In this document: in pieces, positions 1 to 64,000 of the stretch | Position numbering within the stretch: the stretch's first letter is position 1 | How the letters are laid out: every line of letters begins with the position of its first letter | Notes under the pieces: generated by a model | Told to the model about the DNA's origin: nothing | Seen by the model: the letters and a program-made list of their open reading frames with translations, nothing else | The model's database searches: none | Made by a program: the position numbers and the translations under genes | Assembly: GCA_016928025.1 (NCBI GenBank) | Contig: JAFGLN010000047.1 | Location: forward strand, 32,335-96,334 | DNA length: 64,000 nt | Direction of reading: 5' to 3' | Origin: Deltaproteobacteria bacterium | Lineage (GTDB): Bacteria > Desulfobacterota > Syntrophia > Syntrophales > JAFGHS01

Positions 1-1
1 G

Positions 2-538
2 GAAATAGCCGATCTATTTAAAAAAGCACCCGCTGCGAAAGGATTCCATCATGTATATATTGGAGGGCTTTTAGAGCATACCCTTTCCGTGACTCGTCTT
101 CTGGAACTGGCGGCCAGTCATTATCAAGGGGTAAACCGCGATCTCCTGATCACAGGAGGCATCCTCCACGACGTAGGTAAGATTCATGAGTTATCTTATG
201 ACAGCGTCTTTGACTACAGCGATGAAGGCAGGCTTATCGGCCATATCATCATCGGCCTGGAGATGCTCGATACCAAAATTGCCTCTTTGCCGGATTTTCC
301 TAAACAGACAGCCATGGAATTACGCCATTTGATGTTGAGCCATCACGGAGAACTGGAATTCGGCTCCCCTAAACGCCCCAAGACACTGGAAGCTTTAATC
401 GTCCATTACATCGATGATCTGGACGCCAAGGTCAATGCGTTGCAGGAATATATTAAAGACGCCCCGCCCAACGATTCGGACTGGACACCTTTCCACCGGC
501 TCCTCGAACGATTCATATACAAAGGCGTAAAGATCTGA
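2..538 (+). CDS. yhaM: 3'-5' exoribonuclease YhaM family HD-domain protein (5'-truncated by window edge)
   Basis: Frame is open from base 2: KKAPAAKGFHHVYIGGLLEHT...LHDVGK...SHHGELEFGSPKRP...IDDLDAK, typical YhaM/Cbf1 HD motifs. Confidence 0.85.
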   Translation, partial: EIADLFKKAPAAKGFHHVYIGGLLEHTLSVTRLLELAASHYQGVNRDLLITGGILHDVGKIHELSYDSVFDYSDEGRLIGHIIIGLEMLDTKIASLPDFPKQTAMELRHLMLSHHGELEFGSPKRPKTLEALIVHYIDDLDAKVNALQEYIKDAPPNDSDWTPFHRLLERFIYKGVKI

Positions 539-905
539 CGGCTGAATTCCAAGATACTCGATGGCATGGATTTGATATTCTTTGAAGCTCAGGCCTCAAG
601 TCATCGGATTGGAAGCACCTTAATTTTTTCAAGTTTTAAATAATTTTAGCATTTCAGTATTTTAAATTATCTGATATAAGATCGCTGCGCTTTTGTTGTC
701 AACATCCTTAACTCTATGGAAGAGGCAGGAAAACAGGACAAGGGTCAACGGAATTGTAAGTCATGGATTGTGAATTAGAGCAGATTTTGTCAGACCTCTA
801 TCGACATAAATAAGCACTTGGTTCTGCTGGCGGCATCCATACAATTTCCCTATAGTGTTTTCCAACTAACATCAGCGAAAACAAAAAAATTTTTTAGGAG
901 GCAAT

Positions 906-2114
906 ATGTCAGAAAGAGAAGTTGTTTTTGTAGACGGTATGAGGACACCCTTCGGCAGACTGGGCGGTACCTTGCGCGACATTTTTTGTGCAAAATTGGC
1001 AGGTATCGCGCTTAAAGGACTGCTGGATAAAACCAAGATCGCCGAAAAGGCGCATGTGGATTGCGTCTTTGGCGGATCGGCCGCCCACTGTTCCCACACC
1101 ATTAATCCGATGAGATGGGCGGCGTTGGACGCGGGATTGCCCTATTCGACGTCGGCATCGTACATCGAAATGCAGTGCGGCTCGGCCATCGATGCCATCA
1201 ACCACGCGGCCTGGAAAATTATGGGCAACAGCGCGGATATTATTATTGCCGGCGGTATGGAATCCTACAGCCAGATGCCCGCAAAATTTTCCATGTCCGT
1301 ACAGCCTTATAAACTGATCCCACCAACCCCCATTAACCGTATGCTGTCACCGGTTGAAGATGAAAACATCGGCATGGGTCTCACGGCGGAAAATCTCCAA
1401 GTCATGTATGATATTCCCCGGGAAGCGTCGGACGAATTCGCTTACACCAGCCAGATGAGAACAAAAATGGCCATGGATAATGATTATTTTAAGGATGAAA
1501 TTGTCCCCGTGACCATCAAAGGGTCCAGAAAGACCCCGGACATCATCTTTGACAAAGACGAGCATCCCCGGCCGGAGAGTAAACTGGAAGTCATGGCCAA
1601 ACTTCCGCCGGTCTTTAAAGAGGGCGGAACGGTCACGGCGGGAAACTCTTCCGGTCAGAATGACGGGGCTGGCTTCGTCTTGATGATGACCAAAGAGAAA
1701 GCCAAGGAACTGGGTTACACCCCCATGGCAAAATGGATCTCCGGCGCCGACTACGGCGTCGATCCGAAGATCATGGGCATCGCGCCGGCCTATGCCGTGC
1801 CTATTGCCATCAGACGCGCCGGGTTGAAACTGTCCGATTTCGATCATATGGAATGCAACGAGGCCTTTGCCGTCCAAAACCTGGCGGTTATCAAAGAAAT
1901 CGAAAGCCAGATGGGCGAAAAAGTGGACCGGGAAAAATGGAACCCCCTGGGGGGCGCTATTTCTTACGGACATCCCAATGGTGCTTCCGGCGCCCGGATC
2001 TGCATGTTTACCATGCGTCACCTGATCCGGACCGGGGGCCGCTACGGCTTCTTCAGCTCCTGCTGCGGCGGCGGACTGGGCGTGGCCGCGGTTATCGAAA
2101 ACCTGCAGAGATAA
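906..2114 (+). CDS. thiolase (acetyl-CoA C-acyltransferase)
   Basis: RTPFG, CGSA, TAGNSSGQND, NEAFA, GHPNGASG and CCGGGLG motifs; AGGAGG RBS. Confidence 0.95.
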   Translation: MSEREVVFVDGMRTPFGRLGGTLRDIFCAKLAGIALKGLLDKTKIAEKAHVDCVFGGSAAHCSHTINPMRWAALDAGLPYSTSASYIEMQCGSAIDAINHAAWKIMGNSADIIIAGGMESYSQMPAKFSMSVQPYKLIPPTPINRMLSPVEDENIGMGLTAENLQVMYDIPREASDEFAYTSQMRTKMAMDNDYFKDEIVPVTIKGSRKTPDIIFDKDEHPRPESKLEVMAKLPPVFKEGGTVTAGNSSGQNDGAGFVLMMTKEKAKELGYTPMAKWISGADYGVDPKIMGIAPAYAVPIAIRRAGLKLSDFDHMECNEAFAVQNLAVIKEIESQMGEKVDREKWNPLGGAISYGHPNGASGARICMFTMRHLIRTGGRYGFFSSCCGGGLGVAAVIENLQR

Positions 2115-2128
2115 TTTCGTCTCTCTTA

Positions 2129-2180
2129 AAAAAATCCGGAATTCAACAGCAAATTGTTTGGCTGAATTCCGGATTTTTTA
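2129..2180 (+). terminator. intrinsic terminator after thiolase
   Basis: AAAAAATCCGGAATTCA ... TGAATTCCGGATTTTTT perfect inverted repeat with T-tract. Confidence 0.8.
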
Positions 2181-2393
2181 TCTATCAGATTTTTTGCGTC
2201 TGGAAGATCGGTTTGCGTTTTTCGATAAAATCTAAAATCCATGAAACCTTCCCGTATGTCATCATAATCTGGAAATTCGCAAGCTATTCTATTTCCCACT
2301 TTATTTTCAAACCACTTCCATGTTATTTATATCCCGATGGAATTAGGGGCGGTATCCCGAATGGGAACCGCACTGGTTATTAAAAATTATTTT

Positions 2394-2466
2394 ATGCTTT
2401 GAGTCTATCAGACCGGAGACAGGGTAGCAATCGACGCCGTATCTTTATCTATGCACGGGCATAGTC
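2394..2466 (+). ncRNA. pan RNA motif-like cis-regulatory leader
   Basis: Two tandem hairpins (GCTTTGAGTCT-ATCAGACCGG-AGACAGGGT; CCGT...ATGCACGG) directly upstream of a terminator and panB; resembles the pan motif from memory, covariance model not run. Confidence 0.6.
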
Positions 2467-2497
2467 AAAGCCTATCCTGCTTCTGGATAGGCTTTTT
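2467..2497 (+). terminator. leader (attenuator-type) terminator upstream of panB
   Basis: AAAGCCTATCC-TGCTTCT-GGATAGGCTTTTT hairpin plus T-tract ~35 nt before the panB start. Confidence 0.8.
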
Positions 2498-2531
2498 GCG
2501 TTGAGTCTGACAAAGAAAGGAGACCGGCGAC

Positions 2532-3420
2532 ATGAAGAAAGATTTACAGTATTTCAATGGAAAAAAAGGCAAGAGGAGAAAAGACTGTTTCCCTGACCTG
2601 CTATGACTATCCGACAGCCGTCATCATGGAGGAGGCGGGCATCGATCTCATCCTGGTCGGGGACAGCGTGGGGGCCAACATGTTGGGATACGAAACGGAA
2701 CTTGAGGTCACCATGGATGACATGATTCATCACCTCAAAGCAGTCAAAAGGGGCATCAAGGATGCCTGTCTTGTGAGTGATATGCCCTACGCGTCTTACA
2801 AAGATGTGGAAACAGCCCTCATCAACGCGCGCAAGTTTGTCGATCACGGCGCCGATATGGTCAAACTGGAGGGATTTCATGAAAACATCATCGCTTCATT
2901 GACGGCAGACGGGATCGAGGTTATAGCGCATATCGGCTTAAATCCGCAGGCCAGCGCCGAACGCAGGGCCTTCGGAAAAAAGTTCGATGAAGCCGTTCTG
3001 CTGATCGATGGGGCAACACGGCTGGAAGCAGCGGGGGCCAAGATGATCGTTCTGGAAAAAATACCGCAGAAAATCACGGAAATCATCACGCGCGAACTTT
3101 CCATCCCCACCATCGGCATCGGATCGGGCCGATTCTGCGATCTCCAGATTCTGGTCATCTATGACATCATCGGGTTTGCACCGAAGAAGTTCAAGCACAT
3201 CAAGGTTTACGGCGACATCAGAAAGGCCCTCAAGCAGGCCGTCACCGCCTATAAGGAGGACTGCACCTCCGGCGGCTTCCCCGCCGATGAGCACGCGAAC
3301 ATTATTCCGCTGGAGGAATTCGAAAAAGTGACGTACTGGATGCAAAACGGCGTGAGCGTGTTAGGAAACACGCGACCCATTTCTGGCAACAATGGATTTG
3401 CAAAGAACATGGATAATTGA
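2532..3420 (+). CDS. panB: 3-methyl-2-oxobutanoate hydroxymethyltransferase (likely true start 2532, with a +1 frameshift near 2556-2567; intact ORF from 2557)
   Basis: LTCYDYP, LVGDS, DMPYASY, VKLEG, HIGLNPQ, TIGIGSG motifs; AAAGGAGA RBS precedes ATG 2532. Confidence 0.92.
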
Positions 3421-3476
3421 TATGTCACGTTTTCATGCAGAAATGAGCTGATTCAATAACAAAAGGAGGAACATCC

Positions 3477-4064
3477 ATGCACATCATCGCCTTCAACGGA
3501 AGTCCGCGCAAGAGCGGAAACACGTCAACCATCATCAAGGCCATGCTCAAAGGGGCCAAAGCGGCCGGTGCCGAAACAACGGAAGTGCGGCTGCACGACA
3601 TCGATATGAAAGGCTGTCTGGGCTGTTTGACCTGCCGCACCAGGGCGGGAAAATGCAAACAGAAGGACGCCCTGACACCTTTCATAGAGGCCCTCCGGAA
3701 CAGCGACGGGGCCATCTTCGGTACACCAATTTACATGTATCACGTTACGGGGCAGATGAAGATGTTCATCGACCGTATTTATCATTTGTTTATCAGCAAG
3801 CCTGATTCGCCGGGAACTTATGAAACGGCCCTATCACCCGGCAAAACGTACGCCATTGTAACCTCTCAGGGGCATCACGATATCGAGCGATTCCAGCGGC
3901 CTGTCCGCTGGCTGGCCGCCATGACCGGCGGCGGCCTCGGCATGAAGGAAGTGGGACGGATCGTCCAGGTCAACAGTCATCAGGTCCCCGTAAAAGAGGA
4001 CAAAGCCCTCCTCGGAGAGGCCTATCGCATCGGACAAAAGCTGGTCACGGAATCCAAAGCCTGA
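3477..4064 (+). CDS. flavodoxin-like iron-sulfur flavoprotein (NADPH-dependent FMN reductase family)
   Basis: GSPRKSGNT, CxxCxxC...C, GTPIY motifs; AGGAGG RBS. Confidence 0.85.
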   Translation: MHIIAFNGSPRKSGNTSTIIKAMLKGAKAAGAETTEVRLHDIDMKGCLGCLTCRTRAGKCKQKDALTPFIEALRNSDGAIFGTPIYMYHVTGQMKMFIDRIYHLFISKPDSPGTYETALSPGKTYAIVTSQGHHDIERFQRPVRWLAAMTGGGLGMKEVGRIVQVNSHQVPVKEDKALLGEAYRIGQKLVTESKA

Positions 4065-4153
4065 TATCGGGACGTCTTCCAGCGGCTGGCTGAGTTGACT
4101 CCCTGGCGGATCAGAAAAATTGTTTTTTAGCGACAGCTTATTTCAACTGAAAT

Positions 4154-4187
4154 AAAAAAAAGGAGGGATTGCCTGCAATCCCTCCTT
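4154..4187 (-). terminator. intrinsic terminator of the minus-strand thiolase
   Basis: AAGGAGGGATTGC-CT-GCAATCCCTCCTT hairpin, followed on the minus strand by a T-tract. Confidence 0.8.
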
Positions 4188-4232
4188 GATCCTTTGACCT
4201 GGATCCTTGTTTCCCGGACCCTGAACCTTGCG
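4184..4232. repeat. degenerate heptamer tandem repeat (CCTTGNN)x7
   Basis: ccttgat cctttga cctggat ccttgtt tcccgga ccctgaa ccttgcg. Confidence 0.7.
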
Positions 4233-5537
4233 TTAGTCCATTCGCTCCAGAATGGTCGTTGCACCCTGACCGGCACCGATGCACTGGGTCGCCAAACCGT
4301 AACGCTTACCACTCCGGCGGAGCTCATGGGCAACCGTCAAGACGATGCGGCAGCCGGTTGCTCCCAGGGGATGACCGATGCCCAAAGAGCCGCCGTTGAC
4401 ATTTGTCTTTTCCTCCGGAATACCTAATTCCTTCAGGGAGGCAATGACTTGGCAGGCAAAGGCTTCGTTAAATTCGACCCGGTCGATTTGATCAGCCTCA
4501 AGACCGGCATGTCTAAGGGCTTTTTTCGTCGACACGACGGGCCCCATCCCCATGATCTGCTGTTTAACGCCGCCGTTGCCCCAACCGACGATGCGTGCCA
4601 GAGGTTCCAATCCCAGTTTAGTGGCCATTTCTTCGCTCATGAGAAGCACCGCCGATGCCCCGGAATTGGTCGGACAGGAATTTCCTGCCGTGATCCGGAG
4701 GTCCTGTTCACTGTAACTGACGATTCCCCTGACAGGGGGCAATTTGGCCAGAATTTCCATACTGGTATTCGGCCGGACGCATTCGTCACGATCGAAAATC
4801 ATCTTGGGACCTACTGCATCTTCCACCCATTGTCGTTTTTCATCAAATACAGGCTCCTCGATTTCCACAGGAATAATCTCGTCTTTGTAAATACCGTTGT
4901 CGTGAGCGATACCCAGTTTCTTGTGACTTCTGACCGTAAAGGCGTCCAGCTCTTCGCGGGTCATATTGTACATTTCGACGACGTTCTGGGCCGTCTGAAC
5001 CATGGACGCATTACCGGGAGAATCGAGAACCCAGTCAGGAATGGGCGTGGAAAAGTACTCAAAATGATCATGGGCCAGATTGCGCTGGATTTCATTCTTT
5101 TCCAAAACCTTGGGATTGTAACCGCTGACTTTCGTTGCGGGTGCCGCAACCCGGCCGCCACCGATTTCTCTGGTCATGCGTTCAATGCCGAAGGCAATGC
5201 CGCAGTCATACTGACCAAGAATAATGGCCATGGCAATGCGAAGGAGGCATTCCATACTCGATGCACAATGGCGGTCCGTAAAGAAGTTTGATACTTCATA
5301 GGGCAAACCGACCATACGCGATATATTGTTCAAACCGGAAAGATCCATGGCTCGGGCACCATTTCCCATGCCGAATTCATCGATCATGGTGGGTTTGACC
5401 TTTGGGTTCCTTGCCAGTAGAGCTTTGACAATCTGCACGCCAATTTCATCCATACGGGTCGCTTCAAATTTTCCCACACCGCCGCGGGAGAACGCCGATC
5501 TACAACCATCAACAATCACAACATTTCTTACTTTCAT
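4233..5537 (-). CDS. thiolase (acetyl-CoA C-acyltransferase)
   Basis: RHCASS, TAGNSCP, NEAFA, GHPLGATG, CIGAGQG motifs. Confidence 0.95.
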   Translation of the reverse strand: MKVRNVVIVDGCRSAFSRGGVGKFEATRMDEIGVQIVKALLARNPKVKPTMIDEFGMGNGARAMDLSGLNNISRMVGLPYEVSNFFTDRHCASSMECLLRIAMAIILGQYDCGIAFGIERMTREIGGGRVAAPATKVSGYNPKVLEKNEIQRNLAHDHFEYFSTPIPDWVLDSPGNASMVQTAQNVVEMYNMTREELDAFTVRSHKKLGIAHDNGIYKDEIIPVEIEEPVFDEKRQWVEDAVGPKMIFDRDECVRPNTSMEILAKLPPVRGIVSYSEQDLRITAGNSCPTNSGASAVLLMSEEMATKLGLEPLARIVGWGNGGVKQQIMGMGPVVSTKKALRHAGLEADQIDRVEFNEAFACQVIASLKELGIPEEKTNVNGGSLGIGHPLGATGCRIVLTVAHELRRSGKRYGLATQCIGAGQGATTILERMD

Positions 5538-5620
5538 TCCATCACCTCTTGTTTTATTGATACTATCCCAAAGGGAGTTAAAGCATCCAACCGGAATCCG
5601 GCAATGAACACAGTGGAGAG

Positions 5621-5649
5621 TAAATAGGAGAACAAACTGTCACTGTCAA
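5621..5649 (-). promoter_or_regulatory. candidate sigma70 promoter for thiolase
   Basis: TTGACA-17 bp-TATTTA on the minus strand. Confidence 0.45.
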
Positions 5650-5941
5650 GAAAAAAGAAAGGGGGGCAAGGTTTCAAACGTAACGTCTTTTTTATATCAC
5701 AATTTATTTGACGTTAAAGCTGCCAATTTGATAGCGTAACCCTGTATTTTTATACAAAAATAAATTTTAAAACCTTTTACTTGAACAAGCGGCAATGGGC
5801 GAATCAACAAACACAACAGAAAACTTTACCGGTTATCTGTTAATTCTGACCCTTTGCCAATGATATTTATGCCTCACAGCATTATGATGTAATTATGGCC
5901 ATTAATAATCAATAATGAATCAATAAAAGGACTGAATATTT

Positions 5942-6850
5942 ATGAAAAGAAAGACTGTATTGCCCTTGACAACCGGTTTTATCTGTCTTTTTTTAACTAT
6001 TGTTATGATGAGCTGTTCATCGGGTACCGCCAAACTTGGTACAGAGAAAAACCCCATTATCATGTCCTTCGTTCCTTCCGGCGATACCCAGGAAATCGTA
6101 GTCGGCGGGGATGCGATCGCAAAAATGATCACTGCCATAACGGGCCTGATTGTCAAAGCAAACGTAGGGACCGATTTTGCCGCCGTTCGGGAAGCCATGG
6201 GTTCCGGTAAATCACACATCGGTTGGCTCAATACCTTTAATTACGTTCTGGCCCATGAAAAATACGGCATCGATGTGGGTCTGGTCGCTATCCGCTTCGG
6301 TCAGACGACTTACCGGGGGCAAATCGTTGTCGGAGCCAAATCGGGAATCAAGGTCCTGACCGATCTCAAGGGGAAAACCGTCTGCTGGGTCGATCCCAAT
6401 TCCACATCGGGCTATATCGTCCCCCGGATCACCCTGAAGGCAAACGGTGTCGATCCGGATAGGGATTTCAGGAAGACCATCGAAGCGGGTTCCCATAACA
6501 ATGTGATCATCGCCGTCTATAAGGGCAATTGTGACGCCGGAGCCACCTATGCCGACGCCAGAGGCACCATTGAGAAAGATTATCCTGACGTTAAAACCAA
6601 AGTCTCCGTACTGGCCATAACGCCGGACATTCCCAACGACAATGTTGCCTTTGCGAAAGATTTGCCCAAGGACCTGCGGGATAAAATCACGAAAGCCCTG
6701 CTGGAAATCGCAGCCAGCGACGAAGGAAAGGCCGCCATGAAGACGGCCTATCAAATCGCCGGCTTGGAACCTTGCGAAGATGCATTCTATGATGGTTTCC
6801 GCGTCCAGTTGGGCAAAGCGGGCATGAAGATCGAAGAGTTGGTCAAATAG
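5942..6850 (+). CDS. phnD: phosphate/phosphite/phosphonate ABC transporter substrate-binding lipoprotein
   Basis: Lipoprotein-like signal (MMSC), FVPSGD, DPNSTSGY, GSHNNVI, DIPND motifs. Confidence 0.88.
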   Translation: MKRKTVLPLTTGFICLFLTIVMMSCSSGTAKLGTEKNPIIMSFVPSGDTQEIVVGGDAIAKMITAITGLIVKANVGTDFAAVREAMGSGKSHIGWLNTFNYVLAHEKYGIDVGLVAIRFGQTTYRGQIVVGAKSGIKVLTDLKGKTVCWVDPNSTSGYIVPRITLKANGVDPDRDFRKTIEAGSHNNVIIAVYKGNCDAGATYADARGTIEKDYPDVKTKVSVLAITPDIPNDNVAFAKDLPKDLRDKITKALLEIAASDEGKAAMKTAYQIAGLEPCEDAFYDGFRVQLGKAGMKIEELVK

Positions 6851-6858
6851 GGAGGCCC

Positions 6859-7629
6859 ATGCTTACGGTTGAAAAGTTAACGAAAGTTTTTCCCGGCGGC
6901 ATCGTCGCGTTGAAAGATGTAAGTTTCGCCGTATCCAAAGGCGAATTCATGGCCGTGATCGGCCTGTCGGGTTCCGGCAAATCCACACTTCTTCGCTGTG
7001 TCAACCGCCTGATCACACCAACTTCCGGACGAATCATCTGGGACGACACGGATATCACAAAGGCCAGAGGCCCAGAACTCCGACGCATCCGCCGCCGTAT
7101 CGGCATGATTTTTCAGCAGTTTAATCTTGTCAAGCAGAGCAGTGTTTCGACCAATGTTCTTTCCGGGCGACTGGGTTATGTCAGCCCCTGGTCAAGCCTG
7201 CTCGGGTATTTTCCGTCTGAAGACCGCGTACGGGCCCGGCGCGCCCTGGAGCAGGTGGGAATACCGGAAAAAATACACGAGCGGGCCGACACATTGTCCG
7301 GCGGCCAGCAGCAGCGGGTTGCCATCGCCAGGGCTTTAATGCAGAAACCGCAGCTTATTCTCGCGGACGAACCCGTGGCGTCTCTGGACCCGGTCCTGGC
7401 CCATGCCATCCTCCAGTATCTCGAACAGCTCAACCGGGAGCAGGGGATCACGGTCTTGTGCAGCCTTCATTTCCTCGATCTGGTACACCGCTACGCGACC
7501 CAAGTCGTCGGCCTGAAGGCGGGTGAACTGGTTTTTCAGGGACGTCCGAAGGAACTGACCCGGGAACGTTTCCGGGAAGTTTACGGTGAAGAAGCCGAAA
7601 TGGCCACCCTCGGCAAACCCCTTGATTAA
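6859..7629 (+). CDS. phnC: phosphonate ABC transporter ATP-binding protein
   Basis: GLSGSGKST, LSGGQQQRVAIARAL, ADEPVASLDP. Confidence 0.93.
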   Translation: MLTVEKLTKVFPGGIVALKDVSFAVSKGEFMAVIGLSGSGKSTLLRCVNRLITPTSGRIIWDDTDITKARGPELRRIRRRIGMIFQQFNLVKQSSVSTNVLSGRLGYVSPWSSLLGYFPSEDRVRARRALEQVGIPEKIHERADTLSGGQQQRVAIARALMQKPQLILADEPVASLDPVLAHAILQYLEQLNREQGITVLCSLHFLDLVHRYATQVVGLKAGELVFQGRPKELTRERFREVYGEEAEMATLGKPLD

Positions 7630-7648
7630 AACCTCCGGGTCAATCGAC

Positions 7649-10207
7649 ATGAATCCCAGGAAACAGCATCTACTGATCGGCCTTATCGCTCTTATCATCC
7701 CCGGCGCCGGCCATCTGATTCAACAAAATTTTCAGCGCGGATTGGCCGTGCTGATCAGTATTCCATTGCTGATCGGCCTCGCTTGTTGGCAGGAGACGCC
7801 CCTGGTTTTTGCAGGTGCGGCCACCGTCTGGCTGTGGTCGGCATGGGATGCCTGGCGCGCGTCCGTCGGCAGACCGACCAAGACCACCATTGTCCCCTTT
7901 CTGGCCGGCACCATCGCCGTTTACATCGTCGCCCTTGCGGCAACGGATATTCAACCGGCAAGGCTGATCAGCGGATTCCCGTCCATTCGTCCCATCCTGA
8001 GCGCCTTGACCAGCCCGGATATTCTGGCGTATCCCACGCAGGATAAAATCGGCACGGCACCCATTCTCGTTCCCTGTGTCGAGCCCCTTCCCCGGCCGGA
8101 CGTCCAGGGAAGCCGCCAAACAATCCTTCTTCCATCTGCGTCCTGTGCCGCCGTCGATGATACCGTCCGTATCACGGGCCTCGGCTTTTTTCCGAATTTC
8201 GAAGGCGAGATGTGGTGGCGAAATCCCATCGGCGACCTGCAGCGCTTGACGAAAGACGGCAGACCTCAGATATTCAAAACAAACGAAAAAGGGGAATTCA
8301 GCGCCACCATTAAAATACCGCTGGCCGTTCCGATCAGCGCCCTGCCCGTCCCCGGTCAAACACAAACCCATCAGATCGAAGCGCGGCAGCACAAAGCCTA
8401 TGGTCAATTACAACCCACCGAAACCCTGCGGCTGGTCGTCACCAAAATGGGCGAAACGCTGGCCCTGGCGTTTCTTGCAACCGTCCTGGCTGCCATTTTT
8501 GCCATACCCATCGGCTTTCTGGCCGCCCGCAATCTCATGGGTGCCGGCAAAATCACCCTGGCCGTCTATTATGCGGTCCGCGCCGTCCTGAATATCATCC
8601 GGTCCATCGAAACCTTGATCTGGGCCATTATCTTCGGCGTCTGGGTGGGGCTGGGACCTTTTGCCGGCACCCTGGCCCTATTGTTTCACTCTGTTGCCGC
8701 CCTGGGAAAACTCTATTCGGAAGCCGTTGAGAGCGTCGATCCCCGGCCTATCGAAGCCGTTCGGGCAACAGGTGCCAACCAGCTGCAGGTGATTGTTTTC
8801 GGTGTTATCCCGCAGATTGTTCCGACCTTCCTGTCCTTTACCCTTTATCGCTGGGACATCAACGTCCGGATGGCAACGGTAATCGGCCTGGTATGCGATG
8901 CGGGCATCGGATTTCTGGTCATCCAATGGATACGTCTGGGAAGCTACAATGCCATGGCGACCAGCATCATTGCCATTACCCTGGTCATCGCCGTTCTGGA
9001 TTATGTCAGTTCCGTTTTGCGCCGGCACATTCTTACGGGCGTCAATTTCGGAAAGGTCAAAACCTTTCGCCAATACGCTTTCCGCATCATCGGGGTTTTT
9101 GTCTTTGCGGGCCTTTTTCTCTGGTCCTGGAACGTGGCCGATATCCGGATCGACTATTTGGTCCGGGACGCCGGGAACGGCCTGCGCCTCGCCCGCGAAC
9201 TCCTGACACCGGAGATCCTGACCCGCCCCACGGAACTGCGTTCCATATCGGCGGAAATCCGGACACCTCGGCAATCCTGTCCGGCGGATGAAGTGATGAA
9301 GACGGACGAGGGGCCGGGTATTCGGCTGTCATCCACGTGTTCAAATGTCGGCGAGCCTTTGACCATTTCGGGAGAGAAGCTGCCGCCCGACACCCGTGTG
9401 TATATCCGATGGCAGTTTCCCGACGGCGGAGAGCTCAGGGTCAAGGAAAACTGCTGTGATACGGATGCCGATGGCCGTGTCAGTCTGGAAACCCGCGTGC
9501 ATTCCCTCGCCGATTCGGAAAAACACGATGGCCGGCCCACCCGTATTTCCATCCAGTGGCCTGAAGCCGTCGGCGGCTTTCAATTAAGTGAAGCCATTAA
9601 AAAAACTCTCGATCTGGCACTGATCACCCTCCTGATGGCTTTGATTGCCACCACTCTGGGCAGTCTTATCGCCATACCGGTCTCCTTTCTGGCAGCTCGG
9701 AACATCGTCGGCACCGGCCCGCTGGGTTCGGTCCTCTATTATGCGGTGCGCACCGTCTTCAATCTCTGGCGATCTATAGAGCCCATGATCCTCGCCCTGA
9801 TTTTCGCGACCTGGGTGGGGCTTGGTCCCTTCGCCGGCGTCCTGGCCCTGACCCTGAACAACATCCCCAATCTGGGTAAGCTCTTCTCGGAAGCCATCGA
9901 AGAAATCGATATGGGGCAGGTGGAAGCCCTGACGGCCACGGGGGCGAATCGCCTGCAGGTCATCCGGTTCGCCGTCATCCCCCAGCTGATTCCCAAATTT
10001 ACGGCCTTTATCCTTTACCAGTGGGACATCAACATCCGCATGTCCACCGTCATCGGCTTTGTCGGCGGCGGCGGCATCGGCCATCAGTGGCGCGTCTGGG
10101 TCCAGCTCAACCAATACGCGGCGGCCGCCGTGGCGACCTGGGCCATTGTGGCCATGGTCTGGATCATGGATTACGTCAGTTCCCGGATGAGAAGCAGGCT
10201 GGTTTGA
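7649..10207 (+). CDS. phnE: phosphonate ABC transporter permease, tandem double PhnE with periplasmic Ig-like inserts
   Basis: Two copies of VGLGPFAG...GKL(Y/F)SEA.E...EA..ATGAN.LQ...WDIN.RM; start moved to the ATG after the phnC stop. Confidence 0.85.
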   Translation: MNPRKQHLLIGLIALIIPGAGHLIQQNFQRGLAVLISIPLLIGLACWQETPLVFAGAATVWLWSAWDAWRASVGRPTKTTIVPFLAGTIAVYIVALAATDIQPARLISGFPSIRPILSALTSPDILAYPTQDKIGTAPILVPCVEPLPRPDVQGSRQTILLPSASCAAVDDTVRITGLGFFPNFEGEMWWRNPIGDLQRLTKDGRPQIFKTNEKGEFSATIKIPLAVPISALPVPGQTQTHQIEARQHKAYGQLQPTETLRLVVTKMGETLALAFLATVLAAIFAIPIGFLAARNLMGAGKITLAVYYAVRAVLNIIRSIETLIWAIIFGVWVGLGPFAGTLALLFHSVAALGKLYSEAVESVDPRPIEAVRATGANQLQVIVFGVIPQIVPTFLSFTLYRWDINVRMATVIGLVCDAGIGFLVIQWIRLGSYNAMATSIIAITLVIAVLDYVSSVLRRHILTGVNFGKVKTFRQYAFRIIGVFVFAGLFLWSWNVADIRIDYLVRDAGNGLRLARELLTPEILTRPTELRSISAEIRTPRQSCPADEVMKTDEGPGIRLSSTCSNVGEPLTISGEKLPPDTRVYIRWQFPDGGELRVKENCCDTDADGRVSLETRVHSLADSEKHDGRPTRISIQWPEAVGGFQLSEAIKKTLDLALITLLMALIATTLGSLIAIPVSFLAARNIVGTGPLGSVLYYAVRTVFNLWRSIEPMILALIFATWVGLGPFAGVLALTLNNIPNLGKLFSEAIEEIDMGQVEALTATGANRLQVIRFAVIPQLIPKFTAFILYQWDINIRMSTVIGFVGGGGIGHQWRVWVQLNQYAAAAVATWAIVAMVWIMDYVSSRMRSRLV

Positions 10208-10330
10208 TGGCATCCGTACTTTTTACAAGTCTCCCTTTTGATTTGTGTTGCCGATTTCATATACCTTTGTTATGATCATCATCAGATTCCGATTCCATAT
10301 TTTGTTATTCGGCGGAAGGTAATTTCATCA

Positions 10331-10666
10331 ATGAAACCGAGGAAGTTCAACGTCAACAAATCGCGCGGCCCCAGAAAGGTCGAAAATATAAAATCCATCG
10401 ATGAGATGATTCAGGGGCTTCAAAAGACCGCTTCGTCCGATGAGGACTACCGGGAACGGTCACTGAAAATCCATGGTCTCATTTGCGCCAAATGCGGCCG
10501 GGAGTTCGATCATACCAATCGCCATCTTCTGACGGTCCATCATAAAGACGGCAATCATCATAATAATCCCCCCGACGGCTCCAACTGGGAAAACTTATGT
10601 GTGTATTGCCATGAAGACGAGCACAGCCGGTCTCTGCTTGGCGATTACCTGAGCGGCAAAAAATGA
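10331..10666 (+). CDS. YajD-family HNH nuclease
   Basis: YRERSLKIHGLICAKCGREF...LTVHHKDGNHHNNPPDGSNWENLCVYCHEDEH. Confidence 0.85.
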   Translation: MKPRKFNVNKSRGPRKVENIKSIDEMIQGLQKTASSDEDYRERSLKIHGLICAKCGREFDHTNRHLLTVHHKDGNHHNNPPDGSNWENLCVYCHEDEHSRSLLGDYLSGKK

Positions 10667-10733
10667 TGATGCGGTAAAAATTCATATTCTTTTAAACGCC
10701 GCGCGTTCGGCAATAGGAAATCGCCGGTAATGT

Positions 10734-11339
10734 ATGAATGATGAAACAGTGCGGACGGAAAAGGTCAGCAACCCCAAAAAGGACTTCAGATACATCCTGG
10801 GATGGGTCTATCTGCAACTCTCCGGTTGGCAAGTGGCAGGCAAACCGCCGTCCTTGTCGAAATTTGTTGTTGTGGGAGCACCGCATACATCCAATTGGGA
10901 TTTGCCGCTTCTGCTGGCGATCGCCTTTTTTTTCGGTCTCCGCGTTTCCTGGATGGGGAAGCATACTCTGTTTCGCGGACCCTTCGATGCCATATTTCGC
11001 TGGCTCGGCGGTATCCCCATTGAGCGGCAGTCGAGCCACGGCGCCGTCGAGCAAATGATTGAGGAATTTCAAAAGCGTGACCGCCTCATTCTGGTTCTGG
11101 CTCCTGAAGGAACACGCCGTCGCGTCGAGTCATGGAAATCCGGCTTTTATCACATCGCCGTGGGCGCCGGCGTACCCATACTCATCGGCTTTATCGATTA
11201 TGGGAGAAATAAAGGTGGCATTGGGCCGCTCATTGATCCGTCCGGCGATATAGAGGCAGACATGGCCAAGATCAGGAATTTTTTTGCAACCGTCACGCCC
11301 CGGCATCCGGAAAGATTCGGACCCGTCATCATCAAGTGA
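10734..11339 (+). CDS. lysophospholipid/1-acyl-sn-glycerol-3-phosphate acyltransferase family
   Basis: PHTSNWD and APEGTR acyltransferase motifs. Confidence 0.88.
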   Translation: MNDETVRTEKVSNPKKDFRYILGWVYLQLSGWQVAGKPPSLSKFVVVGAPHTSNWDLPLLLAIAFFFGLRVSWMGKHTLFRGPFDAIFRWLGGIPIERQSSHGAVEQMIEEFQKRDRLILVLAPEGTRRRVESWKSGFYHIAVGAGVPILIGFIDYGRNKGGIGPLIDPSGDIEADMAKIRNFFATVTPRHPERFGPVIIK

Positions 11340-11394
11340 AGACGGAACGAGTCCACAGTTTTTAGAGCGGTATTTATTTTTCAGGAGGCTCATC

Positions 11395-12174
11395 ATGGAT
11401 ATCGGCTTTAAAAAGCACTTCAGCAGTTTGTGGAATAGATATTTCTCCGGCGCCGATTTACCCATTGTGTTTTTTTACACAAACCGGGAAGATTTGGGCG
11501 AACCGGTCAAGCCGGCCAAAAACCACCGCTGTGTTATCGGTGATCTGGCCCGGGTCATCCGCGGCCGGTCGCTTCGCTTTACCGTTGACACGATCGGATG
11601 CGCGGGGGGCAAGCGATACCTGGGCTTCAAGAAAGACATCTTGCCCTACTTCGAGTATTTTCTTTCCTGCGGCATTCCGGGACGATTGGAAGGTGAGCGA
11701 TATAAAAAGACCCCCGAACTGGTCAAAGAAATCATGAAAACCCAGCCCTGGACGAAGGCGCCCGCAAAAAACATTGTGTTTCAGCGGTGGGACCACATCG
11801 GACCGGAAGAGGATCCCGCCGTGGTCATTTTTTTCGCAACACCGAATGTTCTCTCCGGTTTATTCACCTTGGCCAACTTTGACAGTGTGGATCCTCAGGG
11901 GGTCATCGCGCCGTTCGGCGCCGGTTGCGCTTCCATCGTCATGTCGCCTTTTCTGGAATTGAAGTCTGAAAATCCCAGACCCGTCATCGGCATGTTCGAT
12001 GTTTCGGCCCGGCCTTACGTCAAACCACAGGTTTTGACATTTGCCGTTCCCTGGCCGAAGTTCGTCGGCATGGTCGACAATATGGAAGAAAGCTTTTTGA
12101 TCACCAAATCATGGGCAAAAGTACGCAAAAGGATAAAAGCGGATGCCAAACAAAATCGTGCAGAAAAAGGATAA
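11395..12174 (+). CDS. DUF169-family protein
   Basis: IGCAGGKRYLGF, GERYKKTPE, PFGAGCAS, GMFDVSARP; AGGAGG RBS before ATG 11395. Confidence 0.7.
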   Translation: MDIGFKKHFSSLWNRYFSGADLPIVFFYTNREDLGEPVKPAKNHRCVIGDLARVIRGRSLRFTVDTIGCAGGKRYLGFKKDILPYFEYFLSCGIPGRLEGERYKKTPELVKEIMKTQPWTKAPAKNIVFQRWDHIGPEEDPAVVIFFATPNVLSGLFTLANFDSVDPQGVIAPFGAGCASIVMSPFLELKSENPRPVIGMFDVSARPYVKPQVLTFAVPWPKFVGMVDNMEESFLITKSWAKVRKRIKADAKQNRAEKG

Positions 12175-12183
12175 GGTGTCATT

Positions 12184-12930
12184 ATGAAAACGGTTTCCAT
12201 GTTCATTCCCTGTACGGTCGACCTCTTTCTTCCGGACATCGGCGAAGCCACCTATCAACTGTTGAAGCGCTTGGGCGTTAATCCTGTCTACCATGAAGAG
12301 CAGACCTGCTGCGGCCAGCCGGCCATCAACGCCGGTTACATCAAGCAGGCGAAAGAGGTGGCCAAACATTTTATCGAAGTCTTCGGTGAAGACGGGGCCA
12401 TCGTCAGCCCGTCCGGCTCCTGCGTCTGCACCGTCAAGTTCCACTATCCAGAGCTGCTTTGCGACGAACCCGCCTGGCTTGCCCGGGCGGAAGACCTGGC
12501 GGGCCGCACCTACGAACTGTCTCAGTATATTGTGGACGTCTTGGGCGTTTCCGACTTGGGCGCCTTCTATACCGGTAAAATCGCCTACCACGAATCCTGT
12601 CACATCCTGCGGGGGCTGGGCGTCTCCGAACAGCCTAAAAAATTGATTACGAACGTTAAAGGGGCTGATTTTGTCGCTATGAAATTTTCCGAGATCTGCT
12701 GCGGCTTCGGCGGCGAGTTCGCCAACAACTATCCCGACATTTCCGAAGCCATGGTGAAGGAAAAATGCGAAAATTATATCCAAAGCGGTGCGGATTTGCT
12801 GCTTCTGTGCGAACCGGGCTGTTTGCTGAACATCGGGGGCTACCTGAGCCGGAACCATCCGGATAAAAAGGTGATGCATTTGGCGCAATTTCTTAATGAC
12901 GCCATCCCGTTCAGGGGAAAGGAAAACTGA
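12184..12930 (+). CDS. lutA: lactate utilization protein A (CCG-domain Fe-S subunit, LutA/LldE)
   Basis: QTCCGQPA, SPSGSC, YHESCH, CCGFGG motifs; first gene of a three-gene cluster. Confidence 0.88.
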   Translation: MKTVSMFIPCTVDLFLPDIGEATYQLLKRLGVNPVYHEEQTCCGQPAINAGYIKQAKEVAKHFIEVFGEDGAIVSPSGSCVCTVKFHYPELLCDEPAWLARAEDLAGRTYELSQYIVDVLGVSDLGAFYTGKIAYHESCHILRGLGVSEQPKKLITNVKGADFVAMKFSEICCGFGGEFANNYPDISEAMVKEKCENYIQSGADLLLLCEPGCLLNIGGYLSRNHPDKKVMHLAQFLNDAIPFRGKEN

Positions 12931-12933
12931 GCC

Positions 12934-14379
12934 ATGGAAATCAGGACGGAACAATTTGTCGAAATCGCCAAAAAAGAATTGAAGAATGCCCGGAACAAGC
13001 AATTCCTGAGTGTGCTGCCACTGGCCATTACGATCTCGAGACCGAGGAGCATGCAATCATTCCCCGATCCGGAGGCGGCCAATGAATACGGCCGGGCCGT
13101 CCGGGCGGAAGCCGTCGCCGGGATGCCCGAACTGCTTGAAGAGTTCGAGAAAAACGCCCTGGCCAACGGTGCAAAGATCGTCTGGGCGAAAACCGCCGAA
13201 GAGGCGAATGCCTTCGTCCTGAACCTGGCGAAGGAACGCGGCATTCAATATGTCACCAAGGGCAAGTCCATGATTACGGAAGAAATGGGACTGAACGACG
13301 TCCTCCAGGAAAGCGGGATCGAACCGTTCGAGAGCGACCTGGGTGAATTCATTGCTCAGCAGTTGCACAAGCCGCCCTTTCATATTGTGGGACCGGCCCT
13401 CAATATCCCCGTCGAAGAAATCAGCGATCTGTTTATCGCCAAGGCGGACATGAAAGAACCGACCACTGATCCCGTGAAACTCGGCTATGCGGCCCGTCTG
13501 TACCTTCGGGACAAATTCCACCATCTGGCGATGGGCATCACGGGCGTCAATATGGCCGTTGCCGAGACGGGCTCCATCATCAATGTGGAAAATGAAGGCA
13601 ACATCCGCATGAACAAATCCTCGCCCAAAATCCAGGTCTCCATTATGAGTCTGGAGAAGGTTGTGCCGACCATGGCGGACGCCATGCACATGATCCGGCT
13701 CTTGTGCCGGAACTGTACGGGACAGAAATTATCCGCCTACATTTCCATCGACAGTGGCCCGAAGAAAAGCGATGAAGTCGACGGTCCCGAGGAACTCTAC
13801 ATTATCATTCTGGACAACGGTCGGTCGGAAATCTACCAGGATATTCAGGCCCGTGAAGCATTACGCTGTATTCGCTGCGGGGCATGTCTTGCCGCCTGCC
13901 CCGTATACTGCAAGATCGGCGGCTACCCTTACGGCTGGGCCTATTCCGGTCCCATGGGGCAAGTCCTGAATCCTCTCCTTCTCGGCCTGGAGAAAACGCA
14001 AGATCTCTACCACGCCTGTACCCTGTGCGGCGCCTGCAAGAGCATCTGCCCGGCCGGCATCGATCATCCAAAGATGTTTCTCTATTACCGGGTGCAGGAA
14101 GCCAACAGCGACAAAAAAGCGGCCGGCGGGTTCATCACGAACAAAACGGCCAAGTTTTTCGATCTGTGGCGTTGGGGTACCACCAGGGCCTGGCGTTGGA
14201 AAATGGCCGTCAAGACAGCAAGGCCCTTTGTCAACCGATACGCGAAGGACGGTACGATTAATAAGACGATCAAACCTGTGGAAGGCTGGTTCCGAACGAG
14301 AAACCTCCCCGCCATGGCACGAAAGACGTTCCACGAACGCTGGGCGGAAATAAATAAAAAAGTCACAAGTGACCAGTAA
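12934..14379 (+). CDS. lutB: lactate utilization protein B (LUD domain plus 4Fe-4S, LutB/LldF)
   Basis: KGKSMITEE, ESDLGEFI, ENEGN, CIRCGACLAACPVY, CTLCGACKSICP. Confidence 0.92.
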   Translation: MEIRTEQFVEIAKKELKNARNKQFLSVLPLAITISRPRSMQSFPDPEAANEYGRAVRAEAVAGMPELLEEFEKNALANGAKIVWAKTAEEANAFVLNLAKERGIQYVTKGKSMITEEMGLNDVLQESGIEPFESDLGEFIAQQLHKPPFHIVGPALNIPVEEISDLFIAKADMKEPTTDPVKLGYAARLYLRDKFHHLAMGITGVNMAVAETGSIINVENEGNIRMNKSSPKIQVSIMSLEKVVPTMADAMHMIRLLCRNCTGQKLSAYISIDSGPKKSDEVDGPEELYIIILDNGRSEIYQDIQAREALRCIRCGACLAACPVYCKIGGYPYGWAYSGPMGQVLNPLLLGLEKTQDLYHACTLCGACKSICPAGIDHPKMFLYYRVQEANSDKKAAGGFITNKTAKFFDLWRWGTTRAWRWKMAVKTARPFVNRYAKDGTINKTIKPVEGWFRTRNLPAMARKTFHERWAEINKKVTSDQ

Positions 14380-14500
14380 CGAGCAATAGTGGGCAAGGGA
14401 TAAAGCCAAAAGGGTAAAAAGTGTCCTATCTAAAAGACATTAATTGATTATAATTCTTTAGTCTTTTTGTACTTGTCACCCGTCACGCGTCACCAGTCAC
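14360..14500. repeat. inverted pair of heptamer arrays (NNGTGAC / NNGTCAC) around an AT-rich spacer
   Basis: aagtcac aagtgac cagtaac gagcaat ... ttgtcac ccgtcac gcgtcac cagtcac. Confidence 0.6.
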
Positions 14501-14526
14501 ATGATTGATATATAACGGGAGGTAAT

Positions 14527-15198
14527 ATGTCACAATCGGCAAGAGAAGAAATACTGGCAAAACTCAAGGCAGCACCGAAGGCAAAACCGGCCGGCCGCCC
14601 CTCCATGCCGCCCTTGACGGAACTTTCCTGGGACCCGGATCAACTGATCGCGAACTTCATGGCCAATCTGACCGCCCAGACAGGCGTCGTCCACCGGGTC
14701 AAAGACGAAATCGACGCAAAGGCAAAGCTGGCGGAAATCGCCGCTGAGGAAGGCTTGACCACCGTCATCGTGTCAACGGATGCCGTTGTTGCGCCCCTCA
14801 ATCTAACCGAGTGGGGCAAAGAAAAAGGGATCAAAGTCCTCACGGCAAAGGATTATACCGACCGCGACGCATACAAAGACGCGGTCTTCATGGAAGCCCA
14901 GGCAGGGATTACGGGCGTCGATTATGCCATTGCCGAATCGGGCACCATCGGGCTCATCCATGACAAGGATCAGCCGCGCCTCGTCTCTGTCGCCCCCATC
15001 ACCCACATTGCCATTCTACCCGTCGAGCGCCTCCGCCCAACGTATGAACGGGTCACGGACATTGTGTTCGCCGACAAAAGCAACCTGCCGAGCCAGTTCA
15101 CCTTCACCACCGGCCCCAGCATGACGGGCGATATCCAGGGCGGGCAGTTCAAGGGGATGCACGGCCCCAGGAAGCTCATCATAATTCTTATGGGATAA
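14527..15198 (+). CDS. lutC: lactate utilization protein C (LUD domain, LutC/LldG)
   Basis: SAREEILAKL, AIAESGT, TGPSMTGDI...GMHGP. Confidence 0.88.
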   Translation: MSQSAREEILAKLKAAPKAKPAGRPSMPPLTELSWDPDQLIANFMANLTAQTGVVHRVKDEIDAKAKLAEIAAEEGLTTVIVSTDAVVAPLNLTEWGKEKGIKVLTAKDYTDRDAYKDAVFMEAQAGITGVDYAIAESGTIGLIHDKDQPRLVSVAPITHIAILPVERLRPTYERVTDIVFADKSNLPSQFTFTTGPSMTGDIQGGQFKGMHGPRKLIIILMG

Positions 15199-15301
15199 AT
15201 ACATCACGTAGCATCGTTAATCTATCGAAAGCGATCGCTGATATCACACAGTATTTGTTCAAGAATGGGCATTAATTTCAATATTCACAGACAAAATACC
15301 C

Positions 15302-15330
15302 TTGACAGAGACATCCCTTATTCATATACT
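15302..15330 (+). promoter_or_regulatory. candidate sigma70 promoter of the pilus operon
   Basis: TTGACA-17 bp-TATACT, near consensus. Confidence 0.6.
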
Positions 15331-15654
15331 CCCACAACGAAAAACGAAGCTCCAATCCGTTCAATCATTCCATACACCGATCTGAAAAAACAGACCGGGC
15401 GTTGTTGCCGCTACATAAGTTTTAGTGTAATGAAGATGGTTGAGAATAACCTTATGCAGAGCTTTACTGCTGTGGTCTGAAACCGAAGAGATAACATTAT
15501 ATAGAACTTTTTAGCATGGTCATAGGTCTCATACCGATCATAAAAACGGAAAATTCCAGAGAGAGCAAACCGGAACATTTTATTTTGCCGGGCTAAAGAT
15601 TGACGGAAGCAGATTCCCCAAGCCGATGGGAAATAAAGAGAACAGGAGGAACAA

Positions 15655-16266
15655 ATGGAGGCGAAAACACAGTCGGGTTGTTTAGGTATTTTTGGGAACA
15701 GTAGGGGTTTTACATTGATTGAAATGGCCATTGTCTTGATCATCATCGGAATTATTATCGGCGCCGTTATCAAGGGAAAAGATATTATCCGCGGCGCTGA
15801 GCAAAAAAAGATTTACAGCAAATTTTTCAGCGAATGGCGAATCACCTATCTCAATTTTTACGACCGGACGGGAAAGATCCTCGGAGACAGAACGGGCAAC
15901 GGTCAGGCCCAGAGTGATACTGCCTGCACACAGCTCCTCAACGGCGGGACCGGCTACTATGGCATCTTACAGGTCGGCCTTGAATCCCCCACAACAAACG
16001 GCACCGACGTCTGCACTTACAATTATACGGACAGCGGCGGTAATATCAGAAATCTTGTTATACGATTTGCCTATGAAAGTACGGCGGGAACCTATAATTA
16101 TATGGAAATACAGAACATCCCTTATGAAATGGCCTTTGCCATCGACCGCATGGTTGATGGGGAAGCCAATGGAACCACGGGGGATTTTTTAAACACCACC
16201 GGTGCGAGCGATTGGGGAACAACACCGACAACAACCACAACGGCCCGCTGGAAAATGCGGTTTTAA
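15655..16266 (+). CDS. type IV pilin / pseudopilin (probable major pilin)
   Basis: Class III signal RG|FTLIEMAIVLIIIGIIIG with E5; AGGAGG RBS. Confidence 0.9.
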   Translation: MEAKTQSGCLGIFGNSRGFTLIEMAIVLIIIGIIIGAVIKGKDIIRGAEQKKIYSKFFSEWRITYLNFYDRTGKILGDRTGNGQAQSDTACTQLLNGGTGYYGILQVGLESPTTNGTDVCTYNYTDSGGNIRNLVIRFAYESTAGTYNYMEIQNIPYEMAFAIDRMVDGEANGTTGDFLNTTGASDWGTTPTTTTTARWKMRF

Positions 16267-16274
16267 CGATAAGG

Positions 16275-16775
16275 ATGGCCGGTATCGCTATTTTCAGGTC
16301 GCATATAACAACGCTGATCCTCGCATTTTTTTTTCTCCTGAGTGCCTGCCTTTTTTTTACGGCCGGTCGCGACTACTCTGCGGACTATAAAAAGCTGCAG
16401 GCACTCAAGGACAAACTCCATTTTATTACGATCCAGCAAAAAGAATTGAGACAGAAAAAGCGTCTGATGAGCCGCGTCGAAAGTTTCGTTAAGCGAACAA
16501 CGTCATGGGGCCTGGTTAAAGATCGATGGACATTTTATGACGTCGAGATTGAAGAGCCCATGACCTTCAACAAATTAGAAAAGATACTAAATCAAACCTT
16601 AGGCACGTCCTCTTATTTTTATAAGCCGACGGCACTCCATTTGAATACGAATGTCCAAGCGTATAAAAAACCGGACCAGAATCAGCAACCGGAGCGGTCG
16701 GCCGATTCAACATCGGTCGGAGAGCAGGATGTCATCGTTAAATTAAAAGGGGCTTTTCTGGTACAGCACCGATGA
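16275..16775 (+). CDS. membrane-anchored pilus assembly protein (PilO/MshJ-like by position)
   Basis: N-terminal TM helix plus coiled coil; overlaps the next gene by ATGA; function inferred from context. Confidence 0.55.
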   Translation: MAGIAIFRSHITTLILAFFFLLSACLFFTAGRDYSADYKKLQALKDKLHFITIQQKELRQKKRLMSRVESFVKRTTSWGLVKDRWTFYDVEIEEPMTFNKLEKILNQTLGTSSYFYKPTALHLNTNVQAYKKPDQNQQPERSADSTSVGEQDVIVKLKGAFLVQHR

Positions 16776-18073
16776 TATTTCAACGATCGAAACATTGCAT
16801 CATTGAAATCGACGGAGAAACGTTCAGTCTTTCCGGTAAAAGACTCGAACCGATCTCGGCCTTCAGTGAAACCCGTCAGGATACCTATTTTGTCTCCGAT
16901 TTCCAGGGTACGGCCATTTCACGAACGGCCACGATCGATTCACCGGTCAAATATATCGAAGTCATGGTTCGAAAAAATCTGCAGGAATCCGGAGAATTCG
17001 ATGAGCCGCTCTCCATTATCACACACTGGAAAAAGAAGAAGGGCCGCAACTTAAGCGACATCCTATTCACGGCGCTTCCGACTCGAATCCTTTATCAGTA
17101 TCTGGAGCGATTCAAAGAATTCCAGGACACGGTCATTCTGTTTTCCCCTTACACGGTGCTTTTTTCCATCTTGAAAAAGATGCGGCTTCGGGAGCCTGTC
17201 GCGATCATCTTTCAGCACAGCCGGTTTGCCGATGTGCTCATCGGTACGCAGGAGAAAGTGCACTATGCCAATCGCTGCGTCGCCTTCGATGATACGGACG
17301 AACAGATCGATGTTCTCTGGAACACGGTAAGAGCGGATATCGAAGCAGCCAAGACGGACTACGGAATAAATGTAAAAAAAGCCCTCAAGCTCCTGTGGAT
17401 CGGCAGCAAAGCCCCCCCGGTGTGGGCCGAGGATATCAAGGACGATGCCCACCCTTTTCCGGATGCGGATTTCATCTTTTCCGACGGCAATCGCTACTAT
17501 CTCCCTTTCCTCGCCGCCGTCAATGCCGTGCCCGCGTCCGGCGGCCTTTCTTCAAGCCGTGAAAAGGCTATGTACTATACCGCCCGCTATGCCCCGCTAT
17601 GCAACGCCCTCTTACTGCTTGGGGCCCTGGTATTCATCACCGGCATTGTCTTCTATTCTTATAAAAATACCATGTTACGCCAAGAAACGGCCTCTGTGGA
17701 AAAAACGGTCCGGTCGGCGTTAGGGTCTCTCTCGGAAAAAACGCCGGAAATATCCTACGAAGAGTCCCTATCACTGGTAAAGGACCTGTCGTATAGCCGA
17801 AAAGTGCCGTCCTACAAAGAGGCCATTAACGACCTTTCCGCCGCGCTTTCCGAAGGCATGAAAATAGCAAATCTTAGGATCGACTATACCAAAGAGGGGG
17901 TCATCTTAGAGGTTTCGGGAAGGGCGGACATGTCATTCAAAAAAGCGTATGTGGGATATCATGCCTTTGAAAATTACCTGCAGAACCGGGGATATGTCGT
18001 TGAGGAAAGCAAATTCAGCACGGAAATCAGTTCGTCTCTGTTCTTTTTGAAATTACGGAAAAAGATCCTATGA
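16772..18073 (+). CDS. pilus alignment-complex protein (PilM/PilN- or GspL-like)
   Basis: Large N-terminal soluble domain, single TM, coiled coil and C-terminal alpha/beta domain; operon context. Confidence 0.55.
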   Translation: MIFQRSKHCIIEIDGETFSLSGKRLEPISAFSETRQDTYFVSDFQGTAISRTATIDSPVKYIEVMVRKNLQESGEFDEPLSIITHWKKKKGRNLSDILFTALPTRILYQYLERFKEFQDTVILFSPYTVLFSILKKMRLREPVAIIFQHSRFADVLIGTQEKVHYANRCVAFDDTDEQIDVLWNTVRADIEAAKTDYGINVKKALKLLWIGSKAPPVWAEDIKDDAHPFPDADFIFSDGNRYYLPFLAAVNAVPASGGLSSSREKAMYYTARYAPLCNALLLLGALVFITGIVFYSYKNTMLRQETASVEKTVRSALGSLSEKTPEISYEESLSLVKDLSYSRKVPSYKEAINDLSAALSEGMKIANLRIDYTKEGVILEVSGRADMSFKKAYVGYHAFENYLQNRGYVVEESKFSTEISSSLFFLKLRKKIL

Positions 18074-18597
18074 AAAGAAAATATTCAGGACTGCTGACGG
18101 TTATCATAGCCTTTTCCGCCTTTTTGTTGGCTGCAGTATATGGTATCTGGACATCGGGAACAAAGATACCGGAAATACAAATGACTGAAAAGATAGCGCC
18201 GCGGCCGGCCATCGCCGTGCCGCCCGTATCGGTCGTCACCGAAATGGACAACCTTGAGGAGGAAATGGAGGCGATGATAAAATTGGAAAACGGGGACACA
18301 TCCGAGGTGGATTTGAGGCTCTTCGGCTACCAACCGGTCAAAACGGCGGAACCTGTTCTGAGAACGGAGGCGGGTAAAATGATTTCAAAAAATTATTTCC
18401 TGAGTCTTGCCTTTGTCGCGGAAAAAAAACGGTTCTGTATCATCGACGACGTCTTTTATGAGGAAGGCGGCCGGCTCCCTGACGGTTCGGCCATTGTTAA
18501 AGTTGAGCCTCAGCGGGTTATGATCAAAAGCCGCAACATGACGCATTGGATCCCTTTGGCGGAAAAAGAAGTCACGGCACAAAAGGAAGGAAAATGA
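18070..18597 (+). CDS. MshK/PilP/GspC-like membrane-anchored protein
   Basis: N-terminal TM; C-terminal FCIIDDVFYEEGGRLPDGSAIVKVEPQRVMIK beta domain; precedes the secretin. Confidence 0.6.
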   Translation: MKRKYSGLLTVIIAFSAFLLAAVYGIWTSGTKIPEIQMTEKIAPRPAIAVPPVSVVTEMDNLEEEMEAMIKLENGDTSEVDLRLFGYQPVKTAEPVLRTEAGKMISKNYFLSLAFVAEKKRFCIIDDVFYEEGGRLPDGSAIVKVEPQRVMIKSRNMTHWIPLAEKEVTAQKEGK

Positions 18598-20102
18598 AAA
18601 GATTTCTCCGGCTCGGCATCATAGTCGCTGCTCTCTTTTTGGGAGGATGCACGTTCGGCCCCTATTCGGTAAGAGATCCCAAACCGCCGTCCCCCGATAT
18701 CGACCCGGCAAGGATTGTCGGTGAATCGGAAGCCCTTACGGCCATTCAAAATAGACTGGCCGCGTCCCTGGAGAAACCGGGTTCCCGCAAAATCGACGTC
18801 GAACCCATCATGCCCGCTTATGATCCGCTGGAAGATCATCTCGTTTCTTTTTCGGTTGTCGATGAAGATCTCCCAACGGTCCTGTTTTCAATGGCGCGGG
18901 CTGTCGGCATGAATCTGATCATCAATCCGAAAATTAATGACGAGACGAAGAAGGTGACGATGAACTTCGAAAAGGTCTCGGCGGCAACGGTGCTGAAGGA
19001 AATACTGAATAATTTCGATCTGTACTACGAAACAACGGACAATATCATCCGTATCCGCCCCTATGAAGAAAGGACATTTCGGCTGAACTTCCTGGATACC
19101 AACCTCGATACGAGTTTTGACATCGGCGGCGACGTCCTCGGCGCGGGCAATGTTGAGACGGCCAGCGGATTAACGGGAAATTTCAGATTGTCGGGAAAAG
19201 GGGCAAAGAAACCGAATCCTTACGACGTTATAGACGAGATGGTCAAGCGGTTGATTTCTCCCAAAGGCGGCATGTATTCCTTGAACCGGTTATCCGGAAG
19301 CCTGTACGTCAAAGATACACCGGCCGTGATCAGATCGATCGCCACCTTGATCAACCAGTTTAAGGAGCGGATGTCCAGACAGATTCTCATCGAGGCCAGG
19401 ATCATTGAAGTGGAGCTATCCGACGGTTATCAGTACGGAATTGACTGGAACATATTGCGCAACGATCTCAAAAGGACATCCATGTTGGACAGTGCCGCCT
19501 GGTCGAAAAGCGGCCTGGTTTTGAGCGGTGTTACCGGAGCGTTCACATCGAATGCCACGATCAATTCCCTCAATACCTTCGGCAAGGTCAAGGTCGTCTC
19601 CAATCCGACCATCCGCACCAAGCATGCCCAACCGGCCATCATCAGCGTCGGCACCTCCATTACCTATAAAGAAAAGGTCAAGACGACCCGTTACACGGAC
19701 AGCAGCGATTCGGACAGCGATACCACCGAAGTGGATGTTTCCACTGTCTTTGACGGCCTCATCCTCGGTGTTATTCCCTTCATCGAACAGGACGGCAAGA
19801 TCACTCTCCTGATCAATCCCATCAAAAGCGATGTCGACAAGGACAGCCTCGAAACGCAGAGTGTGGGAAACCAGGACATCTCCCTGCCCAAGGTCAATAT
19901 CAAGGAAATCAGCACGACGATCGGACTGAATGACGGCGATATCATTATTCTCGGCGGTCTGATCGACAAGGAAAAGACCAAATCGAACGCAGGCGTCCCC
20001 GGTCTGTCGGCGATCCCGATTCTGGGATACCTTTTTAAATATGAAACCATGTCGTATGAAACCCGGGAGCTTGTCATTATTCTCCATGTTTCTATCCTAT
20101 AA
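18594..20102 (+). CDS. mshL: outer-membrane secretin, MshL-type lipoprotein
   Basis: Lipobox LGGC; QILIEARIIEVELSDGYQYGIDW, ILGGLI, GVPGLSAIPILGYLFK, ELVIIL. Confidence 0.88.
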   Translation: MKRFLRLGIIVAALFLGGCTFGPYSVRDPKPPSPDIDPARIVGESEALTAIQNRLAASLEKPGSRKIDVEPIMPAYDPLEDHLVSFSVVDEDLPTVLFSMARAVGMNLIINPKINDETKKVTMNFEKVSAATVLKEILNNFDLYYETTDNIIRIRPYEERTFRLNFLDTNLDTSFDIGGDVLGAGNVETASGLTGNFRLSGKGAKKPNPYDVIDEMVKRLISPKGGMYSLNRLSGSLYVKDTPAVIRSIATLINQFKERMSRQILIEARIIEVELSDGYQYGIDWNILRNDLKRTSMLDSAAWSKSGLVLSGVTGAFTSNATINSLNTFGKVKVVSNPTIRTKHAQPAIISVGTSITYKEKVKTTRYTDSSDSDSDTTEVDVSTVFDGLILGVIPFIEQDGKITLLINPIKSDVDKDSLETQSVGNQDISLPKVNIKEISTTIGLNDGDIIILGGLIDKEKTKSNAGVPGLSAIPILGYLFKYETMSYETRELVIILHVSIL

Positions 20103-20119
20103 GAAGATAAAACGTTATT

Positions 20120-21169
20120 ATGAGCGTCATCTTTAAAACCCTCAAAAAATTAAAAGCCCAGTCGTCCGAGAAAATCACGGACGCCGAAAGGCAAAAGCTG
20201 AAAAAAAAGACCTCGTACGTCCGGAAAATTTTCACTTCCTCGCGGACCATCATCTTTCTGATCGTTTTTATTCTTTTGTCCGGTCTGATCAGTGTTCATC
20301 TCGTCAACGTAATCAAGGGCAAAAGGGAACCGTTACGACAAAAGCAGCCATATGTCGCCAGCAACCTGGAGGGAAAAAACAACGAAGCCCTCGATGAAAC
20401 AAAAGGGATAGAAGAAACAGATTCATCGATCCCTCCCGCTCCGCAAAATATCCCCGCTGAGAAGCCGGAAGTCGGGAAGCTCTATCTGCCGCCTAAAGCG
20501 GAAACACCGGCCGCGAAGACCGACGCATCCCCTACGATGGCCGTGTCATCACCGTCGGTAAAGTTTCTCAAGTCCGCTCTCTCTGAAGAAACCCCAAAGG
20601 TCACATTGCCTGAGCGGGCAGCCGCGGCAGGGCAAAAAACCGAAACGTTGGAACGCGGTAAACCCGCACGATACTTACCCCCCGAAAGAGCGCAAACCCA
20701 TAAAAATCCGCTTCCGCCGGCACTCCCCCCATCGCCGGCAATACCGGAAGATCAAACCGTTGGGTCAAAGGCGGAATCTCCGGATATGCATTTGCAAATA
20801 CTCCAAGTTCAGAAAAACAGAGACATCAAAAACATCATTGGGGAAATCAAAGACAACTTCAAGATACGCAATGACCCAAAGACGGAAATGCTCATCGATC
20901 AGCTGGCATCGCTTAAAGGCAAGAACGATCCGTATGTCTTGAAACTGAAATCGTTTTACCTGATCAATCAGGGGAATTATGAAGCAGCGGAATCCCTGCT
21001 CAGTGCCATATTGAAAAAAGACAAAGACGACCTTGAGGCAGGCATTAATATGGCCATTCTCGAAATAAAAACGGGGCAGGTTCGGGAAGCAAAAATTCGA
21101 CTTTACCGGTTGCGGGATATACACCCCCAAGACACGCTGATACCGGATCTGATCAACAAAATTGAATAA
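20120..21169 (+). CDS. MshN/GspB-like membrane-anchored protein with C-terminal TPR
   Basis: MSVIFKTLKKL N-terminus, TM, Pro-rich linker, TPR-like helices. Confidence 0.6.
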   Translation: MSVIFKTLKKLKAQSSEKITDAERQKLKKKTSYVRKIFTSSRTIIFLIVFILLSGLISVHLVNVIKGKREPLRQKQPYVASNLEGKNNEALDETKGIEETDSSIPPAPQNIPAEKPEVGKLYLPPKAETPAAKTDASPTMAVSSPSVKFLKSALSEETPKVTLPERAAAAGQKTETLERGKPARYLPPERAQTHKNPLPPALPPSPAIPEDQTVGSKAESPDMHLQILQVQKNRDIKNIIGEIKDNFKIRNDPKTEMLIDQLASLKGKNDPYVLKLKSFYLINQGNYEAAESLLSAILKKDKDDLEAGINMAILEIKTGQVREAKIRLYRLRDIHPQDTLIPDLINKIE

Positions 21170-21666
21170 TGATTTTATCGGGGAAAAATGTCGACAAGTT
21201 CATATCGACACTGATATATGTAGGGCTGCTTGGTCTGGTGATGTGGGGCGGGAATCGTGTTGTAAATTATGCCCTGGAATCCAGGTTTCAGAAAGATTTT
21301 CTTCTGAAGTGGACTGTGGCGGTCATGTCCTATTCGGTTGAACGAGGGCAGTGGCCGCAGTTTACCGGAAGCAATCATATCCAATATATGGATAACCTCG
21401 TGACGGCCATGACGATGAGTCATGTAAATGTCCCGGCATCGAATACCAAACGCCCCTATATATACAAACTGAAAAAAATCGGCTCTCCGGAAGAGAAAAT
21501 TTTTGTTCTGTGCTTTTCAGACCGGTTGATTCTCTATGGCCTATCGGAAAAGACGTTTAAGAGAATCGATACATGGATCGATGGAAAATTCGATGAAAAG
21601 TGCGGCAAGTTCAGGGGTCGTCCCAGTGCGGATGGGAAGACGTTTATCGGTCTGTGGCGGCTGTAA
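21169..21666 (+). CDS. pilin-like protein lacking a canonical prepilin cleavage motif
   Basis: Aligns by eye with the body of pilin 15655 (IDTWIDGKFDEKCGKF vs IDRMVDGEANGTTGDF). Confidence 0.6.
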   Translation: MILSGKNVDKFISTLIYVGLLGLVMWGGNRVVNYALESRFQKDFLLKWTVAVMSYSVERGQWPQFTGSNHIQYMDNLVTAMTMSHVNVPASNTKRPYIYKLKKIGSPEEKIFVLCFSDRLILYGLSEKTFKRIDTWIDGKFDEKCGKFRGRPSADGKTFIGLWRL

Positions 21667-21706
21667 CCAAGCACCGTAATCCGATCATTTTAACGGGGTC
21701 CTTACC

Positions 21707-23353
21707 ATGGATGATAAAACTCTATATCTCGATTATTTCGGCTTATCCTATAATCCCTTTCCCGTCGTTCCGGATTTTGAAAAATTATTTCTCTCCGATC
21801 ATATCGATATGATGATCTCGGAACTGGTACACGGCATCCAGGCCAGAAAGGGCTTTATGGTTGTCGCTGGCGAAATCGGTCTGGGAAAGACGACCCTCAG
21901 CCGAAAGATCGTCAGCATTCTTGAAGAGCAAAACATTGAAACCTCTCTCATCTTTCATACGATCTATCAGAATCCTGAACTGCTGCAGGAAATCATCAGA
22001 GATTTCGGTTTAAAGTCCGACAGCCTGCAATTGTCCGATCTGATGCAGCTCTTAAATCAATTTCTGATCGACCAAACAAAACAGGGGAAAAATTGCGTCA
22101 TTATCATCGATGACGCCCAGAACCTCAGCATCAAAAACCTCGAACTGATCCGGATGATTTCCAATCTGGAAACCAACGAGCAAAAGCTCGTGCAAATCCT
22201 GCTGGTCGGTCAGCCCGAGTTGTTGAACAAACTGGATTCGCCGAAACTCCGCCAGTTGAAGAGCCGCATCATCATTATGGAAGAAGCCCACCCCCTGACT
22301 CGCGAAGAATTAAAAAATTATATCCTTTTCAAACTCAATACCGCCGGAAATCAGGGAAAGATTGTCGTCACAAACGGGGCCTACAAAAAAATTTACCGAT
22401 ACACCGGAGGGAACTTCCGAAAAATCAATGTGCTGATGGACCGGTGTCTCTATGTCGCGTTTCTTCATAACACGACCCATCTTGACAAGTCCGTTGTTGA
22501 TCTGGCCATTAAAGACCTCCATTCCGCCGAGTGGAAAGGCGGCCGGCCGTTTGTTCGTTACGCCGTGTCTTTGGCTGTTCTGATGATTCTCATCATCACC
22601 GGCGGTGTCCTTTACCCCGATTTCATTTCCAATCTCTTCAATCAAAAAGCTGAAACCGTCGCCTCCGGCAAAGCCATCACGAACATCGATCCGTCTGAGA
22701 AAGACGGTGGTTCTGCCACCCAACGGCTGTCATCTTCCGCGGCCCGGGAAAGAGACGCAGCCACCGATTCGGTCCCGTTAAAAAAAAGGCCTGGGGAAAG
22801 CCCGACCTCAACCTTGACGACGGAGGAACAAGCCGCTGAAACGATTTCCGTTCATCAACCGTCCCCCCAAAAACCGGGCACCGAATCTCCGGCCGTACCG
22901 GGGGCTCTGTCCGAATTTTTAACGTATTACCACCTGTCCGCCTATGAAGTTGCCTTTTATCAAGCCATGAAAAAAAATCGCTTCAAGGATATTACGGATA
23001 AAATTTACGAGGAAACACAGTATCAACTGATCCTGCTCGACCGATTGCCGACGAAGATCAAAGACAACTACGCCGTCCTTAATTTTATTTCTTCCATCTC
23101 GAAAAAGGAAATTTTTTGTCTCTTCTGGAAGCCGAGCATCAAAATCACCAAATTTTATCCGTCCTATCGGGGAAAAGAAATTCGGGAGTTAGAAGAACTC
23201 CTGATTGCCCGTAATCACTATATGTATGATCCTGACGAGACGGTCGGTGTCCACCTGATGAAGGCAGTGAGCAGTTTTCAGAAAGCACACGGCCTGGAGA
23301 TCACCGGCCATCCCGACCCGGAAACCCTGTTTCTGCTCTGTCAGGGAGGATAG
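21707..23353 (+). CDS. ExeA/MshM-family AAA ATPase with TM and C-terminal peptidoglycan-binding domain
   Basis: YLDYFGLSYNPF, GEIGLGKTT, IIIDDAQNL, LVGQPEL; AVSSFQKAHGLEITGHPDPET PG-binding motif. Confidence 0.88.
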   Translation: MDDKTLYLDYFGLSYNPFPVVPDFEKLFLSDHIDMMISELVHGIQARKGFMVVAGEIGLGKTTLSRKIVSILEEQNIETSLIFHTIYQNPELLQEIIRDFGLKSDSLQLSDLMQLLNQFLIDQTKQGKNCVIIIDDAQNLSIKNLELIRMISNLETNEQKLVQILLVGQPELLNKLDSPKLRQLKSRIIIMEEAHPLTREELKNYILFKLNTAGNQGKIVVTNGAYKKIYRYTGGNFRKINVLMDRCLYVAFLHNTTHLDKSVVDLAIKDLHSAEWKGGRPFVRYAVSLAVLMILIITGGVLYPDFISNLFNQKAETVASGKAITNIDPSEKDGGSATQRLSSSAARERDAATDSVPLKKRPGESPTSTLTTEEQAAETISVHQPSPQKPGTESPAVPGALSEFLTYYHLSAYEVAFYQAMKKNRFKDITDKIYEETQYQLILLDRLPTKIKDNYAVLNFISSISKKEIFCLFWKPSIKITKFYPSYRGKEIRELEELLIARNHYMYDPDETVGVHLMKAVSSFQKAHGLEITGHPDPETLFLLCQGG

Positions 23354-23362
23354 CAAGCCGTC

Positions 23363-25021
23363 ATGACCACACCGGAAGCCAAGAAACCCATCGGAGCGCT
23401 ACTTAAAGAAAAGGGGCTGATCACAGAGGAACACATCCAGTTTGCCCTCAAAAATCAGAAAATCAGCGGTGAACGATTGGGCGAAATTTTAGAGCACCTC
23501 TGCTTTGTAACCCAGTATGATGTGGCCGTATCCCTGTCGGAACAGGAAAATATTCCCTATATCGATGTAGATGCCGTCCTGCCGGAAAAGAACGTCCTGA
23601 GACTATTCAACAAAAATCTTTGTTTGAACAATCAGTTTCTGCCGCTCCGGATTGAGAACAAGACCATGGAGGTGGCGACGCCGGCGGTGACGAATGAGAA
23701 AGTGGGGCAACTCATTTCCCGGCAAACGGGCTTTCAGCCGAAATTTTTCATCTCGGAATCGGGAAAGATCATCAACGCCATTAACAAGTCCTATTATTTC
23801 ATCGACAACCCCGTTGAAAAACTGGTGGAAACGGAGGTCAACCTCCTGTCCCACGATCCGGAAATGGCGCGGGGAATGGATAATCTTATCAAACACATCC
23901 TGCATCTGGCCGTAAAAATGCGGGCAACGGACATTCATATCAGACCGATGGAGAAGTCTATTAATATTGCCCTGCGGGTCGACGGCGTGATGACATCCGC
24001 TTTGGCACTACCGCTCCCGTTTCGGCGGATGATCGCCAGCATCAAGATGAAGGCCGACATGGATATCGCCGAGCAGAGGATGCCCCAGGACGGGCGTTTT
24101 TCCGCCAATATCCTCAATAACGATTATGATTTCAGAGCATCCACCATCGTATCTCCGTACGGCGAAAACATCGTTCTGAGAATTTTGCCGATGCAGGCGG
24201 CCCTGATGGGCATGACCCAGCTCGGATTCTTTGAAGAGGATATCGAACGGGTGGAAAATATTTTTCAGGAACCCTTCGGCATCATACTCCTGACAGGGCC
24301 GACCGGATCGGGCAAGTCCACCACCCTGTATGCAGGCATCAGACGGCTCGATCTCTTGCGGAAAAACGTTCTCACCGTGGAAGATCCCATTGAATTCAGC
24401 ATCCCCCTGCTCCGACAGACCCAGGTCAACGAAAAGGCCGGATACACCTTTGCCAATGCCATTCGCTATTTTTTGCGGCACGATCCTGATGTGATCCTGG
24501 TTGGTGAAATTCGCGATGTGGATACGGCGGCCACGGCGATCACAGCATCGACCACGGGGCACCTGGTTTTATCCACTCTTCATACGAACAGCGCCATCGG
24601 GGCGATTCCCCGTTTGCGGGATCTGCAAATACGACCCTTTCTGATTGCCGACTCTTTAAGGGGTGTGATCAGCCAGCGGCTGGTGCGGAAAATCTGCAAC
24701 GGATGCAGGGAGGCCTACCGGCCGGAAGAGTGGGAACGGGCCTATTTGCGGGACCCTTCCATAGAGACACTGCATCGGGGCAGAGGCTGTGAAATCTGCA
24801 ACGGCTCCGGCTATTTCGGCCGCACCCTCGTGTATGAACTGCTGGTCATCAATAAAAACATCTCCCGTTTAATCGAAAAAGAGGCCGAAGTTTCCGATAT
24901 CATCAGCCAGGCAAGAGCAGACAATGAGTATGTCGACATTTTTCACACGACCGCAGCGAAGGTCAAGGAAGGCATCACGACGGTCGAAGAAGCGATTCGC
25001 GTTCTCGGTCATTTAACCTGA
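23363..25021 (+). CDS. GspE/PilB/MshE assembly ATPase with MshEN-like N-domain
   Basis: PQDGRF, GPTGSGKST, TVEDPIE, ILVGEIRD, STLHTN, CxxC...CxxC. Confidence 0.95.
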   Translation: MTTPEAKKPIGALLKEKGLITEEHIQFALKNQKISGERLGEILEHLCFVTQYDVAVSLSEQENIPYIDVDAVLPEKNVLRLFNKNLCLNNQFLPLRIENKTMEVATPAVTNEKVGQLISRQTGFQPKFFISESGKIINAINKSYYFIDNPVEKLVETEVNLLSHDPEMARGMDNLIKHILHLAVKMRATDIHIRPMEKSINIALRVDGVMTSALALPLPFRRMIASIKMKADMDIAEQRMPQDGRFSANILNNDYDFRASTIVSPYGENIVLRILPMQAALMGMTQLGFFEEDIERVENIFQEPFGIILLTGPTGSGKSTTLYAGIRRLDLLRKNVLTVEDPIEFSIPLLRQTQVNEKAGYTFANAIRYFLRHDPDVILVGEIRDVDTAATAITASTTGHLVLSTLHTNSAIGAIPRLRDLQIRPFLIADSLRGVISQRLVRKICNGCREAYRPEEWERAYLRDPSIETLHRGRGCEICNGSGYFGRTLVYELLVINKNISRLIEKEAEVSDIISQARADNEYVDIFHTTAAKVKEGITTVEEAIRVLGHLT

Positions 25022-25056
25022 GGACCCCATAACGTAACACGATAAGGCAACAGGAT

Positions 25057-26292
25057 ATGGCCTATTTCAGATACAAAGTCATGGAGCCCACGGGAAAGAT
25101 CAAGTCCGGCGTCATCAATTTACCTTATAAGGATGAAACATCGGCTTCCTTCTATCTGGGACGGGATGACCGAACGATTGTTTCCATCAAGCAAATGGGC
25201 GCCACAGTTTCTTTTATCCTCGAAAAAATGAGCGTCATCGCCCGGAAAAAACCGTCACGGCCGATCCAGGCCGAATTTTTAAGCAACATTTCCATGATGT
25301 TAAAATCCGGGATGACCCTGACGACGGCCATGCAGGAAGCGGCGAGTGGCATCAATATCCCCGGCTTCGAGCAGGACATCAACGATATGATCCTGAGGAT
25401 TCAGGGAGGAGCAACCTTCTCCGACACCGTATCCCGTTACAGCGCCATATTTCCCTCCAATATCATTCACCTCATCCGCATGGGGGAAGAAACGGGCAAG
25501 CTCGATGAGATGTTGATGGATGCCTCGGAGCATCTCCAGAGAATCGAATCGATCATCAGTGATACGAAACAGGCCCTCCTGTACCCGGCATTCGTTTTTG
25601 TGACCATGGCCTTAGGGATGTTCTTCTGGTTTTACTATGTGGTACCGAAAATTATCACTCTTTTTCAGGACATGGATGTCGCCCTCCCGACGATTACCCT
25701 CTGTCTTTTAGCAATCTCCACGTTCCTGCAGAACAACATTTTACTTTTAGCCGTCGGCCTGATCGCCGTTTTGATCGTCGTTTTTGCCGCCTACCGAGGA
25801 AATCAAGGGGTCCGGTGGGGGATGGATGCGTTTTTTCTGAAACTCCCCGTTGCGGGAACAATCATTTCCGCGTCAAATCTCGCTTTTATCACGGAATACT
25901 TCAGTATTCTCCTCAATGCCGGCATCGATATCATTCAGACCATGCACATTCTGAAAGACTCCACCAAAAACGAAATCTACCGCCAAAAACTGGACGGAAT
26001 TATTGAGGGACTGCAGCGAAGTGAAAGCATATCGGAGGCCTTCAGGAACGCCGTCGTCTTTCCCTCATTTGTCGTCCGAATGATCAATGTCGGAGAATTG
26101 AGCGGTACGCTCGATATCCAGCTGAAAAATATTGCCGACAATTACCGCAACAAGCTTTCCCTGCTGGTGGCAACTCTTGGGAAAATGATCGAGCCGATTG
26201 TCCTGATCACCGCCGGGATTCTTTTCGCCATCATTATCGGCGGCCTCTTCCTCCCGATTTACGACCTCGTCGGCCAGGTCAGCGGGCGGTAG
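25057..26292 (+). CDS. GspF/PilC/MshG inner-membrane platform protein
   Basis: GEETGKLD, ALLYPAFV, GELSGTLD, IEPIVL motifs. Confidence 0.93.
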   Translation: MAYFRYKVMEPTGKIKSGVINLPYKDETSASFYLGRDDRTIVSIKQMGATVSFILEKMSVIARKKPSRPIQAEFLSNISMMLKSGMTLTTAMQEAASGINIPGFEQDINDMILRIQGGATFSDTVSRYSAIFPSNIIHLIRMGEETGKLDEMLMDASEHLQRIESIISDTKQALLYPAFVFVTMALGMFFWFYYVVPKIITLFQDMDVALPTITLCLLAISTFLQNNILLLAVGLIAVLIVVFAAYRGNQGVRWGMDAFFLKLPVAGTIISASNLAFITEYFSILLNAGIDIIQTMHILKDSTKNEIYRQKLDGIIEGLQRSESISEAFRNAVVFPSFVVRMINVGELSGTLDIQLKNIADNYRNKLSLLVATLGKMIEPIVLITAGILFAIIIGGLFLPIYDLVGQVSGR

Positions 26293-26402
26293 GCCCGGGC
26301 ATTTCCCTTTTAGGATTATGCCGTCCCGGTTAGTCCTCCCACACCAAACCCGTCTATTATTCCTGTTGACCGAAAGGCGGGACATAAGGTTCAAAACCGC
26401 GG

Positions 26403-29400
26403 CTACTGGCTTTGCCAGACGGTAACGCAGGGTTCGGAAAGATTCATATCGGTCAGGACTTCGCTGGCGGAAAGCCCTCGGTCATATATCCGCAACTCAT
26501 CGATGAGGCCGTCAAAGCTGTATGTCGTATCGGTCGCATTCCGCCCGCTGAGCCTCAGAACAGCTCCGACGGTCCGGTCGAGGATCGTCGCCCCCCCGAC
26601 CAAATCCGCCGGCTGCAGGACGCCGTTGATGTAAAGATCGTTCCTTGACTTTGCCGGATCGCTGCTATAGACGGCCCGGTTTTCAAAGACCGCGGCGATA
26701 TGGATCCATCGGCCTGCTATGGCAGGCGGATCGGACATATCGACGATACCGAACAGGTCGCTGTTTAAGGTGTTGAATCCAAACCGCCGGTCGCCGGCCC
26801 CGTAGTTTCTCAACCAGAAGCCATAGCTCTGCCCCTCCCAGTGGAGGGGGATTTCATTGTCCGCGCCGTCCCATTTCATCCAGAAGGTTACCGTGGCTTT
26901 TCCTCCCGGCGCCGGCAGGGCGGATAGTTCCGTAAGGCCCCCAAATCCCACCGTCCCGTTCTGCGATTTGTCGAAGGCCGCCGCCCATCCGTCACAGCCC
27001 GCCGTGAAACTTAAACCGTCCGCCGATGGGCTGCCATCGGGATGGCCGTTGCCGGAGCTGTCGGTCCAATCATTATCCATCTTATAGTAGCCGGTTGCCG
27101 ACGTATAACAGATATCGGAACAGGCGCGCGTCAGATCATCCAGGTCCAGGACCTCCTGATGAGTGAGCAGACGGTTAAAGATTCGGACCTCGTCGATCCA
27201 TCCCCGGAATCTTTGATTGGAAGCAAAGCCCCCGCCGACGGAATCCTGCTCCTGGCCGATCATCGCGCCGCCCGAACTCAGCGATACGGAACCGGTACCG
27301 GTTGAACCGTTGGTGTCCGTCAGGGCGGTCCCGTCGACATAGACCGTCTCCATCCCATCGGCGGCCTTGCGTGACCAGACAAGATGGTGCCACCGCCGGT
27401 CCTGCACACTGCCGCCGATATTGAAGTAACCGGTCTGCGTACCGTTGAGGTGTGTCAACAGCGCGTTGCCGACGGCATTCAGGTAGATCAGCATCGTATT
27501 GTCGCCCGTTGACGAACTGGCCCCTGAAAACAGCGTGTTGAGGTTTGACGACAGGTCCTCCACCCGGAACCACAGGGAAAGTGTAAAATCATCGAGATTT
27601 TGAAAAGCTTGAGACCCGAGATGAAGGTATTGATTCGTGGTATCACCCAGATTAAGGGCTCCGCCCCGGCAGATCTTCCCCGTCTGTCGGTTGCCGCCGG
27701 ACCGGTTATCCATATTGACGGCGAATCCGTGGGCCGTGCCGATGCTGTCGAGAACCTCGCCGGCGGTTCCGTTCCAGGTCGCACAACCGTCCATCCGCCA
27801 CTCGCCGACGGGATTGTAGCAGATATGGGCACATGACGTTCGGCTGCGGGTACGGACATCGCCAAGGTCCGCCGCATTCAGGGCACGCCCCCAGATCATG
27901 ACCTCGTCGATCAATCCGTGAAAATAATTGTCCGTATGCTGGGAGCTTCCGATGGTCACGGGTGATCCGTCCGCCGCATCCAGATCGGTGGCCCCGTTCC
28001 AGGTCGTGGTATTCTCATACCGGTTGCCGTTGATGGTTACGGCGACGACGCCGCTCTCATACGTTACCCCGATGAAGCTCCATGCATGGAGCCCGACATC
28101 GCCGGCATTGCCGAAATCGCCAGTGGCATCTTTGGTCTCCGCATCGAGGTACAAATGGACCGTCCCGTTCGGATTGATGCCGATTTCCAAATTATCGTTC
28201 ACCGCATCGGACGCCTTGGCAAAAATGACATTGGCCGTGCCGTGATTCGTGACGGTCGACCCCAGCGATTCCGGATTGACCCACAGGGCGACGGTAAAGG
28301 CGGTACTGGCGTCTCCCAGGGCATTACCGCCGTTCAGGATATCCCCCATGTTGAGATACCCATCGGTGCCATTGAAAAATCCGCCCTGACATAACCTGCC
28401 GGCGCCGGTTGCCCAGACGCCGTTGACGGCCGTCCCTCCCAGGCCGTTGCCGCTGGCATCCGTCACTTCACCACTGGTACCGTTCCACAAGCACTCATCC
28501 AATCGCCACTCCGCCTGCAGTCCCGCATAATAAGGCGTACCCATTGCAGAGGCATCGATATTCAGCGTGTAGGTATACGAAGGTCCCGTGTCCAGCGTAT
28601 TACTTGTGCACGTGCCGTCCCGGGCGGACAGCTTGAATTTATAACCCGTCCCCGCCGATGAGGTACCGATTTTGCGCACCGTCGCCGTATTGGCCCCCGT
28701 CGAAACCACTTCAAACCCGCCGGGGTCGGTGCCTTGAAATGTCAGGATCCAGTTTTCAAGCGGGCCGACCATGGGGCCGGTGACGGAAAAGTTCCAGGAA
28801 CAGGTGGTACTGGTACAATTGAGTATGGACGGGAGGCTGGATACCCCCAATACGCCGTTTGATACGACCAGCGGCAGGGTTGCTTCATCAATCCGGCTGT
28901 TGTTGTCCGTCACGCGCAGCGTCACATCGTACTCACCGGCACAGACGCCGATGGCCCCTTCAACAACGCCGGTGGTGACATTCGGCAGGGTCAGATTCAG
29001 GCCGCCGCCCTGTGATATGATCTCCCAAACGTACGGCGGCGTCCCGCCTTCCGCCGACGGTTCGGGATGGCTCGAGTAGTTACTCTGCCCCAGGGTTGCT
29101 CCGGGAAGGGCCGTACTGGTAATGACAACCGTATTGGCCGAACAATCCCTCGTCGTTTCCATCTCCGTCTTGATTTCATTTTCCGCCAGGGCGCGATCGT
29201 AAATCTTAACTTCATCGATCATGCCGCCGAAGAAGTTCCGGGGCACGGTATTGCCGCGGGCACCCACGAGCAGTTTGCTGGAGTTGCCGCCGATCGCACC
29301 GGTTTGGGATCTTGCGTAAACCTGCACGCCGTCCTTGTAGAGGATCTGTTGATGACCGTCATAGACGGTGGTCAGATACGTCCAGGTATCGGCAGTGACG

Positions 29401-31850
29401 GTATAAGTGCTTCCTCCGTCCCACACCCAGTGGGGCTGCCAGGCATAGTTGAGAAATCCGCTCTGGACCCTGGCCTCATAAAGATTTTCTTTGTTGTAGA
29501 TAATGTTATCGCCGGATGAGCCGTCCCATTTGATCCAGGCGGACATCGTCCAAGGGCTGGCCCCCGGATCGAGATCGCCGTCCGCCGGATCTCCCGCATC
29601 GAGATAACCGCCGTTGTCATCGTCTACACGCGTCAATACGGCCGACCGACAGATCTTACCAGCCGATGGCGTTGTCTGTGTCGGCCGGACGCCGGACCCC
29701 TGGCCGGCCGCCACACCGTTGCTGGCACCGGTTCCCGAATCGACCACTTCGCCGGCGGTTCCGTTCCAGGGATAGTTTTCCATCTGATAATCCGCCAGGG
29801 GAACAGTATAGCAGCTTCCCGAACAGACGGAACGGGTTATTTCATAGATCTCCTGAACCTCTTCCGGCGTCAGGGCCTTGTGAAAGAGCATGACTTCATC
29901 CAGCAGTCCGTTGAGATAGGCATGAAAACCGGCATAGCCCATGGTAAACGGATCAGCGGATGTCCGGGGATTTTCCGTGTAATTGATCGATGCCCGTTCC
30001 TGATTATCGATATACACCTTCATGGTGGCCTGATTGTAAACGCCCACCACATGATGCCACTTGCCATCATTCACGGTCACCGACGTCTGGGCGTTTCCGT
30101 ACCCCCCGTCCGAATAGATCTGGAACAGAATGGTCCCATTGGTCGCCAGCCACAGGCCATAGTTACGATTCGTCGAATTGCCTTTTCCGGCCAGTCGAAC
30201 CCAGTCCGACGCACTGCCGTGAACCTTGACCCAAAGCGCCAGCGTCAGGGCCCCTGTTTTCTGCAGCTCCGCATTGTCTTCCACCTCGATATAGTTGTCG
30301 ACACCGTCAAAATATCCGGCCCGGCAGTTCCTGCCGCTGCCCAGGGTTGTTGCGCCGTTCATGGCCGTTCCGTGAAGCCCCTCGTCGCCTGAGTCTCTGA
30401 CTTCCCCTTCGGTCCCGTTCCAGCTGCATTCGTCGAGATGCCACTCCGCCGAAAGATTCGCCGTATAGGGGGCGCCGGTACCCTCCGCGGTCACCCTCAG
30501 GCTGTAAGGGCCGCTGGTCACATGATTGGCGGGACAACTGTCATCCGTCGCCGTAATGGTGAAGGTATAATCGCCCGCTGTCGCCGTGCCGCTTTTCCAG
30601 AATTTGGCCTGCGTCCCCCCCAGAGGATCCATCTGAAACCCGCCGGGATTGGCACTTGTCCAATTCAGAGACCACGCCGTCAATTCTTCGAAAGGCCCCA
30701 CATAGTCTCCGGAAACGGTAAATTCCTGCGAGAACGTGGAAGCATTAACGGTAAAGTCGGGATCCGGCAGACTCGCAGACGGGGGGCTGAGGGTCAGGGT
30801 CCCGGTTATAACGGTAATATCGAAGTTCTTCCGGTCATAATTATCGGCATTGGTGCGGTCAGCGGCTTTAACGGAGATTGCGTAAGGGGATCCCGTATGG
30901 CACACATCAAGTGTCCCCGTCAGAGTTCCCGACCAGAGATTCAGACTGATTTTTCCGGATAATTCCGCAGGAACCGATTCCAGATACCAGTAATAGTCCG
31001 GTGCGGATTCACCGCCCGTCGCCTGAAATGAATGGGACAGATTGGCACCGATTCTGCTGCTGGTTATGATATTCTGAACGATCGTCACCGTCGGCGCCGC
31101 CAGACATTGAGCATCCGACGCGCAATCCGGATCTTCACAGTCGACCAGGGCATCGCCATCGTCATCAACCCCGTTGCTGCAGTTCTCAGACGAACCACCG
31201 CTGCCGCTCCCGCCACTGCCGGCGGTGCAATTCCGGCCGATCAGAATCATAAACGAGGCCGTCCTCATCAGATCGTCGTACGATGTCGTTATGACCTGGT
31301 CAGGATCATCAAATTGCGCATCGTCATCTCCATTAAGCCCGTCAAAGAAGCCGTTGGAGCCGTCACGGTCCTTCAAGCCGCCGCTGACGATGACATAAGC
31401 CTGATGGGTTTGCGTGCCGTTCTGCGTAATATAAAGCTTGCCCGAGTCAAACGCCGCCGTTCCGGCATTGGCGAGAACATTGCACAGCGTGGTGGTCGTC
31501 GCTGCCGTCAGATCCGAATAGACGCCATATTTTATTCGATTGCCCCAGACATCATCGCCGGAAGAAAGCCCAAGGTCACGAAAGGGAAGATTACCAAAAT
31601 AGACACCCGTGTCTCCCTGACCGTCTGTGTCGCTGTCGGCAAAGGGAAGTCGGCCGTTTGCCGTCAAATACCCCTGGACGGCATACTCAACCTGCTCCAG
31701 GACGGCCCTGGTCTTTTTTATCTTGCCCGATTCAATCAGAGAGGGCAAGACCGTCGCCATGATCGAGATGATAATACCGATAATCACCAGGACGATGGTC
31801 AGTTCAATCAGCGTAAAGCCCGCTTCCCGTATCGATCCGCATCTGCCCAT
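26403..31850 (-). CDS. giant pilin-fused adhesin (~1815 aa): prepilin N-terminus, Ig-like domains and five LamG-like domains
   Basis: AG|FTLIELTIVLVIIGII; repeated (E/D)(W/Y)x(L/M)(D/E)..WNGT.GEV.D and F.G.(I/L)DE(V/L).I...AL motifs; GGAG RBS before ATG 31850. Confidence 0.88.
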   Translation of the reverse strand: MGRCGSIREAGFTLIELTIVLVIIGIIISIMATVLPSLIESGKIKKTRAVLEQVEYAVQGYLTANGRLPFADSDTDGQGDTGVYFGNLPFRDLGLSSGDDVWGNRIKYGVYSDLTAATTTTLCNVLANAGTAAFDSGKLYITQNGTQTHQAYVIVSGGLKDRDGSNGFFDGLNGDDDAQFDDPDQVITTSYDDLMRTASFMILIGRNCTAGSGGSGSGGSSENCSNGVDDDGDALVDCEDPDCASDAQCLAAPTVTIVQNIITSSRIGANLSHSFQATGGESAPDYYWYLESVPAELSGKISLNLWSGTLTGTLDVCHTGSPYAISVKAADRTNADNYDRKNFDITVITGTLTLSPPSASLPDPDFTVNASTFSQEFTVSGDYVGPFEELTAWSLNWTSANPGGFQMDPLGGTQAKFWKSGTATAGDYTFTITATDDSCPANHVTSGPYSLRVTAEGTGAPYTANLSAEWHLDECSWNGTEGEVRDSGDEGLHGTAMNGATTLGSGRNCRAGYFDGVDNYIEVEDNAELQKTGALTLALWVKVHGSASDWVRLAGKGNSTNRNYGLWLATNGTILFQIYSDGGYGNAQTSVTVNDGKWHHVVGVYNQATMKVYIDNQERASINYTENPRTSADPFTMGYAGFHAYLNGLLDEVMLFHKALTPEEVQEIYEITRSVCSGSCYTVPLADYQMENYPWNGTAGEVVDSGTGASNGVAAGQGSGVRPTQTTPSAGKICRSAVLTRVDDDNGGYLDAGDPADGDLDPGASPWTMSAWIKWDGSSGDNIIYNKENLYEARVQSGFLNYAWQPHWVWDGGSTYTVTADTWTYLTTVYDGHQQILYKDGVQVYARSQTGAIGGNSSKLLVGARGNTVPRNFFGGMIDEVKIYDRALAENEIKTEMETTRDCSANTVVITSTALPGATLGQSNYSSHPEPSAEGGTPPYVWEIISQGGGLNLTLPNVTTGVVEGAIGVCAGEYDVTLRVTDNNSRIDEATLPLVVSNGVLGVSSLPSILNCTSTTCSWNFSVTGPMVGPLENWILTFQGTDPGGFEVVSTGANTATVRKIGTSSAGTGYKFKLSARDGTCTSNTLDTGPSYTYTLNIDASAMGTPYYAGLQAEWRLDECLWNGTSGEVTDASGNGLGGTAVNGVWATGAGRLCQGGFFNGTDGYLNMGDILNGGNALGDASTAFTVALWVNPESLGSTVTNHGTANVIFAKASDAVNDNLEIGINPNGTVHLYLDAETKDATGDFGNAGDVGLHAWSFIGVTYESGVVAVTINGNRYENTTTWNGATDLDAADGSPVTIGSSQHTDNYFHGLIDEVMIWGRALNAADLGDVRTRSRTSCAHICYNPVGEWRMDGCATWNGTAGEVLDSIGTAHGFAVNMDNRSGGNRQTGKICRGGALNLGDTTNQYLHLGSQAFQNLDDFTLSLWFRVEDLSSNLNTLFSGASSSTGDNTMLIYLNAVGNALLTHLNGTQTGYFNIGGSVQDRRWHHLVWSRKAADGMETVYVDGTALTDTNGSTGTGSVSLSSGGAMIGQEQDSVGGGFASNQRFRGWIDEVRIFNRLLTHQEVLDLDDLTRACSDICYTSATGYYKMDNDWTDSSGNGHPDGSPSADGLSFTAGCDGWAAAFDKSQNGTVGFGGLTELSALPAPGGKATVTFWMKWDGADNEIPLHWEGQSYGFWLRNYGAGDRRFGFNTLNSDLFGIVDMSDPPAIAGRWIHIAAVFENRAVYSSDPAKSRNDLYINGVLQPADLVGGATILDRTVGAVLRLSGRNATDTTYSFDGLIDELRIYDRGLSASEVLTDMNLSEPCVTVWQSQ

Positions 31851-32377
31851 ATGAACTCCGTTATTGTCACTTGATTTAAGCATACTGCCATAACATCGGC
31901 TCACCCACCCGGCAACTGGAGGGAGCTTATCAAAAGAAGAGTTTTATTTCAATGTACCATGCCTTCGGAAGTGATTAATTTCAAATAAAAAGTGGTCCTC
32001 ATTTCAAATTCTATTGATCCTGAATATTTCATCGAAATATTGTTTGAATAACTTGAAATCATTTATAAAATTAGTCCTATCGTCACAAATCTCGAGTGCT
32101 TTGTACAGATTCGTCTGATGATTATTATCCGCTCCCTATATCCATAGACCGTTTTCTCATTGACATTGAGAGCGGCTTAAGAGAATATTATCTCAATGTT
32201 GCCGAGGACACGTTCATTTTTGCGAACCGGTCATTTTAACGATGTTTCAGCGTCAATAAGCAGCATCGTTAACCACCGTTGCACCGGCCATGGAATGCAA
32301 TATCGGAAGGCCAATCAAATTTATTAACTTGATGAGACCTGTTCCGGAAACGCTCTATTAACCAAAGGATAAGTAAA

Positions 32378-34225
32378 ATGTGGAAACAAAAAATCGTCTC
32401 TGCGGCGGAAATGCTGGCAAAGATTGAACCAGGCATGAGTATATTCCTGGGTACGGGCATGGCCGAACCTCGAACACTGGTCAAGCACCTGATGGAATCG
32501 ACTCAGCCCAACCTGCAGGATTTGGAGTTGATCCAACTGGTCAGCCTCGGTGATACGGTGGCCATTGATGAGCGTTATGTGAGAAAATTCCGCTTGAAAA
32601 CATTTTTTGCCGGCTGGATCGCCTCCGATGCCATCAGCGAGGGACGGGTTGATCTTATTCCGAGCCGCTTTTCATGTGTTCCTTGGCTTATTAAAACAGG
32701 CGCCATTCCCATTGATGTGGCTTTCATTCAGGTCACCCCTCCGGACGACAACGGCTATGCCTATCTGGCGGGTGCCTCTGTGGAGAGGTACGCGATGGAA
32801 ACAGCCAAAATCGTCGTCGGCGAAATCAATTCAGAAATTCCTCGGACGATGGGCGATACGCTGGTGCATATGGATGAATTTGACTATCTGGTCGAAGCGA
32901 CACAACCGCCCCTTTATGTGGAACGTTGGCCACTGCAGGACGTTTATCTGAAAATTTCCGCCAATATCGCGTCAGCCGTCAAAGACGGCAGTTGTATCTC
33001 TTATGGTCTCGGTCCTCTTTATGAAGCGCTGGCCCAAACCCTGGCAACAAAAAAGAATCTCGGCGTCCATTCGCCTTTTTTTACGGACGCTCTGATGGAG
33101 TTGGTGAAAAGCGGCGCCGTGACCAACCGCAATAAAGGCATCTTCCGCGGCAAGGTGTGTGCTTCCTATGTCATCGGCACCAAGGAATTGATGCAATGGC
33201 TGGATTTAAATCCCATGGTTGAATTTCAGCCCCAGGACATCGTCATGGATCCCCGGATCATCGGTCTCAACGAGAACATGGTCGCTATTTTCCCCGCCCG
33301 TAAAGTGGATCTGACAGGCAATATCGCTTTGCACACAGGCAAGGGTAATGTCACCGCCGGACCCGGCAACGTCCAGGAACTCTTTATGGGGGCGACATTA
33401 TCGAAAAACGGCCGGACGATCTTTGCCCTGCCCAGCCGCAATCGCGAGGGAGAGCCCAATATCCTGCTTTCGCTGGAGAAATATCCTTTTCAATTTACCA
33501 ACCGCGAATCTTTGGATCTCGTCGTTACGGAATATGGCGTGGCCTTTCTGATGGGCAGGACATTGCGTGAACGGGCTCAAGCACTTATTGAAATCGCCCA
33601 TCCCGATGACCGGGAGGAACTGGTCAGGCAGGCCAAGGAAATGAAGATGATCTATGCCGATCAGATTTACTTTCCCGAATCCGGCCATCTGTATCCGGAA
33701 AAAATCGCCTGCTCCCATGAATTTAAAGACAGTCTGACCGTCCGGTTCCGGGCCATCAAACCATCCGATGAAGAAGAAATGCGCCGTTTGTTTTACCGGT
33801 TCTCCGATCAGGCCGTTTATTACCGCTATTTCAGCCCGATCAAAACCATGCCTCATCGTAAAATGCAGGAATATGTATCGGTGGATTATCGATATACCAT
33901 GTCCATTGTCGCCATCATCGATAAGGCCGGCGTGGAAAAGATCATCGGCGAGGGCCGATATGCCCGTCTACCGGGCGATTCCTTTGCCGATACGGCGTTT
34001 ATTGTCGACGAAAACTATCAGGGAATGGGAATTTCGTCTTACCTATTTGAACTGCTTATTCGCGCCGCCCGTGAGGAAGGCATTGCCGGATTCACCGCCG
34101 ATGTCATTGAGAGCAACAGGGCCATGCTGAAAGTTTACGAGAAAGCACCTTTCCCGGTGCAAATCGTGTTGGTCCATGGGGTGTATAGAATAACCATTCC
34201 ATTTGAAACGCCTCCAAGTCAATGA
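32378..34225 (+). CDS. acetyl-CoA hydrolase/transferase-like domain fused to a Pat-type GNAT acetyltransferase
   Basis: DVAFIQVTPPD, VVTEYGVAFL...ERAQALIEIAHPDDRE; C-terminal RAIKPSDEE...YYRYF...YQGMGI. Confidence 0.85.
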   Translation: MWKQKIVSAAEMLAKIEPGMSIFLGTGMAEPRTLVKHLMESTQPNLQDLELIQLVSLGDTVAIDERYVRKFRLKTFFAGWIASDAISEGRVDLIPSRFSCVPWLIKTGAIPIDVAFIQVTPPDDNGYAYLAGASVERYAMETAKIVVGEINSEIPRTMGDTLVHMDEFDYLVEATQPPLYVERWPLQDVYLKISANIASAVKDGSCISYGLGPLYEALAQTLATKKNLGVHSPFFTDALMELVKSGAVTNRNKGIFRGKVCASYVIGTKELMQWLDLNPMVEFQPQDIVMDPRIIGLNENMVAIFPARKVDLTGNIALHTGKGNVTAGPGNVQELFMGATLSKNGRTIFALPSRNREGEPNILLSLEKYPFQFTNRESLDLVVTEYGVAFLMGRTLRERAQALIEIAHPDDREELVRQAKEMKMIYADQIYFPESGHLYPEKIACSHEFKDSLTVRFRAIKPSDEEEMRRLFYRFSDQAVYYRYFSPIKTMPHRKMQEYVSVDYRYTMSIVAIIDKAGVEKIIGEGRYARLPGDSFADTAFIVDENYQGMGISSYLFELLIRAAREEGIAGFTADVIESNRAMLKVYEKAPFPVQIVLVHGVYRITIPFETPPSQ

Positions 34226-34323
34226 CCCCACCCATAGGGAGGGACATCTCGCGGCGGTTATTGTCTCGAAGAACGTCCGGATCATATTAAATAAGCTTTT
34301 CGGTCCTGCGGCGAAGAAAATAA

Positions 34324-34352
34324 TTGACACATAACGAGGACTTCCATATATT
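34324..34352 (+). promoter_or_regulatory. candidate sigma70 promoter for the USP gene
   Basis: TTGACA-17 bp-TATATT. Confidence 0.55.
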
Positions 34353-34517
34353 TCATCATGGCTTTGGGCAGCGACACCAGAGTTTGCAGCGTTAAGATAT
34401 GGCCCCACATGTTGCCATACAGGTGAAGGAGAACCGAAAGAACATATTTCGGCCATTGTGAACGGTCTTATCGGAACATCCCCGGTGGGATAATTAATTT
34501 AAACAGGAGGGAAATTT

Positions 34518-34913
34518 ATGAAAATATTGGTCGGTTACGCGGGTAGTACCCAAGGGGATCAAAACACCATTGATGTCGCCAAAAAACATGCAACCGCTTT
34601 TAACGCCAGTCTGATTATTGTCAGTTCCATGGAGAGTGTAACGGACAAAAATATGGACGACATGGTCCAAATCGAGAACCACTTGGCCTATATAAAAGAA
34701 ACGATGGCCAAAGAAGGTATTGCCTGTGAAACCCACATTCTGGTGCGCGGCATGACACCGGGAGAAGATCTGGTCGAATATGCCATAGACAAAAAAATTG
34801 ATGAAATTATTATCGGCATTGAGAAAAAATCCAAGGTCGGAAAATTGCTGTTCGGTTCCAATGCGCAATATATCATCCTCAATGCACCCTGTCCCGTCCT
34901 TTGCGTGAAATAG
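34518..34913 (+). CDS. universal stress protein
   Basis: MKILVGY...DEIIIG...LLFGSNAQYIILNAPCPVLCVK. Confidence 0.92.
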   Translation: MKILVGYAGSTQGDQNTIDVAKKHATAFNASLIIVSSMESVTDKNMDDMVQIENHLAYIKETMAKEGIACETHILVRGMTPGEDLVEYAIDKKIDEIIIGIEKKSKVGKLLFGSNAQYIILNAPCPVLCVK

Positions 34914-35108
34914 GATCGGACCCGGAGTTGGTTTTCATAAATTACCTGTTTTGCTGATGAAGCGTTGACGGATAGGCCATCATCCGCAATACGTCATGCT
35001 GTCATTCCTTTAATACCTATCCTCGACTTGATCGAGAAACAGAAATGCCGTCATTAAATGTTCTTCATATATGCCTGTCATTTCCAATATCAAACAGGAG
35101 AACGACCG

Positions 35109-35669
35109 ATGGAAAGCGCCGGCAAGAAAATAAAACAGTTGAGAGAGGCACGAAACTTCTCGATTGAACAACTCGCCGAACGGAGCAAAACGGACAAAAA
35201 ATTCATTGAAGAGCTGGAGTCCGATCAACGGGTCCCGTCCGTCGCACCTTTGCTGAAAATTGCCCGCGGGCTCGGCGTGCGTCTGAGCACGTTCCTGGAT
35301 GACGATCCCGTATCGGGGGCTGTGGTGGTGCGAGCCGGCGAGTCCCAAACCGCCCTTGAGTTTTCCGGTCTCGGCCCGTATTGTGTGAGCACCCTTGAGT
35401 TCCGTCCTCTTGCCCGGAACAAGAAAGACCGTCGCATGGAACCGTTCATCATTGACGTCCAACCGTCCGTTCCGGAAGAAAACACCTTTTCGATTCACGA
35501 AGGCGAGGAATTCATCTATGTGCTCCAGGGGGAGATTGAGGTACTCTATGGCGACGACCGCTATGTGCTCGGTGTTGGTGACAGCATCTACTACGATTCC
35601 CCAACACCGCACCAGGTACAGGCAGCAGGTGACAGGGAAGCGCAGATTCTCGCCGTCATCTATTCATAA
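35109..35669 (+). CDS. XRE-family HTH regulator with cupin domain
   Basis: GKKIKQLRE...LAERS HTH; HEGEEFIYVLQG...GDSIYYDSPTPH cupin; AGGAG RBS. Confidence 0.9.
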   Translation: MESAGKKIKQLREARNFSIEQLAERSKTDKKFIEELESDQRVPSVAPLLKIARGLGVRLSTFLDDDPVSGAVVVRAGESQTALEFSGLGPYCVSTLEFRPLARNKKDRRMEPFIIDVQPSVPEENTFSIHEGEEFIYVLQGEIEVLYGDDRYVLGVGDSIYYDSPTPHQVQAAGDREAQILAVIYS

Positions 35670-35674
35670 ATGGA

Positions 35675-35929
35675 TCATACGCTGCGCATAGACCAGGCAT
35701 CCAATTCCGACTGATAAAGCAAAAGATGGACATGACCGTCTGTTGTCTTCACCTTGAAATAGTTGATAAACGGCCTGCTGCTATCCACGCCCCCTTCATA
35801 CCAGCGGTCAACGATTCCCTGAATCACCCGGCGCTCCCCCTGAAAGGTAAAAGCGACCGGGCGCTCGTTCAACTTGTAACCGCTGTAGCTTCCCACCTGA
35901 ATTTCCATATAGTCAATACACGTCATCAT
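35675..35929 (-). CDS. small conserved hypothetical protein (DUF6504-like)
   Basis: YSGYKLNERPVAF...IVDRWY...YFKVKTTDG pattern; fills the intergenic gap. Confidence 0.65.
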   Translation of the reverse strand: MMTCIDYMEIQVGSYSGYKLNERPVAFTFQGERRVIQGIVDRWYEGGVDSSRPFINYFKVKTTDGHVHLLLYQSELDAWSMRSV

Positions 35930-36059
35930 TTGTCCGCCTGTAAGTTTTATCAGAGCATTGCTGATTTGAACGATTTATTATTATCGATTATAATAGAAAA
36001 CAAATCAATACGGAAGGCATTGGGATAACCCAGCCGCACCTATTTACCGGAGGGAATTA

Positions 36060-36419
36060 ATGAAAAAGAGATTTGGTTTGATTGTGCTGGCCATGTGTTT
36101 TATGGTGACGCCCGTTATTTATGCTCAGCAATACGGCAAAATCCGCGCCCTGCAAAAAAGAGCCGATGACGTCGTTAAATTAAGGAACGCATTCGTTGTC
36201 CATGTGCTGGATTCTTACGCTATTCCTTTTGACCGGAACGAACAGGGCACTGTCGTCCGCATCAATATGGAAGGCAAATGGCTCGACATAGCGGGAATCG
36301 ACATCATTCCCATCCTTAAAAATACTGCGGGTAAAAACCGACAGGTCATTGCCCATGAAATCTATTTCTACACCGAAAGCGGTGTCCTGGGTTTGATGTC
36401 GGAAACCACCATTCGCTGA
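36060..36419 (+). CDS. exported hypothetical protein
   Basis: GGAGG RBS and Sec signal peptide (IYA|Q). Confidence 0.7.
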   Translation: MKKRFGLIVLAMCFMVTPVIYAQQYGKIRALQKRADDVVKLRNAFVVHVLDSYAIPFDRNEQGTVVRINMEGKWLDIAGIDIIPILKNTAGKNRQVIAHEIYFYTESGVLGLMSETTIR

Positions 36420-36628
36420 TTTCGGCATACTCACCTCTTTTTTATGTGACGGAAATACCATTTAAAAAATTGAACCTTGATTCAAATCGGCATTGATAGT
36501 ACGATCCCAAGGTAAGACTGTTCGATTGACAGCTCTGCTTGTCCCCCGTTTTTACCGCTTCGACGGATACGTATTCTTTGAACTTTTTAAAAAATCGCGC
36601 AACAAATCATTTGGGAAAGGATTCCGTT

Positions 36629-37873
36629 ATGAAAAAAGTTTCGATACCCTCAAGGCTCTGGTATGAAAACAAGGAATGGGACCTCACCTTCCCCGACCGC
36701 TGGCAGGTTGATAATCTGACATCTCCCGGCCTGGATAAACCCGGCCTTTCCGTTGCCGAAATCGCGGGAAAAATTGCTCATCCCACCTCCGGCCCCACGC
36801 TGGAAGAACTGGCCAAAGGCAAGAAACAGGCCGTTATCGTCTTCGATGACATGACCAGGCCGACGCCGGTCAAGGATGTCGCCCCCCACGTCCTTGAGGC
36901 CCTGCATAAAGCGGGCATGAAAAAAGAGCAGATCCGGTTTATCTGGGGCCTGGGCAGCCACGGTGCGTACGACATGATCAACGCCCGGAAAAAACTCGGC
37001 GATGAGATCGTCGAAAACTACCGTGTTTTCAATCACGATCCATTCCAAAATACCGTAAAGGTGGGCAGAACGCCCACCGGTGTGGAAATTTGGATAAATC
37101 GGGAATTTATGGCCTGCGATTTGAAAATTGGGATCGGCTGTATCACCGCCCATGTCCAAGTCGGATTCGGCGGCGGGGCAAAACTGATCTTGCCCGGCGT
37201 AGCCGGCATCGAATCAATTATCCAATTTCACAATCAGCTCTTCCGCGATCCCGGCCGAACGGGCCTCGGAAACTTTGATAACAACATTATGCGGGCCGAA
37301 TGCGACGCCGCCGGCGATCTGGCGGGACTTAATTTTAAAATAGACTGTCTCATCAACCGTCGAGGTGAAATTACCAACCTTTACGCCGGTCCCTTCAAGG
37401 AAACCCATGCCCAAGGCGGGGAGGAGGGGAAAGCCCACTACGGTATCCCTTATACGACGGGTTATGATATTGCCGTCGGCAACGCCTATGGAAAGGCCAA
37501 TGAATCGGCCATCGCCCTCGTCCTCACCCTGATGGCCCTGAAGCGCAATACGGGAACAGGTGTTCTGATTTCCGACGCCCCGGAGGGGCAGGTACCGCAT
37601 TACGTCATGCGTGGCTGGGGAAGCGATTACGGCGGAAGGCATTTCAACCCGAGACCAAAAGGCTGGATACCGACCATCATGAAGCAGTTGATCGTCATGA
37701 GCCCTAATCCGGATCGGACAAGCCTTGATCTTATGTGCCATAACGAAGACGCAACTTTCGTCAAGACTTGGCCGGAAACGCTGTCGATGCTCGAAAAGGA
37801 CTATCCCGGCGAGGCTAAAGTGGCCGTCATCCAGGACGGCACGATGCAATATATGAAAAAGCCGGGAGCTTAA
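36629..37873 (+). CDS. LarA-family (lactate racemase domain) protein
   Basis: DDMTRP, GLGSHG, NHDP, AHVQVGFGGGAKLILPGVAGIESIIQFH. Confidence 0.85.
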   Translation: MKKVSIPSRLWYENKEWDLTFPDRWQVDNLTSPGLDKPGLSVAEIAGKIAHPTSGPTLEELAKGKKQAVIVFDDMTRPTPVKDVAPHVLEALHKAGMKKEQIRFIWGLGSHGAYDMINARKKLGDEIVENYRVFNHDPFQNTVKVGRTPTGVEIWINREFMACDLKIGIGCITAHVQVGFGGGAKLILPGVAGIESIIQFHNQLFRDPGRTGLGNFDNNIMRAECDAAGDLAGLNFKIDCLINRRGEITNLYAGPFKETHAQGGEEGKAHYGIPYTTGYDIAVGNAYGKANESAIALVLTLMALKRNTGTGVLISDAPEGQVPHYVMRGWGSDYGGRHFNPRPKGWIPTIMKQLIVMSPNPDRTSLDLMCHNEDATFVKTWPETLSMLEKDYPGEAKVAVIQDGTMQYMKKPGA

Positions 37874-37967
37874 ACCGAAACAGTCCCGCTCCACTTCAAC
37901 AAATCAAATCATCGGCCGCTGATGGAAACGACGTATGGGACAATTCAAGACCTGGAGGCCACCACCC

Positions 37968-38301
37968 ATGAGACGCGGATTCATAGGGTTCTTCTTCGTT
38001 CTGCTGGCTGTTTTGATCCTGGCAGGAGCCTTTGCCGGAATCTATGCCCCCAAACGGGTGGAAAAACTGGGATCTGGACACGGCCATCGGCAAAATCCGC
38101 AAAAACAGTTTCCCTTTTCCTGTGCTGCAGCTGCAGGCTGATAGCGATCCCGCTCAGCCTCCGTCCCTGTTGAAAGATGTCCCTGTCCAATGCCCCAATA
38201 TCCGGCTGGAATGGATTACAGATACCGGCCATTTCGATAATTTCGACCGGCCCGAACAGGTCGCCGGTGCCATCAACCGGTTTGTTAATGCAATCCGATA
38301 A
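37968..38301 (+). pseudogene. internally deleted alpha/beta hydrolase remnant
   Basis: GGAGG RBS plus a signal-peptide frame, joined out of frame to PVLQLQADSD...TGHFDNFDRPEQVAGAINRF (hydrolase C-terminus). Confidence 0.6.
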
Positions 38302-38434
38302 TCGGAATCGGTCTTTAGCAAAGGCAGCACGTTTAGAATGACGAGTGCTCAAGCTGTCATGACAAATTGAACTGACAACCGCATATTTTGGAAACAGACA
38401 TCATGAAAAGTGACCAACTGGAAAGGAGCAGCAC

Positions 38435-39385
38435 ATGAAGATCATCGATATCGAATGTGATATCCCCACCCGAGAGGTTTATGAAGCGGAATTGCAATCG
38501 CTGGATGAAAGCGGCGCGGAAGGCACGGCAAATTACATCAATATCTTCGGACCGAAATGGGCCGCCGAGGCCGGCATGTCCCCGGAAGAGTTCGAGGATG
38601 CCCAAAAGTCCCTGACGCCTCTGGAAGTAAGAAGAAGGATCACCGAACGGTCCATGGAAAAAAACGCCATGACGGAAGACACGTTCATCAAAATGCTGGA
38701 TGAAACCGGCGTCATTTACGCCTGTATCGGCACCGGCCGTCATGCTTCGATCGAACACACAGCGGCGCTGGCCGCCCGACACAAGGAGCGGCTGATTCCC
38801 TGGGCCAGGATCAGTCCGAAGTCGGGTATGCCGGGCGTCAGGGCTTTGGAGCATGCAGTCAAGGAACTTGGCATCCGGGGGTTCGAAGTCTCTACTTTTC
38901 GAGAGCAACTCTATCCCAATGACAAAAAATATTATCCTTTATATGCCAAGTGTGTGGAGTTGGGCCTCCCGGTACGCATCTACTGCACCATGAACTACGC
39001 CCCCGACCGGGCCATGGATTTCGGCCGCCCGATTTATCTTGACGAGGTAGCCCGTGATTTTCCGGAGCTCACCATCATCGCCGCCCTGGGCGGTTGGCCC
39101 TGGGTGCCCGAGTTGGTTGGTTTAGCCCGCCGACATCAAAATATTTATATCGATCTGGCGGCACATCGTCCAAAACACGTGGCCATACCGGGAAGCGGCT
39201 TTGAAATGCTGCTCCAGTACGGCAACACACTCCTTCAGGACCGGATGGTCTTTGCCAGCGCCTGGATTACCCTGGGTCTGCCCCTCGATCAGATTATCCG
39301 GGAAACCCTGGCGCTGCCCCTGAAAGAATCGGTGAAACCGAAATGGATGTACGATAATGCTGCAAAAATTCTGAAAGTGGGGTAG
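38435..39385 (+). CDS. amidohydrolase family (Amidohydro_2) protein
   Basis: YYPLYAKCVELGLPV, LDEVARDFPELTII, GWPW, NIYID, WMYDNAAKIL. Confidence 0.85.
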   Translation: MKIIDIECDIPTREVYEAELQSLDESGAEGTANYINIFGPKWAAEAGMSPEEFEDAQKSLTPLEVRRRITERSMEKNAMTEDTFIKMLDETGVIYACIGTGRHASIEHTAALAARHKERLIPWARISPKSGMPGVRALEHAVKELGIRGFEVSTFREQLYPNDKKYYPLYAKCVELGLPVRIYCTMNYAPDRAMDFGRPIYLDEVARDFPELTIIAALGGWPWVPELVGLARRHQNIYIDLAAHRPKHVAIPGSGFEMLLQYGNTLLQDRMVFASAWITLGLPLDQIIRETLALPLKESVKPKWMYDNAAKILKVG

Positions 39386-39455
39386 TCTCAATTTCAAAAT
39401 GGAATAATGAATTGCCTAAAGGAAATAAAGGTATAAACAGAAGGAAGATACGGCT

Positions 39456-40313
39456 ATGGCAAAACTGAAAAAAGAAAAAACCCTCAAAGGAAGGCTTCAT
39501 ATCGACTCCCCCCTCATGGGCGAATCCCTGGTCAGTAAGGAATTCCTGAAAAAAACGGACCAGCAGGAATATTTTCGGATGCACCCCGATATCAACGTGC
39601 TTAAGATCGGCGGCCAGAGCATTATCGACCGGGGCAAGGAAGCGGTTCTACCAATTCTCGACGTCCTGATCAAGGCCAAGGACAAACACAAGATGATCCT
39701 CATGACCGGCGGAGGCACGCGAACCCGTCATGTTTTCAGCATCGGTATCGATCTGGGCATGCCGCCCGGCGTGCTTTCGAAACTGGCCGACAAGGTATCA
39801 TGGCAGAACGCGGAAATGATCAGCGTCCTGCTGGCGAAGCACGGGGGTGTCAAGATCGGGCACGGCGACAACCTGGAGCAGCTCACCATGTTTTGCCAGC
39901 TCGGCTATATCCCCATTACATACGGCGTTCCCCCGTACGGCTACTTCGAGCATCCTGCGGAATTCGGATCCATTCCACCCCATCGGACGGACAGCGGCGC
40001 GTTCCTTCTGGCGGAAAACATCGGCGCCCGGTCCTTGATTTTTCTGAAAGACGAAAAGGGTCTCTTTGAGCGGGACCCGAAGAAGGTTCCCGCCCGGGAC
40101 CGGAAAAAACTCAAGTACTTCGACAAAATATCGGTCCGAAAACTGCGGAAACTCGATCTGGACGATCTGATCATCGAAAGGGACGTGCTCCGATTGCTGG
40201 AACGGGCGAAAAACGTCAGGGAACTTCAGGTCATCGACGCCCTCAACCACCCCGAGGATATTCTCGGGGCGCTTGAGGGCCGGCATGTGGGAACGATTAT
40301 TTACCGGGATTAG
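39456..40313 (+). CDS. molybdenum storage protein subunit-like (amino-acid-kinase/UMP-kinase fold)
   Basis: KIGGQSIIDRG, GGGTRTRH, IPPHRTDSG, KDEKGLF resemble Azotobacter MosA/MosB. Confidence 0.75.
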   Translation: MAKLKKEKTLKGRLHIDSPLMGESLVSKEFLKKTDQQEYFRMHPDINVLKIGGQSIIDRGKEAVLPILDVLIKAKDKHKMILMTGGGTRTRHVFSIGIDLGMPPGVLSKLADKVSWQNAEMISVLLAKHGGVKIGHGDNLEQLTMFCQLGYIPITYGVPPYGYFEHPAEFGSIPPHRTDSGAFLLAENIGARSLIFLKDEKGLFERDPKKVPARDRKKLKYFDKISVRKLRKLDLDDLIIERDVLRLLERAKNVRELQVIDALNHPEDILGALEGRHVGTIIYRD

Positions 40314-40531
40314 CCGGCATCCGGTGCAGCCGCTTCTTTTTCCTTTTTCTCCGACTTGAGGATGACTAATTCGGCCCCCGTCGCCTCGGCGATTTGTTCA
40401 AGTTCTTTCTTGCGCATGTGCTGAGAATAAAGGGTCAGGTCCAGACCGCTGACGCCACAGATCCTGAACCGGGGTTTTTTCTCGCCTTTATCGACTTTAT
40501 GACGCTCTCGTACAAATATTTTTGCTGCCAT
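40310..40531 (-). CDS. small conserved hypothetical protein divergent from PadR
   Basis: AGGAGG RBS; MAAKIFVRERH...KPRFR...ELEQIAEATGAE. Confidence 0.7.
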   Translation of the reverse strand: MAAKIFVRERHKVDKGEKKPRFRICGVSGLDLTLYSQHMRKKELEQIAEATGAELVILKSEKKEKEAAAPDAG

Positions 40532-40554
40532 GGTACTTCCTCCTTGAAGGGTGT

Positions 40555-40613
40555 TTGACATTATGATAAACATAATGTTGATTAATATATATATCCTTCA
40601 AGGATATAAGTCA
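40555..40613. promoter_or_regulatory. divergent promoter region with two palindromic operator candidates
   Basis: ACATTATG-N5-CATAATGT and TATATCCTT-C-AAGGATATA; minus-strand TTGACT-17 bp-TATATA. Confidence 0.55.
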
Positions 40614-40633
40614 ATAAAAAAGATAGGTGCATT

Positions 40634-40987
40634 ATGTCAAGACGACGACATCCATCCCGGGGCAAAAAGGAGCGCTATATCCAGCCCTCCATCCTGCTGA
40701 GCCTGCACGGAGGGCCTACTTACGGCTACGAGGTGATCCGCACGATCCATCAGTTCGGCTTTTTGGAAGGATCGGCACCGCCGGGCATGATCTATCGGCA
40801 TCTGCGTCAATTGGAAGAGGACGGTTTGGTGTCCTCCCAATGGGATACCAAGGGCGCCGGTCCGGCGAAACGGATTTACCAGTTGACGCTGGACGGCGAA
40901 GAGATGTTGGTCCAGTGGATCGACTACATGGAAAGCCAGGCCAAAAATCTGATGTCCTTTATTGAGACATACCGCCGCATGACATAG
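40634..40987 (+). CDS. PadR-family transcriptional regulator
   Basis: PTYGYE...PGMIYRHLRQLEEDGLV.S.W...KRIYQLTLDG. Confidence 0.9.
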   Translation: MSRRRHPSRGKKERYIQPSILLSLHGGPTYGYEVIRTIHQFGFLEGSAPPGMIYRHLRQLEEDGLVSSQWDTKGAGPAKRIYQLTLDGEEMLVQWIDYMESQAKNLMSFIETYRRMT

Positions 40988-41068
40988 TGACAAACCGGGC
41001 ACAACCTCGTCACCGCCGCCCGCCCTGTTCATGTTTTTTCAGCCAACGTCCGGGTGCTTACCGCCGTT

Positions 41069-41938
41069 TTACTCCCACCTGGTCTTAATGGGCAGTCGGT
41101 CGACGGTCTTACGGAATTTCAAACGCGGATAGCCCATAATCAAAACGCTGTAGACATTGTGCCCTGTGGGCAAATTCAGGTTACCCCGAATCAACTTCGA
41201 GGTCATGGCCGCGCCCTCGAACAGACCAATATAACAGGTTTCCAGACCCATTGTCCTGGCCGTCAGCGCCATGGTGTGGGCGGCGATGACACAGTTGTCC
41301 TTCGGGGTGCTGGTCAGGGCCGGTGAGTGAAAAATGACAACGACGGGGGCTCGGTGGAAAATGGGATCGAGGCCGGCGTCCCTCGCGGTCATAAGACGTT
41401 TTCGATATTCCGCCCGTGAATAAACCAATTGCAGTTCGCCCGGGATTTCTTTTCCTTCCGCCATCAGGCGCTCAACACTTTTCTCCGCCTTTTCCATCAT
41501 GACCTGAAAATAATCCACCGTCAGATCGGACAAGGTTTTGATACGCTCCGGATCCTGAACAACGAGGATTTCGACGGTCTGAACGTTGCTTCCCGTCGGG
41601 GCATACCGGCAGGTATCGATGAGCGTCTCCAGGTCGGCCCGGGGAATTTTTTTGTTCGTAAAATGACGATGGCTGCGCCGCTGTTTGATAAACTCGATAA
41701 ACTGATCCGCCTCAAAGGTGATTTTCTTTTTGGCGGACTTGAAGCCCCTCATATCCATCTTCTGATGCGTGATTGCATCTTGCGGACACAGGGAAACGCA
41801 ATGTCCGCATAGATTGCAGGTCTCTATGTGCGCATCCACTCTGATACCATCATCCGTATGAGAAAAACATCGGGGACAACGGGTAACGCATATGTCGCAC
41901 TGATTGCAAAGAGTTCGATCGATTTCCACCCAGCTCAT
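41069..41938 (-). CDS. nitroreductase with N-terminal 4Fe-4S ferredoxin domain
   Basis: CNQCDICVTRCP, CNLCGHCVSLCP, RRSHRHF, APTGSN. Confidence 0.9.
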   Translation of the reverse strand: MSWVEIDRTLCNQCDICVTRCPRCFSHTDDGIRVDAHIETCNLCGHCVSLCPQDAITHQKMDMRGFKSAKKKITFEADQFIEFIKQRRSHRHFTNKKIPRADLETLIDTCRYAPTGSNVQTVEILVVQDPERIKTLSDLTVDYFQVMMEKAEKSVERLMAEGKEIPGELQLVYSRAEYRKRLMTARDAGLDPIFHRAPVVVIFHSPALTSTPKDNCVIAAHTMALTARTMGLETCYIGLFEGAAMTSKLIRGNLNLPTGHNVYSVLIMGYPRLKFRKTVDRLPIKTRWE

Positions 41939-42176
41939 TGTTAATTCAATCTCCTTTACTCATTTAATTTCAATCCATTAAGATACTGATGTGTTTCCCG
42001 CCCACGAAGGAGCGACGATAAGACATCAGACCTTTTCGTTTTCCAAAAATTCATTCCCCGGAAATACGAGGCCGAACTGACGGATCAAGCGTTGTCTTTA
42101 ACCGAATTTGCCTCCCGACGCAAGGCCAGGATTGTTTTTCCTGTTTCAATCCGGCAAGGAATCAATGGAAAAGCAA

Positions 42177-43214
42177 TCAGAAAAAATGCAGGGCCGTTGC
42201 TTTAAAGGAGAAATGGATGTTCATGCCTTCCCGGAGCCCCAGTTCGATGAGGGACCGTTTGGTAATGGTTGCCTTAAAAAGGTTGCCGGCCGACTCGACC
42301 CAGACTTCATAATAAAGGCCCTGATCGATCAGCGCGCTGATTGTCCCGGGAAAAGAATTTCTCATACTGGAATGGAGCCTCTCTGTGCTCAGCACAATGT
42401 CTTCCGGGCGGATGGCCAGGTAGGTGCAGCCGTCCGGAGGGGGCTCTGCAATATCTATCTCGAGGCCGTTGATGCGGGCCTGCTTTCCGGCAAATGTGAC
42501 GGTGAAGAAGTTCTTCATCCCCACGAAATCCGCCACAAAAGTTGAGACAGGCTTGCGGAAGATGTCCTCCACCGAGCCGGTCTGCTCGATGCATCCGTCA
42601 TTCATGACCGCCGCGCGCTCGGCCAGTGACAGGGCTTCGGCAAAATCATGAGTGACCATCAAAAAGGTGGTTTGTGTATTTTTATGAAGGGTTTTGAGAC
42701 TCCCTCTAATCTCTTCACGGAAGCGAGGATCGAGAGCGGACAGGGGCTCATCGAGGAGCAGGACCAGGGGTTCGATCATCAAGGCTCGGGCCAAAGCGAC
42801 GCGCTGATTTTCGCCGCCGCTTAGATTGGTCGGCAGTCGATTGAGCAGAGGATCGAGGTTCAGATCCGCCACCAGGCGATGCAATCGTTCCCTGGCCACT
42901 GCTTTTTTTATGCGATGATAACGCAAGCCGAACGTGATGTTTTCCCGGACGGTCATATGCGGAAACAGCGAATAATCCTGATAGACAATGCCGACGCCCC
43001 GTTTTTCGGGCGGAAAGGCCGTGACGTCCCGCCCGCCGATGCGGATGCTGCCGTTCTGGACGTTGATAAGGCCGGCAATGGCTTCCAGCAGGACCGTCTT
43101 GCCGGCCCCCGTGGGTCCCATAAGGACAAAAAATTCATTTTCCTCCACGGATACATTAATATCCCGGAGCCGAAAATCACCCAGATGGATATGCAGGCGG
43201 TCTGTCTCAATCAT
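42177..43214 (-). CDS. wtpC: tungstate/molybdate ABC transporter ATP-binding protein
   Basis: GPTGAGKT, LSGGENQRVALARAL, C-terminal TOBE-like domain. Confidence 0.85.
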   Translation of the reverse strand: MIETDRLHIHLGDFRLRDINVSVEENEFFVLMGPTGAGKTVLLEAIAGLINVQNGSIRIGGRDVTAFPPEKRGVGIVYQDYSLFPHMTVRENITFGLRYHRIKKAVARERLHRLVADLNLDPLLNRLPTNLSGGENQRVALARALMIEPLVLLLDEPLSALDPRFREEIRGSLKTLHKNTQTTFLMVTHDFAEALSLAERAAVMNDGCIEQTGSVEDIFRKPVSTFVADFVGMKNFFTVTFAGKQARINGLEIDIAEPPPDGCTYLAIRPEDIVLSTERLHSSMRNSFPGTISALIDQGLYYEVWVESAGNLFKATITKRSLIELGLREGMNIHFSFKATALHFF

Positions 43215-43996
43215 GATGATTTCCCCGTTCGCAAGGTCAGAATGCGTAAGACAAGAAAAAGGACAAGACAGACCGTAACCAACCAGACCGCAACCGGCTG
43301 TGAATACCTTAGGCCGTATGCCTCAAAGCGCTCATAGATCATGACGGGAGCGATCATGGGGTGATACGCGACCACGACGACGGCACCGAATTCACTGATG
43401 GCGCGGGCGCTGCACATGATGATGCCGATGAGCATGCTCCGCCTGGCCAGAGGAAAAGTGATCCGGAAGAAGGTCGAAAACATGGAGGCGCCCAGACTTC
43501 TCGACACATTTTCCAGACGCGGCGAGATGTTTTCAAAACCGTTTTTTACGGCATTGATATAGAAGGGCAGGCCGACAAAAGTCAAGACAATAACAATACC
43601 GGTGACGCTTCCCATGATGCGAATCCCGAGATCACTCAGGATTTGCCCGATCCAGTGATTTTTACCCGCCACGCTGAGGATGGCGATACCAACCACCGGA
43701 TGGGGAATGACAATCGGAAGGTCGACGATGCTTTCGATCAGGCGCTTGCCCGCGAACTGTGTCCGGGCCAAGACATATGCCAGAGGCGTTCCAAAAACAA
43801 AAGCAATGATGGCGGCCAACCCGGCCGTGTAAATGCTCAGCCAGATTGACCGCAATACATCCTTATCACGGATCGTCTCTTTAATCATGGAAAATGAAGG
43901 CGCCGTCAGCATCTCCATCAGCGGCAGAACGATGAATGCCATAATCATGATGCCGCAGGAAATATTAACCCAGAAGAACGGTTCTTTCGCCTTCAT
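43211..43996 (-). CDS. wtpB: tungstate/molybdate ABC transporter permease
   Basis: DLPIVIPHPVVG, SRSLGA, ARAISEFGAV. Confidence 0.85.
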   Translation of the reverse strand: MKAKEPFFWVNISCGIMIMAFIVLPLMEMLTAPSFSMIKETIRDKDVLRSIWLSIYTAGLAAIIAFVFGTPLAYVLARTQFAGKRLIESIVDLPIVIPHPVVGIAILSVAGKNHWIGQILSDLGIRIMGSVTGIVIVLTFVGLPFYINAVKNGFENISPRLENVSRSLGASMFSTFFRITFPLARRSMLIGIIMCSARAISEFGAVVVVAYHPMIAPVMIYERFEAYGLRYSQPVAVWLVTVCLVLFLVLRILTLRTGKSS

Positions 43997-44012
43997 TCAA
44001 GAAACGAGGCTC

Positions 44013-44996
44013 CTATTCTTTGACTTCGACCAGGGTCTGGAGCGTTGACGGCAATGACGCTTTTATGGCGGCGGTGGGGACACGGCCGGGAATAAAAGGC
44101 GGTTGTCCCATGTCCGAAAGAACCTTCAAGCCGCCTTTCGGGTCGAGCAAATAGGCCATAAAGGCCACGGCCGCTTCCTCGTTGGGGGCGTTTTTGATCA
44201 TCGTCACCCCATAGGTGCAGGACTGCCCTTTAATGTCCATAAAGGTCCCCGGCTTTTTGCCGGTAACTTTGACAATGGCCTGCTCATAAAGATCATCGAA
44301 TTTGTAATTACCCAGATTGATCTCATCCGGCAGCGTTATATAGCGCAAATTGTGCTGAACCGCCACAGAAAGATATTCCCAGGCATAATCCATATTGCCT
44401 GTTTGGAGCAATGAGATCAGTTCGACCGATTTCGGACGGACATTTTCTTTAGGGCGGCTTGCGATCATTGCGTCATAAAGGCCGGGGATCTTGTAATATC
44501 TCTCAGCCAGTTGAAGAACCATCAGGGATCGGTATCCGCAGGGATCGAGGTTGGGATCCGAATGGCCCCAGACGACGCCCTTCTTTTGCAGGATTTCGTA
44601 CCAGTTCTTCTCATTAACGGCGTCGGCGAATTTACTCTTGTCGGTGTAACAAAGAACAAGCTGATTGCTGGCGAAACGGACGTTCCAGTCGGCGTAGGCG
44701 GGAATCAGCAGCTTGTCGATCACCTTGTAGTCGGCCGACGCCACCAGATCGCAAGGTTTTTTAAGATCGGATACTTTCCGCGCACACTGTTGGCTTCCAG
44801 CGGCTTCACGGAGGACATCGACCTGGGGATACTTCGCCTCAAAGGCCTTCTCCATGGTTTCAAAGGGAATGGAAAGGCTCCCGGCATGAAAGATGATCAA
44901 TTTACCCTTGGGTTCCGCCGATGATGTCAAAGGCAGACACACCGCCAGCGCTGCTACAGACGCAAGCAAAATGAATCTTTTTATTGTTCTTCTCAT
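44013..44996 (-). CDS. wtpA: tungstate ABC transporter substrate-binding protein, WtpA type
   Basis: [36 protein letters not shown]. Confidence 0.9.
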
Positions 44997-45215
44997 GATA
45001 TTTTTCCTTTCCTCTATAAAATAATTGTCATATTAAGTATTTTTAAGTCCTTTAATGTAAGGAATAATCCTGATCAACCATTATTAACGATCATTTATCT
45101 TTTTTTGATACTCTGGATTATTCTCGTTGTCAACTCAAATTAAACCCGCTGTCCGAAGATAAATGGTCTATAAACATGGAAAAGACTTTTATGACACCCA
45201 TCCGATATAATCTGT

Positions 45216-45244
45216 TTGACAATTAAATACGCAAGATTTAGAAT
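45216..45244 (+). promoter_or_regulatory. candidate sigma70 promoter
   Basis: TTGACA-17 bp-TAGAAT. Confidence 0.55.
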
Positions 45245-45302
45245 CACTTAATAAAATCGAAGTATTGCCATTGACCTTCCATCATCTAAGTGAGGAGGTA
45301 AA

Positions 45303-46913
45303 ATGAAAAAACGAAAGTTGGTAAAGCTTTTTTTCTTATTCATCACATTCTTATCCTTTATATTCGTCCCCATGGCATCTCAGGCAGACACTTTGGGGGC
45401 AGGTGATTTAAACAATGATCTCATCGTCGACATCAGAGACGCCATCTTAGCCCTTCAAATTCTATCGAGACAGGAAATCACCGGTTCTCCGGATCTAAAT
45501 GCCGACGTCGACGGCAACCAGCTCATCGGCATGGAAGAAGCGCTTTATGCCTTGCAGATTGCCGCGGAATTGCGTGAACCGCCTGTCCTGCAGGCTGTCT
45601 GGTCGCGGAGCATCGGGTACGGCGATACTTATGCGGATTATCATTCAGATTCACTTCGCCAGACATCCGACGATGGGTACATATTCGTATACGAAACGAT
45701 TTACGGCGGCGCCGGTGGTTATGATTTCGGCATCGCCAAGACGGACCCCGGCGGCATCATGCAATGGGCAAAAGTATGGGGCGGATCTTCCATAGAAGCG
45801 CCGAAGACGGTTTTAGAAGCACATGGAGGCGGATATCTCGTTGCGGGGGATTCCTATTCCTTCAGAACAGGCTCGCGTTATTGCGACATCATCCTGCTCA
45901 AACTTAACGCCGACGGCAGCCTGGCCTGGCAAAAAAATATCGGAGACACCGGGTATGATATTCCCGAAGTCATGGAATCCGTAACGGATGCAGGAGGTAA
46001 TCCGGACGGCTACATAATGGCGGCCTATACGACGTCATTCGGTGCCGGCGGTCGAGACATCTGGCTGCTGCGGTTGAATAACGACGGCAATATCGTCTGG
46101 CAGAAGACCTACGGCGGCTCAGGAGACGAATACCCCAGAGCGATCAAACCGACACCGGACGGGGGATTCATACTGGCGTCAGACACACAGTCATTTGGTG
46201 CAGGAGGAAGGGACGTGTGGGTCGTAAAACTGGACGCCAACGGCACGGTCGAGTGGGAAAAAGCTTATGGCGGCTTCGGCGCGGAATTTCCTGTAGGCAT
46301 CGAACCCGTAGGCACAGATGCCTATGTGGTGGGCGCCAGGACCGGTTCTTTCGGAAATGGTGAGGATTTCTGGGTTTTTAAGATCGATGCCGATGGCGAC
46401 CTGCTCTGGAATTATACGTATGGGGGTACCGATGATGATTCGGCTCAAGATTTGCGGAAGTCGGATGACGGCGGTTTCATGATGGTGGGGTGGACATACT
46501 CTTTCGGCGTTGATTACAACGATGCTTTATTAATAAAACTCGATGCCGACGGCAGCATTATTTGGCAAAAAATCTATAACAAACCCTATGAGTACGACGG
46601 CGAAATCATGAACGGACCGGACTGGGCTTACTCCGTAACACCCACATCGGACGGCGGATACGCGGTCATCGGCGATACCGACTTCTGGGATAGTGAACGC
46701 AATTCAGATATCTGGCTCTTTAAAGTAGACAGCACCGGGAAACTCGGTTGCGGAATTGCCATGGATTCATCGGCAACAGCAAACGGCAGCAACATAGTTT
46801 CTATAACAGGTGCGAATGCTTATTCCGTATCCAGCACAGCTGTCGTACCGGGTAATCCGGCGGGAATATTCTCAACGATTCATCCCGAAGAATTTGTCCA
46901 CTGCGAACCTTAA
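45303..46913 (+). CDS. secreted protein with N-terminal dockerin-like domain and beta-propeller repeats
   Basis: Signal peptide; GDLNND..VDIRDA...ADVDGN; about 7 repeats of D.W..K.DA.G...W.K.YGG. Confidence 0.8.
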   Translation: MKKRKLVKLFFLFITFLSFIFVPMASQADTLGAGDLNNDLIVDIRDAILALQILSRQEITGSPDLNADVDGNQLIGMEEALYALQIAAELREPPVLQAVWSRSIGYGDTYADYHSDSLRQTSDDGYIFVYETIYGGAGGYDFGIAKTDPGGIMQWAKVWGGSSIEAPKTVLEAHGGGYLVAGDSYSFRTGSRYCDIILLKLNADGSLAWQKNIGDTGYDIPEVMESVTDAGGNPDGYIMAAYTTSFGAGGRDIWLLRLNNDGNIVWQKTYGGSGDEYPRAIKPTPDGGFILASDTQSFGAGGRDVWVVKLDANGTVEWEKAYGGFGAEFPVGIEPVGTDAYVVGARTGSFGNGEDFWVFKIDADGDLLWNYTYGGTDDDSAQDLRKSDDGGFMMVGWTYSFGVDYNDALLIKLDADGSIIWQKIYNKPYEYDGEIMNGPDWAYSVTPTSDGGYAVIGDTDFWDSERNSDIWLFKVDSTGKLGCGIAMDSSATANGSNIVSITGANAYSVSSTAVVPGNPAGIFSTIHPEEFVHCEP

Positions 46914-46919
46914 ATGCAT

Positions 46920-46954
46920 GGGTAAAAAACCGCCATTAAGGCGGTTTTTTACCC
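46920..46954 (+). terminator. intrinsic (bidirectional-type) terminator
   Basis: GGGTAAAAAACCGCC-ATTAA-GGCGGTTTTTTACCC. Confidence 0.85.
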
Positions 46955-47120
46955 CCTCACTGAGTTATCGTTTTCATCATCGATGAATCCACCCATTCTT
47001 CTTCCTGTCTAAAACCGTTCTTATCAAATGAAAACGGCTATAGAGCTGCAAGGGACCGTCTGCGTCCTCAAAAAACAATCGTCCCTCATCATAAGCTCTT
47101 TTTTTTAACGTCAATTTCAA

Positions 47121-47149
47121 TTGACACGTCTATTCCCGAATGTTAAAAA
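47121..47149 (+). promoter_or_regulatory. candidate sigma70 promoter for frhB-like/iorAB
   Basis: TTGACA-17 bp-TAAAAA. Confidence 0.4.
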
Positions 47150-47256
47150 ATCAGTCTAATCCGTCACAGGAGGATGTTGTTGTGCAAGGCGGTTATGAAG
47201 ACTTAATCATCGTCGGGATCAACCAGGTCGGCTTTAAAGGCAGGAGGTCAAAGGAG

Positions 47257-48393
47257 ATGGACAACCAAGTTCAGAGCCGCGGTCAAAAAGAGCTCCAGGA
47301 ACAGGTCATAAATGCGCACCTCTGTGTAGGCTGTGGGGCGTGTGCTTATTTGTGTCCCTATCAGGTCATCTATAAGGATCAAACCATTGTACTGCATGAT
47401 TGCGATCTTGCGGAAGGCCGGTGCTATGCGTTCTGTCCGAGAACCTCCACGGATTATGACGCCATCAGAAAGGCCCTCTTTGATGAGGAAGACCTGACTC
47501 TGGAATTAGGACCGATCAAGGGATTTTATATTGTCAGGGCGGCCGGTGAAGTGAATCGTGCCAACGCCCAGCACGGAGGAACCGTTTCGGCGCTCATGGC
47601 CCTGGCCCTCGAAGAAGGCCTGATCGACGCGGCCATTGTCGCGGAGGGCGAAGATAATTTTCTTCATCACGGCATAGCGGTCACTGAGCCGATTGACATT
47701 AAAAAGCGGGGAAAGAGCAAATTCATCGTCTCACCGACCGTAGCCGAGTTCAACAAAATCGCCGCTGGCGACGCCAAAAAAATAGGTGTTGTGGCAACCC
47801 CCTGCCAGGCTCAGGCTTTCGCCAAGATGCGCATGAAACCCATCGCCGGTAAAGAAAGCCATATCGACAAACTGCAACTGGTCATCGGGCTGTTCTGCGG
47901 CTGGGCCCTGTCCTGGCGAAAATTCACCGACCTCCTGAGGCGCAGCACATCTCTTGAGTCCATCACGGGCATGGACAAACCGCCGGGAACGCAAACCGTT
48001 GAGATCTTCACAACAAACGGGACCATCATCCTGCCCGTGGACGACATCAATACCTGTATCCGCGAAGCCTGCCATTACTGCATCGATTCGACCGCCGAAT
48101 TCAGCGACATCTCCGTGGGCTCCGCCAGACTTCCGGAAAGCTGGGAAGAAACAAAAACCTGGAATCAGGTCATTGTCAGATCCGAACGGGGCCAGACCTT
48201 GTTGGAGCTGGCCCGTTCCAAAAATGTTCTTGAATTCCGCGACGTCCCGGAGGGCAATTTTGACGAGCTGAAAAAAGCGGCCGTCGAAAAGAAAAAAGGC
48301 GCGATCGAGCGGCTGAGAGAAAAAAGCGGGCAGCCCAACGATCTGATCTATCTGGACGAAAACGATCCGGTCATCAAAAAAATCATGGGTTAA
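47257..48393 (+). CDS. FrhB/FdhB-family (F420 hydrogenase beta-like) Fe-S flavoprotein
   Basis: CVGCGACAYLCP, AQHGGTVSAL, VATPCQ, IGLFC, CHYCID...DISVG. Confidence 0.85.
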   Translation: MDNQVQSRGQKELQEQVINAHLCVGCGACAYLCPYQVIYKDQTIVLHDCDLAEGRCYAFCPRTSTDYDAIRKALFDEEDLTLELGPIKGFYIVRAAGEVNRANAQHGGTVSALMALALEEGLIDAAIVAEGEDNFLHHGIAVTEPIDIKKRGKSKFIVSPTVAEFNKIAAGDAKKIGVVATPCQAQAFAKMRMKPIAGKESHIDKLQLVIGLFCGWALSWRKFTDLLRRSTSLESITGMDKPPGTQTVEIFTTNGTIILPVDDINTCIREACHYCIDSTAEFSDISVGSARLPESWEETKTWNQVIVRSERGQTLLELARSKNVLEFRDVPEGNFDELKKAAVEKKKGAIERLREKSGQPNDLIYLDENDPVIKKIMG

Positions 48394-48423
48394 CAGTCCT
48401 TGGCGCAAGATACGGAGGGCACA

Positions 48424-50361
48424 ATGTCAAAATTAATCGATGAAAACGAGGGCGCCCAATATTTGTATATGGGCAACGAGGCCATTGCGCGGGGCGCATT
48501 GGAAGCGGGAATAAGTCTCGCCAGCGGCTACCCGGGGACGCCGTCTTCGGAGATCATTGAAAATCTCGCCAAAGTCGCGGGCGAAAGGAATCTCTATGTG
48601 GAATGGTCGACCAATGAAAAAGTGGCCATGGAAGTCGCCGCGGCGGCTTCTTTCGCGCAGCTCAGATCGCTGTGTGTCATGAAACAAAACGGCGTGAATG
48701 TCGCGTCTGATTTTCTTCTGCATCTGGCGGGATCGGGTACCCGGGGTGGCATGGTGCTGGTAACCTGTGACGATCCGGGGGCGCTGTCCAGTGTCAACGA
48801 AGGCGAGTCGAGGCATTTTTTCCGGATGGTGGAGGTTCCGCTTTTGGAGCCCGGCGATTTTCAGGAAGCCAAGGACATGACGAAATGGGCCTTCGAGCTT
48901 TCCGAAGAACTTCGCAGCCTCGTCGCCGTCCGCAGCGTTACCCGCATGTCCCATGCCAGCGGCAATGTCAAAATCGGCAAACTGCCCAGTACGGACAAAC
49001 AGGCCGAATTCCGTTACAGCGGCTTCATCCTGGATCCGATGGAGGGTATCGTGGGGAGCGCCCCAGTCGCTTTCCGACACGCCGAACAGCAGGAAAAGAT
49101 AAAAAAAGTCCGGGAGATTTTCGAAGACTGCCCTTTCAATACCTATGAGGGCCCCGAAAAACCGGACCTTCTGGTTATCACGAGCAGTGCCTGCACCCTT
49201 TACAGCCGAGAGGCCATCAACCTTCTGGGGCTGCAGGACCGGGTGGGTCTGTTGAAAATCGGCACGACCTGGCCCCTGCCGCCGCGGCTGCTGACGAAAT
49301 ACCTGTCCCTGACGGACCGCATCCTGATCGTGGAAGAGGTCCTGCCTTTCCTCGAAGATAACGTGAAAATTATCGCCGCTGAACAGGCGAAGGCCATCGG
49401 TGTGAAAACATTTTACGGAAAAAATAACGGAACGATCCCCACAGCGGGAGAAATGAATCCCGATCATGTTGTGGCCGCCTTTTGCAAAATTCTCAACATT
49501 GAATATGTCACCATGTCTTCCGAATACGAGCAACGGGCGCAACTGCTTGGTTTTACCCTGGTCCCGAACCGGGAGCAGACTTTCTGCCCCGGCTGTCCAC
49601 ACCGGGCGTCGTTCTGGAGCATCCACAATGCCCTGCAACTTGACAACCGCAAAGGTTTCGTCTGCGGAGACATCGGCTGCTATACCATGGCCATGCTGCC
49701 CACGGGATTCAGCACCCTGAAGACCGTCCATTCCATGGGATCGGGAACGGGCATTGCTAGCGGCTTCGGCAAGCTGGGGCCATTCGGCATGGACCAGCCG
49801 GTGCTGTCCGTCTGCGGCGACTCGACGTTCTATCACGCCGCTATGCCCGCCCTGGTGAATGCCGTCCACCATAAGTCAAATATTATTATGATCGTCCTGG
49901 ACAACAGCGGTACGGCCATGACCGGCTTCCAGCCCCATCCGGGACTGGCGGTCAGCGCCATGGGCGACGAAGTGCCCGCTATCGATGTCGCTAAGATCTG
50001 TGAGGCCGTCGGCGCCCGAGTGGAAGTCCGAGACCCCTTCAATTTGAAGGAGACCCCGGATACGCTCCTCGAACTGATGGAAGATCAGGAAGGCGCCAAG
50101 GTTCTTATATTGAGACAGAAATGCGCTCTTTCCCCGGAGCGAAAAGCGAAAAAATACTTTGAGATGCAGGTGGATGAAGAGCGCTGTATAGGAGAAGAAT
50201 GCGGGTGCAATCGGCTTTGCACCAGGATTCTGCGCTGTCCCGGCCTGTTTTGGGACAAGGAAAAGAAGACGGCCCGGATCGACGAAGTGCTCTGCGCCGG
50301 CTGCGGCGTCTGTTCCTACATCTGTCCCGAGGAAGCCATTATCAGGAAGGAGGTGGCCTAA
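48424..50361 (+). CDS. iorA: indolepyruvate ferredoxin oxidoreductase subunit alpha
   Basis: MGNEAIARG, GYPGTPSSE, NEKVA, FCPGCPHR, GDIGCY, GDSTF...LDN..TAMTG, C-terminal 4Fe-4S. Confidence 0.93.
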   Translation: MSKLIDENEGAQYLYMGNEAIARGALEAGISLASGYPGTPSSEIIENLAKVAGERNLYVEWSTNEKVAMEVAAAASFAQLRSLCVMKQNGVNVASDFLLHLAGSGTRGGMVLVTCDDPGALSSVNEGESRHFFRMVEVPLLEPGDFQEAKDMTKWAFELSEELRSLVAVRSVTRMSHASGNVKIGKLPSTDKQAEFRYSGFILDPMEGIVGSAPVAFRHAEQQEKIKKVREIFEDCPFNTYEGPEKPDLLVITSSACTLYSREAINLLGLQDRVGLLKIGTTWPLPPRLLTKYLSLTDRILIVEEVLPFLEDNVKIIAAEQAKAIGVKTFYGKNNGTIPTAGEMNPDHVVAAFCKILNIEYVTMSSEYEQRAQLLGFTLVPNREQTFCPGCPHRASFWSIHNALQLDNRKGFVCGDIGCYTMAMLPTGFSTLKTVHSMGSGTGIASGFGKLGPFGMDQPVLSVCGDSTFYHAAMPALVNAVHHKSNIIMIVLDNSGTAMTGFQPHPGLAVSAMGDEVPAIDVAKICEAVGARVEVRDPFNLKETPDTLLELMEDQEGAKVLILRQKCALSPERKAKKYFEMQVDEERCIGEECGCNRLCTRILRCPGLFWDKEKKTARIDEVLCAGCGVCSYICPEEAIIRKEVA

Positions 50362-50363
50362 CC

Positions 50364-50984
50364 ATGGGAAACACTGCATTACCGAAAGATCCATACAGCA
50401 TTATTATCACGGGCGTCGGCGGCCAGGGAAATGTCATGGCATCCAGAGTTCTGGCCAACATGCTCGTTCGCAGAGGCTACCAAATAACCATCGGTGAGAC
50501 CTTCGGCGCCTCGCAGCGGGGCGGATCGGTCATGAGTCACATCCGCATATCCCAAAACGCCACCTGGAGTCCGCAGATCCCGAAGGGCAAAGCGGATGTC
50601 GTCGTCACGCTGGAACCGATCGAGGCCATCCGCGTCCTCATGACGTACGGCAACCCGGATGTCCAGGTCCTGACCAATACACGCCCCATTTACCCCGTGG
50701 GCGTCATCTCCGGTGAGTTGGCCTATCCTTCGATTGAAGAAATTCAGGAGTCCGTCAAAGACCTGTCGGCGCACGCCTGGTTTGTCGATGCAACGGAAGA
50801 GGCCATCAAAATGGGAAACCCCATCCTGGGCAATATCATTATGATCGGCGCGGTAGCGGGCATCGGCGCCCTGCCCGTCGACCGGGCAGATTTTGAAGAG
50901 GTCATCAAAGAGAATCTGCCGGCGGGAACCCTGGAGGTCAATCTGCAGGCGTTCGATGTGGGGGTGGCAAAGGTAACTGCATAA
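50364..50984 (+). CDS. iorB: indolepyruvate ferredoxin oxidoreductase subunit beta
   Basis: GVGGQGN, GASQRGGSVMSHIRI, NLQAF. Confidence 0.92.
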   Translation: MGNTALPKDPYSIIITGVGGQGNVMASRVLANMLVRRGYQITIGETFGASQRGGSVMSHIRISQNATWSPQIPKGKADVVVTLEPIEAIRVLMTYGNPDVQVLTNTRPIYPVGVISGELAYPSIEEIQESVKDLSAHAWFVDATEEAIKMGNPILGNIIMIGAVAGIGALPVDRADFEEVIKENLPAGTLEVNLQAFDVGVAKVTA

Positions 50985-51072
50985 ACATATGCATCAAACG
51001 AAACACCGCAAAGCATGTCATAATCGCTTTCATTTCCATGCAAAGAGGGTGTTTTAATAAGGAATATCAAGT

Positions 51073-51105
51073 CCCCCTTTTTTAAAGGGGGATTGAGGGG
51101 GATTT
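51073..51105. repeat. left REP-like hairpin flanking the DUF559 gene
   Basis: CCCCCTTTTTTAAAGGGGGATTGAGGGGGATTT; inverted copy at 51468-51498. Confidence 0.8.
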
Positions 51106-51108
51106 TTG

Positions 51109-51468
51109 ATGCTGCCCTACAATAAAAAACTCAAACCATTCGCCCGAAATTTGAGAAGTAACATGACGAATGCCGAAAAGCTTATCTGGTCGAAAATCAG
51201 GAGTAGACAGATAGGCGACTTGCACTTCTACCGGCAAAAAAATATAGGGAATTACATCGTCGATTTTTACTGTCCAAAGGGGAAACTAATTCTGGAAATC
51301 GATGGCGGACAACATTATGGGCATGATGGCATAAAGAAAGACCGGGAAAGGGATCAATATCTTCAGGTGCTCGGATTTTCCGTACTGCGATTTTCCGACA
51401 TCGATGTACTCAAAAACATCGATGGAGTTGTTAAAAGGATTCAGGAACATGTAAATTCTATTCTTTAA
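51109..51468 (+). CDS. DUF559-family (Vsr-like) endonuclease
   Basis: ARNLRSNMTNAEKLIW...FYRQKNIGNYIVDFYC...ILEIDGGQH...DRERD..L...GFSVLRF. Confidence 0.9.
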   Translation: MLPYNKKLKPFARNLRSNMTNAEKLIWSKIRSRQIGDLHFYRQKNIGNYIVDFYCPKGKLILEIDGGQHYGHDGIKKDRERDQYLQVLGFSVLRFSDIDVLKNIDGVVKRIQEHVNSIL

Positions 51469-51498
51469 AATCCCCCCTGCCCCCTTTAGAAAAGGGGG
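51468..51498. repeat. right REP-like hairpin flanking the DUF559 gene
   Basis: AAATCCCCCCTGCCCCCTTTAGAAAAGGGGG, near reverse complement of the left repeat. Confidence 0.8.
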
Positions 51499-51534
51499 TT
51501 TTAGAAAAATTATTTTATTGAAGGAGAAGTCAGG

Positions 51535-52731
51535 ATGGCAGGTGTATACAAAGCGGTCAAGGTCACGGATAACGTCTACTGGGTCGGTGCGATCGACTGG
51601 AATTTACGGGATTTTCACGGGTATACCACCAAAAGAGGAAGTACCTATAACGCCTATCTCATTCTGGCCGACAAAATCACCCTGGTCGATACGGTCAAGG
51701 CGCCGTTTAAAGACGAAATGATGCAGCGCATCGCCTCCGTTATCGATCCGGCGGACATTACCTACATCGTCTCAAATCATTCCGAAATGGATCATACGGG
51801 CTGCCTGGCCGAAACGATGGAAGCCGTAAAACCGGAGAAGGTTTTTGCTTCCATCATGGGCGCAAAAATCCTTCAGGAGCATTTCTCTTTCAGTCAGGAG
51901 ATCACGCCGCTCAAAGACGGAGAAACCCTAAGCCTCGGCAATAGGACTCTCTCTTTTATGGAAACCCGGATGCTCCATTGGCCGGACAGCATGTTTTCCT
52001 ATCTGGCGGAAGAGGAACTGCTGTTTTCCCAGGACGCCTTCGGCATGCACCTGGCCACGGCGGAACGATTCGACGACGAAATTGATCCCGCTATTTTGTA
52101 CTTTGAAGCGGCCTATTATTACGCCAACATCCTCCTGCCCTACTCGGCTCTCATAACCAAACTGCTCGAAAAGGTGGCCGCATCGGGCCTGACATTCAAG
52201 TTTATCGCCCCCGATCACGGCCCCATCTGGCGAACCGACAGGGAGACCATCATCAAGTCCTATGCCGGATGGGCGGCCCAGAAACCCACAAACAAAGCCG
52301 TTGTCGCCTACGGGACCATGTGGCACAGCACCGAGAAAATGGCTGGAGCCATCTGCGAGGGACTTAAAGAAGGCGGCGCGCATGCCATATTAATGAATAT
52401 GGACGCGTTTCACCGAAGCGATATCATCTACGAGCTCCTCGAAGCAGGCGCCCTGATTGTCGGATCGCCGACGTTAAACAATAACATGCTTCCGATCGTT
52501 GCCGACGTGATGACTTATCTGAAAGGATTGAAACCGCAAAACCTGATCGGCGCAGCTTTCGGATCTTACGGCTGGAGCGGCGAGGCGGCCCGGCAGGTCC
52601 AGGAGATTCTGAAAGACATGAAGGTCGAGCTGGTTGAAGAGCCGATCCGGGCAAAAAATGTTCCCAACGAGGATGTCCTGGCGCAATGCCATGCCCTGGG
52701 GAAAACCATTGCGGAGAAACTAAAGGCATGA
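51535..52731 (+). CDS. fprA: flavodiiron protein (FprA/ROO A-type flavoprotein)
   Basis: GSTYNAYL, NHSEMDH, HWPDS, SQDAFG, PDHG, GSYGWSG. Confidence 0.93.
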   Translation: MAGVYKAVKVTDNVYWVGAIDWNLRDFHGYTTKRGSTYNAYLILADKITLVDTVKAPFKDEMMQRIASVIDPADITYIVSNHSEMDHTGCLAETMEAVKPEKVFASIMGAKILQEHFSFSQEITPLKDGETLSLGNRTLSFMETRMLHWPDSMFSYLAEEELLFSQDAFGMHLATAERFDDEIDPAILYFEAAYYYANILLPYSALITKLLEKVAASGLTFKFIAPDHGPIWRTDRETIIKSYAGWAAQKPTNKAVVAYGTMWHSTEKMAGAICEGLKEGGAHAILMNMDAFHRSDIIYELLEAGALIVGSPTLNNNMLPIVADVMTYLKGLKPQNLIGAAFGSYGWSGEAARQVQEILKDMKVELVEEPIRAKNVPNEDVLAQCHALGKTIAEKLKA

Positions 52732-52807
52732 GAAGCCAGCCATATGAAAAAAATTCCGAAATCGTAAAGATTAAAGAGCAAAGAGCATTTGAAAGGAGGG
52801 AAATTTT

Positions 52808-52966
52808 ATGCAGCGTTATGTTTGTGGTGTCTGTGGTTACGTTTACGATCCCGCCGAGGGCGATCCGGACGGCGGAATTCCCAAGGGGGTCGCATTTGAA
52901 GACCTGCCGGATGACTGGACATGCCCCATTTGCGGCGCTGAAAAGAGTGAGTTTTCGCCCGAATAG
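52808..52966 (+). CDS. rubredoxin (52 aa; not in ORF track)
   Basis: Hand translation [52 protein letters not shown]; AGGAGG RBS. Confidence 0.97.
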
Positions 52967-53006
52967 AAGTGCAGGCATAGAAACACACCGATATTGAGAG
53001 GATTCG

Positions 53007-53501
53007 ATGAGCAAAACAAGGGATGCCTTGCATAAGGCCTATGAGGGTGAGGCGAAAGCGGCGCTCAGGTTAAAGGTTTTCGCGGAAAAGGCAAGCCAGG
53101 AAGGCTATAAACAGATCGCCAAATTATTCCGTGTCATTTCTTTTTCCGAAGAGGTGCACGGCGCGAGAGCGCTTCGGGTCCTTAAAGATATTAAAAGCAC
53201 CGAAGAAAATCTCACGGAAAGCTTCAAAAACGAACGAAATATCGCCGGTGTTGCTTATGATGCCTTCATCAAGCAGGCCGAAGAAGAAGGAAACAAAGCC
53301 GCGGTCCTTCATTTCAGCCAGAGCCGCGACGTTGAAGAGATTCACGCGAAGTTGTATAAAGAAGCGCTGGATCACTTAATGGAGGACAGAGAAACAACCT
53401 ATCATGTGTGCAAGGTGTGCGGCTATGTCGCCGACGGACATCTGCCCGATGTCTGCCCCATTTGCAACGCGCCCAAAACAAAGTTTGTTCAGATAGATTA
53501 A
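53007..53501 (+). CDS. rbr: rubrerythrin family protein
   Basis: AYEGEAKA, SEEVH, VEEIH diiron motifs; C-terminal CKVCGY...CPIC. Confidence 0.9.
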   Translation: MSKTRDALHKAYEGEAKAALRLKVFAEKASQEGYKQIAKLFRVISFSEEVHGARALRVLKDIKSTEENLTESFKNERNIAGVAYDAFIKQAEEEGNKAAVLHFSQSRDVEEIHAKLYKEALDHLMEDRETTYHVCKVCGYVADGHLPDVCPICNAPKTKFVQID

Positions 53502-53510
53502 GGAGGAAAA

Positions 53511-53577
53511 GGGTCAGTTCTACACAGGTTGAGGCCAGGGGTCAGTTTGAACTGATCCCAAAATGAGAACTGACTCC
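53511..53577. repeat. nested REP-like inverted repeats (GGGTCAGTT / AACTGAYYC)
   Basis: gggtcagttct ... ggggtcagtt-tg-aactgatccc ... agaactgactcc. Confidence 0.6.
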
Positions 53578-53590
53578 AAAATGAGGATAT

Positions 53591-54661
53591 ATGTACGCAG
53601 TCATTATGGCCGGAGGCAAGGGAAGCCGTTTCTGGCCGAAAAGCAGAGAAAGAATGCCCAAGCATTTGTTGGACATCATCAGCGAAAAAACCATCATTCA
53701 GGAAACGGTCGGGCGGATCAAACACCTCATTCCGGCTGAAAATATTTTCATCGTCACCGGAGCCAGCCATGCCGGCGAACTGATCAGGCAGCTTCCGGAA
53801 ATCCCTAAAGACAACATCCTGATTGAACCGGTCGGAAGAAATACAGCCCCCTGTATCGGTTTGGCCGCCGTTCATATCCGGGGAAAAGACCCGGATGCCG
53901 TCATGGCGGTCCTGCCTTCCGACCATTTGATCGCCAATGAAGCCCGGTTTCTCGACCTTTTAAAAATAGCCGCCGAAATGGCGGGAAAAGGCGATTATCT
54001 GCTGACGATCGGCATCGAACCGACAACGCCTGAGACCGGTTATGGTTATATTGAGCGGGGTGAAAAAATCGCCTCCATCAAGGATGAAGATATCTATACG
54101 GTAAGATCCATCCGGGAAAAACCGGATCTTGAAACGGCGAACGCCCTTCTGGAACAGGGCGGCTTTTTCTGGAACAGCGGCATGTTTGTATGGAAAGTCT
54201 CCGCCATTTTGGGCGCCATTGAGAAATGGCTGCCTGAAATCTATGACGGCCTGTCAACTATCGAGACAGCTCTGGGAACCTCACAGGAAAAAAAGGTGAT
54301 TGAAGAGGTCTACCAGACCATATGCAGCATCTCCATTGATTACGGTGTAATGGAAAAAGCCGATAACGCCCTGGTCGTTTCGGGGAATTTCGGATGGAAT
54401 GATATCGGAAGCTGGGACGCCCTTTGGGACGTCTTAGACAAAGATGAGCAGGGCAATGTCGTGAAGGGCCCGTTTATCGGGATCGACGCCGAGAACTCCC
54501 TGATTCACAGTCCCCGGAAACTGGTGGCGCTGGTCGGCGTGGAAGATCTGCTGGTGGTGGAAACGGATGACGCCCTTTTAATCTGCAAACGGGGGAAATC
54601 TCAAAAGGTCAAGAACGCCGTGGAAAAACTGGCGGAGCAGAAACAGACACAGTATCTGTAG
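53591..54661 (+). CDS. manC: mannose-1-phosphate guanylyltransferase
   Basis: MAGGKGSRFWPKSR..PK, EPVGRNTAP, PSDH, WNSGMF, SIDYGVMEK, WNDIGSW. Confidence 0.92.
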   Translation: MYAVIMAGGKGSRFWPKSRERMPKHLLDIISEKTIIQETVGRIKHLIPAENIFIVTGASHAGELIRQLPEIPKDNILIEPVGRNTAPCIGLAAVHIRGKDPDAVMAVLPSDHLIANEARFLDLLKIAAEMAGKGDYLLTIGIEPTTPETGYGYIERGEKIASIKDEDIYTVRSIREKPDLETANALLEQGGFFWNSGMFVWKVSAILGAIEKWLPEIYDGLSTIETALGTSQEKKVIEEVYQTICSISIDYGVMEKADNALVVSGNFGWNDIGSWDALWDVLDKDEQGNVVKGPFIGIDAENSLIHSPRKLVALVGVEDLLVVETDDALLICKRGKSQKVKNAVEKLAEQKQTQYL

Positions 54662-54698
54662 AAAAACAATCCTATAAACAATAATTGTTGGATCTTTC

Positions 54699-54730
54699 CC
54701 TTGGACCTTGCTCCTTGAACCTTGCTCCTT
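54699..54730. repeat. heptamer tandem repeat (CCTTGNN)x4
   Basis: ccttgga ccttgct ccttgaa ccttgct cctt. Confidence 0.75.
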
Positions 54731-55040
54731 ATTTAATAAACACCGGCTCTCCCAGAATGGGCATATTGCCGCTTTTCAAGGTATTAATAATAATCTCCGG
54801 CGTCGTCATTTCGTCGTCGTAAATTACCAGGACTTCTTTTTTCCCCACCAAGCTGTAATTGATCAAGCCTTTTACTCTTCTGAGGATAGAACCTAACCTC
54901 CGGTTACCACCTCAAGACAAACACCCGGGAACGGTTATTTGCATTTTCCTTTCTGCCGACCAGGCGGGAGCATTGAAGAACAGGGAAGAAAAAAATACCG
55001 ATAAAACCATCAAAAGGAAAAGACATCTTACGTTTTTCAT
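54729..55040 (-). CDS. probable secreted selenoprotein with CxxU motif, HMA/MerP-like (103 aa; not in ORF track)
   Basis: Hand translation MKNVRCLFLLMVLSVFFSSLFFNAPAWSAERKMQITVPGCLSUGGNRRLGSILRRVKGLINYSLVGKKEVLVIYDDEMTTPEIIINTLKSGNMPILGEPVFIK; TGA at 54914-54912; frame stays open for 60 further codons; GGGGG RBS-like tract. Confidence 0.75.
54882..54900 (-). promoter_or_regulatory. candidate bacterial SECIS hairpin
   Basis: GAGG-T-TAG-GTT-CTA-T-CCTC starts 11 nt after the TGA and its apical loop begins with G. Confidence 0.6.
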
Positions 55041-55283
55041 TTTTAATCCCCCTTTTATAAGGTCTTATATCATTATCGGCTCCATCAATAAATATTATTA
55101 TGACAAAAATCCAGCACCATCTATTGCGTGTCGATGCGTTCGTATACTTTTAAATAAATTCTGTATATTATGCTTCACATATCGCTCGATCCATAATATA
55201 GTCTGGGGGTATACGGATGGACCGCAGTTTTGTCAATTCAAGTCGTTTGGAATCATTGCAAATCACAGGAGTATGGATCCATC

Positions 55284-55880
55284 ATGGGCATCATTACATC
55301 AGGGGCATTTATTTTAGCGTCTAAATCCCCCCGCCGGATTGAACTCCTCAACCTGATGGGTATCAAGCATCTTGAAGTCATCCCCAGCAAGGTCAAGGAA
55401 ACCTTTCTCAGCGGCGAAAATCCGGATGCGCATGTCCGGCGATTATCGAAAGAAAAAGCCGAAACCTTGGCCTGCCTCTATCCGAAGGCCTGGGTTTTGG
55501 GGGCTGATACCATTGTCGTTATTGACGGAGAAATTCTCGGCAAGCCCCATAATCCGTCTGAGGCCGGCGAAATGCTCCGCAAGCTCTCCGGAAGAGAACA
55601 CCGCGTGTTCACAGGCTTTACCGTCATCAATAACAGCCTGAATATTCTTATCGGTGATTGTGTTGAATCAACCGTCCTGTTTAGAAACCTCGGGGAAGAC
55701 GAAATTCAATGGTATATCGATACGCCCGAACCTCACGACAAGGCCGGCGGTTACGCCGTTCAGGGGATAGGGGCTTTTTTTATCAAAGAAATCCACGGTT
55801 CTTACACCAATGTGATGGGGCTGCCTCTCTGTGAGGTCGTTGATGTATTGAAAAAAAGCGGCGCCATAAGGTTTTCTTGA
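55284..55880 (+). CDS. maf: Maf-family nucleoside triphosphate pyrophosphatase
   Basis: ILASKSPRR, LGADT, LGKP, DKAGGY, NVMGLP. Confidence 0.93.
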   Translation: MGIITSGAFILASKSPRRIELLNLMGIKHLEVIPSKVKETFLSGENPDAHVRRLSKEKAETLACLYPKAWVLGADTIVVIDGEILGKPHNPSEAGEMLRKLSGREHRVFTGFTVINNSLNILIGDCVESTVLFRNLGEDEIQWYIDTPEPHDKAGGYAVQGIGAFFIKEIHGSYTNVMGLPLCEVVDVLKKSGAIRFS

Positions 55881-55882
55881 TC

Positions 55883-56575
55883 ATGCACTCCATCAAGGAC
55901 AATATCGAGCAAATCAGAATGAATATTGAAGCGGCGGCTTTAAAATCCGGCCGAAAAGTCTCGGACGTCCGGCTGATGGCCGTGACGAAAACGGTCGACG
56001 ACGCACGCATCATGGAGGCCATCGACGCGGGGATCGATCTGATCGGGGAAAACTATGTTCAGGAAGCCCAAAGGAAAATCGAGATCATTGGAAACGCCGT
56101 TCAATGGCACTTCATCGGCCGCCTTCAGACAAACAAGGCAAAATACGCCGTTCGTCTTTTTGATATGATCCACTCGGTAGACCGAATAGCTTTGGCGGCC
56201 GAGCTCGATAAACGGGCAAAGGCGGCGGGATGTATCATTCCCATATTGATTGAGGTTAATCTAAGCGGTGAGACGACAAAAAGCGGCGTTCCCAAAGACG
56301 GCGTCTTTGATCTGGTCCGTCAAACGGCCGGGCTCGATAACATCGCCGTCGAGGGTCTGATGACCATGCCGCCCTGGTCGGACAATCCGGAAGATTCCCG
56401 ACCCTATTTCGCCCAGCTCCGCGCCCTCAAAGAAGCCATTGCTGCCAAACAACTCATTGGCGTCGAGATGCAAGAGCTTTCCATGGGGATGTCGGCGGAC
56501 TATGAAGTCGCCGTTGAAGAGGGCGCCACCATCATCAGGATCGGCACAAGCATTTTTGGCGAACGCCCCCTTTGA
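55883..56575 (+). CDS. yggS: PLP homeostasis protein YggS
   Basis: AVTKT, GENYVQE, WHFIGRLQTNK, LSMGMSAD, RIGTSIFG. Confidence 0.95.
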   Translation: MHSIKDNIEQIRMNIEAAALKSGRKVSDVRLMAVTKTVDDARIMEAIDAGIDLIGENYVQEAQRKIEIIGNAVQWHFIGRLQTNKAKYAVRLFDMIHSVDRIALAAELDKRAKAAGCIIPILIEVNLSGETTKSGVPKDGVFDLVRQTAGLDNIAVEGLMTMPPWSDNPEDSRPYFAQLRALKEAIAAKQLIGVEMQELSMGMSADYEVAVEEGATIIRIGTSIFGERPL

Positions 56576-56611
56576 TATCCAACGGAAACTCATTACCCTG
56601 AACCGGGTGGG

Positions 56612-57220
56612 CTACCTGATGTCCTCTGTTTTAATGGTTGACTTGCCGGATGGCCTTATCTCGTCTGTTTTTAAAAGGGATTCAGAGGAGGATGGCGCTT
56701 CCGGTACGCTGACGGCTGCCTGGCTCTCCGTTGTTTTTACTTCGTCCTGTTTAACGGCTTTTTCGGGCGGCGACTGCGTTTCCGGTTTTGTCATTTTTTG
56801 ACCGGTTGATGACATATCGCGCAAATTCATACCGATTTTTTCATGGATCAATTGGGACGCAATATTATTTCCCGTCAAACCTACCAGAATAGAAACAGTG
56901 GTCAATTCTTTTGACACATATTCCACCGTAATCGTGACCTTTTCATCCTGGATCAGCGCCTTAATGGTGCCTTTCGAAATTTTTTTGGTCTTTTCAACAT
57001 CGTCGCCCTTCAACTCGACAACGGTTTTTTCACAGGCCGGCCAAACCTGATCAATATTGAATCGATAGTTCATTCGCAAGTATCCGTCTTCGGACATGAA
57101 CCGACCGGAATGCACCCCGATAACTTTTCCATGCCTCACGATTGCGGCGTCACAACTCATCATCAACATAATCCCGATGATTACCAAACCCAGCCGATAA
57201 AAGTTATTCACCATCATCAT
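56612..57220 (-). CDS. lipoprotein, DUF3568-like, with low-complexity C-tail
   Basis: Lipobox-like MMSC; TTVSILVGLTGNNIASQLIHEKI. Confidence 0.65.
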   Translation of the reverse strand: MMMVNNFYRLGLVIIGIMLMMSCDAAIVRHGKVIGVHSGRFMSEDGYLRMNYRFNIDQVWPACEKTVVELKGDDVEKTKKISKGTIKALIQDEKVTITVEYVSKELTTVSILVGLTGNNIASQLIHEKIGMNLRDMSSTGQKMTKPETQSPPEKAVKQDEVKTTESQAAVSVPEAPSSSESLLKTDEIRPSGKSTIKTEDIR

Positions 57221-57376
57221 TTTCTCCCGTCTCTAATCCTTGTTCATTATAATGGACCTGCCCCCCCAGATAACATACCGGCATCAATCCATCATTGGCC
57301 GTTTCAATTTCAAAAGAAATATATGGCAATCAAACAGGGCTGTCAATGTGATTTAAGATGTCTTGAGCCGACCTGT

Positions 57377-58222
57377 CTATCGAAATATTAAAATGAAAAC
57401 CGTCTGAAATAAAGCCCATAGCAGAACGACCGCCGTCACACCCATACAAAAAACCGCTATGACGCGATGGACAAAACTTTCCATTGTGACGTCATTGTAC
57501 CTCAACAAAAAACCGAGGACAATGCCGGTGAAAAGACCACCTCCATGGGCCCAGTTATTAACGGCCGGAATCATGAAACCGATAAGCACCAATCCGATGG
57601 TCCACATCATGGCCTGTTTAAAGATCGCCTCTCCGTAAAAACCGCCCCGGCTTTTGCCGTAATAAAGAACGGCGCCGATCAGCCCACAGATTGAAGCGGA
57701 CGCGCCGAGCGTCAATGGAACACCGGCCAGATAAGACAGAAAAAACCCGCCGACACCGGTAAGCAGATAAATAATGCTAAACCGGCTCGTTCCGAATTCA
57801 TGGACGACAAACGGGCCCAGTTGAAAAAGGGCCATCATATTAAAGAAAATATGAAGGATACCGCCATGAAGAAAAGAGGCCGAGATGAGGGTCCACCAGC
57901 GCCCGTATCCGCTGATCGGTATGGTTCCCGTCGCGCCCAGTAAAAAAACGCCTTCGTTGGAAGGTGACAGTAACGTCAGCGGATTCATGGAAACGCCCAT
58001 CTTATAAGGATTCAAAACAAGGGACAAAATATAGAAAGCAATATTCGTGTAGAGAATAACTTTCACGATATTGAATGATCCTTCAGAAAAGGTTTGAGAA
58101 AGATATTTCTTTAACCCCGACCCAGGCCTCGACAATCCGCAATAGGGACAGACCGGCTCATCGGCACTGATGAGTTTGCGGCAATTCGGGCAGAGAAGAG
58201 AGTTTTTTTCACCATACGCCAT
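57377..58222 (-). CDS. rhomboid intramembrane serine protease with N-terminal Zn ribbon
   Basis: CPNC...CPYC; FLHGGILHIFFNM, GASA, NWAHGGG. Confidence 0.92.
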   Translation of the reverse strand: MAYGEKNSLLCPNCRKLISADEPVCPYCGLSRPGSGLKKYLSQTFSEGSFNIVKVILYTNIAFYILSLVLNPYKMGVSMNPLTLLSPSNEGVFLLGATGTIPISGYGRWWTLISASFLHGGILHIFFNMMALFQLGPFVVHEFGTSRFSIIYLLTGVGGFFLSYLAGVPLTLGASASICGLIGAVLYYGKSRGGFYGEAIFKQAMMWTIGLVLIGFMIPAVNNWAHGGGLFTGIVLGFLLRYNDVTMESFVHRVIAVFCMGVTAVVLLWALFQTVFILIFR

Positions 58223-58262
58223 ATTGGATCCTTAACGTCTGTCTGTTTATGTTACATCTTTT

Positions 58263-58304
58263 CCTTGAACCTGGATCCTTGCACCTTGAACCTTATACCT
58301 GCCT
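58263..58304. repeat. heptamer tandem repeat (CCTTGNN)x6
   Basis: ccttgaa cctggat ccttgca ccttgaa ccttata cctgcct. Confidence 0.75.
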
Positions 58305-59789
58305 TCATTCAATCTTCCAGGTGGTGGACTGCGGCGTGTCTTTAAGGACAATTTGCTTTTCCGCCAGAAGGTCCCTGATTTCATCGGCCCGCTGCCAGTT
58401 CTTTGCCACCCGGGCGGAGCGTCGTTCCTCCACCAAACGATCAATTTCTTCGACGTTCAGGTCGCGTTTTTCGGCCTCCCGGTTTCGGTCGCTCAAAAAA
58501 TACTGGTCGGGATCGTCGAGGAAGAGACCCAAAACCTCTCCCAAATCCCGAAAGGTTTTCTCCGCCAAACGAAGCACGGCCGCCGTCTCATCGGTAAGCC
58601 TATAGTCTCGATCGGCCATCAAGCTATTGATGAGCCGGACCGCATCAAACAGATGGCCAATCGCTTTGGCCGTATTGAAGTCATCGTCCATGGCCTCAAC
58701 AAATCGGTCCGGAAGCTGAGACAGGTTATCGGCGGCATCTTGGTTCTCAGGCGCAAAGTCCTCAAAATTTAGAGCGATTTGCGATTCTTCAGAGCCTTTA
58801 AGGGCATCTTGGATGCTTTTCAAGGCGGTGTAGAATCTTTCCATACCGCGCCGGGCTTCAGCCAGGGCCTCATCGGAAAAATCAAGCGGGCTTTTGTAAT
58901 GGGTCTGTAAAATGAAGAAACGCACTATCTCAGGATGGTAATGTTTCAAAATATCCCTCACGTTCATGATGTTTTTGAGGGATTTCGACATCTTTTCCCG
59001 ATTGATTCTGACAAAGCCATGATGGATCCAGTATCTGACGAAAGTCTTGCCGGTAGCGCCTTCCGACTGGGCGATTTCGTTTTCATGGTGGGGAAATATC
59101 AAATCCTCACCGCCTCCATGAATATCGAAAGTGTCTCCGAGGTATTTTTGACTCATGACGGAACACTCAATATGCCATCCGGGCCTGCCTTGGCCCCAGG
59201 GACTTTCCCACCACGGTTCCCCCTCCTTGCTTGCTTTCCATAAAGCAAAATCGAGGGGATTTTTTTTGTTTTCATTCACGTCGATCCGGGCGCCGGCCAT
59301 CATATCGTCAAGATTTCTTCCCGACAATTTTCCATAGTCGCTGAAGTTTTCGACGGCGTAATAAACGTCGCCATCCACAACATAGGCCAGGTCTTTTGCA
59401 ATCAGCTTTTCAATGAGTCTTATCATCTCCTGAATATATTGCGTCGCCCTTGGTGCTGCGTCCGGCCGGGCAATGCCCAGGGCATCCATATCCTCGTTAT
59501 GCTCTCCAATATACCGCTCGGCGATTTCGGAATAATTGAGCCCGGAATCTTTTGCTTTCGTGATGATTTTGTCGTCCACATCGGTAAAATTTCTCACATA
59601 GAAGATATCATAACCCCGATAGCGCAAATAACGCGTCATAACATCAAAAACCACCGCGGAACGGGCGTGACCGATATGGCAGCTGTCATAGGCTGTAATA
59701 CCGCACACATACATGCCTATTTTCCCTTCGGACATGGGTATGAACGTTTCCTTCTTTTTCGTTGCGGTATTGTATATTTTCAAAGACAT
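58305..59789 (-). CDS. cysS: cysteine--tRNA ligase
   Basis: YVCG, HIGH, GRPGWHIEC, FPHHENE, KMSKS. Confidence 0.98.
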   Translation of the reverse strand: MSLKIYNTATKKKETFIPMSEGKIGMYVCGITAYDSCHIGHARSAVVFDVMTRYLRYRGYDIFYVRNFTDVDDKIITKAKDSGLNYSEIAERYIGEHNEDMDALGIARPDAAPRATQYIQEMIRLIEKLIAKDLAYVVDGDVYYAVENFSDYGKLSGRNLDDMMAGARIDVNENKKNPLDFALWKASKEGEPWWESPWGQGRPGWHIECSVMSQKYLGDTFDIHGGGEDLIFPHHENEIAQSEGATGKTFVRYWIHHGFVRINREKMSKSLKNIMNVRDILKHYHPEIVRFFILQTHYKSPLDFSDEALAEARRGMERFYTALKSIQDALKGSEESQIALNFEDFAPENQDAADNLSQLPDRFVEAMDDDFNTAKAIGHLFDAVRLINSLMADRDYRLTDETAAVLRLAEKTFRDLGEVLGLFLDDPDQYFLSDRNREAEKRDLNVEEIDRLVEERRSARVAKNWQRADEIRDLLAEKQIVLKDTPQSTTWKIE

Positions 59790-59813
59790 GACTTTCCCTC
59801 TTTGCTGTTCAAT

Positions 59814-59840
59814 AAAAAAAGGGGAGCTAAAAAGCCCCCC
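59814..59840 (-). terminator. terminator after rplM-rpsI
   Basis: Minus strand GGGGGGCT-TTTT-AGCTCCCC-TTTTTTT. Confidence 0.65.
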
Positions 59841-59859
59841 TCCTCCTGCGTCAGGAATA

Positions 59860-60252
59860 TTATCTCTTGGAAAACTGGAAGCGTTTCCGGGCGCCGGGCT
59901 GGCCGTATTTTTTTCTTTCCTTGATCCGGGAATCCCGGGTCAGAAACCCCTCTTTTTTAAGAGTGGAGCGCAAATCCGCATCAAACTCCACCAGCGCCTT
60001 CGAAATGCCGTGCTTAATGGCTCCCGCCTGGCCGGCCATGCCGCCGCCGCAAACATTAATATAAAAATCGAATCGATCATTTTTACCGACAACATCCAAA
60101 GGCTGTTTGATGAGCATCTTCAGGCTGTCGCGGGTAAAGTAGTCGTCAAAGTTTCTCTTATTGACAACGATGGCGCCATTACCCTCTTTCATATATACCC
60201 TGGCGATGGATGTTTTTCTTTTTCCGGTGGCATAAAAACGTTTTGCCGTCAT
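59860..60252 (-). CDS. rpsI: 30S ribosomal protein S9
   Basis: [12 protein letters not shown]...[10 protein letters not shown]...ERKKYG...[10 protein letters not shown]. Confidence 0.98.
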
Positions 60253-60297
60253 ATAGTTCTCCAAATTCTAAATCAATGTGTATAATGCTGTTTTTAT

Positions 60298-60726
60298 TTA
60301 TAATTCCAAAGTCTTCGGACACTGGGCTTCGTGTTTATGTTCGCCCTCTGCGTAGATTTTGAGTTTTTTCAACATGGCCCGGCCCAGGGAGTTTTTCGGG
60401 AGCATCCCCTTCACCGCATAACGCAAAACCTCTTCCGGTTTCTTTTGCAGGAGTTTGCCGGCGGTGATCTCCTTCAATCCACCGGGATATCCTGAATATC
60501 GATAATACATCTTGTCCGTCAATTTTTTACCCGTCAACCGGACCTTCGCCGCGTTGACCACGACGACAAAATCACCCGTGTCCGTATGGGGCGTAAAGAC
60601 AGGTTTATGCTTACCCCTTAGTCTGTGTGCGATTTCCGCCGCCAGCCGGCCTAAAACCTTGTCTTCCGCATCAAATAAACACCAGTCTCTGGTGACTTCG
60701 CCTTTTTTTGCCTGATACGTTTTCAT
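60298..60726 (-). CDS. rplM: 50S ribosomal protein L13
   Basis: LGRLA...LRGKHKP.FTPH.DTGD...SGYPGG...GMLPKN. Confidence 0.98.
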
Positions 60727-60756
60727 AATTCACCCAGTCATTAAAAATAGGGTTGC

Positions 60757-60785
60757 AACCTACGCAATTTCAAGGCGTTTGTCAA
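60757..60785 (-). promoter_or_regulatory. candidate sigma70 promoter of rplM-rpsI
   Basis: TTGACA-17 bp-TAGGTT. Confidence 0.55.
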
Positions 60786-60917
60786 GAAAAACCTGTAAAA
60801 ATGTAGGAGAATGTTTTAAAGCCAAAGACGGAAATTTATTGACATAGAAAGCTGTAATTTCTTATTGTTACCAAAGTCGAAACAGGAAACAACCATTACG
60901 TAACCGGGGAACATTCT

Positions 60918-61751
60918 GTGATTGTCGAAGCGATTAAAACCCGCAGATCATGCCGTACCTTCAGCCCCGAGGCCATTGAAGCGGAAAAAATCAAGACTTT
61001 GGAGGGATTTTTTGAGGCCAACACAAAAGGGCCATTCGGAAACAGACTTCGTTTCGAACTGGTCAATTTCGATGTCATGAACCGGGAAGCCGTCCGGGCC
61101 TGCGGTACCTACGGCATCATCAGGGGGGCGTCCTATTTCATCGTCGGGGCGGTCAAAAAGAAGGTCGGCGCCATGGAGGATTTTGGCTACGGGATGGAAC
61201 GAAATATTTTACAGGCCCGATCATTGGGGTTGGGCACCTGCTGGCTGGGCGGCACATTTAAAAGATCGGGATTCGCTGACCGAATCGGGCTTTCAGGCGA
61301 GGAACTTCTCCCGGCGGTGTCTCCGATCGGTTACGCGGCTGATAAAATATCGGCCATAGAGCGTGTTTTTCGCTTGGGCGCCGGCTCGGACAGGAGGAAG
61401 CCCTGGGAAGCCCTGTTTTTCGACAGGCAATTAAACGCCTTGAAAAAAGGGGACGCAGGCCCTTACGAACGGCCTCTGGACTGTGTTAGATTAGGACCCT
61501 CCGCTGCCAACAGGCAGCCGTGGCGTATCGTTAAAGACGGGGACTGTTTCCACTTTTATGTCGAACGGTCAATGGGCTATTCCAGTCAACACGGAAAGGT
61601 TAAGCTTCAGAGTGTTGATATGGGAATCGCCATGTGCCATTTTGAATTATCATCGCGCGAACTCGGTTTGAACGGATACTGGCTGTTTGACAATCCGGGA
61701 TTGAACGCCGGGAAATGGGAGCATATCGTCACCTGGCAGGCATGCGGATGA
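60918..61751 (+). CDS. nitroreductase family protein (two-domain)
   Basis: RRSCRTF, GLGTCWLGG, GPSAANRQPW, VDMGIAMCHF. Confidence 0.88.
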   Translation: MIVEAIKTRRSCRTFSPEAIEAEKIKTLEGFFEANTKGPFGNRLRFELVNFDVMNREAVRACGTYGIIRGASYFIVGAVKKKVGAMEDFGYGMERNILQARSLGLGTCWLGGTFKRSGFADRIGLSGEELLPAVSPIGYAADKISAIERVFRLGAGSDRRKPWEALFFDRQLNALKKGDAGPYERPLDCVRLGPSAANRQPWRIVKDGDCFHFYVERSMGYSSQHGKVKLQSVDMGIAMCHFELSSRELGLNGYWLFDNPGLNAGKWEHIVTWQACG

Positions 61752-61766
61752 TAGGAAGATTTTTTT

Positions 61767-62468
61767 ATGCAGGATCCCGATGACTCTTTAAAACATAATC
61801 CTTTCAACAGTTTGAAGGCAATCCTCAAAGACAAGCCATTACCCGGCCCTGCCCGCCGCATTGTTCCCTCAAAACCCGATCCGCCCATTGAAAAGGAAAG
61901 CGAAGAAAGAGCCTTCCAGGAAGCCATGAAAGACGTACGGCCCATTGTAAATGACAAATATGTCAAAGGCAAGGCAGCGGCCGGTCCTCCGGAATCTTTT
62001 ATTAACGAAACGGAAAAAGACGTCATGGCCCAATTGGAAAACCTGGTCAACTCCGGAGAGGGTTTTATTATATCCAATACGCCCGAATACATGGAAGGCA
62101 CGGGACATGACATACCGCCGGAGTTGGCCGAGAGGCTGCACCGGGGAGATTTTTCCATTCAGGGGCACATCGATCTTCACGGGATGGGCGTGGCGGAAGC
62201 AAAAGACGCCTTTGAAACCTTCCTGAGGGAGGCCGTTTCATCCGGCAAAAGGGCCGTCTTGGTCATCCACGGGCGCGGTTTATCATCGCCCGGCGAACCA
62301 GTTCTGAAAAACAAGGTCAGCGAGTGGTTGACCCGCGGCCACTGGCGAAAATGGATCATCGCTTATACCAGCGCCCAGTCCCATGACGGCGGCACCGGCG
62401 CCACATACATACTACTCCGCCACCGGCCCGTTTCGAAACGATTCAGAAAAAAGAGCCGACGGTTATAA
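61767..62468 (+). CDS. Smr/MutS2 C-terminal domain protein
   Basis: IDLHG, VIHGRG, VLK, DGGTGA. Confidence 0.9.
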   Translation: MQDPDDSLKHNPFNSLKAILKDKPLPGPARRIVPSKPDPPIEKESEERAFQEAMKDVRPIVNDKYVKGKAAAGPPESFINETEKDVMAQLENLVNSGEGFIISNTPEYMEGTGHDIPPELAERLHRGDFSIQGHIDLHGMGVAEAKDAFETFLREAVSSGKRAVLVIHGRGLSSPGEPVLKNKVSEWLTRGHWRKWIIAYTSAQSHDGGTGATYILLRHRPVSKRFRKKSRRL

Positions 62469-62573
62469 GGGGACTCCATCCCTGATATCAGAAATAACGT
62501 ATTTTTTGCCTGTGATGGCTGTATCCTATACGCTGCAATCTTAATGCATTGGCAATTAAATATAATAAATGAT

Positions 62574-62800
62574 GTCATTCCGGTCTTGGAGACTGTGTCA
62601 TAATTCGCTTTTGTGTCATTCCGTGCAAGCGAAGCGCGACACGGAATCCAGGATTTATTAATAAAATAGACTCCTTCTGGACCCCGGCTTTCGCCGGGGT
62701 GACGGTTCAAAAGGCACTTTTGACTATTGTGACACAGTCTCTTGATCCGGAATCCAGCTAACCTTTATCAGTAATGGATTCCCGCTTTCGCGGAAATGAC
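62574..62800. repeat. REP-like double-hairpin element (GTCATTCC...GGAATCCAG / TGGATTCCCGCTTTCGCGGAAATGAC) interrupted by a MITE
   Basis: Removing 62589-62744 restores the hairpin GTCATTCCGGTCTTGATCCGGAATCCAG. Confidence 0.8.
62589..62741. mobile_element. 153-bp MITE carrying an internal REP-like element
   Basis: TIRs GAGACTGTGTCATAAT / ATTGTGACACAGTCTC (15/16 match); TTG duplicated at 62586-88 and 62742-44; inner REP-like unit 62615-62703. Confidence 0.8.
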
Positions 62801-62844
62801 GAATGTGGTGATAAATTATTGCCGGTGTAATAATTCAGAGAATA

Positions 62845-63528
62845 TTATTTCGCTCCTAGTTTCATCATCAATTTACGAAACTTGATCAGGGGAATCATTA
62901 CACGCGGAACTGTGTAACAAACGGGCTTTTTACGGAGGCAGTATTCCAGATGATCCGTCGCTTTCTCCACGCTCATCATAAACGGCTTCATATCCCCTTT
63001 TGCCATTTTGGTGTCGACAAAGCCGAACCGGACATTGGTCACCGACACGCCTTTCGGCTTCAGGGCCAGGGCCAGGCCGCCCAGATAGTTGGAAAATCCC
63101 GCTTTTGAGGCATGATAAGACGGCGCCTCCGCCGAGAGCAACTCATCGGCCAGGCTGGAGATTCCGACAAAATGGCCGCGGCCTCTTTTGACCATCCCGG
63201 GGATAACCGCCGCCGTCGTTTTCACCATGCCGGTCAGATTGACATCAAAGATGCCGGCTTCAGCGCTCATATCCAGGGGATCGAGCAGTTCACCAATACC
63301 TGCGAAATACATACACAGATCCACGGGTCCTCTTTGAAGCAATTCTGCCAGTATTTCCGGATAGTTATCGTCACGAACATCGGCAATATGATGGTCATAG
63401 GCGGAATCGGTGATCGGAAATTCACTTCTCGAAACACCGATGACATTCCAGCCCAACGTCAGAAGCCGTTTTGTCATGGCCAATCCGATGCCGTCGGAAT
63501 TGCCGATAAGTATCGCTTTGAGTTGCAT
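62845..63528 (-). CDS. short-chain dehydrogenase/reductase
   Basis: GNSDGIG, ISS, YHASK, FGFVDT. Confidence 0.9.
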   Translation of the reverse strand: MQLKAILIGNSDGIGLAMTKRLLTLGWNVIGVSRSEFPITDSAYDHHIADVRDDNYPEILAELLQRGPVDLCMYFAGIGELLDPLDMSAEAGIFDVNLTGMVKTTAAVIPGMVKRGRGHFVGISSLADELLSAEAPSYHASKAGFSNYLGGLALALKPKGVSVTNVRFGFVDTKMAKGDMKPFMMSVEKATDHLEYCLRKKPVCYTVPRVMIPLIKFRKLMMKLGAK

Positions 63529-63655
63529 CGCGTCCTTCTTAGTTCTTAGAAAATCCCGGCCTCAGTATCGCCTTTAATTTACCGGAAAGCCGCAGGCCTT
63601 TTTTTCAGCATGGACCGCTGATTTAATAACAGAGAGGAATGCCAAAACAAAAAAT

Positions 63656-64000
63656 TCAACGACCATCCGATTCAACCGTTTCGATATTTTTCGACATCAC
63701 GCTGATATCCTCCCGCCACAACCATCCGACAGATGTCCAAAATGCCAGACCATCAGCATTTTTGTTGAAAATAAAAATGTGGCATTTTCCGATATCTGAA
63801 GCGGTTAAAAGCTTTAAACACCGGTCCACGAGTTGCCTGGCGATACCTCTGCGGCGGAATTTCGGATGAACGGCGAGATGGTGAATGTAGCCGCGTCTGC
63901 CGTCGTGGCCGGCAAGGATGGCTCCCACAACGGCGCCATCAACAGTCGCAATAAAGCTCAGTCCGGGGTTGCGTTCAAGATAGGCCCGGATATTGTCCCG
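63656..64000 (-). CDS. GNAT acetyltransferase, YpeA-like (5'-truncated by window edge)
   Basis: Frame is open to the window end: YLERNPGLSF...GHDGRRGYIHHLAVHPKFRRRGIA. Confidence 0.88.
   Translation of the reverse strand, partial: RDNIRAYLERNPGLSFIATVDGAVVGAILAGHDGRRGYIHHLAVHPKFRRRGIARQLVDRCLKLLTASDIGKCHIFIFNKNADGLAFWTSVGWLWREDISVMSKNIETVESDGR

Follow-up and report, generated by a model that had tools for sequence, protein, structure and literature searches.

The 64 000-nucleotide stretch of DNA analysed here (the window) contains a gene that opens as a type IV prepilin and continues for 1815 codons, and its 3′ end faces that of a pilus-assembly cluster. The locus raises the question of what a pilin of this size does, and of whether its cargo is a fixed part of it. 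The reading that we favour, with a probability of roughly 0.7, is that the product is a giant minor pilin, likely cut at Gly11, which is built into the tip of the adjacent MSH-type pilus and is predicted to present five LamG domains there as a multivalent adhesin. The coordinates of all features are given in Table 1.

The gene is a single open frame on the minus strand (31904 or 31850 to 26403). The ATG at 31850, with GGAG immediately 5′ of it, gives a protein of 1815 residues; an alternative upstream GTG start gives 1833. The frame is not an assembly artefact, because overlapping contigs of the likely source run span it with zero differences and because eight other full-length versions (1815–1824 residues) exist with the same modules at 67–90% identity per module. 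The class III signal (AG↓FTLIE, beginning at residue 10) was described as intact in the first-pass annotation. It scored above the cut-offs of both PF07963 (N_methyl; 22.9 against 21.2 bits) and TIGR02532 (22 against 16.3 bits), and G11, F12, T13, L14, I15 and E16 are the same in every one of the 40 long homologues. The pilin domain of about 200 residues proposed in the same annotation was recovered as a predicted fold: the isolated domain was modelled by AlphaFold2 with a pLDDT of 89.9, as a helix at residues 3–54 and a sheet, and 29 of its first 30 structural matches were named pilins, pseudopilins or pili. The top match (Z 7.3, rmsd 2.1, 89 residues aligned) has a Z score in the middling range of the tool.

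In an AlphaFold2 model of residues 12–904 (mean pLDDT 88.6) the first helix is 52 residues long, the Gly/Ser linker is of low confidence and the Ig region is beta-rich; the model matched LG domains in Foldseek. The Gly/Ser linker and the acidic Cys motif claimed earlier were located at residues 211 and 222, respectively; the motif corresponds to an NCBIfam acid_disulf_rpt match at residues 220–249, under cut-off (Table 1). Its residues D229, D231, D233, C238, D240, D242, C243 and C249 are invariant in the long homologues, and we take it to be probably calcium-binding, as such Asp-rich loops are. The proposed order of two Ig-like units, two LamG, two Ig-like and three LamG also held. Five Laminin_G_3 (PF13385) stretches were found with Pfam (E 8e-106). 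The Ig units of the query gave no He_PIG match in Pfam at E 0.001; their assignment comes from the homologues, which do match He_PIG, from the similarity of Ig2 to Ig4 (37% identity, E 3e-16) and from the beta-rich model. The motif WNGT.GEV.D, said to open most of the LamG units, stands at the start of four of the five (residues 477, 695, 1122 and 1359). By every sequence test the protein is a modular type IV pilin and not MshQ.

Two other identities were considered and rejected. The match to the TafC family reached 153.7 bits against a cut-off of 410, with only LamG in common; TafC comes from the Tat fimbriae of haloarchaea. Neurotoxin receptor-binding domains appeared among the Pfam and Foldseek matches, but these reflect the generic LamG fold at 9–13% identity and were dismissed as a sign of a toxin. 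Foreign origin could not be argued from composition. The comparison with the flanks, which had been suggested as a check, gave a GC content of 57.5% and a GC3 of 0.68 for the gene and 46–52% GC for the cluster genes, yet among 1087 long ORFs this GC3 ranks at the 86th percentile, and it is similar to that of nearby housekeeping genes, so that the comparison was uninformative. Equally uninformative were a promoter scan, in which no sigma-70-like site was found on the minus strand upstream of the gene, and the gap between mshG and the gene, in which no terminator was found.

Table 1. Features of the giant pilin gene and of the adjoining pilus cluster (window coordinates).
Feature	Position	Strand	Remarks
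Giant modular pilin gene	26403..31850	-	1815 aa, mature chain ~192 kDa
Leader peptide, residues 1-11	31818..31850	-	Ends at Gly-1 of the class III signal
Pilin domain, residues 12 to ~208	31227..31817	-	Predicted long alpha1 helix and beta-sheet
Gly/Ser linker, residues 211-221	31188..31220	-	Low-confidence in structure models, likely flexible
Acidic double-disulfide motif, residues 222-249	31104..31187	-	NF033662, 36.1 bits, under cut-off of 41
First Ig-like pair (stalk), residues 253-458	30477..31094	-	
LamG 1	29820..30476	-	Type E; slot exchanged most often among relatives
LamG 2	29139..29819	-	Type B; 45-50% identical to LamG units of DUF6701 (MshQ-type) proteins
Second Ig-like pair, residues 905-1102	28545..29138	-	
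LamG 3	27831..28544	-	Type C; extra unit, occupies the first slot in many relatives
LamG 4	27111..27830	-	Type D; pentraxin-like (PF00354, E 4e-22)
LamG 5	26406..27110	-	Type M; terminal, without the WNGT motif
203-aa pilin	15655..16266	+	Class III signal; likely major (MshA-role) pilin
Three conserved ORFs (187, 433, 175 aa)	16212..18597	+	No family match
MshL secretin	18594..20102	+	TIGR02519, 270.4 bits, cut-off 250.2
TPR protein, MshN-like	20120..21169	+	
orf165, 165 aa, paralogue of the major pilin	21169..21666	+	Degenerate N-terminus, no F1, no E5
ExeA/MshM-like AAA ATPase	21707..23353	+	Peptidoglycan-binding domain
MshE-type extension ATPase	23363..25021	+	MshEN domain (PF05157); c-di-GMP motif NF053729, 55 bits, cut-off 38
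MshG-type platform protein	25057..26292	+	PF00482

The giant pilin gene and mshG lie tail to tail across a gap of 110 bp. The secretin of the cluster scored above the MshL cut-off and not above that of GspD. The T2SSE, MshEN and T2SSF models used to assign MshE and MshG are common to other type IV filaments, and the ExeA-like AAA ATPase and the 203-residue pilin matched no MshM- or MshA-specific model. From their position, the ORFs of 187, 433 and 175 residues are likely to be inner-membrane alignment proteins. No prepilin peptidase is encoded within the locus; a peptidase domain is encoded elsewhere in the genome. A motif scan of the genome found ten class III pilins, two of them in the cluster. 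The other eight are spread over three further contigs, where they make up apparent T2SS and type IVa sets; one of these contigs also carries PilY1. Since just two of the ten lie in the cluster, it is without MshD/O/P-type pilins, and no signal-bearing minor pilin other than the giant one was found there. No DUF6701 (MshQ-type) gene was found in the source genome, which is 89% complete, so that absence of such a gene is not proven, and none in 151 genomes of the class; the built-in controls of this search were silent, and the same search was positive in two of five other genomes. A plasmid search with a DUF6701 protein as query returned just weak LamG matches.

Around these genes, a LutABC-like cluster (CCG, LUD/4Fe-4S and LUD domains; 12184–15198) lies directly upstream of the pilus cluster. 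An 873-residue ABC permease (7586–10207), in which BPD_transp_1 is matched twice and large soluble regions are inserted, comes after phosphonate-type binding and ATPase genes. On the other side, an acetyl-CoA hydrolase/transferase fused to a GNAT domain (32378–34225) is divergent from the pilin gene and has two more full-length paralogues in the genome.

The product of orf165 matched the profile of the major pilin over 134 columns (probability 96.6, E 6e-10), which makes it a full-length paralogue. Charged residues replace F1 to E5, Gly5 aligns with the −1 position and no cleavage site is recognisable. It occurs in four of 61 related genomes, the same four that have a close match to the pilin domain, and in two of 401 genomes of the phylum. 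A third genome among the 401 (locus G387) has the cluster and a 939-residue family member with neither orf165 nor an MshM-like gene; orf165 is therefore not an obligate partner of the giant pilin. The protein is possibly an uncleaved or non-canonically processed pilin, and its gene is a good marker of this cluster type.

In the proposed mechanism, a shared prepilin peptidase of the PilD type would cleave the leader at Gly11. The giant pilin would then enter the filament first or nearly first by its pilin helix, at or near the tip, because its bulky cargo would hinder packing above it. The Ig stalks and LamG heads would be pushed through the MshL secretin as a flexible chain of small domains, and the disulfides and acidic motif would stiffen this chain. 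Adhesin regions of more than 3000 residues are reported for PilC/PilY1, so that size alone does not forbid secretin passage. The degenerate pilin orf165 may act as a cap or partner; in the accessible text on S. sanguinis, PilA was modelled as the capping subunit (PMC9934059). Control by c-di-GMP would be exerted via MshE. The LamG domains may bind glycan or matrix; LamG folds also bind proteins (laminin, neurexin), and 'lectin' is thus not established for the giant pilin. In this way a single protein would do the job proposed for MshDOP and MshQ in canonical MSH pili.

Glu5 is retained in the giant pilin, whereas GspK and S. sanguinis PilA, both of them capping subunits, are without it (PMC9934059); the giant pilin may therefore not be the top subunit. 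A retained Glu5 permits a subunit above the giant pilin, and the linker is of low confidence and likely flexible, both of which would suit a minor pilin along the shaft, or one that begins a short stub, with the LamG array held at the cell surface. Given a flexible linker, Raynaud 2021 leaves room for a place in the shaft (PMC8179133). We nevertheless regard these placements as unlikely. Some 170 kDa of cargo would need to pass the secretin beside the filament, the modular pilins that have been studied are modelled at tips, and the MSH-type cluster holds no other tip pilins.

The tip-adhesin reading of the first-pass annotation had been tied to linkage with the pilus operon in other genomes and to variable cargo on the same pilin N-terminus, and both were surveyed. 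With the N-terminus as query, 52 long proteins were retrieved, of which 40 were family members, and 148 shorter ones, of which 120 were listed. These matches and the members from the loci, minus six duplicates, gave 163 rows with a pilin domain. G↓F[TS]LxE is present in 157 of the 163 rows listed, and the other six start within the pilin domain. Among these listed matches, two LamG units are carried by 59 rows, four by 33, five by three and one or three by seven; a further 37 carry instead a repeat domain, the predicted propeller described below, and 24 (mostly fragments) neither. The named loci are mostly from Desulfobacterota (Desulfobacterales, Syntrophaceae, Thermodesulfobacteriota).

Of 21 distinct close loci, seven had a contig edge or no cluster in the available DNA. 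In all 14 that could be assessed, no more than 1.4 kb separates the gene from the 3′ end of mshG; it is convergent in 11 and on the same strand in three. The earlier picture of a separate, convergent and swappable gene thus stood in part: the three co-directional loci depart from it, and it is modules inside the gene that are exchanged, the gene itself staying at the mshG end. The system is patchy among relatives. The outer neighbours of the cluster vary between genomes, which is consistent with a mobile island.

Several single observations were made among these sequences. At two loci, a pair of family genes stands in tandem and the two differ in their LamG cargo; module exchange may draw on such pairs (L038, 4263–9333; L040, 9980–14995). 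In L045 (3180–9468) the msh genes are split into several short ORFs with the pilin gene intact, through decay or sequencing error. Six members of 229–264 residues (P0133, P0138, P0148, P0150, P0168 and P0170), some on long contigs, seem to stop after the pilin domain and are possibly cargo-free. In distant MSH-like clusters (L026–L031, L052, L057, L058, L100 and L114) the major pilin adjoins a second pilin of 290–600 residues, one with He_PIG domains; this second pilin is likely the equivalent, with short cargo, of the giant one.

The cargo itself was compared by module. At 48% identity, an arbitrary threshold for LamG types, 292 LamG units fell into 20 single-linkage groups. The order is E-B/C-D-M in the query and C-A, G-A, E-B/D-A, F-B/D-A and others in relatives, in which the same type is found in different slots. 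Other relatives carry, in place of two to five LamG units, a predicted seven-bladed beta-propeller (the C-terminal 350 residues of P0053, P0140, L046 and L047, with about seven repeats of 50 residues). The propeller matched no Pfam family; its nearest Atlas models included phage proteins and a Planctomycetota cluster with N_methyl in 25% of its members. One of the closest pilin heads among the matches listed, at 70% identity, bears the propeller.

A quick tree of the pilin domain was built from 135 rows, after the exclusion of 28 that had no cargo or no signal. Propeller versus LamG cargo requires 12 changes on it, at least five of them forced by strong branches, and a single propeller clade was rejected (p-AU 1.7e-7) on a hand-picked subset of 36 rows chosen after the tree was seen. 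The type of the first module requires 49 changes (minimum 11, shuffled mean 83), and is thus clustered yet far from tree-like. Among pairs with pilin domains at least 90% identical, the first cargo module differs in 31 of 64 (the pairs being non-independent). Eight pairs were mapped. In seven, one module is 22–33% identical between flanks that are 75–96% identical, with breakpoints at a conserved entry motif and an exit motif at the Cys-linked junction; in the eighth the divergence spans a longer stretch. Two units in the window share the entry motif as a 31-nt repeat at 90% identity. As judged from these alignments, cargo is exchangeable by whole module on near-identical pilin heads, and the gene is likely a re-targetable tip adhesin.

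No silent cassettes were found, as a second match to any module was absent from the source genome; no orphan modules were seen among ORFs of at least 80 residues in the loci read, and no convincing inverted repeat flanks the giant pilin gene. The lack of spare cassettes points away from programmed variation and towards modules that pass from one genome, or one tandem copy, to another. It would also fit an account in which the cargo became varied through old duplications and differential loss, together with assembly chimeras, and not through continuing exchange. Chimeras or sorting could start from the tandem genes that differ in cargo, the first-module type is clustered relative to the shuffled mean, and nearly all family sequences come from metagenome assemblies, so that any one swap pair could be a chimera. 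Against this, the combination C-A occurs in 15 and G-A in 13 of the rows listed, many of them interleaved within one tight pilin clade; swapped modules so much more divergent than their flanks are not expected from divergence after duplication; and the two partners of a swap were recovered from different sources, some of them being represented by several members. We therefore judge this account improbable. Under continuing exchange, homologous recombination in the conserved Cys-linked junctions that frame the LamG units would retune specificity over evolutionary time.

That the pilin-like N-terminus is an inner-membrane anchor only, or that the cluster secretes the LamG chain, so that the protein is never in a pilus, is very improbable: the best structural matches of the pilin domain are the T2SS pseudopilins EpsG and PulG and an ExeA-like ATPase is present in the cluster, but a bare anchor would not need the invariant G−1, F1 and E5 and a whole conserved globular pilin domain, the secretin is over the MshL and not the GspD cut-off, and a separate T2SS pseudopilin set lies elsewhere in the genome.

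The LamG units were also traced outside the family, as the first-pass annotation had associated their opening motif with MshQ-like proteins. The best 150 of 75 441 matches to a profile of LamG 1–2 comprised family members and many generic multi-LamG proteins. Six of 21 hand-picked non-family matches carry DUF6701, and in three of these DUF6701 proteins there are units 45–50% identical to LamG 2 or LamG 3 (types B and C), which bears the association out. A fragment 70% identical to LamG 5 is called 'MshQ' in the naming of its source. Related cassettes thus ride two carriers, a C-terminal DUF6701 and an N-terminal pilin. At two loci in other genomes, a DUF6701 gene (about 1200 residues) follows the msh minor pilins, the position described for MshQ (PMC13533445). 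Five DUF6701 proteins of 1.8–4.1 thousand residues have from four to 15 LamG units (P0203, P0204, P0206, P0276 and P0337). A further protein, P0332, combines a unit 47% identical to LamG 2 with an endosialidase chaperone (Peptidase_S74) domain, which suggests that the cassette occurs in tail-fibre-like proteins.

Taken further, the locus may be put forward, tentatively, as an MSH pilus subtype without the three-pilin tip complex and MshQ, in which the giant pilin and a Glu5-less paralogue of the major pilin would start and cap the filament, and in which the binding domains would come from horizontally shared, framed LamG and propeller cassettes, a pool that would also feed MshQ-type adhesins. 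If so, anaerobic sulfate reducers and syntrophs would possess a combinatorial receptor-binding arm, like that produced by phage tail-fibre shuffling. According to a recent model, pilus assembly throughout the type IV filaments is licensed by a PilIJK-type trimer with a donated beta-strand (PMC13533445). The generality of this rule could be tested in a diderm system of the MSH type whose locus is without such a trimer, which would also test the maximum size of pilin that fits through a secretin. The natural swap pairs differ in a single domain and could be used as they stand to match LamG types with their ligands; they could show how partner- or surface-dependent anaerobes choose their attachment targets.

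Compared with known systems, the cluster agrees with the MSH system of Denise et al. 2019 in being a single locus with MshL, MshE, MshG, an MshN-like protein, a putative MshM-like protein and a pilin, and with the peptidase elsewhere; the definition, in the accessible sections of that paper, has the peptidase lacking in the locus (PMC6668835). It differs in having only two canonical pilins and a degenerate paralogue. Those sections name the system for Gamma- and Epsilonproteobacteria and Chrysiogenetes, and the present lineage is not among the groups given there (PMC6668835). In contrast to the Vibrio-type MSH locus, in which mshDOP is followed by mshQ, the cluster in the window has neither mshDOP-type pilins nor mshQ. 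MshQ resembles the giant pilin as a large modular adhesin at the end of the MSH locus with related LamG types B and C. It is, however, a non-pilin, predicted in the available text to dock on MshP by a C-terminal beta-strand (PMC13533445), whereas the giant pilin has an N-terminal pilin carrier and no DUF6701 (no PF20419 match).

The first-pass annotation had ranked the gene as a candidate for an undescribed system, and this did not survive comparison with the modular pilins. Raynaud 2021, as far as its text was available, counted 1219 of these, the commonest architecture being a pilin with PF13385 (229), so that LamG/ConA pilins are the commonest kind (PMC8179133). Dataset S1 lists pilin-LamG2 (nine proteins), pilin-LamG2-Ig-LamG2 (three) and pilin-Ig-LamG2-Ig-LamG2 (one), so that a four-LamG architecture is already on record; it has no row with five LamG units, and Fig. 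8 includes a Desulfobacterales modular pilin as an example (PMC8179133). In the open-access literature we found no published account of the giant pilin family, its locus or its cassette exchange, and no experimentally studied member. A pilin with grafted LamG/ConA modules is nonetheless an established design, the surprise is limited accordingly, and the giant pilin is a large variant of the known modular pilins. With them, and with S. sanguinis PilC, a pilin-Ig-ConA protein with demonstrated glycan binding in the accessible text of PMC9934059, it shares a class III signal and pilin module followed by Ig-like and ConA/LamG modules. It differs from PilC in size (~192 kDa against 52.8 kDa), in its five LamG units and acidic disulfide motif and in belonging to a diderm MSH-type machine, and its family differs from other modular pilins in showing exchange at the level of the module, including the propeller alternative.

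Follow-up and report, generated by a model that had tools for sequence, protein, structure and literature searches.

A mis-annotated small gene of Syntrophia very likely encodes a CxxU selenoprotein with predicted export and a predicted HMA fold

We found, on the minus strand of the window (the whole 64,000-nucleotide stretch analysed here), a conserved and mis-annotated gene of 103 codons whose one in-frame TGA, at codon 43, very likely encodes selenocysteine (Sec), as judged from sequence comparison. The initial annotation had proposed a hidden secreted selenoprotein at this place, and a Sec-containing protein is supported by a TGA/Cys column among the relatives, a hairpin kept behind the TGA, the presence of Sec genes, and Cys-only copies in genomes without selA and selB. 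About 70% of the sampled genomes of the class (213/301) carry this selenoprotein gene, which appears split, truncated or read with Trp in the databases and has no NCBIfam model. Syntrophic bacteria of this class are central to methanogenic sediments and digesters. The CxxU, CxU, CxC, CxxC and Sec-only forms of the protein make up a natural series on one 75-residue domain, and this series provides a small test system for the role of Sec in HMA domains, as a metal ligand or as a redox catalyst.

The gene extends from 55040 to 54729 (minus strand) and translates as 103 residues, with the sole in-frame TGA at 54914–54912, 60 further sense codons and a TAA stop. The 103-codon frame is absent from the plain ORF list, in agreement with the initial annotation, which had described an ORF missed by that track with 60 sense codons past the TGA. 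The sequence after the TGA is conserved, and its changes fall mostly at third codon positions in all eight of the pairs compared; this bias, together with the relatives in 213 of 301 genomes, argues against a chance frame. An RBS-like GGGGGA tract lies 5' of the ATG (55052–55047, minus strand), as had been claimed, and a purine tract of this type precedes 94 of 108 non-redundant matches, by a loose pattern scored without a control. Residues 1–28 (54957–55040, minus strand) form a predicted Sec-pathway signal peptide, read from the sequence as a basic start, a long hydrophobic core and A-W-S↓A; AlphaFold places the signal helix at residues 2–21. The initial annotation had left the cleavage site between AWS↓A and WSA↓E. 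Ala is found at position 28 in at least 90% of a 30-row alignment, and because it is conserved at this column, cleavage after S28 (AWS↓A) is favoured. Among the TGA members, a Tat motif occurs in 0/97 and a lipobox is absent from 96/97. The mature part would then be a domain of 75 residues (54732–54956, minus strand). Directly 3' of the gene, four AGGNNCA heptamers (54702–54729, minus strand) begin at the stop codon. The genome of the window (G000, about 89% complete) holds 36 separate arrays of this kind, and 18 of them follow the end of a long ORF on the same strand. Of 3000 random positions only 4% do so, and of the 692 among them that fall outside long ORFs, 9%, so that the resemblance to other gene ends noticed earlier is real; the array is a genome-wide repeat and not part of the function of the gene. 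A second array is present in the window at 58280–58293 (minus strand). A promoter and terminator scan returned no minus-strand site.

The query matches 213 of the 301 genomes sampled from the class, G000 included; in a sample of 401 genomes of the phylum it matches 19. The family is therefore concentrated in one order, and named records of close relatives belong mostly to Smithellaceae, Syntrophaceae and Syntrophales; the tree likewise puts G000 into one order with genomes that encode near-identical proteins. A word-indexed protein search with the query alone gave no match; relatives were recovered by HMMER and alignment searches. The 129 loci collected reduce to 108 distinct proteins, or 107 once a canonical GMTCxxC protein (L134) is left out of the family counts. 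In these 107 non-redundant relatives, the motif column reads TGA in 100 (L103, L132 and L133 classed by eye), Cys in seven and TGG in none. Trp or Arg at the column of codon 43, named beforehand as an observation that would count against Sec, was thus rejected for all DNA examined, which carries TGA or Cys and never TGG. Eleven database relatives do show W at the Sec column, in protein records without their DNA; one of them (P0004) differs from the product of a TGA-bearing locus (L034) at one other position only, so the W is probably a reading of the gene caller. In other database entries the product is split, as in P0002, P0018 and P0024, whose sequences correspond to halves of L005 and L006. 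TGA also terminates many genes of the CxxU family. A few members (L090; P0007) have a C-terminal extension of about 80–110 residues with two further Cys, and four loci (L132, L133, L155 and L156) carry Sec without its partner Cys, the last two being Sec-only copies situated about 3.5 kb apart on one contig (C47) of genome G712. In a tree of 61 rows, built on only 88 columns and with many open forks, the Cys forms branch within the Sec clade at some five points, and we claim nothing on the order of events beyond this apparent placement.

A SECIS-type hairpin covers codons R48–L53 (54900–54882, minus strand). It starts 11 nt after the TGA and has a loop that begins with G, as the initial annotation had described; the loop reads G-U-U, with its G at position 23 when the U of UGA is counted as 1, a position shared with three fdhA genes of G000. 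Its conservation is seen at the level of synonymous codons: in the 97 TGA members, the codons of the R-I-G-S-I-L segment after Sec use hairpin-forming synonyms, with Arg written AGG in 92/97, whereas of the 280 Arg codons in the rest of these genes only 37 are AGG. The mean hairpin energy of these members is −6.4 kcal/mol versus −1.2 kcal/mol after synonymous recoding, and 90/97 beat 95% of their recodings; the mean for the seven Cys forms is −2.7 kcal/mol. Over 81 distinct sequences, 97% of the cells pair, versus 35–48% with slid partners. Covariation is thin, since a double-sided change is present in only three cells. The published SECIS model (PMC13188914) requires a loop of 3–9 nt with G in first or second place, a stem of 4–16 bp, a distance of 16–37 nt from the UGA and an energy of −7.5 kcal/mol or lower. 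The geometry here, with a 3-nt loop starting with G located 19 nt from the UGA, lies within this model and is kept in the 81 distinct relatives; the family median is −7.1 kcal/mol for the 18-nt core alone. The hairpin of the window gene has one U-U mismatch and, taken in isolation, an energy of −6.4 kcal/mol, which misses the limit of the same model; it is weaker than in most relatives, 10% of its synonymous recodings fold as well, and a competing fold at −13.5 kcal/mol pairs the UGA itself. Readthrough may be less efficient in this gene than in its relatives. A geometric SECIS screen of G000 recovered the window gene, selD and the three fdhA genes, and with 1078 of 66185 in-frame TGAs passing, it is too loose to serve as sole proof. 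An Rfam scan produced chance-level matches only.

The machinery for Sec insertion, which the initial annotation had asked to be confirmed, is all present in G000: the genes selA, selB and selD exceed the curated cut-offs with 598, 377 and 391 bits, and an in-frame TGA occurs in selD as well. The tRNA-Sec gene (selC), with anticodon TCA, lies in two pieces at the ends of contigs C34 and C69, which overlap; this is why linear tRNA scans miss it; the C34 part alone scores 51.8 bits against an Rfam gathering score of 47. The selB gene (G000:C81:29208–31103) is located on the contig of the window, about 1.2 kb before the window start. Across genomes, the residue at the motif is linked to the Sec trait. 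Counted by eye among the 150 matches listed of 253, 14 copies lack the TGA, and ten of these accompany, as second copies, a TGA copy listed for the same genome. The remaining four belong to G005, G072 and G203 (98, 98 and 91% complete), which have only Cys copies among the matches listed and in which selA and selB are both absent; these three genomes are not independent, because they represent one genus. Three further genomes without selA and selB (G071, G006 and G020) have no family match. TGA copies without a selA match occur in G059 and G197, two fragmented genomes in which selB is present, and in G214, G204, G242 and G273 (69–88% complete), where the search was for selA only. Where selA and selB are absent, Cys takes the place of Sec, which shows that a sulfur or selenium atom is needed at this position.

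Several other selenoprotein candidates are encoded in G000. Two paralogues of about 500 residues, near position 6743 of contig C53 (L157:88–1593, minus strand) and near position 40680 of contig C115 (L158:75–1577, minus strand), are each read through a TGA that lies in frame within a UxxC motif common to both and is followed by a hairpin. They gave no Pfam match at E 0.001 and no NCBIfam match at E 1e-20, which makes them candidates for a selenoprotein family not yet catalogued, one that may be of greater novelty than the CxxU gene itself. A DsbA-like UxxC protein and a CoA-disulfide-reductase-like protein (L159:48–659 and L160:41–1375, both minus strand, contigs C124 and C53), each with an in-frame TGA, are known selenoprotein types. 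The three formate dehydrogenase alpha-like genes (G000:C57:44934, C73:18568 and C101:106615), recognised by motif, combine a TGA with a hairpin whose G stands at position 23.

The mature domain has a predicted HMA fold of the ferredoxin-like MerP/CopZ type, and the HMA-like domain of the initial annotation is upheld by profile, model and fold searches. The family profile, searched against the PDB, finds MerP, CopZ and the N-domains of CopA, with E values of 3e-12 to 2e-8 for the CopA N-domains and MerP. The query alone matches one NCBIfam model, that of MerP, weakly (20.9 bits), and MerP is the best NCBIfam match for all 30 aligned members; the Pfam HMA model (PF00403) is matched at E ≤0.1 by 17 of these 30, the query not among them. 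The AlphaFold model, computed with U as C from the 30 rows, has a pLDDT of 87 and consists of the signal helix followed by a ferredoxin-like domain. Its top Foldseek match is MerP (1osd, E 2.4e-4), and VIA ranks HMA domains first, with the HMA domain of CCS at a Z-score of 10.8 and an rmsd of 1.6 over 71 aligned residues. Rdx is found neither in Pfam scans of the 30 members nor among the fold matches listed, which are filled by HMA domains. In the model, C40-x-x-U43 sits in the loop that joins strand 1 to helix 1.

The position of Sec within the HMA motif was determined by ungapped counting anchored on the conserved Gly after helix 1, rather than by structural superposition. In this register, canonical HMA domains read G0-M1-T2-C3-x-x-C6, whereas the family has G0-C1-x-x-U4 in 88 non-redundant members and C1-x-U3 in outlying ones; C1-x-C3 is found in 31 database proteins, and in L132 and L133 U3 stands alone. 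The Cys preceding Sec, Cys40 (54921–54923, minus strand), is invariant in the 30-row alignment and corresponds to the Met of GMxCxxC, an assignment that the HMM alignment likewise makes. The canonical site, with Cys at 3 and 6, is absent: position 6 is mostly Ala, Ser or Gly, and 95/97 TGA members have no Cys after Sec. The residue three after Sec is Ser in 34/88, which gives UxxS. Judging from these alignments, Sec most likely matches, and would descend from, the first HMA Cys, with the second Cys lost and a new Cys replacing the Met. The earlier suggestion of a CxxC whose second Cys has become Sec thus stands for the HMA relation and fails for the mapping.

The neighbours were tallied by tblastn over the 107 loci. 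In 69 of them, the gene is situated between divergent maf/yggS upstream and convergent manC downstream; 20 loci have neither. The gene looks monocistronic, and, in line with the initial annotation, no metal-resistance gene adjoins it, its neighbours being of housekeeping type (maf, manC). In G000, at 89% completeness, we found no hgcA, no merT and no MerA over the cut-off, and a link to mercury methylation was dropped for want of hgcA; an ordinary copZ-copA pair is present at another location. Two genes away from the CxxU gene, the window contains a flavodiiron-type protein and a rubrerythrin (51535–53501, plus strand), a pairing that is not conserved in relatives. More varied settings, some of metal or metalloid type and others of redox type, are seen elsewhere in the family. 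The CxC sister group (L146–L154) lies downstream of ZraS/ZraR-like sigma-54 two-component genes in six of nine metagenome loci and beside ArsA in three of the nine, counts that come from close kin and are not independent; two regulators and one kinase scanned at these loci have ZraR and ZraS as best matches, below cut-off. This group also adjoins zinc-ribbon protein, TauE, DUF2703 and C-GCAxxG-C-C genes. One CxxU copy (L090) faces an ArsP/SaoE-like permease, three others (L056, L057 and L064) stand beside MoaE-like, DUF134, NifX-like and Mrp/NifU genes, and a molybdopterin oxidoreductase gene follows one of the Cys copies. Redox-type neighbours of outlying copies are rubrerythrin (L124), thioredoxin (L132), a peroxidase (L057) and a disulfide oxidoreductase (L125). 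A conserved intergenic motif, present in 38 of 83 upstream regions (for example those of L009, L010, L015 and L020), combines back-to-back −35-like hexamers with an AATT-N3-AATT palindrome; shuffled controls reach at most 6 in the 10 shuffles listed, and kinship inflates the count. This motif, which may be a divergent promoter or operator, is absent from the upstream region of the window gene.

For the function, the reading that we prefer, at roughly even confidence, is that the protein would act in the periplasm, where its Cys40 and Sec43 would bind a soft metal or metalloid ion of the Cu(I), Hg(II) or As(III) type. The preference is based on the predicted fold, on the metal-type neighbours of several subgroups and on the Sec already catalogued in HMA domains, namely UxxC in P-type ATPases and UxxU in NF041115 (PMC13188914, Table 1). 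SelB would bind the hairpin and insert Sec at the UGA, as expected from established knowledge; the Sec translocon would export the chain, and removal of the signal peptide would leave the 75-residue HMA-fold domain. The predicted binding loop would be C40-x-x-U43, between strand 1 and helix 1, with the selenolate as the main ligand and Cys40, which is missing from some relatives, as the second. The protein would work alone, as a standing buffer or carrier, and not within a mer or cop operon. Against metal binding, the usual HMA site is not intact, because the second canonical Cys is missing and 95/97 members have no Cys after Sec; in addition, the main locus has housekeeping neighbours only, the search of G000 (89% complete) gave no hgcA, no merT and no MerA over the cut-off, its ordinary copZ-copA pair is found at another place, and other relatives sit by redox genes.

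The same loss of the second Cys, the existence of Sec-only forms and the placement of the motif make a second reading come close behind metal binding. It has an appreciable, though smaller, probability and supposes that the HMA scaffold serves a redox catalyst of thiol/selenol type in the periplasm. Sec43 would be the attacking residue, towards disulfides or peroxides, and Cys40 the one that resolves the selenenylsulfide, in the manner of the CxxU of SelW/Rdx. SelW carries its CxxU after the first strand, and the motif of the model lies at the equivalent place, between strand 1 and helix 1. The UxxS found in about two-fifths of the CxxU members and the rubrerythrin, thioredoxin, peroxidase and disulfide oxidoreductase genes beside outlying copies point the same way, and most uncharacterised CxxU selenoproteins are considered likely redox proteins (PMC13188914). 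The redox neighbours are, however, single cases in varied contexts, the main locus has no conserved reductant partner, and the leading structural matches are HMA domains, with no thioredoxin fold among the matches listed. We put forward more tentatively, as a somewhat doubtful extension, that a selenoprotein family spread over the order and not yet catalogued would have rebuilt its HMA scaffold, with Cys for Met and the second Cys lost, into a SelW-like periplasmic CxxU redox centre, that is, a convergent selenol oxidoreductase.

ZraP serves the ZraSR two-component system. By analogy, the protein could be a periplasmic accessory or sensor subunit, or hand over selenium or metal to an envelope enzyme or a two-component system. 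The position of the CxC sister group behind ZraS/ZraR-like genes, the three or four CxxU copies beside MoaE-like, DUF134, NifX-like and Mrp/NifU genes, and the Cys copy before the molybdopterin oxidoreductase are consistent with such a role, but the main locus offers no such partner in 69/107 cases and no partner protein was identified, which makes it improbable. That the TGA is a true stop or Trp, and the locus a pseudogene or two fragments, is very improbable: the split database products, the 11 W-containing relatives and the weak hairpin of the window gene would fit, yet 100 relatives share the TGA and the only other residue in this column is Cys, the third-position bias and the conserved hairpin extend past it, TGA ends many genes of the family, and the W is probably owed to the gene caller, as seen for P0004 and L034.

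Several known systems come close to the protein. A full-text literature search found no paper describing the CxxU family; BSepDB or bioRxiv supplements may already label some members 'putative mercuric reductase'. The BSepDB supplement includes Smithella and Syntrophus among the screened genomes, and a term search of the main text of PMC13326102 and PMC13745706 gave no match. The 'MerP' entry of PMC2398784 is an unrelated-looking short read, and the search also took in passages of bioRxiv 10.1101/2022.07.06.499078, PMC1976440, PMC9312934 and PMC11672702. No NCBIfam family is matched at its cut-off, those of MerP, NF041115 and NF045683 all being far from reached. Like MerP (TIGR02052; PDB 1osd and 1afi), the protein has a signal peptide and one HMA domain; unlike it, it has no GMTCxxC and no adjoining merT or merA, and it scores 20.9 bits (TGA-read members at most 48.6 among the matches listed, and at most 55.5 among ten relatives) against a cut-off of 92.55. 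CopZ, Atx1, domain I of CCS and the metal-binding domains of CopA share the predicted fold, with Z-scores of about 9–11, and the profile matches CopA domains. Those chaperones and CopA domains are cytoplasmic and carry CxxC, in contrast to the protein described here, and G000 has its separate canonical copZ-copA. The MerT/CopZ fusion selenoprotein NF045683 is likewise of a heavy-metal transport type, and its CopZ part is weakly matched; the family reaches at most 31 bits among the matches listed versus 375, its 103 residues with only a signal peptide leave no MerT membrane part, and no MerT was found in G000. SelW/Rdx (PF10262) has in common the CxxU motif and its placement after the first strand, but Pfam scans of 30 members contain no Rdx match and the predicted fold is that of HMA domains. 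A known relative in kind is NF041115, a 'putative mercuric reductase' or metal-binding (seleno)protein with UxxU, which is also a small predicted selenoprotein of HMA fold from anaerobic deltaproteobacteria, with Sec in the place of the first HMA Cys or beside it; the deep-Sep supplement (PMC12013277) contains signal-peptide-bearing selenoproteins under this name with U at position 3, one of them with the motif PGITUGGS. Compared by eye with the one representative printed there, its motif is M1-T2-U3-x-x-U6 versus C1-x-x-U4 here. With U scored as C, the NF041115 model does not match the query, and the family scores at most 26.5 bits among the matches listed and at most 28.8 among ten relatives, for a cut-off of 95. 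In the tree, which contains no Sec-bearing NF041115 member, the Cys-form matches of this model fall with the canonical HMA proteins (100/97) and outside the CxxU clade (98/93). Secreted HMA selenoproteins are thus already catalogued, as NF041115, and the CxxU form described here stands outside the curated families tested.
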